Source: Chiloscyllium plagiosum (lineage: Eukaryota). Taken from it: a stretch of 64,000 nucleotides of DNA. The translations under genes were made by a program, and so were the position numbers. The notes beneath the pieces were generated by a model. It worked only from the letters and a program-made list of their open reading frames with translations, had not been told where the DNA came from and searched no databases. This document shows positions 1 through 64,000 of the stretch, piece by piece. The stretch spans positions 12,882,846 to 12,946,845 of the forward strand of contig NC_057749.1 in NCBI RefSeq assembly GCF_004010195.1, written 5' to 3'. Every line of letters begins with the position of its first letter. The first letter of the stretch is position 1.

Positions 1-930
1 TTTGTTACGAATGCTACGAGCATTCAGGTAAAGTGCCTTAATGTTAACCTTCTTATCATTAGATATATTGGAAGTCATAAGCTGTCCTAAGTTATCCTTC
101 CTTTTTGTTGCATTCCTAATCTGCCTCAAGCGCCTGCACATATGCTATCCTGCTGCTTATCTTTCCATTTAACTCCATACTCCCTGTCGCTTTCACTTTC
201 CCTTCCCCCCAACTCAGAAGTTTAAAGTCTTACTGACCACCCTATTTATCCTCTTCACTAGAACATTGGTACCTGATCGGTTCAGGTGGAGACCGTCCCA
301 ATGTACAGATCCCCCTGGTTCCAAAACTGATGCCAATGCCCCATGAAGTGGAATCCCTCTTTCCCATACCAATCCCTTAGACACGTGTTTACTTCCCTAA
401 TTTTCTTATCCCTATGCCAATTGGCACGTGGCTCGGGCAGTAATCCGGAGATTATGACCCTTGAGGACCTGTACTTCAATTTCCTTCCTAGTGCTCGATA
501 ATCCCCAAACAGGTCCTCCACCCTAGCTTTGCCTATGTTGTTAGTCCCAACGTGGACCAGAACAACTGGATCCTCCACCTCCCGCTCCCATATCCTTTCA
601 AGCCGGTTGGAGATGTGCCGCACCCTGGCACCGGGCAGGCAACACACCATGCGAGACTCCCGATCCGGCTTGCAAAGGATACTATCTGTCGCCCTAATTA
701 TAGAATCCCCTATAACAACTACTTGTCTTTTTGCTCCCCTCTCTTGAATGGCCTTCTGCACCATGGTGCCGTGGTCAGCTGGCTCATCCTGTCCAGAGCC
801 CTTTTCCTCATCCGTACAGGGAGCAAGAATCTTATACCTGTTGGACAAGGTCAAGGGCTGAGGCTCCTGCACTCAGGTTCCCCCTATGTGCCTCACTTAC
901 AGTCACATTCTGATGTCCCTGATCCTGACC
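1..930 (-). mobile_element. CR1 LINE fragment, ORF1 SGNH-esterase region
   Basis: ORF 282..872(-) has VVVIGDSIIR, MVCCLPGARV, VLVHVGTNNIG and GFHFMGHW, typical of the CR1 ORF1 esterase domain. Confidence 0.85.
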
Positions 931-1234
931 ACTGACCAGAATGATTTTGTAGTATAATGTGTGCTTTAAGCCCTCCCATACCTGTTAACCTATTACTGAG
1001 AAGCAAGAGAACACAGTCAACATAAAAGTTAATAACTGGAGTCATGTGATGCAGCTTCTGATATTGGATTCCTGTACACAAATGGCTGCCAGAGATCATG
1101 GGAGTGATTTCAGAAAGTGATATAATATCCTCTGTTTTACAGAGGATTTTAATAGATGCCACAGGTGGACAAAATCACAACTGAGCCCAAGTTACACCAA
1201 ATCAAAAGTTACCTTTAAAATCTTCAGAAAGTAA

Positions 1235-1550
1235 TCGTTAGGAGTTTTAATAGAGTTGCTATCAAGAAATTGTTACCAGTAGAAAGAGGGTCAGGAACCA
1301 CAGGGGCATAGATCCAAGGTAATTGACTAAGAAATATGTGGGAGATGAGGAAATTCTTTTCATGCAGAAAGTTTTGATTAGTTGGAATGTGCTGTCTGAA
1401 AGGATGGTGGCAGCGGATTCCATAGGAATTTTCACAAGGGAATTGAAAAATTTACAGGACTGTGGGAAAAGTTTGAACTAATTAGAGGGACTTTTAGAGA
1501 GTCAGCAAATGCATGATGGGCTGAATGCCTTCCATCTGTACAAATCTATA
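1235..1550 (+). mobile_element. Degraded CR1 3' end
   Basis: Similar to other CR1 3' ends in the window (gagatgaggaaattcttttc...ttggaatgtgctgtctgaaaggatggtgg...gatgggctgaatg). Confidence 0.6.
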
Positions 1551-2859
1551 GCAGCACAACAGATGTAGGCACCAGGAACAAGGTGACCTTTCTGTCAGGC
1601 TGATTCCAGCCTGAACATTAAGCATAAATGAGACAACAGCAATAACAGCACTCTTAATACCTGCACTGACTGCAAATCACAAACTCAGCATTGATCCAGA
1701 AGCCAACATGGGACCCTTGCAGCCTGCATGTTCACATCCATTAGCACTTACTCAGCTTTATCGGCACAGTCTTCAGGAAACTAGTTCACAGAATGTTTGC
1801 AGCCTTCTTTCAAATCTGGGAATGTCTGACCTTTCTATTTTCACACAATACTCCATTATGTGAAAAGAAAACAACATAAATAGAAATAAAAGATGAATGT
1901 GAAAACTTAGGTAGGAAAAGAGACGTAATGGGTAACAGGAGAAATGAATGAACGGGTAAGAGACCTGCAATCAATTTTGATGTAAAATGATCTTTCCTTC
2001 TAGATGATGTTACTGGGCAAACAGAAACATCAGTATTACTGCAGTGAAAAACCAGTATGAGCACTTCCAAGAGAAAGACAAGGCTAAAGTTTCAAAAAAA
2101 TGCAATCCTGGATGACAGCCATTCCCCATGAAGCAGCTCAGAGTAAACAGTGAGACCGGAAACTAAGAAAAAAAATTCTGTTGGTTTCTGGAAAAGGACA
2201 GTCTGGTCTTCCAAACATTATGCAGTGGCTGACTGTAATTTCAGTACCCTCTGAGCTGCTACTCTTAATGCAGTATCCCCCTTTCCTAATAACTCCCTCA
2301 CTCAATTGCCTGAATGAAGAAGACTAATGAGTTGCATTAAAGAATGTTAATGCTATAATAACATTTTAATGGCCATGTTAAAACTAAAAATATCCTCAGC
2401 TACCTTTTTGATCTCCTGAAATTTCTTTGCATTGAGAGAAATGTGGCGAGTCATCAGCTGGTCTGACAAAAACAGCATTAGTATCCAAACTTGGTCACTG
2501 TCTCACTAGATCCCTCATCGTCAGATCTTCCTGTATCTCTCAAATCAACTTCCCTACTTGTTCTTCAAACCTCACCCAATCTATCATGAAATACAATGAC
2601 TGAAGTTCTAGTGCATCATGTGAAACGTGCTGTATAACTGCAATTGGGTGAAAAAGTTCAATCTGTTCTTCCATTCTGAGTGTTTTCACTTTTCTCCCCC
2701 TGGAACCTGAACATCCTTTTTCTAAGGTGAAAGATTTGCCACTGTGCTAACGCATGACACCCAGAGACACAAAAGTAGTGACTCAGTGGTATTTCAGTAA
2801 AAGTAGAACGAACACACACACACATTATAGAATTCCTGATTAGAGTGTAACCAAGCTGC

Positions 2860-4800
2860 ATTATTAATGACATTGTCCATTATTTTACTGATGATTGAGA
2901 GTAGGCTGATGAGGTGGTAATTGGTCAAGTTGGATTTGTTCTGCTTTTGTGTACAGGACATATCTGGGTTATTTTGCACATCATCAGGTAGGCGCCAGTG
3001 TTGCAGCTGTACTAGGACAGCTTGGCTAAGGGAGTGCCGAGTGTTGTAGTACATTACAGTGTGGAAACAGGCCCTTCGGCCCAACAGATCTACACCGACC
3101 CGCCGAAGCGCAACCCACCCATACATTTACCCCTTACCTAATGCTACGGGCAACTTAGCATGGCCAATTCACCTGACCTGCACATCTTTGGACGGTGGGA
3201 GGAAACCGGAGCACCCGGAGGAAACCCACGCAGACACGGGGAGAACGTGCAAACTCCACACAGTCAGTTGCCTGAGGCGGGAATTGAACCCGGGTCTCAG
3301 CCGCTGTGAGGCAGCAGTGCTAACCACTGTGCCACCGTGCCGCCCCGAAACTGATGATGAGTTTAACCTACAAGTCACTATGCCTTAGGTGAGAAGAAGG
3401 TGAGTTTGAGACGGAGATTCCTTTATGCTAACCTGAGCCACAATGGGCTTTGAACCCATGCTGTTAGCATCATAAGCAAGCCGTCCAACCAACTGAGTTA
3501 ACTGACCCCCTTCAGTACTATTGCCAGAGTGTGTCAGGGCCCTTAGCTTTTGCAGTATATAATGCCTCCAAACATTTCTTTATATCATGCGGAGTGAATC
3601 AGATCAGCTTAAGACTGGCATCCATGTTACTGGGGACCTCCAGAAGAGGCATGGTGGATCATCCACACAGCACTTCCGGCTGAAGATCGTTGCAAATACT
3701 TCAGCTTTATTTTTTGCACTGATGTGCTGGTCTCCCCATTGTTAAGGTTAGGATATTTATGGAATCTCCTTCTCCATTGAGTTGCTTGTTTGTCCACTAC
3801 CATTCATGACTAGATGTGGTAGGTCTGCAGAGTCTTGTTAGATTGATGAATGGACTCTCTAGCCTCAACTAATGTTGATCTTGCTAGCACTGGTCTCGCC
3901 TAGTGCACGCTGTGTACAATGTAACCTGTATGCCTCTGTCTAAGGCTTTTTGATCTGAAATCCTTGCTTACTATGACCTGCCTGTACTGCTCGTAAACAA
4001 AGCTTTTCACTGTACTTCAATACACGTGACAATAAATCAATCAATCAAAATGTGATCCGTTGGCTGTAGGACTGTCTAGCTCTGTCTATCACTTGCTGCT
4101 TATGCTGTTTGGCATGTAGGTAGTCCTGTTGGGTAGCTTCACCAGGTTGGCTGATGCTGGTCATGGCATATCCACCCGCAAACTTCTTTAGGTTCATCCT
4201 ATGGGCTTGATCCCATGGTAGAGTGGGGATAAGGTGATGCCAAAGGTGATGCAGATTATATTGGAGTAAAATTTTACTACTGATGATGACTACAGTGCCT
4301 CTTGAGTTTCTCGATCTGTTTTAACATTGTCCCATTTTGCATGGTGATAGTGTCAAACAACATGGTGCACGGTATTCTCAATATGAAGTTGGGACTTTGT
4401 CTTCACAAGGACTGTGTGTTTGATACTTTCATGAATAGATATATCTGCAGCTGGCAGATTGGTAAGGATGAGGTCAGGTATGTTTTTCCTTTTTGGTTGT
4501 TCCCTCACCACCTACCACAGACCCAGTCTCTCAGTAGTGTCTTTAGGATCCAACTAGCTCAATCAGTGGTACTGCTGCTGAGTCATTCTTGTTAGTGAAC
4601 ATTAAAATCCCCCACCTAAAGCACTTTCTGTGCTCTTGCCAGCAAGTACACCTGCCAACTGGTGTTCAATATGAAGGAGCACAGAGTCTTCAGCCAAGGG
4701 AGGGCAGTATGTGCAGGAGATTTTCTCGTCTGTGTTTGACTTGATGCCATGAGACTTCATGGTGTCTGAAGTCAACATTAAAAATGCTAAGGCCTACTCC
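2860..4800 (-). mobile_element. Old LINE ORF2 remnant (CR1/L2-like), interrupted by SINEs
   Basis: Minus-strand peptide KSNLTNYHLISLLSIISKIM resembles the RT N-terminal NYRPISLLS motif. Degraded LINE-like sequence resumes after ~3515. Confidence 0.55.
3052..3346 (-). mobile_element. tRNA-derived SINE (HE1/V-SINE type), well-preserved copy
   Basis: Reverse complement begins GGGGCGGCACGGTGGCACAGTGGTTAGCACTGCTGCCTCACAGC, has a B-box GGTTCAATTCCC, the core TCTGCGTGGGTTTCCTCCGGGTGCTCCGGTTTCCTCCCAC and a CR1-like tail. Confidence 0.9.
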
Positions 4801-5284
4801 CTCTCCACAATTGTATTGCAACCTCTGCTCAGTCTGTCCCATAGGAAAGTAGACCAGACCAGACCAGATAAGGAGGGAAGATTTCCTTTGCTGAAGGACA
4901 TTTGTGAACCAGATGGGTTTTTCCAACAACTGACAATGGTTTCAGGTATCCTCAGGGCACAAAAAACTGCTAGAAATATTCAAGATCAATTTTAGATGCC
5001 CATTGAAGAAGTGTTCCCAGGCAGAGAAATGGTTTGAAAAATCTTACATTGGTCCCAGCAATAAAAGCTGAACCTCACATCCCACACATCGTTGCTGATC
5101 CTTAGCAAGAACGACTCAGTTGTTACAACAAACCCTCCCCTTTATCACCTTTTGGGCTGGTTGTTTTACATTCATTGTATTTCACATTGTGGGTGAAGAA
5201 GGGTTTAAGTATGTGCAAGTGAACACATGCTGCAGCATGCATGAGAGAGTGAGAGCAGGTCAGTCACCATGTACATATTCCTCC

Positions 5285-5990
5285 ACAAACCCTCTCATTC
5301 ACCCCCACCCACCCCATACCCACACTCTCACACCCCATACTCACACTCTCACCCCCATACCCTCATACCCAACCCCCCCATACCCACACTCACTCCAACC
5401 CCACACCCNNNNNNNNNNNNNNNNNNNNNNNNNNNNNNNNNNNNNNNNNNNNNNNNNNNNNNNNNNNNNNNNNNNNNNNNNNNNNNNNNNNNNNNNNNNN
5501 NNNNNNNNNNNNNNNNNNNNNNNNNNNNNNNNNNNNNNNNNNNNNNNNNNNNNNNNNNNNNNNNNNNNNNNNNNNNNNNNNNNNNNNNNNNNNNNNNNNN
5601 NNNNNNNNNNNNNNNNNNNNNNNNNNNNNNNNNNNNNNNNNNNNNNNNNNNNNNNNNNNNNNNNNNNNNNNNNNNNNNNNNNNNNNNNNNNNNNNNNNNN
5701 NNNNNTACTCACACTCTCACCCACCCCCAACACTCTCACCCACATACGCACCCATTCCCCAACCTCACACACATCTCTCCACCTGTATGCTCCTTAATCA
5801 CATACAATCTCATCCATCCACACACACATCTCACCCCACTCCATCCAAATCGGATATATTCAGCTACAGGCACATACCCATTTGCACACTCCCTCCATTA
5901 CACTCAAAACAACAGCAAGTACACTCTCTACATGTGCAGATTCTGACATTTGCTGTCTGAACAAACACACACATTCTCTCACATATAGAC
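5285..5990. repeat. C/A-rich low-complexity repeat flanking an assembly gap (N 5409-5704)
   Basis: Repeated cacactctcacccc-like units on both sides of the N run. Confidence 0.85.
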
Positions 5991-6774
5991 ACAACCTATA
6001 TATTTTCACACTCGGCAAAAACATATGAGCACACCAAGCTTCCATCTTTCAGTAACAGAGATAAGAAAACACCTCAGCCCTTGTGATCTGAGACAAAGAA
6101 GCTAGTAACTGGATTGAAATTCAAAGCCAATCATGCACGCTTCACTGGTTTAAGAGGAGTAAGACAATCTGTCTCAGGTTTTTTTTGACCATGACTCCTT
6201 GCACTGTGCTGTGGTCTCAATAATTCTATCTCCAGTCCGAGGACTCTGGTCTTCAACTGATCTCTTCCATTTCCCTACCCAAATCAAACATGGCATGGAT
6301 GCACTTTTTAAGACTAGTGTATCAGTGAAAGGATTCATATTCCTCACTCGTGCTGCCTTCCCGTTTCTTTGTGGAACCTCCTCCATAATTTATCTAATCT
6401 TCTTGCTTGCAATAACATTATTAATTTTTAAGTGCTGGTTGGAATACTGTGCTCAATTCTGGTCTCCATTTTATAAAAGGCAGTTTATAATTTCCTGGAT
6501 TGATACCAAGACCATAATGCTACACCTGCCAGAAACACTGAATAGTTTGGAGCTCTTTTCTCTCAGAAAGAGAAGACTGAGGGTGATCTGATCGAAAACC
6601 TTACAATTAGGTAAGTTTTGGTAGAGTATTCTTGAAGTGCATGCTTCCACGCAGGAAATAGGCCAGAATTAGGGCCACAAATATAAAATAAGCATCAATA
6701 ATTTAATAGAGCCACAACAGCTTGTGAAGGCCATTGAGTTTAGGCTGGCTGTCTGTAGAACATTCCAGTCAAAA

Positions 6775-6861
6775 ATCATGGTGCTGGAAAAGCACAGCCG
6801 GTCAGGCAGCATTCAAGGAGCAGGAGAGAAGATGTTTTGAGTATAAGCTCTTCATCAAGAC

Positions 6862-6893
<32 letters not shown>

Positions 6894-7205
6894 GAGGGGG
6901 GGGCAGGGTCCCAAGGGGTGGAGAGATAAATGGGAAGGGGGTGTGGTTGGCGGGAAGGTAGATGGGAATGCGATAGTTAGATGAAGATGGGGAGTGAAGG
7001 TGATAGGTCAGAAAGCAGAGTGGAGCAGATAGGTGGGAAGGAAGATGGACAGGGAGGACAGGTCAAGAGGGTGGTGCAGAGTTGGAGGGTTGGATCTGGG
7101 ATAAGGTGGGCGGAGGGGAAATGAGGAAACTGGTGAAATCCCAGTGAAATACCCAAACTGGTATGTCCCAGAGATGTTCTCTGAAATGTTCTGCAAGTTG
7201 GGGCC
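6775..7205 (-). mobile_element. Penelope-like element 3' fragment with (GT)n tract
   Basis: Homologous to 15757-16390 and 35000-35627 (gctggaaaagcacagc...ggcagcat terminus; QLAEHFREHLWD endonuclease tail). (GT)n at ~6870-6892. Confidence 0.75.
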
Positions 7206-7289
7206 CTGAATTCCATGCACATGATCTGGCCCTATAACCCTGCAGGTTCAATTCCCTCAGATGCCTTTTGAAATAAAAAACGAAAGCGC

Positions 7290-7490
7290 TGTGGATGCTG
7301 TAAATAAGAAGCAAAAACAGAAATTGCTGGAAAAGCTCAGTAAATTTGGCAGCATCTGTGGAGAGAAATCAGAATTAATGTTCCTGATCCAGTGACCCCT
7401 TCTCAGAATCCTCAGAAACATTAACTCTAATTTCTCTCCACAGATGCTGCCAAACCTGATGAGCTTTATCCAGCAATGTCTGTTTTTGTG
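7290..7490. mobile_element. Fold-back (palindromic) non-autonomous element
   Basis: aaaacagaaattgctggaaaagctcag...ggcagcatctgtggagagaaat pairs with atttctctccacagatgctgcc...tgagctttatccagcaatgtctgtttt. Confidence 0.7.
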
Positions 7491-7519
7491 TCTTTTGAAA
7501 TGTTTGATTGTCTCTAATT

Positions 7520-7897
7520 AAGGGGAGATCTAATAGAAACTTACAAGATAATACATGGCTTGGAGAGGGTGGACGTTAGGAAATTGTTTCCATTAGGCGA
7601 GGAGACTAGGACCCGTGGACACAGCCTTAAAATTAGAGGGGGTAAATTCAGAACAGAAATGCGGAGACATTTCTTCAGCCAGAGAGTGGTGGGCCTGTGG
7701 AATTCATTGCCGCAGAGTGCAGTGGACGCTAAATGTCTTCAAGGCAGAAATTGATAAATTCTTGATGTCACAAGGAATTAAGGGCTACAGGGAGAATGTG
7801 GGTAAGTGGAGTTGAAATGCCCATCAGCCATGAATGAATGGCGGAGTGGACTTGATGGGCCGAATGGCCTTACTTCCGCTCCTATGTCTTATGGTCT
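7520..7897 (+). mobile_element. CR1 LINE 3' end
   Basis: ORF2 C-terminus TRGHSLKIRGGKFRTEMRRHFFSQRVVGLWNSLP followed by the 3' UTR ending cctatgtcttatggtctt. Confidence 0.9.
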
Positions 7898-8174
7898 TCC
7901 ACCACCTTCATGGGCAGCAAGTGCCAGGACACTGTTGCATAAAAAGTTCCACCTTCCACCTCCTTGCATTCTTTTATTCAAAACTTTAAACCAACGTCAC
8001 TTCAATCTGTAACATCAGCTAATGTCAATAATGGAAAGTAGCAAGGAATTCTGGAGAAACACAGAATCCCCGACAGTATAATCAGACTATTCAGCCCAAC
8101 AGGTCCAGATGATCTCTCCAAATAGCATCCCACCCAGACCCACCCCGTACCCTATCTTGTAACCCTGCCTAATC

Positions 8175-8901
8175 TGTTATGATCCCAGATGAAGGCAATA
8201 CTGGATAAATCAGATTACAGAAGGAAACCTGGTTTGATAGATCATATATTTAACCTTAGTCGTTGATTAACATGCTGGTCAGTGATGGTAACCTACTCAC
8301 ATGAGGATGCTGATGTTCTTTAACAAGGGAACATTTATTATACTAAAGAAAAATCTACGTATATACAGAAGACAGTGAGAAACATTTTACATCTTTTACA
8401 ATTCCTTTTCTGTGTTTACTGGCATGAATCTCACAATTCTGATGGTTTAAACTTCTTTCAGTTCTAACAACTTGGAGATTTCTAGCCAAACAGTCCTGAC
8501 TTGGAAGCCTCACAGACTAGAAACCACTTCCGCTGTGAATGGTACCCCTGAATGAAGATGTAAAAGTTTGTTCACTTTCTGGGAGAAAAATTGCTCTCTT
8601 TTGGACCTTGAGTTCTTCTGAACAAAACCATTCATTCTTACATCAAAACTGCCTTAATGTGTTTACTCTGAATGCTACCAATCCAACAGTATAAATATTT
8701 TATCTGTTAAAACTGGAGGAGCCTTCCAGGCACTTGACTGCAGTCATATGTCTTTTTGGAACTATTGCACTTTGGTCATTGTCCAAATGACTTCTGACCT
8801 GTTTATAAAACAATCTTCACAGGATTAACTCACACAGCCACTGTCTCTATTTTAGAAACCAAATGTTAAAATATATTACATATTATACAGCTTTCATCAC
8901 A
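8175..8901 (-). mobile_element. Candidate solo LTR inserted in a decayed SINE
   Basis: Starts TGTTATGA and ends TCATCACA (imperfect terminal inverted repeat, TG...CA). Flanks are aatc/aaac, AATAAA lies on the minus strand near 8335, and SINE sequence sits on both sides. Confidence 0.5.
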
Positions 8902-9929
8902 AAACCGCCGTGCCGATTTCAGATGAAGTAGCCAACAAGTAGCATGTAAATTGAAAACAGGATGTGGCCAAGGAATGATGTGTGTCTATACTTGACCTGT
9001 CAGTCTATGAAGTTGTTATTGGCTTAATAGGTAGAACACTGGAGAGTAACTCAAATGTTGCACTCTCAGTGCTTCTTTATCAGAAAGCCACCACCTCTTG
9101 GATGTCCTTTACAATGCAGAGAAAAGAGGGCCAGCTCAGCCTTGAGATTAAGCCATGTTCCTTAGCGCGGCTGGTACAACACTGGACACAAACACGAACA
9201 TGCAACAAAGAGTACATGCAAAAAGACAATGTTGTTTCTTCTATAATAAAGAAAACGTTCCAAACCCTTCTGTAACCATCAACATGTGCCATCATATGGG
9301 AAGCCGGTGCATATAACTCTCTGAGCTAGTCTCAGCAAATTACAGTGCTACTCAGATGAAGAAAGTGAAAATAGTGAGATGTGAAATATACAGAAACCAG
9401 TAAAATGGAAAATACTCATAAGTGAAATTTAATTTTAGGAAACCACCATTGTGACCTTTGTGCTCTCATGTCTTATGTTCATGCTAATGGGGCTGAGTAG
9501 GAAATTTGTGGGATGTGATTCAGAGCCCCCCTGTTTGACTATGAGACTCTTTAATAGACTGCCTGTGTGTACAACATTGTCAGCTGACAGCAGGTTTCAT
9601 CAATGAGAACACTTCCCAACTGCTAAATCAAATGCGTTTTGCATGAATGCCACTGACACTTGGAATTTTAATTAGAAATGTGTGAGGAAAGGTAAAAAGA
9701 GAGCATGGAAGAGATGAACAGTTCTAGTTACTACATTGGGAATAGCACACTGTTGACAAAATTCAGACCAATGTGTACCTGATCTGTACATTCCGCACGA
9801 CTCAGTGATATTCTGGTATGTTTTCATCTGTGTCAGTGAATAGCAGATACTGTTTCTGGTGCAAAGCTTTCCAGGCAGCGAAGGACAAGATATCACAAAA
9901 CCACAAACAGAGCTAATTAAAAAGGAAAA

Positions 9930-10340
9930 GATTGTATTCCTATAGTATCTTTCATTATCTCAAACAATGCTTTATAGCTACTTAAGTACTTTTTAAAATA
10001 TAGTCACTGTTGTCGTGTAGGAAATACAGCAGTTAATTTGCATACCATTAGATTCCATAAACGGAAATAGATGAAGACCAGATCATGTGCTTTTCTCAAT
10101 TATTTTGATTGAGGGATAAATAGTGATGTGGATATTAAAGACAACTCCTGCCTTCTTAAAAATAATGTTGCAGGGTGAATGAGAAAGGAATTGGGGCCTT
10201 GGTTTAACATTTCATCCAAGATATGGCAAGATTGACAGTGCAGAACTTGGGCATTAAGAATGTCAGCCTGGACTTGCCTTCAGGTCTCTGAAGTGAGGCG
10301 TTTCAGACTCAAGGAGAGAATACTACCCACTGAACAACAG
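9930..10340 (-). mobile_element. SacSINE1/DeuSINE-like SINE, degraded
   Basis: Contains gtacttttt..aaatatagtcactgttgtcgtgtaggaaatacagcag, ggccttggtttaacatttcatcc and a minus-strand tRNA head ending ctacccactgaac. Matches copies at 12133 and 14580. Confidence 0.65.
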
Positions 10341-11288
10341 TTAATATCATTTAAAGGGAAATCTACCATGATTTCACAAACTTTGATACGACAGTGAAAC
10401 TGGTTACAGGATCTCTTATAGCTCGTGTTTCATGAATGCAAATTCACTGTAATGTGATTGACAAACTGGGGACACAGTTTCTAAAGCACAAATGCTTAAA
10501 ACATGTGTTGGCTATAACATGATTACTTCACCAATACTTTAAGCACTATTTCTAAAGCTCGATTTTTCTACAACACAGGGCTCCACAAGAACGCAACCAT
10601 TGTGTTATAGAAGAACTACCTTTATTTGTCTTTTATCAGCTTGGGTGTGATCAATGTCCAGAATTGTTGCCCTCCCTTTTTATTGGTTCCAGTTGAGTTG
10701 TTTAACATTATCTAGAAATGACCTATTGCCACTTGCATAAATTAACAACTCCGAGGTGAAAGAGTGAGACATGGAGGGGGACCTTCACTTCCATCTTTGA
10801 TGCCATTGGAGTCAAAATTGATGTAACTGTATTCAGACATCACCTGTGGGACTGCTGATAATTTGCTGTTTTTTTTCTGAAAGTAGCTGCTTTTCTGTTC
10901 AGATTTAAATCAGACCAAGAGATCTCATACAGAAATTGCTGGAAAAGCTGAGCAGGTCTGGCAGCAAAAAGTAAAGAGGTCACTACTTAGCTAGGTCCAA
11001 GAAGATATTATCCAAGCCTAACTTAAACTAGCAGTCATACTCAGTTCCTCTTTGTGTACATTGTATTCAAGTTCCAATCCTCCCCAATCCATTTTGGAGG
11101 ATGAGGCATTGCTTCCAGCTTCTGTTACTGGGGAGCAAGGGAGAGTTAGGGAGGATAGCAGAGGCCAATCATAGAGCAGTATGTCAAAATATATTTTAAC
11201 CTAATCTGCAAACAGGCAGAATCAAACATAATCCTGGTTTAATCATCTAACTTGAGTCTACTCCATACTGATGTTAGTAGAGATTAAG

Positions 11289-11473
11289 GGGAGAAAATGA
11301 GGTCTGCAGATGCTGGAGATCAAAGTTGAAACTTTATTGCTGGAACAGCACAGCAGGTCAGGCAGCATCCAGGGAACAGGAGATTCGAAGTTCCTTTTGC
11401 CCGAAACGTCGAATCTCCTGTTCCCTGGATGCTGCCTGACCTGCTGTGCTGTTCCAGCAATAAAGTTTCAACT
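11289..11473. mobile_element. Penelope-terminus-derived hairpin element with 14-bp TSD
   Basis: Perfect 65-bp inverted arms 11324-11388 and 11409-11473, a 20-nt loop, and direct repeat TAGTAGAGATTAAG at 11275-11288 and 11473-11486. Confidence 0.9.
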
Positions 11474-12132
11474 AGTAGAGATTAAGACTGAGTAATATGT
11501 AAAGATAGAATTACAACGATCCCATGGGCTAGGTTACCAATACTGCCACAGCACAGACTGACTACAAGTGATCTTAAAAACACAATTAGATTATCCTAAG
11601 GAGGCCAATCCATTAAACCAATTGATTTCAGCACCTGATACAGATGGCTATAATCCCCATCAAAAACATTGTTTGGCCAATTTGCCAGCAATGAATTGCC
11701 CTTCGTTGGGTATGGTACTCCCATACTAAGTCCTTTATAGAACCATCAAATATTTGCCAAACAGCATATGCGCATCTTGTGGCAACTTCCTTTTGACAGG
11801 CCCCGTCACTTTAAATCTCCTTTAAATATGTTCTGACCCTTGACTCAAAGCCACTCAGGACTGCAAAGTATAAACAGAACCTCTCAGGTGAGCATCAGTG
11901 TTCTCAGATGTGAAACTATAGCAGGTTTCATACAGATTTCAGTCCCTTCTGTTGGATTATTAAACTTGTCCTACAGTCCCACACGATAGATATAGACCTG
12001 TCCCCGTTCTACAGGTACAAGATATATGACAGATGCACAGACCTTCTCAACAGCTATGCAGACCCGTTCAACACGTACATAGACCCGCTTGATCTTTGAC
12101 TTTGCAACTCCCATATTAAAGAATGAAGACAA

Positions 12133-12545
12133 GCTTGCATTTCTGTAGCACCTTTTCTGGGCTCAGGACATCCCAAACACTTTGCAGTCAATTAAATACT
12201 TTTGAAGTGTCGTCACTACAGTGAAATGGGAAACATGACAGTCAGTTCATGCACAGAAGGCTCCCACAAATAGCAGTCTGTTAATGGCTATACAACTTAT
12301 TTTACTTGGTGCTGGTATAAATATTGGCAAGCAAAGTAGGGAGAACTTCCCTCCCATTCTTTGAAATTCTGCCATTTAGTCCTTTACATGCAGTTGAAAG
12401 GGCTGATAGGATCTCAGTTCAAACTCTCATCTACATGAGGGTATCTCTGACAGTACAGCACTCCCCACAGTATTGCAGTGAAATGTCAGCCTGGGTTGGA
12501 TGCTAGTAAATCAGAATGACACTTGAATTCATAAATTTCTCACTC
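12133..12545 (-). mobile_element. SacSINE1/DeuSINE-like SINE
   Basis: ttgcatttctgtagcacc...ctcaggacatcccaaacactttgcag...acttttgaagtgtcgtcact...cagcactccccacagtattgcagtgaaatgtcagcctgg. Confidence 0.7.
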
Positions 12546-12914
12546 CCTTCCTGCAGCGTGAACGCATCCACTGTGCTTTTCTCCAGATTAGACCTCACAC
12601 TGTGTTAATAGCATGGTCTTTTCCTTCCTTCAAAGTTATTTGCAAAAAGCCTAGCAACTATGCTTATACCTTATTTAAGTATCGCTTCTCCCATACTGGA
12701 GTTGGGGTCCATTGAGCGTTTTCTGTTCCTTGAAAGCAGTTAACTGAAGAGGAATCAAACCTGAATCCTTGTGGTTTGAGCAGTTTAGCTATTTCCTGTC
12801 AAGGTCAGATGTGTAATTGAGAGAACTCATCATAAGAGATTGTTTGCAACAGATGATGTGAAGTGGATCTGTTTATTTTAAAACAATGGGATCCACTCCT
12901 AGTGGGTCCTAGTT

Positions 12915-13260
12915 TGTTATTGTATATCACTGGGGTACAGTACTTGTGGGGACAAATCTATATAACACTGGGATACGGTATTGGAGGAGACAGATCTGTC
13001 ACTGTATAACACTGTGATATAGTACTGGTGTGGTCAGATTTGTCACTGTAGATCACTGAAGTCCTAGTTCTAATGGATACAGTCCATTGCTTTATAACAC
13101 TGGATAAAGTACAGCTGGTTACAGGTTCATCACTACACAACACTTGGATCCAATGTTCCTGCTATATAATACTGAGGGGGCAGCATGGCTGGGTAGAGGT
13201 TTTCAGTATGATATTGTACTCATCAACACAGGTCCATTGCTTTATAACATTTGATTTGTT
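12915..13260. repeat. Degenerate ~44-bp minisatellite
   Basis: Units approximating TATAACACTGGGGTACAGTACTGGTGGGGACAGATCTGTCACTG recur at ~12923, 12961, 13005 and 13093. Confidence 0.7.
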
Positions 13261-13289
13261 TTAGTGAATATTGGTTTTGCTGACTGTGT

Positions 13290-14066
13290 CAGCATTTATT
13301 GTCCAACTCGTATTGCACTAGAGGAGGTGGTGGTGTGCTGCCTTCCTGAACGACTGCAATCCAGTTGCTGTGGGTAAACCCACCATGTTGTTAGGAGTGG
13401 AGTTCCAAGATTTTGACTCAGTGACACTGAATGAATGTCAATATATTTCCAAGTCAGAATAGTAAGTGATTTAGACAGGAACTTGCAAGTGGTGGTATTC
13501 CATATATCTGCTGCTTTGATGTTCTAACTGGTGGTGGTTGTAGATTTGGAAGGTGCTGCCTCAGGAGAATTTCTGCAATGCGTCTTGTAAATGGTACACA
13601 TTACTGACGTCTGAGCATCAGTGGTGAAGGAAGTGAATGTTTGTAGATGTGGTGCCAGTTAAGCAGTCTACTTTGTCCTGGATGGTGCTAAGCTTATCGA
13701 GTGTTGTTGGAGCTCATCCATCCAAGCGGGGAGTATTCCATCACATTTCTGACTTGTGCCTTTGTAAGTGGAAGACAGGCTTTAGGGACTCAGGAAGTGA
13801 GCAACTCATTGCAGAACCTCCAGCCTTTAACCCATTCTTGTAGCCATAACCTTTCTAAATCCAGTCCAGTTTCTGGTCAATGGTAACCTGTAAGATATTG
13901 ATACTGAGGGACTGAACATCGATAATGTCTTTGAATATCAAGGAGTGTTTTGTTAGATTCTCTCTTGTTGGCAATGGCCATTGTTTGTTAATTGTGTGGC
14001 ACATATGTTACCTGTCATTTCTTAGCCCAAGTCAGGATATTTATCTAAGTCTTGCGGTTTTGGACA
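13290..14066 (-). mobile_element. Degraded LINE 3' region, ending at assembly gap (N 14067-14566)
   Basis: Homologous to 47215-47710 and 51550-51720 (ggtccagttgagtttctggtca, gaaggtgctgtctaaggag). Confidence 0.6.
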
Positions 14067-14579
14067 NNNNNNNNNNNNNNNNNNNNNNNNNNNNNNNNNN
14101 NNNNNNNNNNNNNNNNNNNNNNNNNNNNNNNNNNNNNNNNNNNNNNNNNNNNNNNNNNNNNNNNNNNNNNNNNNNNNNNNNNNNNNNNNNNNNNNNNNNN
14201 NNNNNNNNNNNNNNNNNNNNNNNNNNNNNNNNNNNNNNNNNNNNNNNNNNNNNNNNNNNNNNNNNNNNNNNNNNNNNNNNNNNNNNNNNNNNNNNNNNNN
14301 NNNNNNNNNNNNNNNNNNNNNNNNNNNNNNNNNNNNNNNNNNNNNNNNNNNNNNNNNNNNNNNNNNNNNNNNNNNNNNNNNNNNNNNNNNNNNNNNNNNN
14401 NNNNNNNNNNNNNNNNNNNNNNNNNNNNNNNNNNNNNNNNNNNNNNNNNNNNNNNNNNNNNNNNNNNNNNNNNNNNNNNNNNNNNNNNNNNNNNNNNNNN
14501 NNNNNNNNNNNNNNNNNNNNNNNNNNNNNNNNNNNNNNNNNNNNNNNNNNNNNNNNNNNNNNNNNNTCAGAAAATATAG

Positions 14580-14850
14580 ACTTACAATTTTATGCAACCT
14601 TTCAGGTCCTCAGGATATCTGAAAGCACTGACAGCCAGTGATGTACTTTTTGAAGTTTACTCACTGTTGTAGTGTCGGAAACATAGCAGCCAAATAGTGC
14701 ACAGCAAACGTAGCACAAAAAGCAATGTGAAAATCAGCAATGCTTTTGTTTTAGGGATGTTGGTTCACATGAGGGAGAATTCCGCTGCTATTCCTCTTAC
14801 CAAGTGTCTCATCTGGAAGATAGCACTTTCACCAGTGTGGCACTCCCTTA
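14580..14850 (-). mobile_element. SacSINE1/DeuSINE-like SINE fragment
   Basis: gtactttttgaagtttactcactgttgtagtgtcggaaacatagcagccaaatagtgcacagcaa, shared with the 9930 and 12133 copies. Confidence 0.65.
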
Positions 14851-14864
14851 GTACTTGCTGGCAG

Positions 14865-15400
14865 CAGACATCTCAATGCACTGGAGCAATACCACCAACA
14901 CTCTCTGCACAAAGTCCTGCAAATCCACTGGAAGAAAGTTGCACGAACACGAGTACTCAACCAGGGCAACATCCCCAGCATCGAGGCACTGACTACCTTT
15001 GATTGGCTACAACAGGCTAGGCACATCATCCACATGACCATCACGAGACTCCCCAAGCAGGTGCTCTACTCCCGGGTGGACAGAAGAAGCACCTCAGTGA
15101 TACATTGGCGAAGTACTGCATTCCCACAGACACCTGGGAATCCAACACCATCCAAAATGGAGGAGGAGCATCCAAGAAGGTTTCAAGGAGGTGCTGTCAG
15201 GAAAAGAAATGGAAGCCATGCGAAAACAGTGAAAGGAATGCACTGCCACACCAATGCCCCACCCACTCCTTCCTGTGACCACCACCTGTCACAAGTGTAA
15301 CTGAGCCGGTAGTAGCCACATCGGTCCGTATAGCCACCAATGGACTCACTCTGATAGTGGAAGAGAGTCATTGTCGTCAACAAGGGCCTGCCAATGATGG
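14865..15400 (+). mobile_element. RTE-clade LINE 3' fragment
   Basis: Frameshifted peptides resembling EQYHQ..L.KVLQIHW, NIPSIEAL and RLPKQVLYS, typical of the RTE/BovB-like ORF C-terminus. Confidence 0.6.
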
Positions 15401-15756
15401 TGGGTACTTGCTGAAATGCTTGTGACTCTGAAGCAATCATCCAGGCTGTCAAGGAGTGTGAGTTCTCAGTGTCAGCTGTATTGCCGTGGAGAGGTAAGTG
15501 TCAGATCCACCCGTCCCTCAACTAAGCTTCTTGTCAGCACTACCCGCTGCTTCGCCACTTCTGGGCTGTGCCAGAGGACACAGATGAGACGAAGGATTTC
15601 AAAACACAAAATGGGAGAGGCTAAAGCTCAATTTAACACTCAAGATCCATTTCCCTAATTTCTCAATAACCAATCATTGGAAGAATTAATTTCCCTTTAA
15701 GGTAAAGGCACAAATAAATACATTATAATTTAAGACTCTGATGAAATCTAGTTTCA

Positions 15757-16392
15757 ATATAGGAGAAAGTGAGGACGGCAGATGCTGGAGATCAGAGTCA
15801 AAACATGTGGTGCTGAAAAAGCACAGTCAGTCAGGCAGTATCCGAGGAGCAAGACAGTTGACATTTCGAGTATAAGTTCTTCATCAGGAATGTGGGTATC
15901 CAAGCAGAGGGTGGAGCGGATAGGTGGGAAGGAAGATGGACAGGTTGGACAGTTCAAGACAGCAGTACCGGGTTGGAGGGTTGGATCTGGGATGAGGTGG
16001 GAGGAGGAGGAGGGGAGATTACGAAACTGGTGAAATTGACATTGATCCCCTGTGGTTGGAGGAGCCCAAGGCAGAAGATGAGGTGTTCTTCCTCCAGGCA
16101 TCTGGGTGCCTAAGATTTGGCAGTGGAAGAGGCCCAGGCCTTGCATGTCCTTGGTGGAGTGGGAGGAAGAGTTGAAGTGTTCGGCCACAGGGTGGTGGGG
16201 TTAATTGGTGCATGTGACCCAGAGATGTTCTCTGAAACCTTCCGCAAGTTGGCGTCCTGTCTCCCCAATGTAGAGGAGACCACATCGAGAACAGTGCACA
16301 CAGTAGATGAGGTGTTTGGATTTGCAGAAAAAGCTCTGCCGAATGTGGAAGGATCCTTTGGGGCCTTGGATGGAGGTGGGGGGAAGGTGTGA
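15757..16392 (-). mobile_element. Penelope-like element 3' part (GIY-YIG endonuclease plus terminal repeat)
   Basis: IQGPKGSFHIRQSFFCKSKHLIYCVHCSRCGLLYIGETGRQLAEGFREHL. The terminal repeat has CTGATGA...GAAA on the minus strand at 15858-15889. Confidence 0.9.
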
Positions 16393-17106
16393 GTGTCTCA
16401 TTGAAGGTTCTAAGCCACAGTATTTATTCTGGTCAATAGAGATGGAGTAATGAGTCCAATAAACATAGATTGCACACATCTTAACAATCTGTGCATCTAC
16501 CTGGAGCCCCTATGTAATACACAACAGCTTCCCACAGTCCGACCCTTTTCTCTGATATAGCAAACCCATATAGTTCCTTCAGCAGGATGTAAATTCAATC
16601 CATTAATTCCCCTTGTTTAATGTAATGAATTATTCACTCCATACATTTTCAGTGGTACACACTGCTTAGTGTGCACAACTCTCTCACAGTGTGATACACT
16701 GCTCCTTATGTAACATATCTAGTGGTTTTCAGTGCAACAAATTCTCAAACAATACTGCTTATCTATACGGCCTATCTGATATAAACCTCGGTTCACTCTG
16801 TACAGCTATTTTGCTTGCCCACTATCAATGACATCTTTCCTTTGAGCAGGACAAGATCATCACAGAGATTATTAATACAATGAATGTCCTTGGACATTTA
16901 GTTGAACAAATAACAGATATATATCAATGGAGCAGGAAAGATAAAATTGAGGTTTAAGGCAGTTTCTTTTCTGTACCTAGCAATTATGAACTGGCACAAA
17001 CTCATTTATGGTGAGGTCCCAACTTGAGAGGACCAACAAAAGTTGATCATACCAATGCGAACCTCAACATTTTTTGAGATCTGCTATAATTGAGTGGTAA
17101 GCTTAC

Positions 17107-18544
17107 CTTTCTGAACATGAATGATATCTGGGAAATTGGACAGTAGGCCTTGGTACAGGGAAAGTGTGTCCAACATATGGAACAGATCATTCTTAGGTTG
17201 TTCTGCAAACAACTCTCCAATGGCTTCATACGTTTTGCCAGTGTTGGAAATGGCCTTGTTCAGAGGGACTGCAAGATGTGGTTGATCCAATTCAAATGCC
17301 TGACTTATTGAATTAAAAGCATTGCCTAATTTCTGAAATTCCTTCCTGAAGCCTCCAACATGTTTGCGGCAGAGGTCTGTGGCCACATTGGTCAGTTGCA
17401 GCACACTGTCATCCATCCTCTTGGAGAAGGTTTTGAACGTGTCCACCCTCTCCTCCACATCCTGAAGATCCTGATGCTCCTGTGGGATTTGGATGGTCAG
17501 GAAAGAATTGGCACCGACTAATTCATCTTTCTCCATTCGTCGTTTTCCCTGTTTCCAGGCCCTGTCATCTGTGCAAGTTAGGAAGTGTTGAAATCCCTCG
17601 TATTGGGATAGCACTGGATGGCTTGTCATGTGGTCCATCCACAGAATCAAGCGTCTCTTGCGTTTCTCAATGAAATCATCTTCAAATCGGCCAGTGGCCT
17701 GCTTCTCTGGCAGATGTGGCACAGAGATGACAGAGAACTTGTGCAGCAGCCTGTTGTGTAGCCAGTCGAAATGTTTGTAGCGACGATAAACAGGGTTGTT
17801 GGTTTGACTAGGCGTCAGCTTGTAGGAGATGTAACTCTTGATGCCTTTAAACTTGGTTTGCTTGGTGGGTTCCTCAATGGTACAGGTAAAGGGGTGAGGG
17901 CTCTCGCTCCACTGAGGCCCATCAGGGCTCATCACCACACCGTAGGTTTCTGAAGTCTTAAAGACAGCAGGTACCTCACCCAGAATGAATGCCTCTCCTC
18001 CAGATCTAACAAAACTTGAGAAACGGTTGAAGTTCTTGCCCACAGCACTGCTTTTAGTGCTAAGCCTGCTGGCAGTGCTGTCCTGCCTCTCCACTGATGG
18101 CTTTTGCCTGTACGTCACGTTGGGATATGGGGAGACTGTATATGGATGGAGATGATTGTGGCCATTGGTGTTACTGGACACACCAGGTTCATCGAACACA
18201 GTGGAAGAGTCATCCCAGTCATCCCAATCATCATCATCATCTTCTTCATAGCTGCCCTGTTGGTAGGAGGAGGCTGAACTGGGGGAGTAAATTGCAGAGT
18301 GATTCCCTGCTGAGTGGTGAGTGAAAGTGGAATTGGAAGTGTATGGTAAGGGTGTGCTGGGCTTGAGAATTTCCACATAAGAAGCTGGAAAGAGCCCTTT
18401 GTCTCCTCGACTGTTCTGGCCTTCCAGCCAACCATCCAAAGACTTCTCGTTAAAAACCAGCAGCTGCTCGTTTTCGTGGATGCTGATCTCCTCGGGGTTC
18501 TCACTCTGGAAGCTGTAAAGAGCTTTGGCTTTGATGGAAGCCAT
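17107..18544 (-). CDS. SNX33: Sorting nexin 33, coding exon 1 (SH3, low-complexity, PX and most of BAR domain)
   Basis: N-terminal SH3 (ALYSFQSENPEEISI...SLDGWLEGQNSRG..GLFPASYVEI), acidic EEDDDDDWDDWDD, PX (RRYKHFDWLHNRLLHKFSVISVPHLPEKQATGRFEDDFIEKRKRRLILWMDHMTSHPVLSQYEGFQHFL) and BAR. Ends ...HVQK G|GTAAGC, a phase-1 donor, consistent with the two-exon SNX33/SNX18 structure. Residues are closer to SNX33 than SNX18. Exon 2 was not found in the window. Confidence 0.93.
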
Positions 18545-19110
18545 GGTCCAAGGATGGGGAAGGGGGCTGCAGCAGTATCTCCTCGGGGATCTGGCAGCTG
18601 GAGGTGGGTGCGGACTATCGCTTCAACTGACTCCTCTCCAGCTCGGCTTTCTCCAGCCGGGAAAAGGACGGCGGGCGGCTAGTTCGCAGCTCCTACCGAC
18701 TCCCTTGCTCCGAGTACATTGTTCAGCTCGGTAATTTGTTCCTTGCGTCCAAGTCCCAGCTGTAAGCTGTGTCCCGGGAGTCTGTGACCTCTCAAGCGAT
18801 GGCTGCGGCCAAACTCCTCTTTGTTATGATGAGCTCCCGTACTTTGACGCGCAGCAAAAGTTTTGCAGCTTGCAAAAGAAGTTCGCGACTGCCCTCTAGG
18901 TATTGGATATTGGACACTCCAAGGAAACACATCCCATTGATCCTTCTTAAGCGCCTGGGTTCAAGGCAGGCACTGACTGCTACGGTTGGGTCCGGTCAAC
19001 ACCCCCTCCCTCCGTCCATGGTAACTAACCAACCAGTGTAAGGGTTTTGTGGGTTATTTGACCATTGGGCTCCGGCCAAATTAGAGCACGGGGACACGAG
19101 GAGGCCAGTC
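18545..19110 (-). promoter_or_regulatory. SNX33: SNX33 5' UTR / CpG-enriched promoter region
   Basis: Local rise in GC and CpG directly upstream of the ATG, with no recognisable repeat. Confidence 0.55.
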
Positions 19111-19275
19111 AGCTCTTCAACTTTGTGCACTATGATCATGGTTGACATGGGGGGGTGGGGAGAACAGGGAACAGGGGATAGAAAAAGACTCTGGAATTTA
19201 GCGCATTTTATCTTTCCAAATAACGTGCAGAGAATTTATGCAAACAAACACAGAGTGTACTGGAGAGCACAGCGA

Positions 19276-19827
19276 GTGTTTGAAACGTTAAAATGAAACA
19301 AGTGACTGCGGATGTTGGAAATCTGAAACAAAAAATAGAAATTGCTGGAGAAACTCAACAAGTATGGCTGCATCTGTTACACTCTCTACACGTGCTGCCT
19401 GACTAAGTTTCTCGGCAATTTAACATAGAACATAGAAGAGTACAGCACAGAACAGACCCTTCATCCCACGATGTTGTGCTGACCATTGATCCTCATGTAT
19501 GCACCCTCAAATTTCTGTGACCATATGCATGTCCAGTAGTCTCTTAAATGTCCCTAATGACCTTGCTTCCACAACTGCTGCTGGCAACGCATTCCATGTT
19601 CTCACAACTCTCTGTGTAAAGAACCCGCCTCTGACATCCCCTCTATACTTTCCTCCAACCAGCTTAAAACTATGACTCCTCGTGTTAGCCATTTCTGCCC
19701 TGAGAAATAGTCTCTGGCTATCAACTCTATCTATGCCTCTCATTATCTTGTATACCTCAAAACCTTCTATTTTTGTTTCAGATTTCCAACGTCTGCAGTC
19801 ATTTATTTCATTTTAATGTTTCAAACA
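19276..19827. mobile_element. Fold-back element interrupted by a CR1 3' fragment (19421-19760, minus)
   Basis: 19276-19340 is the near reverse complement of 19765-19827. The insert encodes TRSHSFKLVGGKYRGDVRGGFFTQRVVRTWNALP on the minus strand with an (aacatag) tail. Confidence 0.8.
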
Positions 19828-20083
19828 ATAACAGGAATTGCTGGAGAAACCGCCGAGATTCTTTATCATTATTTCAGTCATTTTAGTGCTGTATGGGCAA
19901 TTATATCACCTCCATCAAACTATACCTTATATCATGGAACTGGTGTCAAAGTATAGACAAGGCGTGTGAGAATAAAAATATTCACTGTCCCTATTTCTGG
20001 CAGAAGCAGCGACATTCCAGTGAAAATAAAAACGAGCATCTCTGGCCTGACCTTTTCATCATACTGGGCCATCCAATCATATC

Positions 20084-20231
20084 TGAGAAAGTGAGGACTG
20101 CAGATGCTGGAGATCAGAGTCCAGAGTGTGGTGCTGGAAAAGCACAGCAGGTCAGGCAGCATCCGAGGGGCAGATGAACAGCTTATGCCTGAAACATTGA
20201 TTCTCCTGCCCTCGGATGCTGCCTGACCTGC
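20084..20231. mobile_element. Penelope-terminus-derived fold-back element
   Basis: gcaggtcaggcagcatccgagggg pairs with ccctcggatgctgcctgacctgc. The loop has a decayed cagatga...gaaacatt motif. Confidence 0.75.
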
Positions 20232-20376
20232 ACACCATCCAATTATATCCAAGTACATTCCAAATGATCTTCACTACATAAAAGTGACTGCTTCAAACCT
20301 AGTCTCAATGAAGTTCTACACTGTCAAACTTGCTCACAGACATTGCAGCTATCTTTAAAAAACAATTAAACTTGTG

Positions 20377-20423
20377 ATCGCTTCTCAGCCTTTTGGCTAA
20401 GATCAAGTGTCTGTTCTTATCAG
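20377..20423 (+). pseudogene. RNU2: U2 snRNA 5' fragment (about nt 1-52, 5-nt deletion) forming the head of a Tx1 element
   Basis: ATCGCTTCTCAGCCTTTTGGCTAAGATCAAGTGT-----CTGTTCTTATCAG versus U2 ATCGCTTCTCGGCCTTTTGGCTAAGATCAAGTGTAGTATCTGTTCTTATCAG. Begins exactly at U2 +1. Confidence 0.93.
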
Positions 20424-20581
20424 GACGGGGGTCGAGTTGCGAGTCATCAGAGCTAGTGGAGATCATCGCTGGATCGTGATTGGATGTTGGAGGATCGTTT
20501 GGTTGTGCTGACCTGCTATTGGTGGATCTTCATGCTGGCTTCGGCCTAACGCAAATTCAGGGACCAGCCAACCTCCGAGCT

Positions 20582-22012
20582 ATGGCCTTAACAGCTGCCT
20601 GCACCCCGGGCCAGGGGGTTCGAAACACAGTCCGGGTGACTGTCAAGAAGGTGGAGGAGCGTACACCGGTTGATCGGACGGTGTTCGTCAAGAAGATTTT
20701 GCTCGAGTGCTGTGGGTTCACTGTAGCAGGATTTCCCTGGGGCAGGCTACTTTGACGTCACCTTCAGGAGCGTGAAGCAATGTGAGCAACTACTGAAGGT
20801 CTTCAACGAAAAGGAAGGGGAGCCGCTGTTCTCCATCTTGTCGGCGGTCCCGTTGTCTGTGCTTCCTGCACAGAGGAGTCGGGTTGTTACGATCCACACG
20901 TACAACCCCTATGTTCCAGCAACCGATGTCCTGACGTTCCTGAGAAGATATGTGCAGGTTGAGGGAGAAAGCACCGACGTGGTTGACCCTTTCGGGATCT
21001 GGACCAGCAAACAACAGGTCAAGGTAACCCTGAGGGTTGATGCCAGTGGGAACACCCTCCACCCACCCTCCAGCTTTGCTAATGGAGGGAGCAGAGGGTA
21101 CCTGACATATGCAGGGCAGCCGAAAGTGTGCCAAACCTGCGGGAGGTCAGGCCACATGGCGGCGGAATGCAAGGTCACGATCTGTCGGAACTGCAAGAAG
21201 GAGGGCCACTCGACCAAAGAATGCAAGGAGGCCAAGAACTGCAGTCTGTGCGGGAAGGTGGGCCATGTGTACAAGGCCTGCCCAAAACGAGGGGCCGCCA
21301 CCTATGTGCAGATGGCCAGAGGTGGGCCACAAAAGGACAGCAAGGCACCACTAACCAGCAAGGGAACAGTGTCTGTGGGCACGCAAAAGGAAGGACAGGC
21401 CGGAGCGGAGCAGCTGTCAGCTACAGGAGAGGTACAGCGGCCGAGCGAAGCTCCGACAGGACAGATGGAGGAGGAGGAGAAGGGAAAGAAGGAGGCAGAG
21501 GAATGGATCCTGGTACAAAACAGGAGGAAGAAAACCCGCCAAGCCGCCAAAACCTCCCAGAAAAGGGGGAAACGGCAGCTGCACGGGGAATACACGGACA
21601 GCTCCTCAGAGGGTGAGGATGGGCGCAAGGAGGGTCATCACCAAAAGAAGAGACAGAGCGCTGTGTGAGAAAGGAGGGCAGCACTTGCCAAACAAGGGAC
21701 GAACCTCTTGAGGCAATGGGAAACGACCACCCCCCACCAGGTGAAAGCCAGGAGGGCCCCACCGTCACACAGCTCCAGGTCACTGGATATAGAAGCAGAC
21801 AGCGTGGACCCTGGTCCCGGCCCGATGACACCGGAGCAGGCAAATGGGCCCCAGTGAGGAGCTGGACAGCTACCTCAGCCCCGCGAGGGTCCAGCAGTTC
21901 ATGTTCACCATGGGGATGCAGACAGCTACCCCAGAGGGGCAGGACCAGCGGCAAATGGACACGGGTAACCTCACAACTTGTTAAAAATGGGGATAAGAAT
22001 TGCAAGTATTAA
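20582..22012 (+). pseudogene. Tx1 ORF1 (gag-like, ZCCHC3-like, 3x CCHC), frameshifted
   Basis: MALTAACTPGQGVRNTVRVTV, FDVTFRS, DPFGIWT, RGYLTYAGQPKVCQTCGRSGHMAAEC, CRNCKKEGHSTKEC, CSLCGKVGHVYKACP. Confidence 0.85.
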
Positions 22013-25000
22013 TGTGCGCAGCATAAAATCTGCTGCATGATGTGTTTCAACACTGGCCTTCCTCGCCAACGTCAAAGCCGATGTCCTGTTTCTGCAGGAG
22101 TTTGGGATACCACACCTCAGCAGTTACAGGAGATGGTTGAGCTTGTGGGCCCATGGGCCATCAGTTTGGTCGGGGGGCAACGATAACCGCTCCTCAGGCC
22201 TGGGTATTCTGTTGCGAGGAGGCAACTTCACCATCTCCGAGGTTAAGGAGGTGGTGGGCAGGCACCTCCTTGTCGCTGATATTACATACAGAAATGCTCC
22301 CCTGAGACTGATTAATGTGTACGCCCCAGCGGGTAAAAGTGAACGGTTGGCCGTCCTGCAGCAGCTTCCACTGTTGCTGGCTACGTCCAGGCCAGTCATT
22401 CTGGCCGGAGACTTCAACTGTATCATTGATGCAGATGGACGATCCGGTGGGGGGGGGAGGTTGGGACAGTAAACAGGATCCATGTCCAGAGCCCTGATGG
22501 AAACGGTCAAAGATGCCAAGCTGCACGACGTCTTCAGCATCCCTGCAGACGGAGCGCAGTGTAGATACACCTGGTCACGGGCAGACGGGTTTATCCGCTC
22601 AAGGATAGATTACCTGTTTGTGTCCCGAACGTTCTCGGTCAGAACCACCGACGTCTTCTCTGACCACTGCCTCCTGCTGGCCGACTGTCACCTACAGGAC
22701 GAGCAGCAGGCTGGTAAGGGAACGTGGAAACTGAACACTAAGCTGTTGACCCCGGGAAACATCGAGGAGCTCAAGAGGGACTACGCAGGTTGGAGAACCG
22801 TGAAGCCCCTCTTTGAGTCCCCAGCGGACTGGTGGGAAACAGTAAAAGGGAACATCAAGAGGTTCTTCATCCTCAAAGGTGTTCAGGAGGCGAGAGAGAG
22901 GCGGGGAAAACTGTCCCAGCTCCAGGAAAGTATGCAGAACCTGCTCCTGCTGCAGACCTTGGGGGTCGATGTCACGGAGGACCTCAAGGAGGTGAAGGGC
23001 CAGCAAGCCTCCCTCTTTGCCTCGGAGGCCTCCAAGATAATCTTTCGGTCCAGGATCCGCTCCATGGAGCAGGATGAGACGTGCTCACGTTTCTTCTTCC
23101 AGAAGGTGCACAAAGAGAGCTCTGTGCTCAGCAGCCTGAAGGAAGAAGATGGCTCGATAACGTCATCTCAGGCTGACATCAGGATCAGCAAATCTTTCTA
23201 TGCCAGTCTGTATGACTCGAAGCCAACCAACAGCGCGGCCTCCCAGTCATTCCTGTCCTCTATCACGGAGGTCGGAGATGACAGAACACGGGAGAGGCTG
23301 GACTAGCTGCTATCTCTGGACGAGCTGACCAAGGCCCTCGAGTCCTTCGAAAAGAATAAAACTCCCGGAAGTGACAGCTTACTGGTCGAGATCTATTCTG
23401 CTCTGTGGGACTTGATTGGCCAGGACCTGCTAGAGGTGTATGTCAGTATGCTTCGGGCAGGTACCATGAGTGAATCCATGAGGAAAGGCATCATCACCCT
23501 CTTCTACAAGTGGAAGGGGGAGAGGGAGGAAATTAGAAATTGGAGACCAATCTCACTGTTAAACACAGACTACAAAATCTTGTCAAAGGTCATCGCCAAC
23601 CGGGTCAGGTCTGCTCTGGGATCGGTGATCCACCCTGACCAAACCTGTGCTGTACTGGGCAGGAAGGTCGCCGAGAGTCTCGCACTCCTCAGGGATACGA
23701 TTGCCTACGTGCAGGACAGGGGGGTGGACACCTGCCTCATCAGCCTGGACCAGGAGAAAGCCTTTGACAGGATATCGCATACATATATGAGGGATGTCCT
23801 CTCCAAAATGGGCTTCGGGGAGGGAATCGCTAATTGGATCAGACTGCTCTACACCAACATTGTCAGTGCAGTCTCAATTCATGGGTGGGAATCAGATAGC
23901 TTCCCAGTCAGATCTGGAGTCAGGCAGGGCTGCCCCCTCTCTCCTGCCTTGTTTGTGTGCTGCATAGAGCCATTTGCCGAATCCATCAGGAAGGATGCGG
24001 GCCTGAGAGGGGTGACTATTCCTGGCAGCGGGGGCCTGCAGGTTAAGGCCTCCCTGTACATGGATGACGTCGCCGTTTTCTGCTCGGATCCGCTGTCCGT
24101 GCGCAGACTCATGTGCATCTGTGACCAGTTTGAGCGGGCCTCGGGGGCCAAGGTAAACCGAGGCAAGAGCAAAGCCAAGCTCTTCGGGAACTGGGCCGAC
24201 CAATCCTCTATCACCTTCACCATCAGGACCGACTACCTGAAGGTGCTGGGTATTTGGTTCAGGGAGGCTGGGGCGTGTGCCAAGACCTGGGAGGAGTGGA
24301 TCAGGATGATGAAACAGAAATAGGCAGATGGGAGCAATGGTCGCTCTCCATCGCCGGGAAGAGCCTGATCATCAGGTGTGAGGTACTCTCGGTATTGTTA
24401 TATGTGGCACAGGTCTGGCCTATCCCCAGAACCTGTGCTGCCGCAGTCACCCGGGCCATCTTCCACTTCATGTGGAGATCAAAGATGGAATGGGTCCGAA
24501 GGGACACAATGTACAAAGACCAGAACAATGGGGGAAAAAACACGCCCAATACCATCCTCACCCTGATGGCCACCTTTATGTGTGGCTGCATCAAGCTGTG
24601 CGTGGATCCCCGGTACGCAAACACCAAGTGTCACTACGTACTGAGGTTCTACCTGTCCCTGGTGTTGCGAAGGATGGGCCTGGCCTCGCTGCCGCAGAAC
24701 GCTCCGAGTAGTTGGACCGTTCTGTACCACCTCTCCTTCGTGGAGAAGTTTATGAAGAAAAACACCTTTGACCACAAGTCCATCAGGAAGTGGTCAGCAC
24801 GTAGTGTCCTTGAGACCCTTCGGGAAAAGGAGAGGGCAGATCCTGTCGAGCGATTCCCTGAGCAGACTGTCAAAGCCATTTGGCAGAATGCTTCATCACC
24901 AGAACTTTCCAACAAGCACCAAGACATGGCATAGCTGGTGGTGAGAAGGGCTCTGCCTGTGAGATCCTTTATGTACACCCGGACTCTCTGCTGCCCCGCA

Positions 25001-25387
25001 CGCTGCCCTCGAAGCGGCTGCGGGGGGGACGAGACTGTCACCCACCTCCTTCTGGAATGTGCCTATGCAGAGGAAGTCTGGAGAGGAATGCAGTGGTGTT
25101 TGTCGAGGTTCGTCCCGAGCAGCGCCGTGACGCGGGACTCCATGCTCTACAGCCTGTTCGCCGGGACGCACACTGAGACGAACATCAACTGCGTCTGGAG
25201 GATCATCAACTCGGTGAAGGACGCTCTCTGGGCGGTCCGAAACCTGTTGATCTTCCAGCTGAAGGAGTTGACCCCGACTGAGTGTTGTGGACTGGCACAT
25301 TCCAAGGTCCAGGACTACGTGTTGAGGGACGCGCTGAAGCTTGGGGCAGCTGCCGCCAACGCATGGTGGGGAAAGACCACCGTGTAA
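21987..25387 (+). pseudogene. Tx1 ORF2 (APE endonuclease, reverse transcriptase, zf-RVT), disrupted
   Basis: MGIRIASINVRS, LFLQE, LINVYAP, ILAGDFNC, SRIDY, SDH; WRPISLLNTDYKIL, LDQEKAFD, GVRQGCPLSP, YMDD; CPRSGCGGDETVTHLLLEC; ends WWGKTTV*. Confidence 0.9.
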
Positions 25388-25621
25388 CATCTGCCTGCCT
25401 AACGAAGAACAGGGGGCCCACGCAGTCATTTGGGCTCCGCTGGCGTCTCAGCTAAAAATGTAATCGCACAGACCTGTAAATATGAATGATTACTCTGTTT
25501 CGGATTGCAAAGAAACTGAAGGCTTACATATGTATGGCATATCCAATTGTACAGATCATCAAAGTATTTTATGAATAAAGTATATTTTTAAAATAAAAAA
25601 AATTAAACTTGTGCAGTGAGA

Positions 25622-28600
25622 CCCTGAAGGTCAATGCCAGTAGGAACATTCTCCACCCACCCTCCAGCTTTGCAATCAGAGGAAGCAGAGGGTACCTGAC
25701 GTACGCAGGGCAGCCAAGAGTGTGCCGAACCTGTGGGAGGTCAGGCCACATGGCGGCGGACTGTAAGGTCACTATCTGTCAGAACTGCAAGAAGGAGGGT
25801 CACCCGACCAAGGAATGTAAAGAGGCCAAGAACTGTAATCTGTGTGGGGAGGCGGGCCACGTGTACAAGGCCTGCCCAAGACGAGGGGCCACCACCTACG
25901 CACAGATGGCTGGAAGTGGCAATGCGAGCTGTGGACCTCAAATGGCCAACAAGGTACCACAAACCAGGAGAACGGTGTCTGGGGGCACCCAGAAGGATGG
26001 AGCGGAGAGAGACGGCAGCCAGCGGGGAGGTGCAGCAGCCAATCCAAGCTCCTACAGGACAGATGGAGGAAATGGAGGAGGAACGAACCAAGGAGGCAGA
26101 GGAGTGGATTCCTGTAAAAAGGAGGAAACCTCGCGAGGCCCCCAAAATCACCCAGCAAAGGGGGAAATGACACTTGCATGAGGAGGATACAGGCAGTTCT
26201 TCAGATGGCGAGTACGGGCGTAAGGAGGGTCGTCATCAGTGGAAGAGACAAAGCGCCGCGGGGAAAAAGAAGGGCAGCACCCTCCAGACAGGAAAGGTCG
26301 AACCCTCTGAGGAGACTGGTAAAGACCACCCCCCCACCCAGTGAGAACCAGGAGGTACCTACTGCCCCACAGCTCCAGGTAACTGGGAGCAGCGACCCTC
26401 TGACAGCCCCGCTGTCAGACAGAGAACTGGACTGTGTGGACCCTGGTCCTGACCCAAAGACACCAGAGCAGGGAAATGCCTGCATTGTGGAGCTGGACAG
26501 CTACCTCAGCCCTGACAGTGTGTCCAGCAGTTCGTGTTCCCCACAGGAATGCAGATAGCTATCCCAGAGAGACAGGACCAGCAGCAAATGGACACTGGTA
26601 ACCTCATAAACTGTTAAACTGGGGATAAAAATTGCCAGTATTAATGTGCGTAGTATTAAATCTGCTACGCAATGTGTTTCTATGTTGTCCTTCCTCACCA
26701 ACGTTAAAGCTGATGTCCTGTTTCTGCAGGAGTGTGGGATACCGCACCTAAGCACCTACAGGAGATAGTCAAGCTCGTGGGCCGATGGGCCGTCAGTTTG
26801 GTCAGTGGGCAACGATAGTTGCGCCTCCGGCCTGGGTATCCTGTTGTGAGGAGTCAACTTCACCGTGAATCCCCTGTTTTGAGTCTCCAGCGGACTGGTG
26901 GGAAACAGTAAAAAGGAACATCAAGAGGTTCTTCATCCTCAAAGGTGTTCAGGAAGCGAGAGAGAGGTGGGGAATAATGTCCCAGCTCCAGGAAAGTATG
27001 CAGAACCTGCTCCTGCTGCAGACGATAGGGGTGGATGTCACGGAGGACCTTGAGGAGGTGAAGGGCCAGCAAGCCTCCCTCTTTGCCTCGGAGGCCTCCA
27101 AGATAATCTTCCGGTCCAGGGTCCGCTCGGCGGAGCAGGACGAGACGTGCTCACGTTTTTTCTTCCAGAAGGTGCACAAAGAGAGCTCTGTGCTCAGCAG
27201 CCTGAAGGAAGAAGATGGCTTGGTAACGTCATCTCAGGCTGACGTCATGAGGATCAGTAAATCCTTCTGAAGGGGGAGAGGGAGGAACTCAAAACTTGGA
27301 GACCAATCTCACTGTTGAATGCGGATTACAAAATTCTGTCAAAGGTAATCGCCAACCGGGTCAGGTCTGCTCTGGGGTTGGTGATTCACCCTGACCAAAC
27401 CTGTGCGGGCAGGCAGATCGCTGAGAGTCTCGCACTCCTCTGGGATACGATCGCCTACGTGCAGGACAGAGGGTCGGACACCTGTCTGATCAGCCTGGAC
27501 CAGGAGAAAGCCTTTGACAGGATATCACACATGTATATGAGAGATGTTCTCTCCAAAATGGGTTTTGGGGAGGGAATCTGCAATTGGATCAGCCTGCTCT
27601 ACACCAACATTGTCAGTGCAGTTTCAATCAATGGGTGGGAATCAGATAGCTTCCCAGTCAGATCTGGAGTCAGGCAGGGCTGCCCTCTCTCTCCTGCCTT
27701 GTTTGTGTGCTGCATAGAGCCATTGGCCGAGTCCATCAGAAAGGATGTGAGCCTGAGAGGGGTGACTATTCCTGGCAGCGGGAGCCTGCAGGTTAAGGCC
27801 TCCCTGTACATGGATGACGTCGCCGTTTTCTGCTCGGATCTGCTGTCCGTGCGCAGACTCATGTGCATATGTGACCAGTTCGAACGGGCCTCGGGGGCCA
27901 AGGTAAACAGAAGCAAGAGCGAGGCCATGCTCCTCGGGAACTGGGCTGACCAATCCTCGATCCCCTTCACCGTCAGGACCGACCACCTGAAGGTGCTCGG
28001 TATTTGGTTCGGAGGGGCTGGGACTTGCACCAAGTCTTGGGAGGAGCGGATCAGCAAAGTGAGGCAGAAACTGGGCAGATGGAAGCTATGGTCGCTCTCC
28101 ATCGCGGGAAAAAACCTGGTCATCAAGTGTGAGGCCTTGTCATTGCTATTATGTGTGGCACAGGTCTGGCCTATTCCCAGAACCTGTGCCGCTGCAGTCA
28201 CCCGGGCCATCTTCCAATTTATATGGACATCAAAGATGGACCAGGTCCGAAGGGACTTGATGTATAAAGATCTGGGCAACGGGGGAAAAAATACACCCAA
28301 TGCCACCCTCATCCTGATGGCCACCTTTGTGTGTGGCTGCATCAAGCTGTGCGTGGATCCCCGATACGCAAACACCAAGTGTCACTACGTACTGAGGTTC
28401 TACCTGTCCCCGGTGTTGCGAAGGATGGGCCTCGCTGCCGCGGAACACTCCAAGTAGTTGGACCGTTCCGTATCACCTGTCTTTTGTGGAGAAGTTTATG
28501 AAGAAAAACACCTTTGACCACAAGTCCATCAGGAAGTGGTCAGCACGTAGTGTCCTTGCGACCCTTCAGGAAAAGGAGAGGGCGGATCCTGTCAAGCGGT

Positions 28601-29349
28601 TCCCTGGGCAGACTGTCAAAGTCATTTGGCAGAATGCCTCATCGCCAGAGCTTTCCAACAAGCACCAAGACATGGCTTAGCTGGTGGTGAGAAAGGCTCT
28701 GCCTGTGAGATCCTTTATGTACACCCGGACTCTCAGCCGCACCGCACGCTGCCTTCGAAGCGGCTGTGGAGGGGACAAGACTGTCACACACCTCCTTCTG
28801 GAATGTGCCTACGTAAAGGAAGTCTGGAGAGGAATGCAGTAGTGTTTGTCGAGGTTCATCCCAAGCAGCTCTGTGACGCGGGACTCCATGCTCTACGGCC
28901 TGTTCCCCGGACACACACCGAGACGAACATCAACTGTGCTTGGAGGATCATCAACTCGGTGAAAGACACTCTTTAGTCTGTCCGAACCTGTTGGTCTTCC
29001 AGCTGAAGGAGCTGACCCCGCTTGAGTGTTGTGGACTGGCACATTCCAAGGTCCAGGACTACGTGTTGAGGGACGTGCTGAAGCTTGGAGCAGCTGCCGC
29101 CAAGGCGCGGTGGGGAAAGACCACCGTGTAAGGTCTGCCTGCCAAAGAAGAACAGAGGGCCCGCGCAGTAATCGGGCTCTGCTGACGCCTCAGCTAAATA
29201 TATGGATAGTAAACGTACAGACCTGTATATGAATGATTACTCGATCTCTGTATGTAAAGAAATGCAAGGTACGCCTATGAATGGCATCACCAATTGTACA
29301 GATCATCAAAATATTTTATGAATAAAGCCTATTTTTGAAATTTAAAAAA
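25622..29349 (+). mobile_element. 5'-truncated, internally deleted Tx1-clade element, copy 2
   Basis: Starts within ORF1 (TLKVNASRNILHPPSSF); RT 27315-28457 with YMDD; ORF2 ends WGKTTV* at 29131; AATAAA at 29321; TSD AATT(A/G)AACTTGTGCAGTGAGA at 25601-25621 and 29350-29370. Confidence 0.92.
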
Positions 29350-29829
29350 AATTGAACTTGTGCAGTGAGAAAGAGAACCTGAAATCCAATTAGTTTGGTT
29401 TTCAGGAGTGTGAAAATCTGCAATTTGTCAGTTTAAAGCAGATAATTGTTCATCACCAATGGTTTTTAACTGATTTACTCATCAGTCAGCTGCCGATTCT
29501 AAAGAAAAAGTAAAGATAATATTAACATTTTTAAAAACTAAGTTCATGCAGAGAAAGGGAATTGACCGTGAACAACAACTTGGATCAATCAAACTTTACA
29601 TTACAGACTGCACCTGGATTAATAGGAATCTGAAAACATATCATTTTCATCAATTCAACTCTTGAGCTTTCATTAGTAGTTTGAATCTGGAAGACAGGAA
29701 ATGCAACAAATCAGTTGTAAATGAGATCAATACTTTGCTATAGGAAATATGAAAATATCTGGAAATTTCTATCGACTAGGGAAAAAGTAATAGGACATGG
29801 AAGAGCAAAATAACGTGGATGGTGGAGAT

Positions 29830-29990
29830 TTGAAATAGAAATAGTAAATGCTGCAAATATACAGCAGGATGAGCATCATGCATGGAGAAAAAACAGTAAG
29901 CATTTCTAGTCGAGATGACCTTTCATCATAATTCTGTCTCTCTCCACAGATGCCACCCGACCTGCTGAGTGTTAACAATTTCTGTTTTAA
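29830..29990. mobile_element. Degraded fold-back element
   Basis: aaatgctgcaaatatacagcagg...catggagaaa versus tctctccacagatgccacccgacctgctgagtgttaacaattt; related to 7290-7490. Confidence 0.5.
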
Positions 29991-30076
29991 TGAGAACTGT
30001 ATTGGAATCGTTATCAGAAATAGGAGTGTGATAGACAGAGAATGGGCTATGTGTGAATTGAATAAAACTATATAAA

Positions 30077-33000
30077 AGACCATAAGACATAGGAGCAGAA
30101 ATTAGGCCATTCAGCCCATCATGTAGCTCTGCCATTCAATCGAGCCTGACATTGGTGGTGGGTAAGTTGTTGGAGGGAATCTGAGGGACAGGATTTACAT
30201 GTATTTGGAAAGGCAAGGACTGATTAGAGATAGTCAGCATGGCTTTGTGTATGGGAAATCACATCTCACGAACTTGATTGAGTTTTTTGAAGAGGTAATG
30301 AAGAGGATTAATGAGGGCAGAGCAGTGGACGTGATCTATATGGACTTCATTAAGGCATTTGACAATGCCTTACTGAGACTGGTTAGCAGGTTAGTTCTCA
30401 TGGAATACAGGGAGAACAAGCCATTTGGATAGAGAACTCGAAGGTAGAAGACAGAGGGTGATGGTGGAGGGTTGCTTTTCAGACTGGAGGCCTGTGACCA
30501 GTGGTGTCAGAAGGGTCAGTGCTGGGTCCACTGCTTTTTGTCATTTATATAAATGATTTGGATGTGAACATAGGAGGAACTGTTAGTAAGTTTGCAGATG
30601 ACACCAAAATTGGAAGCATAGTGGACAGCGAAGGTTACATCAGCGTACAATGGGATCTTGATCAGATGGGTCAATGGGCTGAGGAGTGGCAGATGAAGTT
30701 TAATTTAGACAAAGGTGAGATGCTGCATTTTGGAAAAGCAAATCAGAGAAACACTTATACACTTAATGGTAATGTTCTGGGGAGTATTGCTTGAAAGTGG
30801 AGTTGCAGGTAGATAGGATATTGAAGAAGGTGTTTGATATGCTTTCCTTTGTTGGTCAGAGCATCGAGTATAGGAGTTGGGAGGTCATGTTGTGGCTGTA
30901 CAGGATGTTGGTTAGGCCACTTTTGGAATATTGGTTGCAATTCTGATGTCCTTCCTATCAGAAGGATGTTGAGAAACTTGAAAGGGTTCAGAAAAGATTT
31001 ACAAGCATGTTGCCAAGTTTGGAGGATTTAAGCTACAGGGAGAGGCTGAACAGGCTGGAGCTGTTTCCCTGGAGCATCAGAGGCTGAGAGTGAGCGTATA
31101 GAGGTTTATAAAATCATGAGGGGCATGGATAGGATAAATAGACAAGGTCTTTTCCCTGGGGTGAGGGAGTCCAGAACTCGAGGACATATGTTTAGGGTGA
31201 GAGAGGAAAGATATAAAAGGGACTTAAGAGGCAACCTTTTCAGAAGAAGGAGCTGCCAGAGGAAGTGTTGGCGGCTGGTACAATTATAGCATTTAAAAAG
31301 ACATCTCGACGGGTATATGAATAGGAAGGGTTTAGAGGGATAGGGCCAAGTACTGGCAAATAGAACTAGATTAGGTTAGGATATCTGGTCAGCATGGACA
31401 AGTTGGACTGAAGGGTCTGTTTCCATGCTGGACATCTCTATGATTCTCTGATTCTATGGCTGATAAGTATCTCAACCCCATTCTCCCGCTTTCTCCCCAT
31501 AACCCCTGATCCCTTGATACTCAAGACCCTATCTATCTCAGTCTTAAATATACTCAATGACCTGGCCTCCACAGACTTCTGTGGCAATGAATTCCATAGA
31601 TTCACCACTCTTCGGCTGAAGAAGTTTCTCCTTTTCTCCGTTCTAACAGGTCTTCCCTGAGATGATGCCCTTGGGTCCCAGTTTCTCCTACCAACGGAAA
31701 CATCTTCCAACATCTACTCTGTCCAGGCCATTCAGTATTCTGTATGTTTCAATTAGATCCCCCGCCCCCAATCCTTCTAAATACCATCAGGTATAAACCC
31801 AGGGTCCTCAAATGTTCCTCATGTGTTACATTTTTCATTCCTGGGACCATCCTCATCTGAACATGCTCCAGGTTCAGTATATCCTTCCTGAGATATGTAA
31901 ATGTGGCCTGACCAGAGCATTATAGATCCTCAGAAGTACATCCCTATTTTCATATTCAAGTGCACAAAATAAATGCCATCATTGCATTTGCCTTCCTAAC
32001 TGCTGACTCAACCCATAAGTTTACCTTGAGAGAATCCTGGACTAGAACTCCCAAGTCTCTTTGCACTTCAGGCTTCTGAATTTTCTCCCCATTTAGAACA
32101 TAGTCCATGCCTCTATTCTTCCAAGCAAAGTACATGCCCACACATTTCCACATTGTATTTCATCTGCCACTTCTTTGCCCACTCTCCTAAATTGTCTAAA
32201 CCCTTCTGAGGACTCCCTGCCTCCTCAATGCTACCTGTCCCTTTACCAATCTTTGTATCATCTGCAATCTTAGCCAGAATGCCCTCAGTTCCTTCATCCA
32301 GATCGTTAATGTATAAGGTGAAAAGTTGTGGTCCCAACAGTGAGCCTTGCGGATCACCACTTGTCACTGGCTGAGAAGGACCCTTAAATCCCCACTCTCT
32401 GCTTCCTGCCAGACTGCCAAGCTTCTCTCCATGCTAGCACCTTGTCTCTGACACCTTGGGTCCTTATCTTACTCAGCAGCCTCCTGTGCAGCACCTTGTC
32501 AAAGGCCTTCTTGAAGTCCAGGTAGATAACAGCCATTGGCTCTTCCTAGACTAACCTACTCGTTACGTCCTAAAAGAATTCTAGCAGATTTGTCAGGCAT
32601 GACCTCCCCTTAATGAAACCATGCTGACTTTGCCCTTTTTTTATCATATGCCTCCAATTGTTCAGAAACCTCATCCTTCACAATGGATTCCAGGATCTTA
32701 CCCATGACCGAGGTTAAGCTAATTGGCCTGTAATTTTCCATTTTTTGCCTGACTCCCTTTTTAAGCAGAGGCGTCACATTCGTGATCTTCCAGTTCTCTG
32801 GTACCCTTCCTGATTCTAGCCATTCCTGAAAGATCACCATTAACACCTCCACTATATCTTCAGCTATCTCCCTTAGAACTCTGGGATATAGTCCATCTGG
32901 TCCAGGTTATTTATCCACCTTCAGGCCATTCAGTTTTTCTTGCACTTTCTCCTTGCTGATGGCCAGCATTTTGGGATATTACTCGTGTCTTCCTCTATGA

Positions 33001-33372
33001 AGACTGACACAAATTAATTATTCAGTTCCTCAGCCATTTTCTTGTTTCCCCACTTCTATCCCTCCAGCATTATTTTCCAGTGGCCCAATATCCACCTTTG
33101 CCTCTCTTTTGCCCTTTATATATCTAAAGAAACTCTTACAGTCTTCTCTTATATTACTGGCTAGCTTACCTTCATATTTAATCTTCTCCCTCCTTATTTC
33201 TTTTTTTTGTTGTTCTCTGTTGGTCTTAGTAAGCTTCCCAATCCTCTGGTTTCCCACTGCCCTTTGCCACGTTACACTATATACTTTCTCTTTTGCTTTT
33301 ATGCTATTCCTGACTTCCCTCATCAGCCATGGTTGCCTCATCCTCCCTGTACCATGCTTCTTCTTCCTCATA
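30077..33372 (-). mobile_element. CR1 LINE (RT to 3' UTR) with a second CR1 nested in its 3' UTR
   Basis: Minus-strand ENYRPISLTSVMGKILES, GDPQGSLLGPQLFTLYINDLD, KIADDTK and RNFFSRRVVNLWNSLP. The 3' UTR is split between 30077-30143 and ~31458 onward. Confidence 0.88.
30145..31457 (+). mobile_element. CR1 LINE 3' portion, nested
   Basis: SQHGFVYGKSHLTNLIEFF, IYMDFIKAFD, GSVLGPLLFVIYINDLD, KFADDTK; ends in a (ctctatga)-like tail. Confidence 0.9.
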
Positions 33373-34218
33373 AACCTGGTAAATTGACTCTCAAACACTG
33401 AGTCATTCGCTATTACATTGTGATTTTGATGGGAGAAAATCTGGAGATCATACAGAACCTGTTGACTGGCATTTTAGTCTCCAGCACTCAAACCTCATTG
33501 AGATTCACAGAGGAGAGCAGAATATGTCATTTCAAAGTAGGTGGAGACTTTTTCATAAAGTTAATAGGTGTACGAGACTCTTGATGTCAAAACTGAAATA
33601 CCACAGTCAACAAGATTGCGGATTTGGCAGAAAACTGACAGAATCCTAGTCAAAGCACTTTCCCTTCTCCTTATTTCTTGTGCTATAAATATACTTATGT
33701 AGGAGTTGGACAAAATAAACTGCAGGAGCTCAGACTTAACACAGCCTGGCTATGGACCCTAATTACAACTCTTTAATTTCATTCTAAAATTTAGAACTTC
33801 TGTCTTTCCAACTCATCCCGTCTCCAGTTAATTGGATACTGGCATTCCCAGTCTTTGTTTAAATGCTTTGGAACTGTTTTTCTAATGTGCGACTGTGGTC
33901 ATTTTCTGGCAGAAAATAGTGAACTATTTTCTCTTAAACCACAAAGGAATGAAAGCCCCCTCTACTGGCAGAGTGTGGCAACTCAACAAAACCCACCAAC
34001 TAGCAGAAGCATCAATGCTTAAGGAAGTTGTATTTATACACACCCTTTAACGAAATAAAACATCCAAAAGTATTTCACTGCAGCATTATAAAAACAATGA
34101 CACCAAGTCCTAATAGAAAATATTTGACTATTAGACAGTAAGTAGGCTTTGAGGAGCATCTTACACCGTGGGAAAGAGTGGGACGGGTTGGGGGGCAAAG
34201 GTTAGTGATGTTCCAGAG

Positions 34219-35627
34219 TTACAACGGCCCCACTCCCCACCTTTTCCTCTGCTACATTGATGACTGCATCAGCGCCACCTCATGCTCTCGCGAGGAGGTT
34301 GAACAGTTCATCAACTTCACAACACATTTCACCCCAACCTTAAATTCACCTGGACCATCTCTGACAACTCCCTCCCCTTCCTGGATCTCTCCATCTCCAT
34401 CAACGATGACAGACTCAACATTGACATTTTCAAGAAACCCACCGACTCCCACAGTTACCTGGATTACACCTCCTCTCACTCTACCTCCTGCAAAACTGCT
34501 ATCCCGTATTCCCAATTCCTCTGCCTCCGCCGCATCTCCTCCCAAGAGGACCAGTTCCACCACAGAACACACCAGATGGCCTCCTTCTTTAAAGACTGCA
34601 ATTTCCCCTCCCACGTGGTTGAAGCCACCCTCCAACACATATCGTCCACATCCCGCACCTCCGCCCTTGATCCCCACTCCTCCAACCGCAACAAGGACAG
34701 AACCCTCCTAGTCTTCACCTTCCACCCCACCAACCTCTGCATAAATCGTATCATCCGCCGACATTTCTGCCACCTCCCCACCACCAGGGATATATTTCCC
34801 TCCCCACCCTATGTGCAAAGACTGTTCCTCCGTGACTACCTGGTCAGGTCTACGCCCCCCCCAACAACCCACCCTCCCCTCCTGGCACCTTTGCCTACCA
34901 CCACAGGAATTGCAAAACCTGCGCCCACACCTCTCCCGACCTCTGTCCAAGGCCCCAAAGGGGCCTTCCACATCCATCAAAGTTTCACCTGCACTTTCAC
35001 ACGTCATTTATTGTATCCGTTGCTCCCAATGTGGTCTCCTCTACATTGGGGAGACTGGATGACTTCTCACAGAGCGCTTCATGGAAAATCTCTGGGACAC
35101 CCGCAACAATCAACCCCACCGCCCCATGGTCGAACATTTCAACTCCCCCTCCCACTCTGCCGAGGACATGCAGATTCTGGGCTTCTTCCACCACCACTTC
35201 CTCATCACGCGACGCCAGGAGGAAGAACGCCTCATCTTCTGCCTTGGGACCCTTCAACCCCAGGGCATCAATGTGGACTTCACCAGTTTCCTCATTTCCC
35301 CTCCCCCTACCTTACCCCAGTTCCAAACTTCCAGCTCAGCACCATCCTCATGACTTGTTTCGCCTGTCAATCTTCCTTCCCACCTATTCCCTCCACCCTC
35401 CTCTCCGATCCGTCACCTCCATCCACCAATTGCTCTCAGCTACCTCCTCCCAGCTCCACTCCCCTCCCATTTATCTCTTCCCCCCCCCCACCGAGGCTCC
35501 CAGCCTCATTCCTGATGAAAGACTTTTGCCCGAAACATCGATTTTCCTGCTCCTCAGATGCTGCCTGACCTGCTGTACTTTTCCAGCACCACTCTAATCT
35601 CCAGCATCTGCAGCACCCACTTCTGCC
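34219..35627 (+). mobile_element. Penelope-like retroelement (RT C-terminus, GIY-YIG, terminal repeat with hammerhead-like core), 5'-truncated
   Basis: PHLFLCYIDDC (RT), HVIYCIRCSQCGLLYIGETG (GIY-YIG), EHFNSPSHS, LIFCLGTLQPQGIN; CTGATGA...GAAAC at 35512-35540. Inserted in an older LINE remnant. Confidence 0.92.
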
Positions 35628-36203
35628 AAATGATGGATTATTTTCAGAACTTAGCGCCTAGACAACAAAAGGTATGACATTAAATAGTGAAACAATTAGT
35701 CAGGATGCTCAAGAGGCCAGAATTAGAAGAGAACAGATAAATTAGAGGGCTACAATGCTGGAGGAGATGACAGCAATAGGAGCAATTTGGGGCACTACCG
35801 TGTAAAAGCTGAAAAACAGGGAACAGAATTTCGAAATTGAGATATTGCTTAACAAGAGCTGAAATCGATCAGTGAGCACAAGGGTGATTCATGAACAGGA
35901 CTTGGTAAGAGTTACATAAAAGACAACAGAACATTGAGATGTTGACCTTTAGAAGGTAGAAGCAGTACTGAGTTAGAGTCATCAGGTTTGGAGGTAAACT
36001 GCCAAGATAATCGTGTTTCTCTCTCTGCACAACTACTGTTTGACCTATGGAGTGTTTCCATCAATTTCTATTTTTTCTTGCAAGGATAGAATTGCTGTGG
36101 CACTGTATTCAATTTCCCTAATTACAAAGCCAAGTATGCCACATGCATTCTTAAGTGTCTTATTACTGGCTTGAAGATAGGAGACAGAGGATGGTGTTGC
36201 AGG

Positions 36204-36980
36204 TGTTGCACCTAGCACAGTGTGTTTTAACTCTGACAACGGCAAAAGAACTGTGAGTTGACTCTTAATAAAAAAAACCAATAATACTTATTTATTCAAC
36301 ACAATTAATGCTATAACAACAAAATACACTATAAACTAACAATTTACTCTACAAATCTATCTTGTGCTTTAACTTAACTCTGGATCATCATCTACCACCA
36401 CACTAGAACTTTACCAAGCTCCACGTGGCAATGTCATCTAGTCTTGTCCCGATGGTCTCAAGGGTGTCTTCTCTTCTCAGTGGTTTTTCTTGAGTCACCA
36501 TGCTCAGCGTGGTGTTGTGGCAATTCTTATACCTGAAAGTCTTGGCGTCCTTTTGGGAGGGTCTTGACTGTTCACCAACAGATTGATCAGGCTAGATCAC
36601 CCTGATTGATCAGACCAAACCAGGCATTGGCATGTTGATGGCAGGGTGGTCCTTAGGCATCCATTCCTGGAGGTGCTGGGCACATGTAGCCTCCTCCAAA
36701 TAAGGGTGTGAGGCGCCCCCGTGTCTGGTATACGCCTCAATATTTCTGATCACCATGAAGATAACCCAAATTTGGGTGTGTATTGTAGGATCTGCAGCTA
36801 CCAGTTTGTTGCAAACTGTCTGTTGGTAGCTGCAGCCTGTCTGGATTCTGCAGCATGTTGATTAGCACAGTCACTTTGGTTAAGGCAGGTTTCCATTTCC
36901 CAACATGCTTTAGTTGGTGTTCATTTTTCACCAAATCCATCATAAACATTATCATTTTGGGAGGGCCATTCGGCCACACA
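36204..36980 (-). mobile_element. Candidate solo LTR / unclassified insertion within a CR1
   Basis: CR1 sequence agacagaggatggtgttgcagg (to 36203) resumes as aggttgcttttcagg at 36981. The insert starts TG, ends CA, is flanked by AGG and has minus-strand AATAAA near 36290. Confidence 0.5.
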
Positions 36981-37833
36981 AGGTTGCTTTTCAGGTTGGA
37001 GGCCTGTGACCATTCATGTGCCACAAGGATTAGTGCTGGGTCCACTGCTTTCTGTCATTTATATAAATGATTTGAATGTGAACATAGCAGATATGGTTAG
37101 TAAGTTTGCAGATGACAACAAAATTGGTGGTGTAGTGGACAGAGAAGGTTACCTCAGAGTACAACAGGATCCTGATCAAATGAAGTTTATATTAGAGAAA
37201 TACAAGGTGCTGCATTTTGGAAAGGCAAATCAGAGCAGGACTTATACACTAAATAGTAAGGTCCTGGGGGCTGTTGCAGAACAAAGAGACCTTGGAGTGC
37301 AGGTTCATAGTTCCTTGAAAATGGAGTCCCAGGTCGATAGGATAGTGAAGAAGGCATTTGGATTGCTTGCTTTTATTGGTCAGAGCATTGAGTATAGAGT
37401 TGAGAGGTCATGTTGCAGCTGAACATTGGTTATGGCAATATTTGGAATACTACATGCAATTCTGGTCTCCCTGCTATAGGAAAGATGTTATGAAACTTGA
37501 AATGGTTCAGAAAAGATTTACAAGGATGTTGCCAGGGTTGGAGGGTTTTAGTTATAGGGAGAGGCTGAATAGGCAGGGGCGATTTCCCCTGAAGCGTCAG
37601 AGGCTGAGGGGTGACCTTATAGAGGCTTATATCATGAGGAGCATAGGAAGGGTGAATAGACAAGGTCTTTTCCACGGGTTGGGGTGAGTCCAAAACTAGA
37701 GTGCAAAGATTTAATCTGAGAGGGGAAAGATTTAACAGGGACCCAAGGGGCAAAATTTTCCCACAGAGAGTGGTACATGGAATGAGCTGTCAGAGGAGTT
37801 GGTGCAGGTTGGTACAATTACAACATTTAAAAG
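36981..37833 (+). mobile_element. CR1 LINE RT/3' fragment
   Basis: VPQGLVLGPLLSVIYINDL, KFADDNK, RDLGVQVHSSLK, QRLRGDLIEAY. Confidence 0.9.
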
Positions 37834-37842
37834 GTATGATTT

Positions 37843-40160
37843 GGAGATGCTGGTGTTGGACTGGGGTGTACAAAGTTAAAAATGACACAAAACCAGGTTA
37901 TAGTCCAATAGGTTTATTTGGAAACACTAGCTTTTGAAGCGCTGCTCCTTCATTGGGTGATTGTGGAGAATAAGATTATCAGACACAGAATTTATAGCAA
38001 AAGACATTGGAAAAGACCTGGATTGTTAAGTTTCCCATCTTTTAGAATGAACATGTTGGTTTCAGTTCTTTAAAAAAGTTCTGCGATTTGCATATGAAAC
38101 TTACATTCTCAAGTGAACTTTAACAATTGGTGTCATGTTGGCCCAGATAATGTATTGAAGTTGTAAGGTGGCCTGCATGAGACTGTCTGTGTCACAATAT
38201 TCAGATTGATTCTAATCTAATAAACGGATTTACAGAAGCTTACATAGATTCATGCAATGTTTGAGCAAAATATAATGTAATTCTGCAAGTACAAATTCAC
38301 CCCAGACACTTATATGTGCGTGTGTGAGTGGGTTTGGGGTTATGAGTGTCTGTACGTGTGTAAGTGTGAATGTAGAGGGGTATAAGTCTGAGAGAGAGTG
38401 CGTGTGCACCTGTGATTGTGGGAGTGTATGTATGAGCGCATGAGAGAAAGCTTGTGTGTGAGACAGTGTATGTGTCTGTAGGGGTGTGTGTGTGTAGGAG
38501 TGTTTGTGTCTGTGTGAGTGTGAGTGTTGGCAATGGGGTCACCTGCAGTGTGACATGAACCCAAGGTCCCGGTTGAGGCCATCCCCATGGGTACCGAACT
38601 TGCCTATCAGCCTCTGCTCAGCCACTTTGCATGTTGCCTGTCCCAAAGTCCGCCTTGGAGGATGGTTACTTGAAGGTCCAAGGTCGAATGTCCTACCCAC
38701 TTAAGTGTTCTCCGACTGCGGTGTCCATTCATCTGTTGCCGTAGCCTTTGCTCGGTCTCGCCAATGTACCATGCCTCAGAGCATCCTTGCCTGCAGCGTA
38801 TGAGATAGACAATGTTGGCCAAGTCACATGAGTACCTGCCACGTACACGGTGGGAGGTGTCCCCATGCGTAATGGTGGTATCCATGTCGACACTGACACA
38901 TCTTGCAGCATCTACTGTGACAAGGTTGTATGGTATCGTCCTGAAAGCCAGGCAATTTGCTATGAACAATGATCTATTTGAGGTTGGCGGTTCTTTAAAA
39001 AGGTGAGAAGTGAAGGCGTGGGGAAGGTCTTGGTGAGATGCTCTTCCTCACTGATAATGTGTTTTGGCTGCGAAGAAGATGATGTAGTTTTTCGGCTCTT
39101 GGGAAGTGCTGGACAACATAGGGTACCCTGGGGCAGCATGGTAGCTCAGTGGTTAGCACTGCTGCCTCACAGCACCAGGGTCCCAGGTTCGATTCCAGAC
39201 TCGGGTGACTGTATGTGTGGAGTTTGCACATTCTCCCGATGTCTGCGTGGGTTTCCTCCGGGTGCTCCGGTTTCCTCCCACAATTCAAAGATGTGCAGGT
39301 CAGGTGAACTGATCATGCTAAATAGTCAGAGGAAATGGGTCTGGGTGGGTTACTCTTCGGAGGGTTAGTGTGGACTGGTTGGGCCGAAGGCCCTGTTTCC
39401 ACACTGTAGGGAATCTAACCTAATCTGTCGGTTGCAGCCTGTGTCTGTCTCCTGAGGATGTCATTACGGTTCCTTGCTGTGGCATGTTGGAACTGGCAGT
39501 CGATGAGTTGAGCATCGTACCCCGTTCTTATGAGAGCATCCTTGAGTACTTCCAAGTGCCTGTCACGTTCCTGCTCATCTGAACAGATCTTGTGTATGCG
39601 TAGAGCTTGTCCATAGGGAATAGCCATCTTAATATGTTTCAGGTGGAAGCTGGAGAAATGTAGCATTGTGAAGTTATCTGTTTGCGGTAGAGAGAAGAAT
39701 GAAACAGACAGTAGAAGTTCAATCAAGACTTCTTCTCTACGCAGGACCTCCAACCAACACTATACACAAGATACATTGGCGATATTTTCTTCCTCTTGAC
39801 TCATGGCAAAGTATCACTGAATATCAATGGGTTTCATCCACCATCAAACTCACCATGGACTACTCTGTAATATCTGTCTCATTCTTGGACACATGCATCT
39901 CCATCAAGGATGGGCACCTCAGCACCTCACTGTACCGCAAACCCACGGATTACCTTACGATGCTACACTTCTCCAGCTTCCGCACAAAACATATTAAAAC
40001 AGCCATCCCCTATGGAAGAGCCTACGCATACACAGGATCTGTTCAGATGAGGAGGAACATGACAGGCACCTGGAAGTACTCAAGGATGCCCTCATAAGAA
40101 TGGGGTACGATGCTCAACTCATCAACCGCCAGTTCTGACGTGCCACAGCGAGAAACCGTC
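37843..40160 (-). mobile_element. Second Penelope-like family with SINE insertion and inverted duplicated segment
   Basis: Minus-strand GIY-YIG (RYSCDLANIVYLIRCRQGCSEAWYIGETEQRLRQQMNGHR) and RT thumb (HIKMAIPYGQALRIHKICSDE). Plus-strand inverted copy at ~39745-40160 (VSFLDTCISIKDGHLSTSLYRKPTD). GT-rich tract 38310-38525. Confidence 0.85.
39129..39425 (+). mobile_element. HE1/V-SINE-type SINE inserted in Penelope element
   Basis: GGGGCAGCATGGTAGCTCAGTGGTTAGCACTGCTGCCTCACAGC, GGTTCGATTCC, and an aatct-repeat tail. Confidence 0.88.
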
Positions 40161-40959
40161 ACTTCATTACATTTCATCACTGTTTATATTTAAGGTACAT
40201 ATTTATATTTACATTGAATCATAATCTTGTAGCTAGGCATTCTAACTCCATTTTATAATCTACAAAATTCTAAATTCCAAGAAATGACTTGCTGGTCAAG
40301 GCATTTGGATTGGAGAGGTTTTATAGTACTTGTAAGTATACTTCTATTATCCTTTCAGTTAGTGAATGTTAAGGATGTGTTAGTAGTATTTCTGTGCTTT
40401 CATCTTCTTTCTCCTTCATTAGGTAATTATTCTACACTTGTATTTTCTTACAACAGTTGACCGAGTGTCAAAATACTTCGTAGGCAATTTTGAATGATCT
40501 GAAGGCATTTCTGTCTTATGCAATTTAAGAATTTAATTACTTTATACATATATTCACTAATTCATAAATAATTAAAAACAATTACATTTTCAAAACAAAA
40601 TAAAGTAACTGAGCTAGATTTACCCCAAAAGTTGCACTCAATTGGAACCTTGTCTTTCCCTAAGGGCAAACATTGTCAAGCATGAAATTTACAAAAAACA
40701 TTTCTAAAGATGGAAAGCCAACATTCGCTGACTATCTTTATTTGTCCAGACTGTATGACTTGATAATATAAAGTGGAGTGTTAAAAGCCAACGCTGTTGG
40801 CCTGAAATTACCAAAAGATTTTTAAGGATTGAAGATGTCATTTCTTCAAGGGTATTAGTGAACCTGAATATTTTTAAACAACAATCTGGTAGCTTCACAG
40901 CCAATTTTACTGCATTTTCCAGTTTTGAGTCAGCAAATACAAAAATAATAATTAAGACA

Positions 40960-41445
40960 GGAGTAATTCAGGCAATTCAGCCCCTCAGGCCTCCTTCACC
41001 GCTTAATACAATCATGGCTGATCTCATCTCGGCCTCAACTCCACTTTCCTGCCCACTCTCTATAACCCGCAAACCCATTATTAATTAAAAATCTTTCTAT
41101 CTCCCACATAAACTTATTCAATGTCCCAACCTCAATCACACTGAGGGAGTGAATTCCAGATTAGGTCACTTTGAGAGTAATACTTTTTCCTTATCTGTAT
41201 TAGATCTACTACCCTTTATCCTAAAACTATGATCTGTCATTCTAGATTCCCCCACAAGGAAACATCCTCTCTACATCTCTTTATCAATCATCCTTTAACA
41301 TTGTTTCATCTCAATCAGATCTCCTCTCATCTTCTAAACTGCAGAGTGTAGGCCTAAACTGCTCAATCTCTCTTCATTGCACAAATATCCTCTGAATTGC
41401 AACTACATCCCTCATCAAAAAAAAGGGGACTAAAATTGTACACTA
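40960..41445 (-). mobile_element. Degraded CR1 3' end
   Basis: ggcaattcagcccctcagg...atcatggctgatct...gaattccaga...ggcctaaactgctcaatctctcttca. Confidence 0.65.
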
Positions 41446-41664
41446 ATTTAAACTCTCAAATTGTGATGGGAAGATATAAAACTTTCTGTACCATTAGCCC
41501 AGAACAGACAGTATCATTAAAAAAATGTACAATACCTTGGGGATTGATTAGTTTATTTAATTGAGCACAAGTCAATGCAAATGGAATTTCGAATGAGGCC
41601 ACATTACTTTAAATGTTTATAAAGTAAATTAATGTCATCAAAATACAGACGAATGAGGGCTAAG

Positions 41665-41885
41665 GACGGTGGGGGTGGCAAGCACAGCTACCTGACAGCA
41701 CCAGGGACCCAGGTTCGATTCCACCTTCGGGCGACTGTCTGTGAAGAGTTTGCACATTCTCCCCGTGTCTGTGAAGGGTGTCCGCCCACAGTCCGAAGGG
41801 ATGTAGTTGAGGTGGATTGGTTTAGGGATAGGGTGGGACATTCTTCAGAGGGTCGGTGTTGATGGGCTGAGTGGCCTGCTTCCAT
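41665..41885 (+). mobile_element. Degraded HE1-type SINE
   Basis: cagcaccagggacccaggttcgattccacc...gagtttgcacattctccccgtgtctg...gatgggctgagtggcctgcttcc. Confidence 0.75.
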
Positions 41886-42082
41886 GGTCTATGGTGTGAA
41901 AGGTATTTTTTTGGACTGTATGCATTATTTGATGTGAATAAGGTGGTAATGATGACTAAATCTATATTTTAAAGACATTTCCATCTCAGGGGTTTTTGAA
42001 GATAACAATTTACCTCAGGAGGCGGTGACATCGAGAATATTCTGAGGGCGTTACGTAAACCAACCCTTCCAATCAACCGCCA

Positions 42083-42280
42083 GGGGAACAATAAAGTCTT
42101 GTTGCTGAGGGGCAGGGAACAATAAAGTCTTGTTGCTGAGGGGCGGGGAACAATAAAGTCTTGTTGCTGAGGGGCGGGGAACAATAAAGTCTTGTTGTTC
42201 AGTGGTGGAGAACAATAAAGACACGGACGTTGAGGGGCGGGGCCTCTAGCCCGCTGTGGGAGTAATAAAGTTTTGTTGTG
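42083..42280 (+). promoter_or_regulatory. SNX1: SNX1 proximal promoter: 31-bp tandem array with GC boxes
   Basis: AACAATAAAG recurs at 42087, 42118, 42149, 42180 and 42211; unit GGGGAACAATAAAGTCTTGTTGCTGAGGGGC; GGGGCGGGG boxes; CAAGATGGCGGC (YY1-like) overlaps the ATG. Confidence 0.8.
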
Positions 42281-42295
42281 GTTGTCAGGTACAAG

Positions 42296-42382
42296 ATGGC
42301 GGCGGAGCTACGGCCGCCTCTGATTCTCGATCCTGAGTCTGAGGGAGACAGCGCCGAGGGGGAGGACATCTTCACCGGCAGC
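42296..42382 (+). CDS. SNX1: Sorting nexin 1, exon 1
   Basis: MAAELRPPLILDPESEGDSAEGEDIFTGS then GTGAGT donor; EGEDIFTG matches the SNX1 N-terminus; CpG-rich. Confidence 0.88.
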
Positions 42383-45300
42383 GTGAGTCTGTTAGGCCGC
42401 CGTGAGCTTTCCCCTGAGCGGGGAGGAAGGAACGAGGTCCCTGCGGTTTGGGGAAACAGGAATAGGCTGTGGGCTTGAAGTGGGGGCAAGGAATGCGGTT
42501 TGAGAGTGGAGTGAACGAAAGAATGGAGAAGTTCTCTGGTCTTGGGGTAGTGGTGAACAAGCCCCTTGTATTGGGGCAAGTGAGGAGTGGAGGGTGTTTG
42601 CAAACTCCCTGAGGTAAAGGGCTGTTGGAGTGTGTGGGTTGTCAGTTGCAATTGTCAGTATGTTGTGACTGTCACTCCAAAGGAAAGTTTGATCTGGTCT
42701 TCACCACCAAATTCGGGGACTCTCTGTTCCCCAGAGCTTTACATTGCTGTTGCTTTGCACAGGGAAGCAATAAATGCCATTGGGGAAATATGCAACTAAA
42801 GGCTGCAATTTGGTCCATGAAGTTTTCCTGTGAAACAAACCAATTGGAACTATTTTCCCCTGTTCTATCCCTGAACTGCTGAAAGTTTGTCACTTGTCTA
42901 TCTGATTTTGTTTTGGAATAATTCATTGCCTCTGCTTCCAACTCTATGCTATCCTCATAACTCTACACCATAGATAATCAGTTTGTCAATCTCTACTTGA
43001 AATAATTTTGAAGTGTGGAAAACTCCAAAGTTTCTCAACTCTTCCATTCAAAAAAAATCTTATCTTGGTCTTAAATGACATTGCCCTTATTTTTAAGTTG
43101 TGCCCTATGGTTATAGACCCTCAAACTAGGGGAAACGTCTTGTCTATGTCTACCCTGTCTCTTTAAGTATTTTGTAGGTTTCAGTTAGATTGTCCCTCCT
43201 TCAAAACTGTAGAGAATACAGGACCTGTTTACCCTGTCACTCTGTCCGTACCTGTTTTACCTGCATAGTCTTCAATGCCTTATTGAGAAGGCCACACAAG
43301 TTCCTTTGCCCATCTACACTTTTCAACCACTCATCACTTAACAAAATAGTTGGTCCAACACATTGGTCCTTTGGGACAAACTTGTTCTGTTGATTTGTTT
43401 TTTGCATTGCATGTGACTCTTAGCACCATTGATCAGACAAGTGTCAGGGATTGCTCACTGGGATCTGTATAAAGTCATATAATACCACTCCATGCTCCAT
43501 GTATGTTTGATATTGTTGTTCATGGCTTTATAGCTTACCTGCTGCTGTATTACTTGAACATTGCCTTGTCTTTTGTCAAGCCCAGGTGTGCTTAGGCCAG
43601 GTTCATCCTCTGGTGCAAACCTTTGCCAATAGCCAGGTACTTGTGCAGGTGACACCTCAATGCGTTTTGGTTGTGAAATTTACAAATTTGGACTTGCATA
43701 AGTGGAATGACATCTCCAACCTTCCTGGCAAGTTCTCTTAAAAACAAATGCAAAATATTCACACTTCAGTCAGACTACACTTTTGGCCAAATTGTTACTT
43801 TCCACATACTGTTTTTCCACATACTCTCTTTTCCTTCCTCAATCTGTTGGCACCCATTAGCTATCTAAAGCAACCCTGTAAAATCCTTGGTCTTTGTGCC
43901 TTAACCCACTCGAGCTTCTATTGTTTCAACTTTTTAAAAATCAACACCCAAGGTTTTATCTTCTGAGTCTGCATGTTGCCTTCCCCCAGTCCCTTTCTGA
44001 AAGAAACCAGGACCTATTAAAGCCACAGCATCATTACGTTCTCCATTTTCTTCAAATGTTGATTTGAAATGAGCCTTGAATTTGGAGAAGTAAATGATGC
44101 ACTCCTCTTTCAGCTTCTGCACTTCAATAATTTACAAATAATTTTTTTTGTTTCTTGTTCTCTTAAACAGTTCCTGCACTTGTCAGCCATGGTTGAATTT
44201 GTTTTTGTTCCACAATCAAACAATGTAAATTTAAAATGGTATCTATTGGGTACTATAGCAATACATTTTAAAGGGACAGTAAATTAATCCACAATAATTC
44301 TTCAAAGACATTCCAAAGCCTCTGCAGTCATACTTTTTGATGTGCTTTCCCAATCCAGCTCAACCAACTTGTCTCGTGCCTTCATAATCTTCCTCGTTCA
44401 AATGCAACACCTTTGCTTTAAATTGAACTACCTCACTTTCAAACTAAATGTAATATTCTATCATGCTGTCACTCATCCCTAAAGGTTTTTTACAATTATC
44501 CCTTTTGCATTTGTATAATGCTGGATTCAAAATAACCTGTCCTCTAGTTAGCGTTTCATAATGTCTTTCTAGAAAGCCATCATTAAGACACTTGAGAAAC
44601 TTGTCCTTCACAGTTTTTGTGCTCACTTGATTTTCCTGGTCTCTGTCAAATTAGGCACAATGTCTCGTTTATTTGTGTGCATGGTTTTTAAATGGTTATC
44701 AAAAGGATGGCACCTGACTGAGCAATCATTACAAACAATGAATCTTTGAGTAGTCATCATTGAAAGCTTCTATGATGCATAGGACCTTTCAACTTCAGGG
44801 AATCATAAAGCATTCTTAGAGGGGAGAAAGAAGTAATATTAGCAAGGGAGAGATCCAGACATTTGACTCAGCGACCTTTACAAACAAAAGTAGTCATCAT
44901 AGAAAGGTTAAAGCTCAACATCTGTTTAGTTGCTGGTCATGCAGTCTTATTCTGAATGTTATCTGCAGAGTAGCAATTGATATTGATAAGGGGAGATGAT
45001 GGCCTAACGTTATTATTGTTGGACTGTTAATCTAGAAACCCAGGATTATCTAAAATTCCTGCGTTGCACGTGCTACGAACTTCTCTCATCTCCTGATTTG
45101 TATTATGTATTACATTACCACTACTATTTGGTAACCTATCAATGACTCCGCCAGTATGTACTAACCTTTGCTATTTTCTTGCTTTCCACCCAAACTGATT
45201 CACTTACTAATATACTGATCCTATTTTGTATCATCAGTACAACTCCAGTTCTTCTGTCCTTCCTAAATTTCAGATATCTGAAATATTCAGTTCCTCGTAT

Positions 45301-45799
45301 TGGTTGTCACGCAGCAATGTTTCTGGAATGGCAATTATATCACAATCACTTGCCTTGTTTGTGCTTTTATATTTCTGTCTTGTTGGAAATGCCGTGAGCA
45401 TTTGAATAAAGTGGAATATACCTGAAATTGTCTTCCAGGTGACCATGAAGAAAGATTAAAGTGGTTAAGGAATATCTGTGTGACAACCTGGGACTTGACG
45501 TTGTCTTTTTCAAATAATTGTGTTTGGGATATACTCGATTCTTGGCTTTTTTTTTCTCCTCTCTTTGAGTTTCTCTCATGGCATTTCTACTTGATCAGTT
45601 TAACTCTGACTCTTCAGACATTTTTTTGAACCAAATTATATAGATTGTCAGTCATCAATAGCTGGTGGATTTCCAAAATTCTGGAACAAATGAATTTTGC
45701 ATTTTGTTCCAATTTCTTTCACTGTTCTTCCTTCAGTTTGTCACAAGGTGAACACTTAAGATTTTAAATTTAAAAAAAAATAATTTGTTCATGAAATGA

Positions 45800-46115
45800 G
45801 GCTGTCATTGGCTAGGCCAACATTTTGTACACAACTATCCCCTGGGCAATTAAGGATAAGTGTCAACCATGTTGTGGGTCTGGAGCCAGATGTAAGCCAG
45901 ATCAGGTAAGGACGTCGGTTTCCTTCCCTAAAGGACGTTAGTGAATCAGATGGGCTTTTCTGACAGCAAGTTCATTAGACTCTTAATTCTAGATTTTTAT
46001 TGAATTCAAATTCCACCATCTGCCATGGTGGGATTCAAACCCAGGTCTCCAGAACATTTCCTAGGTCTCTGGATTAACTATCCCAACGATAAAACCACTA
46101 GGCTGTCCCCTCCCC
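45800..46115 (-). mobile_element. Second tRNA-headed SINE family (related pieces at ~4850-4940, ~44990-45050, ~63830-63990)
   Basis: Minus strand reads GGGGACAGCCTAGTGG...GGGTTTGAATCCCACCATGGCAGATGGTGGAATTTGAATTCAATAAA; the plus-strand copy near 63860 has caaatcccattttggcagatggtgaaatttgaatgcaataaa. Confidence 0.6.
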
Positions 46116-46236
46116 TTAACAATATCTATTGCTACTCTGCAGATAGCTTTCAGGATAAGAGTGCATGATCAACAACTAACTGAATAGTTGTTGAATTTGA
46201 AGTTTTCAATGATGACTACGCACTGTGCCACCGTGT

Positions 46237-46425
46237 GGGCGGCACGGTGGCACAGTGGTTAGCACTGCTGCCTCGCAGCGCCAGAGACACTGGTTCAATT
46301 CCCGACTCAGGCGAGGTAAATGTAGGGGTATGGGTGGGTTTCGCTTCGGCGGGTCGGTGTGGACTTGTTGGGCCGACGGGCCTGTTTCCACACTGTAATC
46401 TAATCTAATCTAATCTAAAAAAAAA
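46237..46425 (+). mobile_element. Internally deleted HE1-type SINE with inverted copy of its head upstream
   Basis: GGGCGGCACGGTGGCACAGTGGTTAGC head, central region missing, (TAATC)4 tail. Confidence 0.85.
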
Positions 46426-49204
46426 TCAAAGATCGCTGGGTCAAAATTCTGGAACTCTGCCTTGTGTGTAGCCCTACATTCCAAGGAGAGCTCACCGTAC
46501 GTTCTCCACGACTACTGGTGATGGACAATAATTGCTGGCCCAACCAGTGGCACCCACAGCCAATGAACACTTTTTTTAATGAATGTTTTATGATTCCCCT
46601 AAATTAAAAGGTTTTGTATATCATTCCAGCCCAGGTACCATCCTTTTGATATGGCATTTAAACTGCACACAAATAAACGATAGACGTAGTGTCTAATTTC
46701 ATAAGAATCCAGTTTCCTTACTATATCCCTCTTCCCCCAATTCCTGCTGGTTCTAGTCATTCAGGTACTGATTAAAAATCACAAGGCGTTACTTCAAAGG
46801 GATATGAATAGTAAGGGTTTGGAGGGATATGGGTCCAATGCTGGCAAATGGGACTGGATCAGATTGGGATGTCTGGTCAATGCGGACAAGTTGGACCATA
46901 GGGTCTGTCTCTGAGGGGTGTAACTCTGACTCCTCTGTGAACCTTAGCCAGAAGCCATTTCTGTGCCATTTCTATTTCCTTTCTGGTTGATTTCAGCAGC
47001 CCCTGTCAGGAAAATGACCAGTGGTGAAACATCCACTCAGTTTGTGACAAGATTACAGTGGATGTTTCTAAACTTGTGGAAATAAGATGTCTGCCAACAA
47101 TTTGTATAGTGGAGGTGACCTGTGACCTTTCTTCCTTGCCATTGCTGATTTTAAGTGGCATTTCTGTTCAGCTGTTGATCCATGGTGATATCTTGGCAGT
47201 AAAGGCAATGATATGAAGGGAGGGATTCCCATGTTTCTGCTGCCCTTCTCTTCTAGATGGAAGTGGTCCTGGATTTGGAAGGTGCTGTCTAAGGAGCCTT
47301 GGGAATTTCTGCAGTGCTTTTGTATATGGTACACACTGCAGCTACTGAGTGGTGGTGGAGGAGGGATGGGGATATTTGTGGATGTGACACAAATCAAAAG
47401 GCTATCTTGTCCTGGATAGTGTCAAGCTTCTTGTGATGTTGGAGCAGCACCCATCCAGTGAAGTGGGGATTATTCCATAGATGGTGGATAGGCTTTGGGA
47501 GTTCGGGGAGTCACTCACTGCAATATTCCTAGCCACTGTTTGTGGACAGTCCAGTTGAGTTTCTGGTCAATGATATCCCCTAAGATGTTGATAACAGAGG
47601 ATTCCGTAATGGTTAACACCATTGAATGGTCAAGGGACAGTCGTTAGGTTATTTCTTATTGGTGATTGTCATTGTCTGTCATTTGTGTGGTATGGATGTT
47701 ACTTGCCGCTTATATCTTACAGGATCCAGCTGCTGAATGTAAGCAAGATATTTGAACTTGAACAAGAGATCACTCATTCAGATTTAAATTCAATTCCTGT
47801 GTAATAATGCAGATGCTGATCTTAGATTTGTAATGTTGTTAACAAAGAATCACAAAATTGGGAAGAACTATCATTGAACATGAGAATGTTAATGAAGTTG
47901 GCTGCACCCATAAGTTTAATTGTCCATCAGCTGGTCTGTATGGTGGTTCCTCAGTTTCATCATTTGTGATGAATTGGAGTGGAGCGAAGTGGGCAGATGG
48001 GTGGGAATCGGAACAAGACTTCCTTGTCTTTGCTGTTGTGCCAGAAGACCTCAGGCTCTGGAGTTCATGTTGAGGGTTCCCAGGACCATTCGTTCCTGAC
48101 TACATACTATTTTCAACTATGAAACAACAAAACAAGCAAAGGTGAAAGGGATTAAAAAATCCTTGCCATGCATTGTCTCTACCCCACACATTGTCTCTAC
48201 CCCACACATTCTAAAGTTAATCAGCATGTTCAATATTTCTTTTTTTTTTTCATAGAACTGTGTGCAGGTTTATGGGGTGAATGCAGATAAATGTAATTCC
48301 TCTACTGTACAAGGAAGTGAATTTATCAGCCACAAAGATGGATTTTGTTCCCATCCTACATCCTCTTTGATTATAGCCCAACGTCCTGTACTGATGGTGA
48401 CCTCCTGTGCTACAGCTACACTTTTTTTTTTCTTGACAAATCTGTCCCTACTTTGAGCTGATCTGTTTGTATCCACACTGCACATTTCCCATGGTGGGAT
48501 TTGTATGAATTATGGTACAAGTTTTGGTTTACATCAAACTCTACAGTAGACCAGATTTCAGAGCTTGGGTGTGTCTAGTAAAGTGGAGGAGGAATCATGC
48601 TAGTCAGAGCCTGCTGTTGCATGCAATCATTTAGGTAGGTCTCATTTTGGAGGTTTGGCTTAACAGGATTTGAATCAAACTACTCTAGTCTTGAAATTTA
48701 ACCATAGTTGCTGGGATCCCAGTCTTGCTAATGCTAGAGTTGTACTATGTACTTGGTTCCTTGGGAGATTGGTCCCTTCTTATGTTATTATACTTTAAAT
48801 GATTGTAAGAACATCTTTGTAACAGGAATCTTGACTTGCACTTCTTTTAAAGTAAGTTGGCAACTGGAAGTTGCTCCTGTGCTGAAGGGCCTCAACACGA
48901 AGGCAGAAGGGGTTTTATTGTGTTCTACAGTGTTCAAATCATGTTAGACAGCCAGATGTTTTTGGTTTTACTTGTACTGAAAGTAGCTGAATCATCACGT
49001 GATGTAGAGGAAGCAGTTGTGAGTAATATTTTATAGTTGACTACTTTTAAAAATCCTGTTCCTTTGCTGGAGTCAGTTACAAGTGCAATAGCCACATTCT
49101 TAAATTACTCGTCATCTTTTTAACTTGTGAACAGTTTGTTGACTGAGCCCATGGTAGGTTTCATAGAAGATCAAATCATGTCTTCAATTCTGATCACCCT
49201 TCAA

Positions 49205-49740
49205 ACTGTGTCCCACAGGGATTGATACTAGGACCGCAACTATTTACAATATGTATATTAATGACTTAGAGGAGAGAAACGCATGTACTACAGCCACATT
49301 GTCAGATGACACAATTGAGTGGAAAGGCGGGTTGCAAGAGGGATACTGAGTTTACAGGACAATATTAATATTTGGCAAAAAGTTAACAAATTGAGTATAA
49401 TGTGGGAAAATTGTGAAATTGTTCATTTTGAAATGAAGAATGCAATAACATATTTAAATGGAAAAAACTTGCAGAAAGTTGCAACGCAAGGACTTGGGGA
49501 TACTTGTGTACAAAAAGTAGAAAGCTAGCACACAGTGCAGCAGGTAATCAGGAAGGGTCATGGGTTGTTGGCCCTTATTCCAACCCTTTGGAATATAAGT
49601 ACAGCTGGAGTACTGAGACCGGTTTTGGGCCCCTCATTTAAGGAAAGGTATTTCACTGGAGGAACTTTGGAGAAGGTTCACAAGGATGATTCCTGGTATG
49701 GAGGGATTGTCTTGTGAGAAAAAGCTAAACAGGTTGAATG
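49205..49740 (+). mobile_element. Degraded CR1 RT fragment
   Basis: gtcccacagggattgatactaggaccgcaactatttacaat...aatgacttaga...cagatgacac (PQG.LGP.LF, IND, DD motifs). Confidence 0.65.
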
Positions 49741-50539
49741 TACTGATTGTAGAGTTTCAATTACCAACCTCCAGCCTTAATTCTTTTTCATTATTTCATA
49801 TTTGGGCATTTGTAAGTTTTACTTTAAGGACAGTTTACTCTGACAATTCAGTTTTTGAGAAACCAAGTCATCTTTTCTAATGAATTTAATTACCCAATAT
49901 AAAATTGGGTGGGAAAATGTTTATAGAAATGAGTTCATATGATTTGACTTGAATGACTTTTTGAATTGAGTCAACTGTTAAGATCAGTAGGAACTGTTCC
50001 ATTGCAGCTGATGTAAAAGTAAAGGGAGGAAGGTTAGTCTTCTGCAATGACCTTTGGCAATGTCAGTAATATGTGAATGATTATGCCTTAATCAAGGCTT
50101 CCGCTATCTTGAACCAGTTTAGTTTGTGCTTTTTTATTCGATCAATTCTGTGGAAGTAAGCTTGGATTGGAAGTGAAGTGAACCCTAAATGTTTCCTCTA
50201 ATTTGAGTGCCTTTAATAGGATTGTGTTCATTTAGAATGGATCTGTTGAAAGTCCCAGATAAGGGTTATATTAATAATTGATTCATCTGAATAGCTTCAA
50301 CAGTTCGAGCTCCTGTTCAGTGTTGTGCGTCTTGAGTTATGGTTGTTTTGCTTGCCTTTCAGTCCCTGTACCCAAGCCCTTTACCTGTTCTGACCAATTT
50401 GTTTGTTTTGCCAAACTGTTTGGATGTGTTCTCACAAACCTTTCTGAGCATCACATCCCAAGGTGGGACTTAAATCATGATATTTTGGTCCAGAGGTAAG
50501 GGCGATACCATTGGGACACAAGATCTTTATAAAACAAAG

Positions 50540-50845
50540 AATCCCTACAGTGTGGAAGTTTGGCCATTCATCCCATGGAGTCTGCACCAACCTTCCAAAA
50601 TGCATCCCACCCAGACCCCTATGCTATCTCCGTAACCCGCATTTGCCATAACCAATCTACCTCACCTGCATTTCCTTGGACACTGGGCAATTTAGCATGG
50701 TCTATCCACCTAATGTTCACATCTTTGGACTGTGGGAGGAAACTAGAGGACCTGGTGGAAATGCAGGCAGACACAGACAGAATGTGCCAACTCCACGCAG
50801 CCAGTCACCCGAGGCTGGAATTGAACTCTGATCCCTGGCACCCTT
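50540..50845 (-). mobile_element. HE1-type SINE
   Basis: gggcaatttagcatgg...acatctttggactgtgggaggaaac...gtcacccgaggctggaattgaac. Confidence 0.8.
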
Positions 50846-51308
50846 TTTAGTTTTTTTAAGCACTGTGCAGTGTGCCCACTATTATCTTGTCCTTTTTCTT
50901 CATTCTCACCACCTGTCCTTTTCTCCATGCCTGCTCTCTTGGCCTCTTGAACAATAGCTTCCATTTGGACTGCAAAGTAGAACCTTTCACAGGAAGTTTG
51001 TTTTGCTTTGAACAAGGTAGTTAATTGCTCATCAGGAGTTGCGTCTTTAAGAGCGTATTCTTAGAAGATGAATTGAGGAAGTAACTTGGTTTCTCTATTT
51101 CCTGAGTTGCACAATTGTTTGAAGATGTGCCATAAGGAGTTCAGTTAGAGACAAATGGGCAATTTATAGGTCTTAAGTGTCAACTTGTGATCCCACTGGT
51201 TCAACCTTAACCTTGTGAATACATGCTTCTGTTAACAGTTCTTCACAAAACCTAAGTGGTTTCTATTGCTTTTATATTCAGTACAGTGAACTTTGCTGTT
51301 TTTTTTAG

Positions 51309-51402
51309 ACCAGCCCCTCAGAAATGGATTCCACAAAGATTTCTGGCAATAGCTCCAAGACAAATGGTATACACTCTGATGACGAACAAGATATTTTTGC
51401 TG
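51309..51402 (+). CDS. SNX1: SNX1 exon 2
   Basis: ttttttag|TSPSEMDSTKISGNSSKTNGIHSDDEQDIFA G|gtaata; 94 nt; NGIH...QD(I/L)FA as in SNX1. Confidence 0.85.
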
Positions 51403-51939
51403 GTAATAAGTTTAAACTTTCAGTAATTTATTTATTAGTTTTTTGTATTGATTTTCTGGTAGTAGTGCAGGTCATGGTTGCATGTTTTCAAGACTGAGAA
51501 GTCAAGTTTTTTACCCCACCACTGATCTCCTCTTGTAACCCTGATTCAAATGGCTGGTCCAGTTGAGTTTCTGGTCAGTGGCTGCCCCCGTGTGGTGGTT
51601 GGTAGATTTGCTGGAGGTGATACCAATGAATGTCATGGGGCAGTGCTTTCAGCTTCTCCTGACAAGCAAGTCTTTGCCTGGCAAGATTGTTATTTGCCAT
51701 ATCTTGCATGTGGACACAGACTGGTTCATTACCTGAGAACTGCAAACTGGCCAAATGCCAGTGAATGTCCTCATTGCTGATCTCACGGTGGAGAGAAAGT
51801 ATTAAAGCAGTTGAAAAAAGTAACACTTAGGATCTCTCAATTTCTAATCTTGAAGTGAGGTCCAGCCCTAACTTTTTTTCTCAAATATTATTCTCAAAAG
51901 GTAGTTATGTTTTAATAAACTATCTTTTGAGCACTGCAG

Positions 51940-54900
51940 TGCAATGTGGTTGTTGTGGTCCATGTCGGGATAAACAGTATAGGCAAGACTAGGAAAGAGG
52001 GCCTGTTTAGGGATTATCAGGAACTACGCAAAGAATAGGTCCTCAAGGGCTATAATCTCCTGATTACTGTCTTGACCACATGCAAATTGGCATAAGGATG
52101 TGAGAATAAGGGAAGTGAACTTCTGTCTAAAAGAATGGTATGGGAAAGTGGGGTTCCTTTTCATGGAGCACTGCCATCAGTATTGGGACAGGAGGGATCT
52201 GTACTGTTGGGATGGAGTGCACCTGAACCAAGCTGGCACCAATGTTCTAGTGTCAATAGGGTGGTCAACAGGACTTTTAACAAGAAAGTGGGAGGGAATG
52301 GGAAGTTAAAACTCCAAGGAATAGGGTGGTCACTGGGAAACAAAGCAGCAGGTTAACATCTGTAGGGTTGGATTCAACTGCATGGAAAAATGTGATTTTA
52401 AAAATGAAAAGGGAGAACTCTGGTTATTAAAGTCTCCATCACACTAGTAGGGCAGTATTTGGAAAGGGTTAGGAATCAAACTTCAAGCGCACCTGACAAA
52501 TGACAAACCAAGAGGGACTGAAACTATTGTCTGAATGCGCACTGTATACAAAAAGATAAATGAGCGTGTGCTGCAGATCAGAATTGGCAGGTATGACTTG
52601 GTGGGCATCACAGAGGCATGGCTGCAAGGTGATCAAGACGAGGAGCTAAATATCCAAGGATATACATTCTATCGGAAAGACAAGCAGTTAGGCAGATGGG
52701 GTGGGAATGTCTTACTAGTAAGAAATGAAATTAAATCGATAATAAAAAACAAGCTTGGGTCAAATGATATAGAATTTGTGTGGGTAGAGCTGGGAATCTG
52801 CAAAGGTACAAACTTCATAGTGGGAGTTACGTACAGGTCTCCAAACAGTAGTCTGGATTTGGGACACCAAACTATGTCAGGAGATAGAAAGGCAAGGTTA
52901 CAATGATAATGGGGAACTTCAATATGCAGGTCGACTCGGAAAGTCAGGAATGTTTGAGATGGCTTTTTAGAGCAGCTTGTGGTGGAACCCACTAGGGAAT
53001 ACTGGATTTACTGTTGAGCAATGAGGCAGACTTGATGAGGGTTCCTTCACCTTAAGTTTTCTTAGGCAGTGAGCATAATATGATAGAATTTACTCTGCAA
53101 TTTGAGAGGGAGAAGTGGGATCAGATGTAATGGTATTGCAGCTGAGTAAAGGCAATTACAGAGGCATGAGGGAGGAGCTGGGTAGAGTTGACCGAGAGAG
53201 GAGCCTATCGGGAAAGACAGTGAAACAGCAATGGCAGGAGGTTGTGGAAGTAATTCAGGAGATTCAACAGCGATTCAACCAGTGGAAAAAGAAACATACT
53301 AAAGGAAGGATGAGCCAACCATGGCTGACCAGAGAAGTCAGGATATCCTAAAAGCAAATGAGAAAGCATATAATGTGGCGAAGGGCAGTCAGAAGCTTAC
53401 AAAGACCAACGGAAGACAAAAAAAATTAAATGAGGGTAAGCTAGTCAGTAATATAAAAGATGGCATGAATTTAGATATATAAAGGGCAAAATAGAGGCAA
53501 AAGTGGGCATTGGGCTGCTGGAAAATGATGCTGGAGAGATAGCATTTCTTTGTTACCCAATACAAAGTACTTTATCAGTCTTCACAGTGGAAGACGAGTA
53601 ATATCCCAAAATTGAGAGTATGGTGGCCATCACCAAGAAGGTGCTCGGAAAACTGAAAGGTCTGAAGGTGGATAAATTACCTGGACCAAATGGACTATAC
53701 CCCACAGTTCTGAAGGAAATAGCTGAAGAGATAGTGAAGGTGTTAGTAGTGATCTTTCTGGAATCAATGGAGTCTGGAAGGGTCCAGAAGACTGGAAAAT
53801 CGCTAATGTAACCCCCTTTTTTAAACAAGGAGTAAAGCAAAAGCGGGAAATTACAGGCTGATTAGCCTGACCTCGGTAAGATTGGAGTCCATTGTGAAGG
53901 ATAAGATTTGAGCACTTGCAAATGTATGGTATGAGGGCAAAGTCAGCATAGTTTCATCAAGGAGAGATTGTGTCTGACAAATCTGTTTGAATTCTTTAAG
54001 GGGTAATGAGTAGATTAGACCAAGGAGAGCCAATGGATGCTATCTACCTGGACTTCAAGAAGGCCTTCGATAAGGTGTTGCACAGGAGGCTACTAATCCA
54101 GATAAGGGCACTTTGTGTTAGAGGCATGGTCTTAACATGGTAAGAAGATTGGTTGTCTGGCAGACAGCAGAAAGTGGGGATAAAAGGGTCCTTCTCAGAG
54201 AGGCAGCTGGTGACCAGTGGTGTTCTGCAAGGGTCAGTGTTGGACCCACAACTTTTATGCATTAATGATTTTCAATGAAGGGACGGAGGGCATTCTGGTG
54301 AAGTTTGCAGATGATACAAAGATAGATAGACAGGCAGGTAGCATTTAGGGGGCAGGGAGGCTGCAGAAGGATTTAGACCAAGTGAGAGTGGGCAAAGAAG
54401 TGCCAGATGAAATACAATGGGAAAGTGTGAGGGCATGCACTTTCCTCCGGGGCATAGAGGCTTGGACTGTTTCTAAATGGGGAGAAAATTCAGAAGCCTG
54501 AAGTGCAGAGAGACTTGGGAATTCTAGTTCAGGATTCTCTCGAGGTAAACTTGCAGACTGAGTCAGTAGTTAGGAAGGCAATGCAATGATGGTATTTATT
54601 TTGAGGGAGCCAGAACATAAAAGCAGGGATGTACTTCTGAAGCTTTATAAAGCTGTGGTCAGACCACATTTCGAGTATTGAGAGTAATGTCTGGTCCCAT
54701 ACCTCAGGAAGGATGTATTGGCCCTGGAGGGGTCCAGAGGAAGTTAATGAGAATGATCCGTGGAATGAAAAGCTTAACACATGAGTAACATTTTAAGGAC
54801 TCTCTGGGGTTTATACTTGAAGTTTAGAAGGATGGGGGGAGGAATCTAGTTGAAATATACAGAATAATGAAGGGCCTGGATAGAATGGATGTTGGGAAGA

Positions 54901-55217
54901 TCTTTCCATGGGTGGGAAAGACTAGGCCCTGAAGGTATAGGTTAGAATAAAGGGAAGACACTTTAGAATGGAGATAAGGAGAAATTTCTTTAGCCAGAGA
55001 TTAGCAGTTTTTCCACAGGTTATTTCCACAGCAATTTATCTACCACAGAAGACTGGAGGCCAGGTCGAGTATATTTAAGACAGGGATAGGTTCTTGTTTG
55101 TCAAGGGTTATGGGGAGAAAGCAGGAGAATGGGGTTGAGAAACTTATCAGCCATGATCGAATGGCGGAGCAGACCTGATGGGCTGAATGGCTTAATTGCT
55201 GTCCCTGAATCTTATAG
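51940..55217 (+). mobile_element. Near-complete decayed CR1 LINE in SNX1 intron 2
   Basis: ORF1 tail (YWDRRDLYCWDGVHLN), endonuclease (YDLVGITEAWL, VGVTYRSPN), KLPGPNGLYPTVLKE, RT and 3' UTR. Confidence 0.9.
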
Positions 55218-55430
55218 TGTCTCCCTTGATAGGTCTGGTAAGAAATGTTAACATGCTACAATATGTTGTTGCTGAGGGAGCATGGGCCTGTTGCTGTGAC
55301 CCACATGCCATGCCATTTTGAGAGAGCTATGTGCATTGGCCCAAGGCTGCATGGTGGAGAGCAGAGTTACACGAGTTAAGATCGATTGAATCTAGAATCT
55401 AGGTTATATCAAATGCTGTATCATTTGCAG

Positions 55431-55558
55431 AAGCTACTGTGGAGTTATCTCTGGACAGCCCTGAAAATGGCAATCAAACTAAACCATCCACTGCTGGTCT
55501 GACTGTAACGGTTCCACCTGGATCTACTATACAATCCCAGACTAAAATCTATCAAGAG
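55431..55558 (+). CDS. SNX1: SNX1 exon 3
   Basis: tttgcag|(E)ATVELSLDSPENGNQ...TKIYQE|gtaagg; 128 nt, phase-consistent with exons 2 and 4. Confidence 0.88.
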
Positions 55559-56390
55559 GTAAGGATAATTTCAAGTCTTCAATGTTATGATTCCCAGGCC
55601 ATGATACCAGAGCCAAACCTTTAACTTGCATTTTGCAAGTATCTTCCCGCTTCTGTCTTGCTTTCCAAACTCCTCCCCACATTGTCTGTACCTTTTGTTT
55701 TTCTCTGCTAGTAAACAGTAACTTCACAAAAAGATGAGTTGCCTAATGAGGAAATATTATCTGTTGCTCATCAGTGCAGGGCATTGCATTTTGATCTCCT
55801 GGCCTTTGATCCAGTTCTCCTGCAGCACTAAGTAAACCGTTCATCTGCCTGAATTATTCATTATGGCAATGGCATGAGGTGTTCCTAAACCTATACCATT
55901 TGCAAACTGGCCAGTGTTTGCTCGAGTTCTTGTGTTGCCTTTGCTTATTGCGCTTTTTTAAAAACTGTTTCATTCATGGACTTGTAGCTAGACAGTGTGG
56001 TGCTATTTAGGGATTGCTGCAGCCAGCTGTAATGCTGCTGCACTGGATGAGCAACTAAAACCATTCTTTTTCTCCTCCTCGTTGTCCTCCTCCTCACAAC
56101 TGAAACCAACAGCAATTTATCTACCAGTAGTTAATTTGGTACAGGCTAGTGTTAAATGGCTTTCTGGTGGGTGCAGCTCAACTTGCCACTAGCTGGGCAT
56201 TGCAGTGAGACTGTTCTGACTTTACAGTAGAGCTGCTGATTGATTAAATGTAGTGTTTGTTTTATTTTCTGTCATCTCAGTAGTACCTTGCCAGGAAATA
56301 TAAACGAATGGTTGAAATGTTTGTTCCTTTTAAGCTTATTTTTTCTGCTGGGATACTCATCATGCTGCGTCTGTTTGATTCCCTCGACAG

Positions 56391-56466
56391 TTGGAAGAGG
56401 AAGAAGTGGAGGATGAAGAGGATCAGTTTGATGTGAATGTTACAGTTACTGAGCCAGAGAAAGTGG
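56391..56466 (+). CDS. SNX1: SNX1 exon 4
   Basis: cgacag|LEEEEVEDEEDQFDVNVTVTEPEKV G|gtaagt; 76 nt. Confidence 0.9.
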
Positions 56467-56549
56467 GTAAGTCTATGATTCTGTTCCTGTCCCATTGCCC
56501 AAAAATAAGCTTATATTCGGGGAAAGTGATGCCTTTAGTCAATGAAGGG

Positions 56550-56885
56550 ATGGCATGGTGGTCCAGTGGTTAGCACTGCTGCCTCACAGCGTCAGGGACC
56601 CAAGTTCAATTCCACCCTTGGCTGATTGTGTGTGGTTTACATATTTCCCCCATGTCTGCATGGGTTTTCTCAGGATGCTCAGGTGTCCTCCCACAGTCCA
56701 AAGATGTGCAAGTTAAGTGGATTGGGTATGCAAAATTGCCCTTAGTGTCCAGTGACCTTGCTAGGTTGGTTAGCCATGGGAAATGCAGGGATACAGAGAT
56801 AGGTTAGCGAGGGTGAATCTGGGTGGGTTGCTCTTTAGAGGGCTGGTGTGGTCTCGATGGGCTAAATGGCCTGCTTCTATTGTAG
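56550..56885 (+). mobile_element. HE1-type SINE
   Basis: ggcatggtggtccagtggttagcactgctgcctcacagcgtcagggacccaagttcaattcc. Confidence 0.82.
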
Positions 56886-59352
56886 AGTTAATGATTGAGA
56901 GTTCAACTTAAATATTCACGTGGCTAATATGTTACTATATGCTGATTTCTCATTTTAAATGGTAGCTGTAAATTAGAGTGCATTCTCCATCAGCTGTCTA
57001 TTTCCCCTTTTTTGTCCAGCACAAATCTCCGATCCTGACAGCGTTGACTTTGGTGCTTCTGCAGATTGAGGGGTCCATTAGTCTTCAGTTTTCAAATTGA
57101 GGGGGATAGTTTAGTGGTGCTTTGAATAGACAGGAGCATGATGCTGATATGAGCTTCTCCACTGAGTTCGTAATCAAAGCTGAAACTCTGCAGAAGCTAG
57201 ACTCTCTCAGAATTGGAGCCAGTAAATGAGAAATGGTGGAAAGAAATGACTAGTGGGAATGGTTCTACAGGCCCTCCAACACTTAACGATGATGTTGGAC
57301 AAAGTATGCAAGAAGAAAGTGTGATAAAAGGGCAGCAAAAATCTTAAGTGACGATAATCTGAATATAAATTGGAATAATCAAATTGGCATTTCCAGCATG
57401 GATCTAGAATTGTTTTTGCGAGTCTGAGTAGCACAGACTGCACCAACTAGAGGGCAGACTGTTTGATTTAGTACTGTGTAATGTAATCGGATTAATTAAT
57501 GACTTCACCATTGAGGCATCCCTATGTAGTAAGCAAGCACATGATTGAGTTTTACATCTAGTTTGTAAGGGAGAACTTTAGGTTCCAGACTAGTATTTAT
57601 GGGCATGAAATCTGCACTAATTGTAGTGAACTAGCATATTAGGCTAGGAGATTAAGTAAAGACACAGTGGGAGAGGATATTTTAGAACATTTGTAAATAC
57701 ACATTCCTACTATAAAGAAATTAATCTAATATGCTGACCTACTGGGGAAAGCATCAAACTTGTGAAAAACATAATGCCAGCTTGATGGTTGGTAATTGGG
57801 AAATGGCCGATGTAATGAAATAATTTGCTTTTGTCTTCACTACAAACAATACAAAAATAATTCCAGTAATAGTTGTAAGACAGGAGATGGTTGCAAATTC
57901 AGTTAAGCTGTTACAATTCCCAGGAACGTGGCACTATGCAAGATAAGGTCTAGTTGGACCTTATCCTCTGTTCTTTAAAAGTTGTTGTTAATAAGGTAGT
58001 AAATACTTCTTTAATTTTCCAAGATTCCCTAAATTCAGGGAATGTTCTATCTGACAGGAAAGTAGCAATTTTAACACCATATATGGGAATATGCAAAGGT
58101 GATGAATCTTCTTGGTCCAGTAAAGTAACTAATGACTTTCAGTGCTGAGAATTAAGGAATGGTAATGAAGTCAGTAGCTTTGTCAAACCAACATCCCAGC
58201 ACCTAATTTGAGAACTGACTAATAAGTGATCTCGTGACGAGTGAGGAGAGCACTTCCTGAATTTCACTCCAGAGCCCAAGATCTGTGTAAAGCTTTTTTT
58301 TTGTCGCCTTGGCAATGAAACCACTTTGTAGCTTACAGTTCTATATGTTTATACTGAACTGATGAGTGAAAACCCAAACTGCAGCAAATGACCGCTGTCC
58401 AAATAAGGACAAGGTTTTTTATTCACTTGCTGGCCATTATTCATGGCCCTTGAAGGCAGTGGTGAGCTGCTTGGGTAGACCTGCAGTGCTGTTAGGGAGG
58501 GCACGTTGAACCAGCGGTTGCAATTTAACATTGTCATGTTGTAATGATTTGAAATTATCTTCTATAGGGCAATTTACCATGCCAAATTTGTTCCCTTTCT
58601 GATTTTGAAACAGCCAATACTCCAATCACCAAATTCATCCAGTTGTTTTTTTTTTTAAAATTACACAAAGTATCCACCTCATTGACTGTTGTTTCTTATC
58701 TCTTTCTATTGCCCTTTTTCTGAATTATGCTTGCATTCTTTTGACCCTTCCAACTTTGACCTGCCAATTAGCCCCTCACTGTTAGAGACAAAATAACTTT
58801 AGAAGCTAGAATCCAGTACTCTGACTAATGGGCCAGGTGCTGTCACCAGTCAGTACGCTCCCCTTTTGTATAGTATAAATATTGGTTTCTCCTGAATTAG
58901 TATTATTGCAAAATGCCCTGATTTTGAGAGACAGGCTTTTGTCTAATTATATTGCTTGCTCAGTGTGTGGGAAAGAATCAACCTGTAGGTTTTGTGCATT
59001 TTGTTTGATTCTTCCCAAGAGGACCACCCTCTTGATGTAGGGAGCTAGCTTTGCTGCTGTGTCTGTAGCTGTATCGTAATGATCTGCAATTCAATCAGGA
59101 TGCAGAACTGAAAGCTTACCCAAGGTGTCTCCACAGGTCTGGTGGGATTGCCTTGGCTGAGTTAATGCAGTTTGCAACTGATCAGTCTAAACATTTGTAG
59201 CAGAAAGAAATTTTTCTAAAATCAGTAAATTTGTTATCCAGCTTGCTAGACCCTGCCACCTTCCCAACCCTGTTGGCATTGCATACTTGATATTTAGAAG
59301 TAAAACAGCAGCTATGTACCTGGGATAACTTTTTTATTTTTGATTTCACTAG

Positions 59353-59396
59353 GTGATGGGATGGCAGCATACATGGCCTATAAAGTGTCTACTTTG
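59353..59396 (+). CDS. SNX1: SNX1 exon 5 (PX domain start)
   Basis: cactag|(G)DGMAAYMAYKVSTL|gtatgt; 44 nt. Confidence 0.9.
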
Positions 59397-59709
59397 GTAT
59401 GTATCAGAGTTTGGATATCTTGTAGTATTAGATAACCTTTTGTGGTACACCTATATGACTCATTACTTCAGTGCATTGATCTTTCAATCAGTTATTTAAG
59501 GTATATGGCTTGTTGAATATTTTAAATGTCATTGTGATATGAACATGGAAATGGTCTGAAATATAAAATGGGCAATTGAATAAGAGAATATTCAACTGTC
59601 AAATGTTTTAATTTTGAGATAAGGGTTTGGATTTGATAATGATAATGGTGGATCTTGGGTCAATCTAATTGTGTGTGTGTATATTTGAGTTGTGTTTTTG
59701 CTGTTACAG

Positions 59710-59851
59710 ACCAGCTTATCAATCTTCAAGAGGAAGGACTTTAGTGTGAAACGACGATTTAGTGACTTTCTTGGATTGTATGATCGACTGTCAGAAAAAC
59801 ATTCACACAATGGCTTCATAGTTCCTCCTCCTCCTGAGAAGAGCTTAATAG
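59710..59851 (+). CDS. SNX1: SNX1 exon 6 (PX domain)
   Basis: ttacag|[48 protein letters not shown]|gtatat; 142 nt. [21 protein letters not shown] is SNX1-like rather than SNX2-like. Confidence 0.93.
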
Positions 59852-61114
59852 GTATATCCGTAATTGGGGTTCAGTTTTATTTTCTGTAGTCTGGTACTGG
59901 GGTGAAGATCTACTGAGTTTTGAATTGATCTTGAGAATCAGTTATGAAAGGAGGATTTGAAGAAGAATTGCCTTTTATTTAAGGGAGCACTTCATTCTGT
60001 TTGAAACTTCCCCAGAATTCCATTTAGTCTTTTTTGTGGATAATTTCTTCAAACACCTGGATTGTTGGTGCCTTGTTCTTCCTCTTCCATCATGCACTCA
60101 CTGCCATTCCAGTACTCCTAAATATTTATCTCCGGATGTAGTGCTGGTTTGTACGTTACTTAATTTCTCTCACTTGTGGCGAAGCAACTGCTCTCCCCAC
60201 AGGGTAAGTGTTCTGTTGCCTTGCCCTCCATGAGTCTTCCAGAGAAGAGAGATGCTTCTATCTGGCCATGGCTTTTTTTTTATGTTCTAAATCAACATTG
60301 TTAATTTAGCACAAAACATTAATCCCAAGCTTACTTTCTTATGGGATACAGACTTTTTGAATTGTAAATCTTAATCCTGTCATATTTGGAGTGTTATCCT
60401 TGGTAATAATCATTTTAGGAATTTTTTTCCCTGACTTTTTTTAAGAGACCACCTAGCTGTATGAAATATTCAAGTGCATGCTCAAAAACAGCTTTGCAGT
60501 GCCATATCATGGTATCTGCCTAGAACAAAGATGGTGCCATCCATGTAGTGCACTACACTATACTGCAGGGAGTAGGCAACTTCGAGATTCAGCTCTTGAG
60601 CTGGTATAAACTTCACGATTAATCCATACCTACCCATAATAAAGTCAGTGGGTTATCTAGTTTCAGTCATTGGGCGTTTAACAGTAGCCTCTGAGTATGT
60701 CTATGTGCTAATCAGAGAATGAGCCTTGTTGACTTCAGTTCCTGTATTGAACCTTGCACGTGACATCTGAGACAAAGTTCTGACTGGCCTCCTGCTTACA
60801 CAAGTGACTTTTGCCAGGTATTCTTTTGGAGGTGAGAAGGGCAACTACAACCATTGGAAGGAATTGGTTCAACTGGGCCAAATCCACTCTAATCCCCACC
60901 TGCTTCATAAATGCTGGCAAAGTAATGCAAATAGAGCTACTGCCCACACTATCTAATACTGGTGTTAGCTGCTAATGAGCAGATGGTGGCAGAGGCCAAC
61001 TTGGTGTTGGCTGCACACTCTCTATTCTTTCCTTCCTCTTCCCTCTTCTCTCCTCCTGTGCCCCCCCCCAAAAAAACTATACAGATTTCTAATATGGGTT
61101 CTGCTTTGGATAAG

Positions 61115-61193
61115 GTATGACCAAAGTGAAAGTTGGGAAAGAAGATTCTTCCTCTGCTGAGTTCCTGGAGCGGAGGCGAGCTGCATTAGAAAG
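61115..61193 (+). CDS. SNX1: SNX1 exon 7
   Basis: gataag|(G)MTKVKVGKEDSSSAEFLERRRAALE R|gtgagt; 79 nt. The gene continues beyond the window. Confidence 0.92.
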
Positions 61194-64000
61194 GTGAGTA
61201 CCAAAAGAAATTGGAGGGAGCCACAAATGACGATCTAAACCTTCAATCTACACTTTCATATAATGTAGGTAGATGCTTGGACAAGGAGTCGAGAGTAATG
61301 AGGAACAGGCAGGGATATGAAGTTAAGACTGCAGTCACACCATTCTTGATCTTATTAGCTTGTTGGGTTTATTTGTTAAACTTGTCCTGAGGTGCAAGGA
61401 AAAGTGGTGTCGAGTCTGAAAGCTTGGGAAAACTGACTAAGAAGTTCAGTCAGGTATTTGGGTTTAAAGGTGCCTTGAAGTGGGGACACCATGGTTGAAG
61501 TGGAGAAATTCATTCTTCAGATGGATTGTAAAACGTGAGGGAAGAGATTTGAGCAAATAGAATTTTTGAAGATGGAACTAAGGCACCAGTGTATCTTGTC
61601 AAAGAAGCTTCTGGATAAGTAACTTTTGGTGTGATTCTAAGCAGTATGTAAGATGTTGAGCATTAGAATAGTTGAGACTGAAGGGGAGGGGTAAAATTCA
61701 GCTTCATACAGCAAGTGGACTGAGCTGGTCTTGATTCTAGATTGTGTGGATCACAATTCTATGGCTCGATTTCCATGTGTGTACAGCAGGAGCCTGTTCT
61801 GGACTGTCAAGTCAGGTGAGACAAAGCAAAACATTTGCACGTACTTTAGTCAAACTAAGGTTACAGGCTAGCAAATTGTATTCCAATGGAAGCTGGTTTA
61901 TTATCTGGAATTTACCAAAATGTCAATTTTCAGTGTTTTCAGCAGCTTTTGAGGGCAGTTTATATGTTCAGCTACTCTCTTTTTTTAAACCACTGGGAAC
62001 CATAAAAAGTGAATTGAATAAATATGCAGATACTGTAGTCAAATTTTACCGGTTTCTTCATCCATGCTCACTACCCCTCAGTGTGACACCCTCCAGTACG
62101 TGCCTACAGTCTTTAAACCAGCTCAATAACTGACTTAGGATCAGAATCAAATCTGTGACATAATGTAGTCTGTTATGGTCTGGTATAATTTGCCTTTTAT
62201 CTTATCCAGTCTGGAAAATAACTTTCTGTTGGTGATAGTGAGTGAGTGCCCCACCTGTTCATGTAGGCTTATTCCTTGTAAGATTAGTTGTTGTAAATTG
62301 CCCTGTTTTATCTGTTACACATTTGCTTTCAGCAGTTCATCTGACACAATAGGTCTCAGTATTTTACTAGCTGCTACTCTGCCAGTGTCCGTTATTAACT
62401 CTCTTTTGCGATTCTGCCATTCTTCTCAAAATATCTTTGTAGAACCCTTTAGTGTACAGAAATAATTTATTTCCTCTGCCTCCCCTGGTGCAGGAGGAAA
62501 ATGGAGAGGGGGAGGGAGGACAGGGAAGTGACTTGTGTTGAACAAAATGGTAAATGTCACAATCCCTTTTGGGAAAGTACTGATACACCAGTCCCTCTAC
62601 TCTTGAGGATCACCCCAGAAGTTAATCAAATTACTCACTCTTCATTGTCCTGTCTGAACTCTGGTTAACAAAAGAAGTCCATCAATATATAATTCTGCCA
62701 GCTGAAACTTTGTCCATCTTTTAAGTCCCTATATGTGTACACATACAGAAATGCATGTATGTTATTGGTGGCAAGAGAAGTGTTGGGGACACAGTTTAAT
62801 AGCAACAGTCCCCAGGATTTGATGAGGTGTCCCTTTTTTGCTTCTTTAATCTCCTTATTAGATTCTTTGAAGAAATAAAGTACTGAATGCTACACTCATG
62901 AACAGTCTTTTAGTTCATGGTTTAGGGGCAACAGCTGAGAGCAGCTGGTGAGAGAGTATAGCTAGATGTCTTCCAGGTTTTATTTCATTGCACAGAAGAC
63001 CTTGTGTGTCTCATGCGCTTGCTCTGTCTCGCGCGCACTCTCTCTTCTGGAGTCATCTGTTCCTGGAAGTTCTGTGTTCATCTACTGTCTCTTGATGTTT
63101 GCTGTTCTCATACACCCAGAATGCTGTGGTGTCTTACACATATTCCCCATAGTGCTTAAAGCAACAATGTAAGCACAACACTGAGTTCCATGAACTTATT
63201 TTTTAAAAAAGTGCAGTTATTTTTCTTTCTTCACCACCACCCCACCCCCCAACCAAGTCCTTGCTTTAACACAGTCCTTTCTCTAGTTTTGTCCACAATG
63301 CAATAAAGATGTGGTCTTTGCTTAAAGCAGGAGTACTGACATTCTTTTCCCTTGCCTGTGCAGACCTCTTGAACTGTGTATGTGTTATATAGCAAGCAAC
63401 CAGAGTGGTAAATGATTTGTTAGCTTTTAGTAGATTGCAGTAGAAGAGTACAGTGCAATGATTGGCATTTGTGAGGGCTTTTCTGCAGTACTGTATATCA
63501 TTTTTGTGTCTTTGCTTAAGGCAGACAATATTTGCTTTGGGAAGGCTGCACATGATTTCAGCTGACGAAGAAAGATTTAGTTGGCTAGGCTAATACTTCC
63601 TAGAACTTAGAATGAGCAGTGATCTGATCTAATTCAAATATTAATAATTTGATAGTGCTGAGAAAATGTTTTCACCCTATTAGGGAAACCTAGAACTGAG
63701 TCAGTTTTAGAGCCTAAGAACACGAGGAATAGGAGTAGGCCATTCAGCCCTTCAAGCTCACTGTGCTGTTCATTGAGATCATGGGTCATCTTGTATTTCA
63801 ATGCCATTTTGCGAGATGGTGTTGGTAGCACAACGGTCATGTTGTGGGAGCTTGGATACAAATCCCATTTTGGCAGATGGTGAAATTTGAATGCAATAAA
63901 CTCTGGAATTCTAATGTCACGAATGATATGTAATGGTAACATTTTACAATCTTGTGAAGAAATTCCTCATCAGACTGAAATAGTTTGCCTTTTGTGTGAC

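Follow-up and report, generated by a model that had tools for sequence, protein, structure and literature searches.

A dead Tx1-type LINE with a partial U2 snRNA head, inserted outside U2 genes in an elasmobranch genome

Retrotransposons of the Tx1 clade that carry part of an snRNA at their 5′ end have been described in crocodilians (Kojima 2015, PMC4494074). In the sections of that paper that deal with these Tx1-Mar elements, Tx1-11_Crp is given a U2 head and Tx1-2_Crp, Tx1-2B_Crp and Tx1-4_AMi are given U1 heads. The snRNA-headed group falls together with Keno and shows target preferences, that of Tx1-Mar being for the Mariner-N4_AMi DNA transposon. According to the same sections, the heads were gained repeatedly, in elements that reside in the Mariner transposon and not in U2 genes. 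Kojima attributes them to template switching, and the text leaves the origin and transcription of snRNA heads unsettled, with template switching favored. It also covers the crocodilian snRNA-headed SINEs, SINEU, reported there as not found outside crocodilians; in SINEU-3, the U2 copy lacks an internal segment beginning after nt 32. An autonomous counterpart to such SINEs, proposed by the sequence-only reading of the locus studied here, is thus already in print in the form of crocodilian Tx1 elements with U1 or U2 heads.

Target-specific elements of U2 genes form the second point of comparison. Downstream of Utopia, U2 resumes at nt 39, and the passage reporting this describes the 3′ flank as the same as that of Keno. 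The Keno target had been placed near nt 37-38 in the sequence-only reading, which was close to the position at which the literature starts the 3′ flank. Tandem insertion has also been reported for these elements, in the account of Utopia-1_NVit. Our full-text literature search found no paper on snRNA-headed Tx1 in sharks or rays. The element described below would be a new example of an snRNA-headed Tx1 outside crocodilians, of a kind already described.

We analyzed a window of 64,000 nucleotides from Chiloscyllium plagiosum; all the features given below lie on its + strand. Direct reading of the sequence delimits a 5.2-kb LINE, copy A, at positions 20377 to 25600, flanked by 13-bp target-site duplications: the 13-mer AATTAAACTTGTG at 20364 to 20376 is repeated at 25601 to 25613. 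Copy A consists of a U2-derived head (20377 to 20423), a 158-nt leader that extends to the start codon of ORF1 (20424 to 20581), ORF1 (20582 to 21668), ORF2 (21987 to 25387), and a 3′ untranslated region (25388 to 25600) that contains an AATAAA signal (25574 to 25579) and aligns with the 3′ end of a second LINE copy farther downstream. The 3′ end is marked by a short run of eight A residues (25595 to 25602). Copy A has accumulated six lesions, namely, four stops and one frameshift in ORF2 and one frameshift in ORF1, and it is therefore a dead, decayed, full-length LINE of the Tx1 type. Its head aside, it is a further dead LINE, and nothing in it points to a host function.

RNA-binding domains combined with CCHC knuckles in ORF1 are typical of the Tx1 clade. 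ORF1 of copy A encodes two ZCCHC3-type RNA-binding domains and CCHC zinc knuckles, with Pfam matches to PF23058 (1e-23), PF00098 (1.7e-08) and PF23057, the last divided between two frames; the single frameshift lies near 20725-20745. ORF2 displays the Tx1-type order of domains, with an apurinic-type endonuclease at approximately 22056 to 22667 (PF03372, 5.6e-10), a reverse transcriptase with its YMDD motif kept at 23535 to 24254 (PF00078, 3.2e-36) and a zinc-binding tail at 24938 to 25081 (PF13966, 9.6e-06). Its stops are found at positions 22038, 22470, 23304 and 24932 and its frameshift near 24311-24323, such that there are only two frame changes across roughly 4.4 kb of coding sequence. In comparisons by score rather than by tree, a 338-residue piece of the reverse transcriptase gave 324 bits with a Danio protein named “transposon TX1”, 316 bits with Takifugu BAD04856 and 159 bits with human L1 ORF2p. 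Fish gene models that carry a related reverse transcriptase also hold ORF1-type domains (e.g., P0165 and P0230). The accessions of the fish reference proteins bear no element names, neither Keno nor any other family.

The Rfam U2 model matches copy A from model position 1, at 20377 (37.3 bits; E, 4.1e-06). The match was obtained with a permissive threshold, at which three matches were listed; with no more than the 5′ part of U2 present, it scores below the family gathering threshold of 46. Columns 1 to 34 and 40 to 50 are aligned, with a 5-column gap between them, and the next two letters fit columns 51 and 52. The head thus contains 47 letters spanning U2 1-52, with a single mismatch at column 11, and breaks off at nt 52, the model having 192 columns. 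A 23-letter stretch of U2 occurs once in the window, versus 0.00 expected from 100 shuffles. The U2-derived sequence begins at the first base inside the duplication, as in the snRNA-headed Tx1 elements, which agrees with the initial description of an element starting exactly at U2 +1 with about 52 nt of U2 within the duplication. In addition, the duplication encloses both the head and the element, and the insertion starts at U2 position 1; the inserted RNA was a U2-element chimera that entered as one unit, as had been proposed.

Two features of the head relate to the site used by Keno. The 14 nt with which it ends are identical to those that open the Keno 3′ target quoted in PMC6136364. The position of the 5-nt gap is ambiguous, placement at 34-38 being equally valid, and in this placement the loss directly adjoins the Keno nick at 38/39. 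Both coincidences, the head end at 52 and the gap at the nick, were noticed post hoc.

No U2 gene and no remaining U2 sequence downstream of copy A were detected when the whole window was searched with Rfam at gathering thresholds (0 matches). The statements of the sequence-only reading that copy A lies outside any U2 gene and that its 3′ flank is not the rest of U2 both held. The flank is not anonymous DNA, however, because a second LINE of this family, copy B (25621 to 29349), begins seven letters after the right duplication of copy A. Copy B was delineated by blastn, tblastn, and counts of stops and frames. It is 77 to 93% identical to copy A in three blastn blocks and was also found by tblastn, and the two copies differ by 12.5% (457 of 3660 aligned positions). 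It is 5′-truncated at element position 651 and has two internal deletions.

Many, but not all, members of the Tx1 clade favor certain target sequences. The two copies in the window share a target. At 25601 to 25621 stands the target copy common to both: its initial 13 nt form the right duplication of copy A, and all 20 to 21 nt serve as the left duplication of copy B, whose right duplication (29350 to 29370) has one A-to-G difference. This 21-mer flank is found twice in the window (at 25601 and, with one mismatch, at 29350), versus 0.01 expected. Two separate insertions thus used one site, which suggests that the endonuclease prefers this site or that occupied sites are re-used. It also argues against plain A/T-rich targeting, and the proposal that the lineage now inserts at A/T-rich sites is doubtful: one 3′ junction and flank are common to both copies in the window (2/2), a count that describes the window and not a genome-wide sample.

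Decay was compared between the copies. Alignment with four protein references showed 3 to 4 stops in 1084 to 1315 aa and 1 to 2 frame changes for copy A, and 3 to 5 stops in 757 to 785 aa and 3 to 4 frame changes for copy B. The comparison of CpG decay (50 versus 42 sites) gave a P value of 0.47. Copy B may be somewhat older than copy A. If copy A inserted first, copy B may simply have entered its A-rich tail.

The surroundings of the site were also inspected. The target site shows no likeness by eye to the quoted U2 target, with 4 to 7 of 20 letters in agreement. A candidate third copy in the upstream flank was rejected (local alignment scores of 20 and 18; shuffles averaged 18.2 and reached up to 27). 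A target inside a DNA transposon found no support either: no transposase domain was detected in the flanks, no Mariner or other transposon features were found around the site, the sole inverted repeat around it is weak (73 nt, 72.6%, E 0.003), and the sequence immediately flanking it occurs nowhere else in the window.

We considered the possibility that misassembly produced the U2-leader junction or the A/B tandem. Repeats are prone to such errors, and two runs of N in the window (5409-5705 and 14067-14566) indicate a scaffolded assembly. However, the exact 13-nt duplication around the head and copy A and the separate 21-nt duplication around copy B are the traces that two real insertions would leave, and the 12.5% difference between the copies speaks against their collapse or confusion. 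An artefact is most improbable.

How did the head come to be part of copy A? Judged from its sequence, it resembles what a Keno-type insertion within a U2 gene would have as its upstream flank and target-site duplication. Our main reading, to which we give a probability of roughly 0.5, takes the head as inherited with the source RNA and traces it to a Keno-type residence in U2. Copy A would be the product of target-primed reverse transcription of one RNA that began with U2 position 1, the U2 piece being present in that RNA beforehand and not added in the course of the insertion. An element that nicks U2 between nt 38 and 39 and duplicates 14 nt would be left with U2 1-52 in front of it, and transcription from the U2 promoter, starting at +1, would carry these 52 nt along as a 5′ transduction. 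The loss of five letters beside the nick would most likely have been in the source already, and copies A and B would then have landed outside U2, at one site. A 14-nt duplication, a length that we infer, would be in keeping with the 13 and 20 to 21 nt seen at this locus. Family-level heads in a group close to Keno and the tandem insertions reported for U2-specific elements also favor this reading; the lack of likeness between the present target and U2, and the template switching invoked for the crocodilian heads, count against it. The position of the head end and of the gap relative to the Keno nick offers a concrete, checkable alternative to template switching, i.e., 5′ transduction from a once-occupied U2 gene.

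Template switching would account for the head in another way. As a one-off event, the reverse transcriptase would have reached the 5′ end of the element RNA, jumped onto U2 snRNA at approximately nt 52 and continued to the 5′ end of that RNA, making the head private to copy A. In the sections of PMC4494074 that treat them, template switching is the mechanism given for L1 chimeras and for the recurrent 5′ additions of partial U1 and U2 sequences in SINEU and Tx1-Mar. The head also shows only one substitution and one gap relative to the Rfam U2 consensus and can thus be little older than the insertion. Nevertheless, a working U2 snRNA should have the five letters that are missing from the head. 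Later decay is an unlikely source of this indel, because by our own estimate, from 2 frame changes in about 4.4 kb, roughly 0.04 indels are expected in these 52 nt. The jump must moreover land inside U2, at nt 52, and not at the U2 3′ end, and a template switch accounts neither for a head that ends 14 nt beyond the Keno nick nor for the gap beside that nick. We regard this explanation as the main rival, possible but less likely than inheritance of the head.

Alternatively, as the second option of the sequence-only reading has it, the head might have become fixed as the leader of a Tx1 lineage in elasmobranchs, one that is independent of U2 genes. Transcripts would then start with the first U2 letter, driven by an internal promoter within the 158-nt leader, and the head would be present in all full-length copies. 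The exact start at U2 position 1 fits this proposal, as does the CpG content of the head and leader (observed/expected ratio of 0.75 for 20377-20581, versus 0.25 to 0.36 in the flanks), and family-level heads exist in the crocodilian Tx1 elements as described in PMC4494074. On the other hand, snRNA genes have no known internal promoter according to the same description, and no second headed copy was seen within the window. The number of headed copies examined is one, the truncated copy B being uninformative about heads. The fixed-leader proposal overlaps with inheritance of the head from the source RNA, the sole difference being the location of the immediate source copy. We consider it quite unlikely.

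Inheritance from a U2-resident source can be extended to the lineage as a whole, although we give rather low odds to this extension. An elasmobranch Tx1 lineage may descend from a U2-resident Keno, have left U2 for a new preferred site and keep U2 1-52, its former upstream flank with the 14-nt duplication, as a standing leader, which would escape cutting through deletion of the old nick site. If this descent is true, the heads of Tx1 elements, and by extension those of SINEU, can come from read-through from the promoter of an snRNA gene and not from template switching.

Wider searches were performed with parts of copy A. A metagenome scan with ORF1 returned one locus among 109 candidate stretches, a zinc-knuckle match of only 19 residues, and a scan of viral contigs with the reverse transcriptase piece returned none of 3 candidates; neither yielded relatives. 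Part of the window is present in 20 of the 24 sequencing runs listed, none of which contains as much as half of its words; none of those listed as containing it is recorded as RNA.

Among the known systems, L1 template-switch chimeras, in which U6, U1 or U2 is fused to pieces of L1, Alu or pseudogenes, resemble copy A in that the 5′ part of an snRNA and a LINE part lie within one target-site duplication. In the chimeras as presented in PMC4494074, however, a full snRNA is typically joined to a 5′-truncated 3′ piece, whereas in copy A U2 stops at nt 52 and the 158-nt leader and ORF1 start are kept. Elements with 5′ transductions, such as the SVA subfamily derived from the MAST2 promoter (in the part of PMC4494074 devoted to it) and R2, which is co-transcribed with rRNA, share with our main reading a host promoter upstream of the source, from which host sequence is carried along. 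For copy A, in contrast, the host promoter would be of the snRNA type, and the source locus is putative. SINEU elements have a partial U2 or U1 head in common with copy A, but they are short and non-coding, whereas copy A is autonomous in design.

Copy A shares the Tx1-type protein set with Keno and Utopia. Its head ends 14 nt past the 38/39 nick of U2, with the gap adjoining the nick, and the tandem occupation of one site by copies A and B is reminiscent of Utopia-1_NVit. Unlike Keno, copy A is not in a U2 gene, and its 3′ flank consists of the 13-mer followed by copy B and not of U2 from nt 39 onward. With Tx1-Mar it shares an autonomous Tx1-type LINE design, a partial U2 at the extreme 5′ end and a location outside snRNA genes. 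It differs in its elasmobranch host, the best named relatives being from Mobula hypostoma and Rhincodon typus, and in its target, which lacks features of Mariner or other transposons. Finally, the head is a family-level trait in Tx1-Mar, whereas here it is known from one copy.

A single LINE copy (copy A) fills 20377-25600, flanked by two identical 13-mers, AATTAAACTTGTG, which form its left (20364-20376) and right (25601-25613) duplications. Its 5′ end, at 20377-20423, matched the Rfam U2 snRNA model starting at its position 1, with 37.3 bits and E 4.1e-06 (below the U2 gathering score of 46). The aligned columns were 1-34 and 40-50, and two further letters agree with columns 51-52. This U2-derived head thus corresponds to U2 1-52 with five letters missing; the alignment fits as well with the gap at 34-38 as at 35-39, and the single mismatch is at column 11. 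For a 23-letter piece of the head, the window has one occurrence (0.00 expected). At gathering thresholds, Rfam gave zero matches in the whole 64-kb window, indicating that neither a U2 gene nor the remainder of U2 is nearby. Two claims of a sequence-only reading were thereby confirmed, that the element starts at U2 position 1 inside the duplication and that the rest of U2 is absent downstream.

The head is followed by a leader of 158 nt (20424-20581), ORF1 (from the ATG at 20582 to 21668), a spacer (21669-21986), ORF2 (21987-25387) and a 3′ region (25388-25600) with AATAAA at 25574-25579 and then 8 A. ORF1 encodes two ZCCHC3-type RNA-binding domains and CCHC knuckles (PF23058, 1e-23; PF00098, 1.7e-08; PF23057, divided between two frames), and ORF2 an apurinic-type endonuclease (PF03372), a reverse transcriptase (RT) that retains YMDD (PF00078, 3.2e-36) and a zinc-binding tail (PF13966). 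Copy A is dead: a frameshift near 20725-20745 disrupts ORF1, and ORF2 is interrupted by four stops (22038, 22470, 23304 and 24932) and by a frameshift near 24311-24323. GC content is ~0.54 over 20-28 kb of the window, versus 0.35-0.47 in the surroundings. A search with a 338-aa RT piece yielded 5191 candidates, with 2697 proteins at E <= 0.001, the best named relatives being a Mobula hypostoma protein (82%, covering 62% of the query) and a EukProt entry from the whale shark (75%, covering 84%), which marks the window as elasmobranch-like. Among longer proteins, the piece scored 324 bits with the Danio "transposon TX1 uncharacterized 149 kDa protein" and 316 bits with Takifugu BAD04856; the score with human L1 ORF2p was 159 bits. 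Similarity and domain set together suggest that copy A belongs to the Tx1 clade.

U2 sequence downstream of Utopia, a retrotransposon that targets U2 genes, begins at nt 39, and Keno, which also targets them, has the same 3′ flank (PMC4640811). The 3′ target of Keno is quoted as 20 letters (PMC6136364), the first 14 of which are identical to the last 14 of the head, 20410-20423. On this basis the head can be parsed as U2 1-33 joined to U2 39-52. A Keno-type element that nicked U2 at 38/39 and duplicated 14 nt would have U2 1-52 upstream of it, and the head matches that upstream part less five letters abutting the nick. With transcription from the U2 promoter at such a site, the RNA would start at U2 position 1, with the head letters ahead of the element. 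We infer the 14-nt duplication length from the head, not from Keno's own duplications. We give this derivation of the head, from Keno-type residence in a U2 gene by way of a U2-promoter transcript, a probability of roughly 0.5; there is one headed copy, and both coincidences, the end at nt 52 and the gap at the nick, were noticed post hoc.

The main rival, to which we attach less weight, is a template switch onto U2 RNA during insertion of copy A. Published work invokes template switching both for L1-snRNA chimeras and for the partial U1 and U2 pieces repeatedly added at the 5′ ends of SINEU, the snRNA-headed crocodilian SINEs, and of Tx1-Mar, a crocodilian Tx1 group (PMC4494074), and the head of copy A is scarcely diverged from U2. 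A switch leaves both the end at nt 52 and the gap unexplained. The gap also speaks against fresh copying of the head from a functional U2 RNA in the event that inserted copy A, since a later indel within these 52 letters has an estimated expectation of ~0.04; frame changes number only two in ~4.4 kb of coding sequence. A leader fixed in the lineage and carrying its own promoter appears improbable.

The sequence-only reading was borne out as to the element itself but overlooked another copy that occupies the same site. Searching the window with copy A (blastn) revealed copy B (25621-29349), a 5′-truncated relative in the same direction that begins at element position 651 and aligns with copy A in three segments (77%, 93% and 88% identical), with two deletions between them; tblastn found no further copies of this family in the window. 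Seven letters separate the right duplication of copy A from the start of copy B. The 21-mer that follows the A-run of copy A (25601-25621) recurs with one difference after copy B (29350-29370, AATTGAACTTGTGCAGTGAGA), so the 21-mer is present twice in the window (0.01 expected) and the order is 13-mer, A, 21-mer, B, 21-mer. The 3′ junctions of A and B thus lie at one place on one target; the duplications measure 13 and 20-21 nt. With 457 differences across 3660 aligned positions and 27 gaps, the copies represent independent insertions from related subfamilies rather than one duplicated element. An assembly error is very unlikely, because two clean, differing duplications are present. The upstream flank was rejected as a third copy.

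CpG decay did not distinguish the ages of A and B (50 versus 42 sites, p = 0.47), and copy B exceeds copy A in stops per residue and in frame changes. Site preference is indicated if B is older, because A then used the original target again; with A as the older copy, B may have entered the A-rich tail of A. The nick position inside the A-run is ambiguous. The flanks gave no sign of a transposon target; near the insertion site they have no other occurrence within the window, no transposase domain was found in them, and they hold just one, weak inverted repeat. Directly upstream lies a short interspersed repeat with an internal palindrome (20079-20231), which has at least four further occurrences in the window, in both orientations (look-alikes at 11291-11444, 15757-15851, 35514-35622 and 6779-6856). 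A motif at 20270-20292, which precedes the head by ~85-107 nt, bears a loose resemblance to the consensus of the snRNA proximal sequence element; we read it as chance, the distance being wrong and the motif outside the duplication.

The region is LINE-rich. Unrelated RT fragments lie at 30498-30791 (+), 32116-32433 (-), 32655-32960 (-) and 54018-54272 (+) (Pfam RVT_1, 1.8e-08 and 8.1e-05; tblastn, 27-31% identity to the copy A RT). The first partly overlaps a direct repeat downstream of copy B (30470-31000 and 36982-37519, ~530 nt, 73% identity). A 512-aa intronless open frame (17084-18622, minus strand), whose start has the LINE pair about 1.7 kb upstream, encodes SH3, PX and partial sorting-nexin BAR domains (first 157 of 236 positions of PF10456, 1.7e-66) and appears to be the long initial coding exon of a gene of the SNX9/18/33 type. 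N runs, i.e., assembly gaps, occupy 5409-5705 (297 letters) and 14067-14566 (500 letters).

The sequence-only interpretation of the U2-headed element is supported in part. An autonomous counterpart to snRNA-headed SINEs, as it proposed, is a real kind of element but not a new one, since headed crocodilian Tx1-Mar families are already in print (Kojima 2015, PMC4494074). No paper on snRNA-headed Tx1 elements in sharks or rays was found in a search covering few subscription journals. What copy A usefully adds is a testable clue that snRNA heads can arise from residence in a U2 gene. The tandem of A and B on one target resembles that reported for Utopia-1_NVit, a target-specific U2 element (PMC4640811). 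In carrying an snRNA head on a Tx1-type element, copy A is like some families of the Tx1-Mar group, which is described as clustering with Keno and preferring a Mariner transposon (Kojima 2015, PMC4494074).

What the first reader, a model, noticed from the sequence alone, without database searches (positions are those of the whole stretch)
20364..29370. Two different Tx1 elements stacked at one nick site, with three TSD copies
Seen: X-copy1-XY-copy2-XY, with X=AATTAAACTTGTG and Y=CAGTGAGA. The two TSDs share a left edge but differ in length (13+ and 21+ bp). The copies differ clearly in the ORF1 tail and 3' UTR, so this is not a simple tandem duplication. The empty site rebuilds as ...TTTAAAAAA(C)AATTAAACTTGTGCAGTGAGAAAG.... 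Inference: independent insertions reused the same first-strand nick, implying sequence preference or a hotspot ~1.8 kb upstream of the SNX33 ATG. Copy 2 is probably older (TSD mismatch, more decay).
Basis: partly seen in the sequence, partly recalled or inferred. Interest (0 to 1): 0.75.

Follow-up and report, generated by a model that had tools for sequence, protein, structure and literature searches.

The report
Two stacked LINEs, one U2-headed
Two related but distinct jumping genes landed one behind the other at the same spot near a shark-like fish gene, and the first carries a scrap of the U2 splicing RNA at its front; both habits are already described, so this is a clean new example and not a new principle.

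Summary
The layout X-copy1-XY-copy2-XY is real. The copies are Tx1-clade LINEs from separate, once-active lineages: 87.7% identical, with dN/dS 0.29 over 818 ORF2 codons. That rejects a segmental duplication and supports two insertions. Its nearest relatives with DNA context sit in U2 genes with a fixed 3' junction and variable 5' junctions, so these are Keno-lineage elements outside U2. A fixed nick with a variable second cut explains TSDs of 13 and 21 bp. Limits: the shared left edge is blurred by up to 9 nt in an A-run. The site resembles neither the U2 target nor a repeat in the window, so a hotspot or specificity is unshown. Copy 2 being older is favoured by two measures and not by two others. 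Empty alleles were not examined. Precedents exist: double-insertion dimers, and U2-headed Tx1 with TSD-sandwiching tandems in crocodilians. The scan's own unchecked notes report U2-headed and stacked Tx1 elsewhere in this genome. New member of a known kind.

The parts
20364..20376 (+). Target-site copy 1 (X only); left edge may extend up to 9-10 nt into the preceding T/A run
20377..20423 (+). U2 snRNA head of copy 1: U2 nt 1-33 joined to nt 39-52, 1 mismatch. The missing 5 nt cover most of the branch-point recognition sequence (its position is recalled)
   Evidence: Rfam U2 E=5e-6, 37.3 bits, below the gathering score of 46; coordinates
20424..20580 (+). 5' UTR of copy 1
   Evidence: between the head and the presumed ORF1 start codon; inference
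20581..21668 (+). ORF1 of copy 1: ZCCHC3-type RNA-binding domains and CCHC knuckles; frameshifted near 20727
21987..25387 (+). ORF2 of copy 1: AP endonuclease, reverse transcriptase, zf-RVT; stops at 22038, 22470, 23304 and 24932, frameshift near 24321
25388..25600 (+). 3' UTR, AATAAA, T-run and short A tail of copy 1
25601..25621 (+). Target-site copy 2 (XY) between the elements; the last base may be 1-nt microhomology with copy 2
25622..29349 (+). Copy 2: 5'-truncated inside ORF1; internal deletions of 567 bp (endonuclease, 3-nt microhomology) and 313 bp; 5 private stops and 4 small frameshifts; 3' UTR and A tail
29350..29370 (+). Target-site copy 3 (XY, one mismatch)
17084..18544 (-). Neighbour: first coding exon of an SNX33-like sorting nexin (SH3-PX-BAR), pointing away from the LINE pair

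Best explanation
Two sequential target-primed reverse-transcription events by two lineages of a Keno-related Tx1-clade LINE. Each endonuclease nicked the bottom strand at the same A/T-rich spot (same to within 0-9 nt). The top strand was cut 13 bp away in one event and about 21 bp away in the other, giving nested TSDs with a common left edge. The first insertion duplicated the site and put an A tail before one duplicate, so a cleavable site persisted for the second. More likely (about 65-70%) copy 2 came first and copy 1 then entered the left duplicate. Copy 1 was copied to the very 5' end of an RNA that began at U2 nt 1. Most simply, its source element sat (or descends from one that sat) in a U2 gene and was transcribed by read-through from the U2 promoter; this copy then landed off the U2 target. 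Shown: anatomy, separate lineages, U2 head, U2-embedded relatives. Inferred: nick chemistry, order, source of the transcript.
For: Three target copies in the pattern expected of double insertion (10.1101/158386 passages). Purifying selection between the copies: dS 0.231, dN 0.067 over 818 ORF2 codons, p=5e-19; ORF1 ratios 0.20 and 0.25. Uneven divergence along ORF2, chi-square p=0.001. Different 5' ends, one full length and one truncated. 13 of 80 fetched relatives hold U2 pieces. In the 7 with a downstream U2 piece it starts at nt 38 (4 loci) or 35 (3 loci); in the 9 with an upstream piece it ends at nt 26 (6 loci), 52, 55 or 66. The head of copy 1 ends at nt 52, as in L003. In a quick RT tree the copies fall in a group with U2-embedded loci L001-L007 and L014 (SH-aLRT 84), with U2-embedded L009 outside it. 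Age lean: 98 vs 47 and 11 vs 2.
Against: No empty or single-insert allele was seen: no genome is held and no reads were laid. No other copy of this family was recovered with flanks (0 matches; best segment identities 30-51%). The tree is the quick one; the careful search did not finish, and the node joining the copies to U2-embedded loci has support 84, below the tool's 95 mark. Two age measures are even, and the GC-to-AT asymmetry is unpolarised. One stop at a conserved Trp is shared by both copies, so some lesions may be inherited or converted. The head could equally come from a one-off template switch (PMC4494074 discussion).
Confidence: 0.8

Rival explanations
1. True new target specificity: this lineage left U2 and now recognises a sequence containing X/XY, perhaps inside an old repeat, so stacking here is the rule rather than luck.
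For: Two different lineages chose one spot. Crocodilian Keno relatives moved to Mariner and LTR targets (PMC4494074, part 3 read). Unchecked scan notes report other Tx1 families in this genome that stack at a fixed site. A 23-bp stretch 30 bp left of X matches another place in the window at E=0.001.
Against: The rebuilt empty site has no counterpart in the rest of the window: best local score 47 against up to 46 in 20 shuffles, and that hit lies about 130 bp from the site. The right flank finds no look-alike among the scan's notes (a weak test). Doubly hit sites are expected by chance if the family has thousands of copies.
Confidence: 0.2
2. The same two independent insertions arose on different alleles and were joined later by unequal recombination through the short XY duplicate.
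For: It gives the same final layout and needs no second hit on an occupied allele (inference from the anatomy).
Against: It needs recombination through only about 21 bp of identity on top of two hits at one site. Direct double insertion is documented.
Confidence: 0.07
3. The U2 head is a one-off template switch from LINE RNA to free U2 snRNA during this insertion, not a trace of a source element in a U2 gene. (Rival for the head only.)
For: 5' addition of U1/U2 pieces by template switch is proposed for crocodilian elements (PMC4494074). The internal 5-nt gap can be read as two pieces joined at U2 nt 33/39. An unchecked note gives another copy in this genome a 42-base head, not 47.
Against: The head ends at nt 52, where a U2-embedded relative has its 5' junction, and the gap can be placed to end at the lineage's nick, nt 38/39. 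Two unchecked notes report U2-headed Tx1 elsewhere in this genome.
Confidence: 0.25
4. Local tandem or segmental duplication of one element, followed by decay.
For: Head-to-tail copies, up to 95.5% identical in parts of the RT; one shared stop.
Against: Synonymous differences exceed non-synonymous in all 9 segments (ratios 0.18-0.42), which neutral decay of duplicates cannot give. The longest identical run is 73 bp. X without Y at the left end is unexplained by duplication.
Confidence: 0.02

Closest known systems
Tandem dimers of non-LTR retrotransposons formed by double insertion (R1, jockey, DMRT1B in Drosophila; McGurk and Barbash, 10.1101/158386, 12 passages read)
   Same: Head-to-tail copies with the target duplicated in the junction; differing 5' truncations; R1 tandems with TSDs of different lengths.
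   Different: Here a vertebrate Tx1-clade family, two lineages about 12% apart, old and fixed-looking, at a site not shown to be multicopy.
Keno, the U2 snRNA gene-specific Tx1-clade LINEs (PMC4494074 introduction; PMC4640811 section 6)
   Same: APE-RT ORF2; RT groups with U2-embedded loci; 5' U2 piece ending at nt 52 as in L003; fixed 3' and variable 5' junctions.
   Different: Neither copy is followed by U2 sequence, and the target does not resemble the U2 site. It is Keno-derived, not a U2-specific Keno insertion.
Crocodilian Tx1-Mar families and SINEU (Tx1-11_Crp, SINEU-3; Kojima 2015, PMC4494074, parts 1-4 of 5 read; supplementary figures not seen)
   Same: Keno-clustered Tx1 outside U2 genes with a U1 or U2 head; tandem copies sandwiching a TSD, explained by sequential insertion.
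   Different: Those prefer sites in Mariner-N4 or LTR elements; no host repeat is evident here. Host is elasmobranch-like (closest named protein hits: Mobula 82%, Stegostoma 70%).

Membership tests
Tx1 clade LINE | ORF1 with RNA-binding domains and CCHC knuckles; ORF2 with AP endonuclease, RT and C-terminal zinc finger | tested here: met
   PF23057/PF23058/PF00098; PF03372, PF00078, PF13966
Tx1 clade LINE | RT most similar to Tx1-clade proteins | tested here: met
   Named hits include 'transposon TX1 uncharacterized 149 kDa protein' of Danio at 45%; tree
Tx1 clade LINE | 3' A tail and target-site duplication | tested here: met
Keno (U2-specific Tx1) | RT in the lineage of U2-embedded elements | tested here: met
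   Quick tree only: group with L001-L007 and L014 at SH-aLRT 84; U2-embedded L009 outside it
Keno (U2-specific Tx1) | 3' end followed by U2 sequence from about nt 39 | tested here: not met
   Both copies are followed by XY; the only U2 piece in the window is the head
Keno (U2-specific Tx1) | Target resembling the U2 site | tested here: not met
   33% of 6000 background 21-mers align to U2 nt 39-58 as well as XY does
U2-headed Tx1 family (Tx1-11_Crp type) | U2 5' fragment at the 5' end of the element outside a U2 gene | tested here: met
   Copy 1 only; copy 2 is 5'-truncated
U2-headed Tx1 family (Tx1-11_Crp type) | Head shared by many copies (a family trait) | not testable with these tools
   No genome held; only unchecked notes on two other loci
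Tx1-Mar-type targeting | Preferred site inside another transposon | tested here: inconclusive
   No counterpart of the empty site in the 64-kb window; genome-wide repeats not searchable
Double-insertion tandem dimer | Target duplicate in the junction, matching the outer flanks | tested here: met
Double-insertion tandem dimer | Two independent elements (different truncation, different source lineages) | tested here: met
Double-insertion tandem dimer | Empty or single-insert allele with one target copy | not testable with these tools
   No genome; no reads laid
Segmental duplication | Even, neutral divergence between copies | tested here: not met
   dN/dS 0.29; heterogeneity p=0.001

The most novel reading that the evidence does not exclude
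An elasmobranch Keno lineage has split transcription from targeting: source copies stay in U2 genes and use the U2 promoter, so progeny carry a U2 nt 1-52 leader with the branch-point pairing motif deleted, while the endonuclease has switched to a new non-U2 sequence containing XY that it hits repeatedly, including 1.8 kb upstream of SNX33. That would catch a target switch in progress, with two lineages sharing the new target.
Probability: 0.12. Interest if true: 0.55.

Novelty: new member of a known kind. Interest (0 to 1): 0.3.

Why it matters
The locus is a tidy natural record of Tx1 insertion chemistry: one first-strand position, two second-strand positions, two lineages. It also extends U2-headed, off-target Keno relatives from crocodilians to an elasmobranch-like genome. 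I found no paper on this in sharks in four searches of the held library; that library lacks most subscription papers and Repbase. If genome-wide flanks showed a new specific target, the family would be a model for how APE endonucleases change targets. As it stands both phenomena have precedent, and no effect on SNX33 is shown.

Tried and rejected
Own-genome search: none held. Sequencing runs: 19 of 24 listed rows hold part of 19900-20700, but no reads were laid, so these shares are not used as evidence and orthologous alleles remain unseen. Rfam at gathering thresholds over the whole window: 0 hits; the U2 head appears only at the E-value threshold. An exact 38-nt 3'-end pattern in metagenome contigs: 0 matches. 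A protein-profile scan kept the best 80 of 463 confirmed relatives, none close enough to be this family. Rfam was run on 12 of those 80 loci; a local U2 alignment on the plus strand of all 80. Resemblance of XY to the U2 target looked possible by eye and was rejected. A host repeat at the site was not found in the window. Dating by CpG decay and by polarised amino-acid changes gave no difference (of 108 non-synonymous codons, 36 could be polarised at the 60% threshold, 63 were variable and 9 matched neither). The TSD mismatch and the extra C were rejected as evidence of order because each is private to one copy. The careful tree did not finish; 75 rows were kept, and relatives covering too little of the RT were dropped. 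Naming P0028 (BAD04856) as Keno could not be confirmed: PMC4746887 names only a nucleotide accession as Keno_Tn (passages) and PMC4889948 lists BAD04856 without a family name (one passage). PMC5786205 added nothing (one passage). PMC4476161 was seen only as a search listing with the start of its abstract. Look-ups of earlier findings by sequence and nearby place were empty.

Full report
Observation. The 13-bp X occurs at 20364-20376, 25601-25613 and, with one mismatch, 29350-29362; the 8-bp Y follows the last two. Four matches at up to one mismatch compare with a mean of 0.20 in 100 shuffles; the fourth, at 47909-47921, borders no element in its printed context. Between the target copies lie two head-to-tail LINEs. 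Copy 1 (20377-25600) is near full length, with ORF1 (RNA-binding domains, CCHC knuckles) and ORF2 (AP endonuclease, RT, zf-RVT). Copy 2 (25622-29349) starts inside ORF1 and lacks 567 bp and 313 bp internally. No third copy of the family is in the window. X begins 1820 bp upstream of the first Met of an SNX33-like exon on the other strand. The closest named proteins are from Mobula (82% over 62% of the query) and Stegostoma (70%), in line with an elasmobranch host.

Two insertions, not a duplication. The copies are 87.7% identical over 3677 columns, ranging from 76% to 95.5% in 200-column windows. Over 818 ORF2 codons dS is 0.231 and dN 0.067 (ratio 0.29, p=5e-19); all 9 segments give 0.18-0.42. 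Duplicates decaying in place would give a ratio near 1.

The nick. A T and six A precede X in all three places, with an extra C at the left copy only. These bases could be target, since the left flank reads as a T-run then A-run nick motif of the L1 type (motif recalled). They could also be tail, since fish relatives end in an interrupted A-run too (L001, L002, L007). The common left edge is thus known to 0-9 nt, and 'same nick' holds at that resolution.

Copy 1 starts, directly after X, with U2 snRNA: Rfam E=5e-6, 37.3 bits, under the gathering score. It covers U2 nt 1-33 and 39-52 at 20377-20423 with one mismatch, and is the only U2 piece in the window. Among the 80 best relatives fetched from metagenome contigs, 13 hold U2 pieces. 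Downstream pieces start at nt 38 (4 loci) or 35 (3 loci); upstream pieces end at nt 26 (6 loci), 52, 55 or 66 (Rfam on 12 loci). This is the Keno pattern: the U2 sequence downstream of Utopia starts at nt 39 and Keno shares that 3' flank (PMC4640811 section 6). In a quick RT tree of 75 rows the copies group with elasmobranch-like and amphibian proteins (97), inside a group with U2-embedded L001-L007 and L014 (84); U2-embedded L009 lies outside. So U2 targeting probably predates this lineage, with moderate support. The relatives also show a constant 3' junction and a variable 5' junction, which is the behaviour needed to make TSDs of 13 and 21 bp with one left edge.

Target. XY does not resemble the U2 site: 33% of 6000 background 21-mers score as well. 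The rebuilt empty site has no counterpart in the window (score 47 against up to 46 in 20 shuffles, and off-site). T/A-run motifs occur at 1.6 per kb here. Taking a 3.6-Gb genome from an unchecked note and assumed family sizes, 0.09 doubly hit sites are expected for 1,000 copies and about 9 for 10,000. The chance for any one copy is 0.02-0.2%, so some preference is plausible, but one locus does not prove it.

Order. Both orders give the same layout. The mismatch in the right TSD and the C at the left are each private and cannot polarise. CpG decay (50 sites in copy 2, 42 in copy 1; p=0.47) and amino-acid changes polarised on 29 homologues (15 vs 21; p=0.41) are even. Non-CpG GC-to-AT transitions (98 vs 47; p=3e-5) and disabling lesions in the shared span (11 vs 2; p=0.02; 9 vs 2, p=0.07, without the two large deletions) point to copy 2 (lesion tally made by hand). 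The first measure is unpolarised, and deletions can arise at insertion. I put copy 2 first at 65-70%.

Mechanism. Shown: anatomy, separate lineages, U2 head, U2-embedded relatives. Inferred: TPRT twice at one A/T-rich spot that the first insertion duplicated and left cleavable; a full-length cDNA for copy 1 reaching U2 nt 1; a source element in, or derived from, a U2 gene and read from its external promoter (snRNA promoters lie upstream, PMC4494074). A one-off template switch remains a 25% rival for the head.

Comparison. Double insertion with a TSD in the junction is described for Drosophila non-LTR elements (10.1101/158386, passages). Crocodilian Keno-clustered Tx1 families carry U1 or U2 heads outside snRNA genes, and SINEU-3 forms tandems sandwiching a TSD by sequential insertion (PMC4494074; its supplementary figures, which show junctions, were not seen). 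The pair works like these. It is a Tx1-clade member, and it is not a U2-specific Keno insertion because the 3' U2 flank is absent. Four searches found no paper on such elements in sharks. The scan's unchecked notes describe U2-headed Tx1 at two other loci of this genome and several stacked Tx1 arrays; I could not inspect them.

Open. Empty and single-insert alleles, family copy number, a target logo and the frequency of the head all need the genome or reads, which were not available.

Verdict. Real, correctly read as two insertions; specificity unproven; order probable; an unnoticed U2 head links it to Keno. New member of a known kind; interest 0.3.

Noticed in passing
window 24932 and 28678: Both copies carry a stop at a Trp found in 115 of 117 aligned homologues. 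The base before it differs between the copies and dN/dS stays 0.39 downstream, so recurrence, short conversion or a defective source lineage are all open.
   Followed up: partly
window 25622-29349: Copy 2 has an excess of A where copy 1 has G before another G (25 vs 8), more than the mirror context (8 of 188 vs 25 of 254, p=0.03, post hoc), including three private Trp-to-stop changes. It might be deamination of minus-strand cDNA; weak.
   Followed up: partly
window 20409-20410: The 5-nt gap in the U2 head can be placed to end at the U2 nt 38/39 nick used by the relatives and removes most of the branch-point pairing motif (position recalled).
   Followed up: partly
window 24131-24533 vs 27881-28284: An 84%-identity patch in the RT thumb region between 92-95% neighbours, rich in amino-acid changes private to copy 1; suggests mosaic subfamilies.
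   Followed up: partly
L008:9-144: A relative with a U1-like piece, not U2, at its 5' end (Rfam E=7e-5, below gathering).
   Followed up: no
L001:5807-5957, 6549-6665, 8698-8723: Keno-like element in a U2 gene within a U2/U5 repeat unit; a second U2 start ends again at nt 26 followed by the same bases as the first.
   Followed up: no
window 20311-20333 and 10226-10248: 23-bp match (E=0.001) just left of the target; the second place looks like a decayed SINE core (DeuSINE resemblance recalled, not tested).
   Followed up: partly
window 30166-31300 and 31456-33367: Decayed RT-bearing repeats with further copies at 36982-37832 and 53284-55154; CR1/L2-like by recall, not tested.
   Followed up: no
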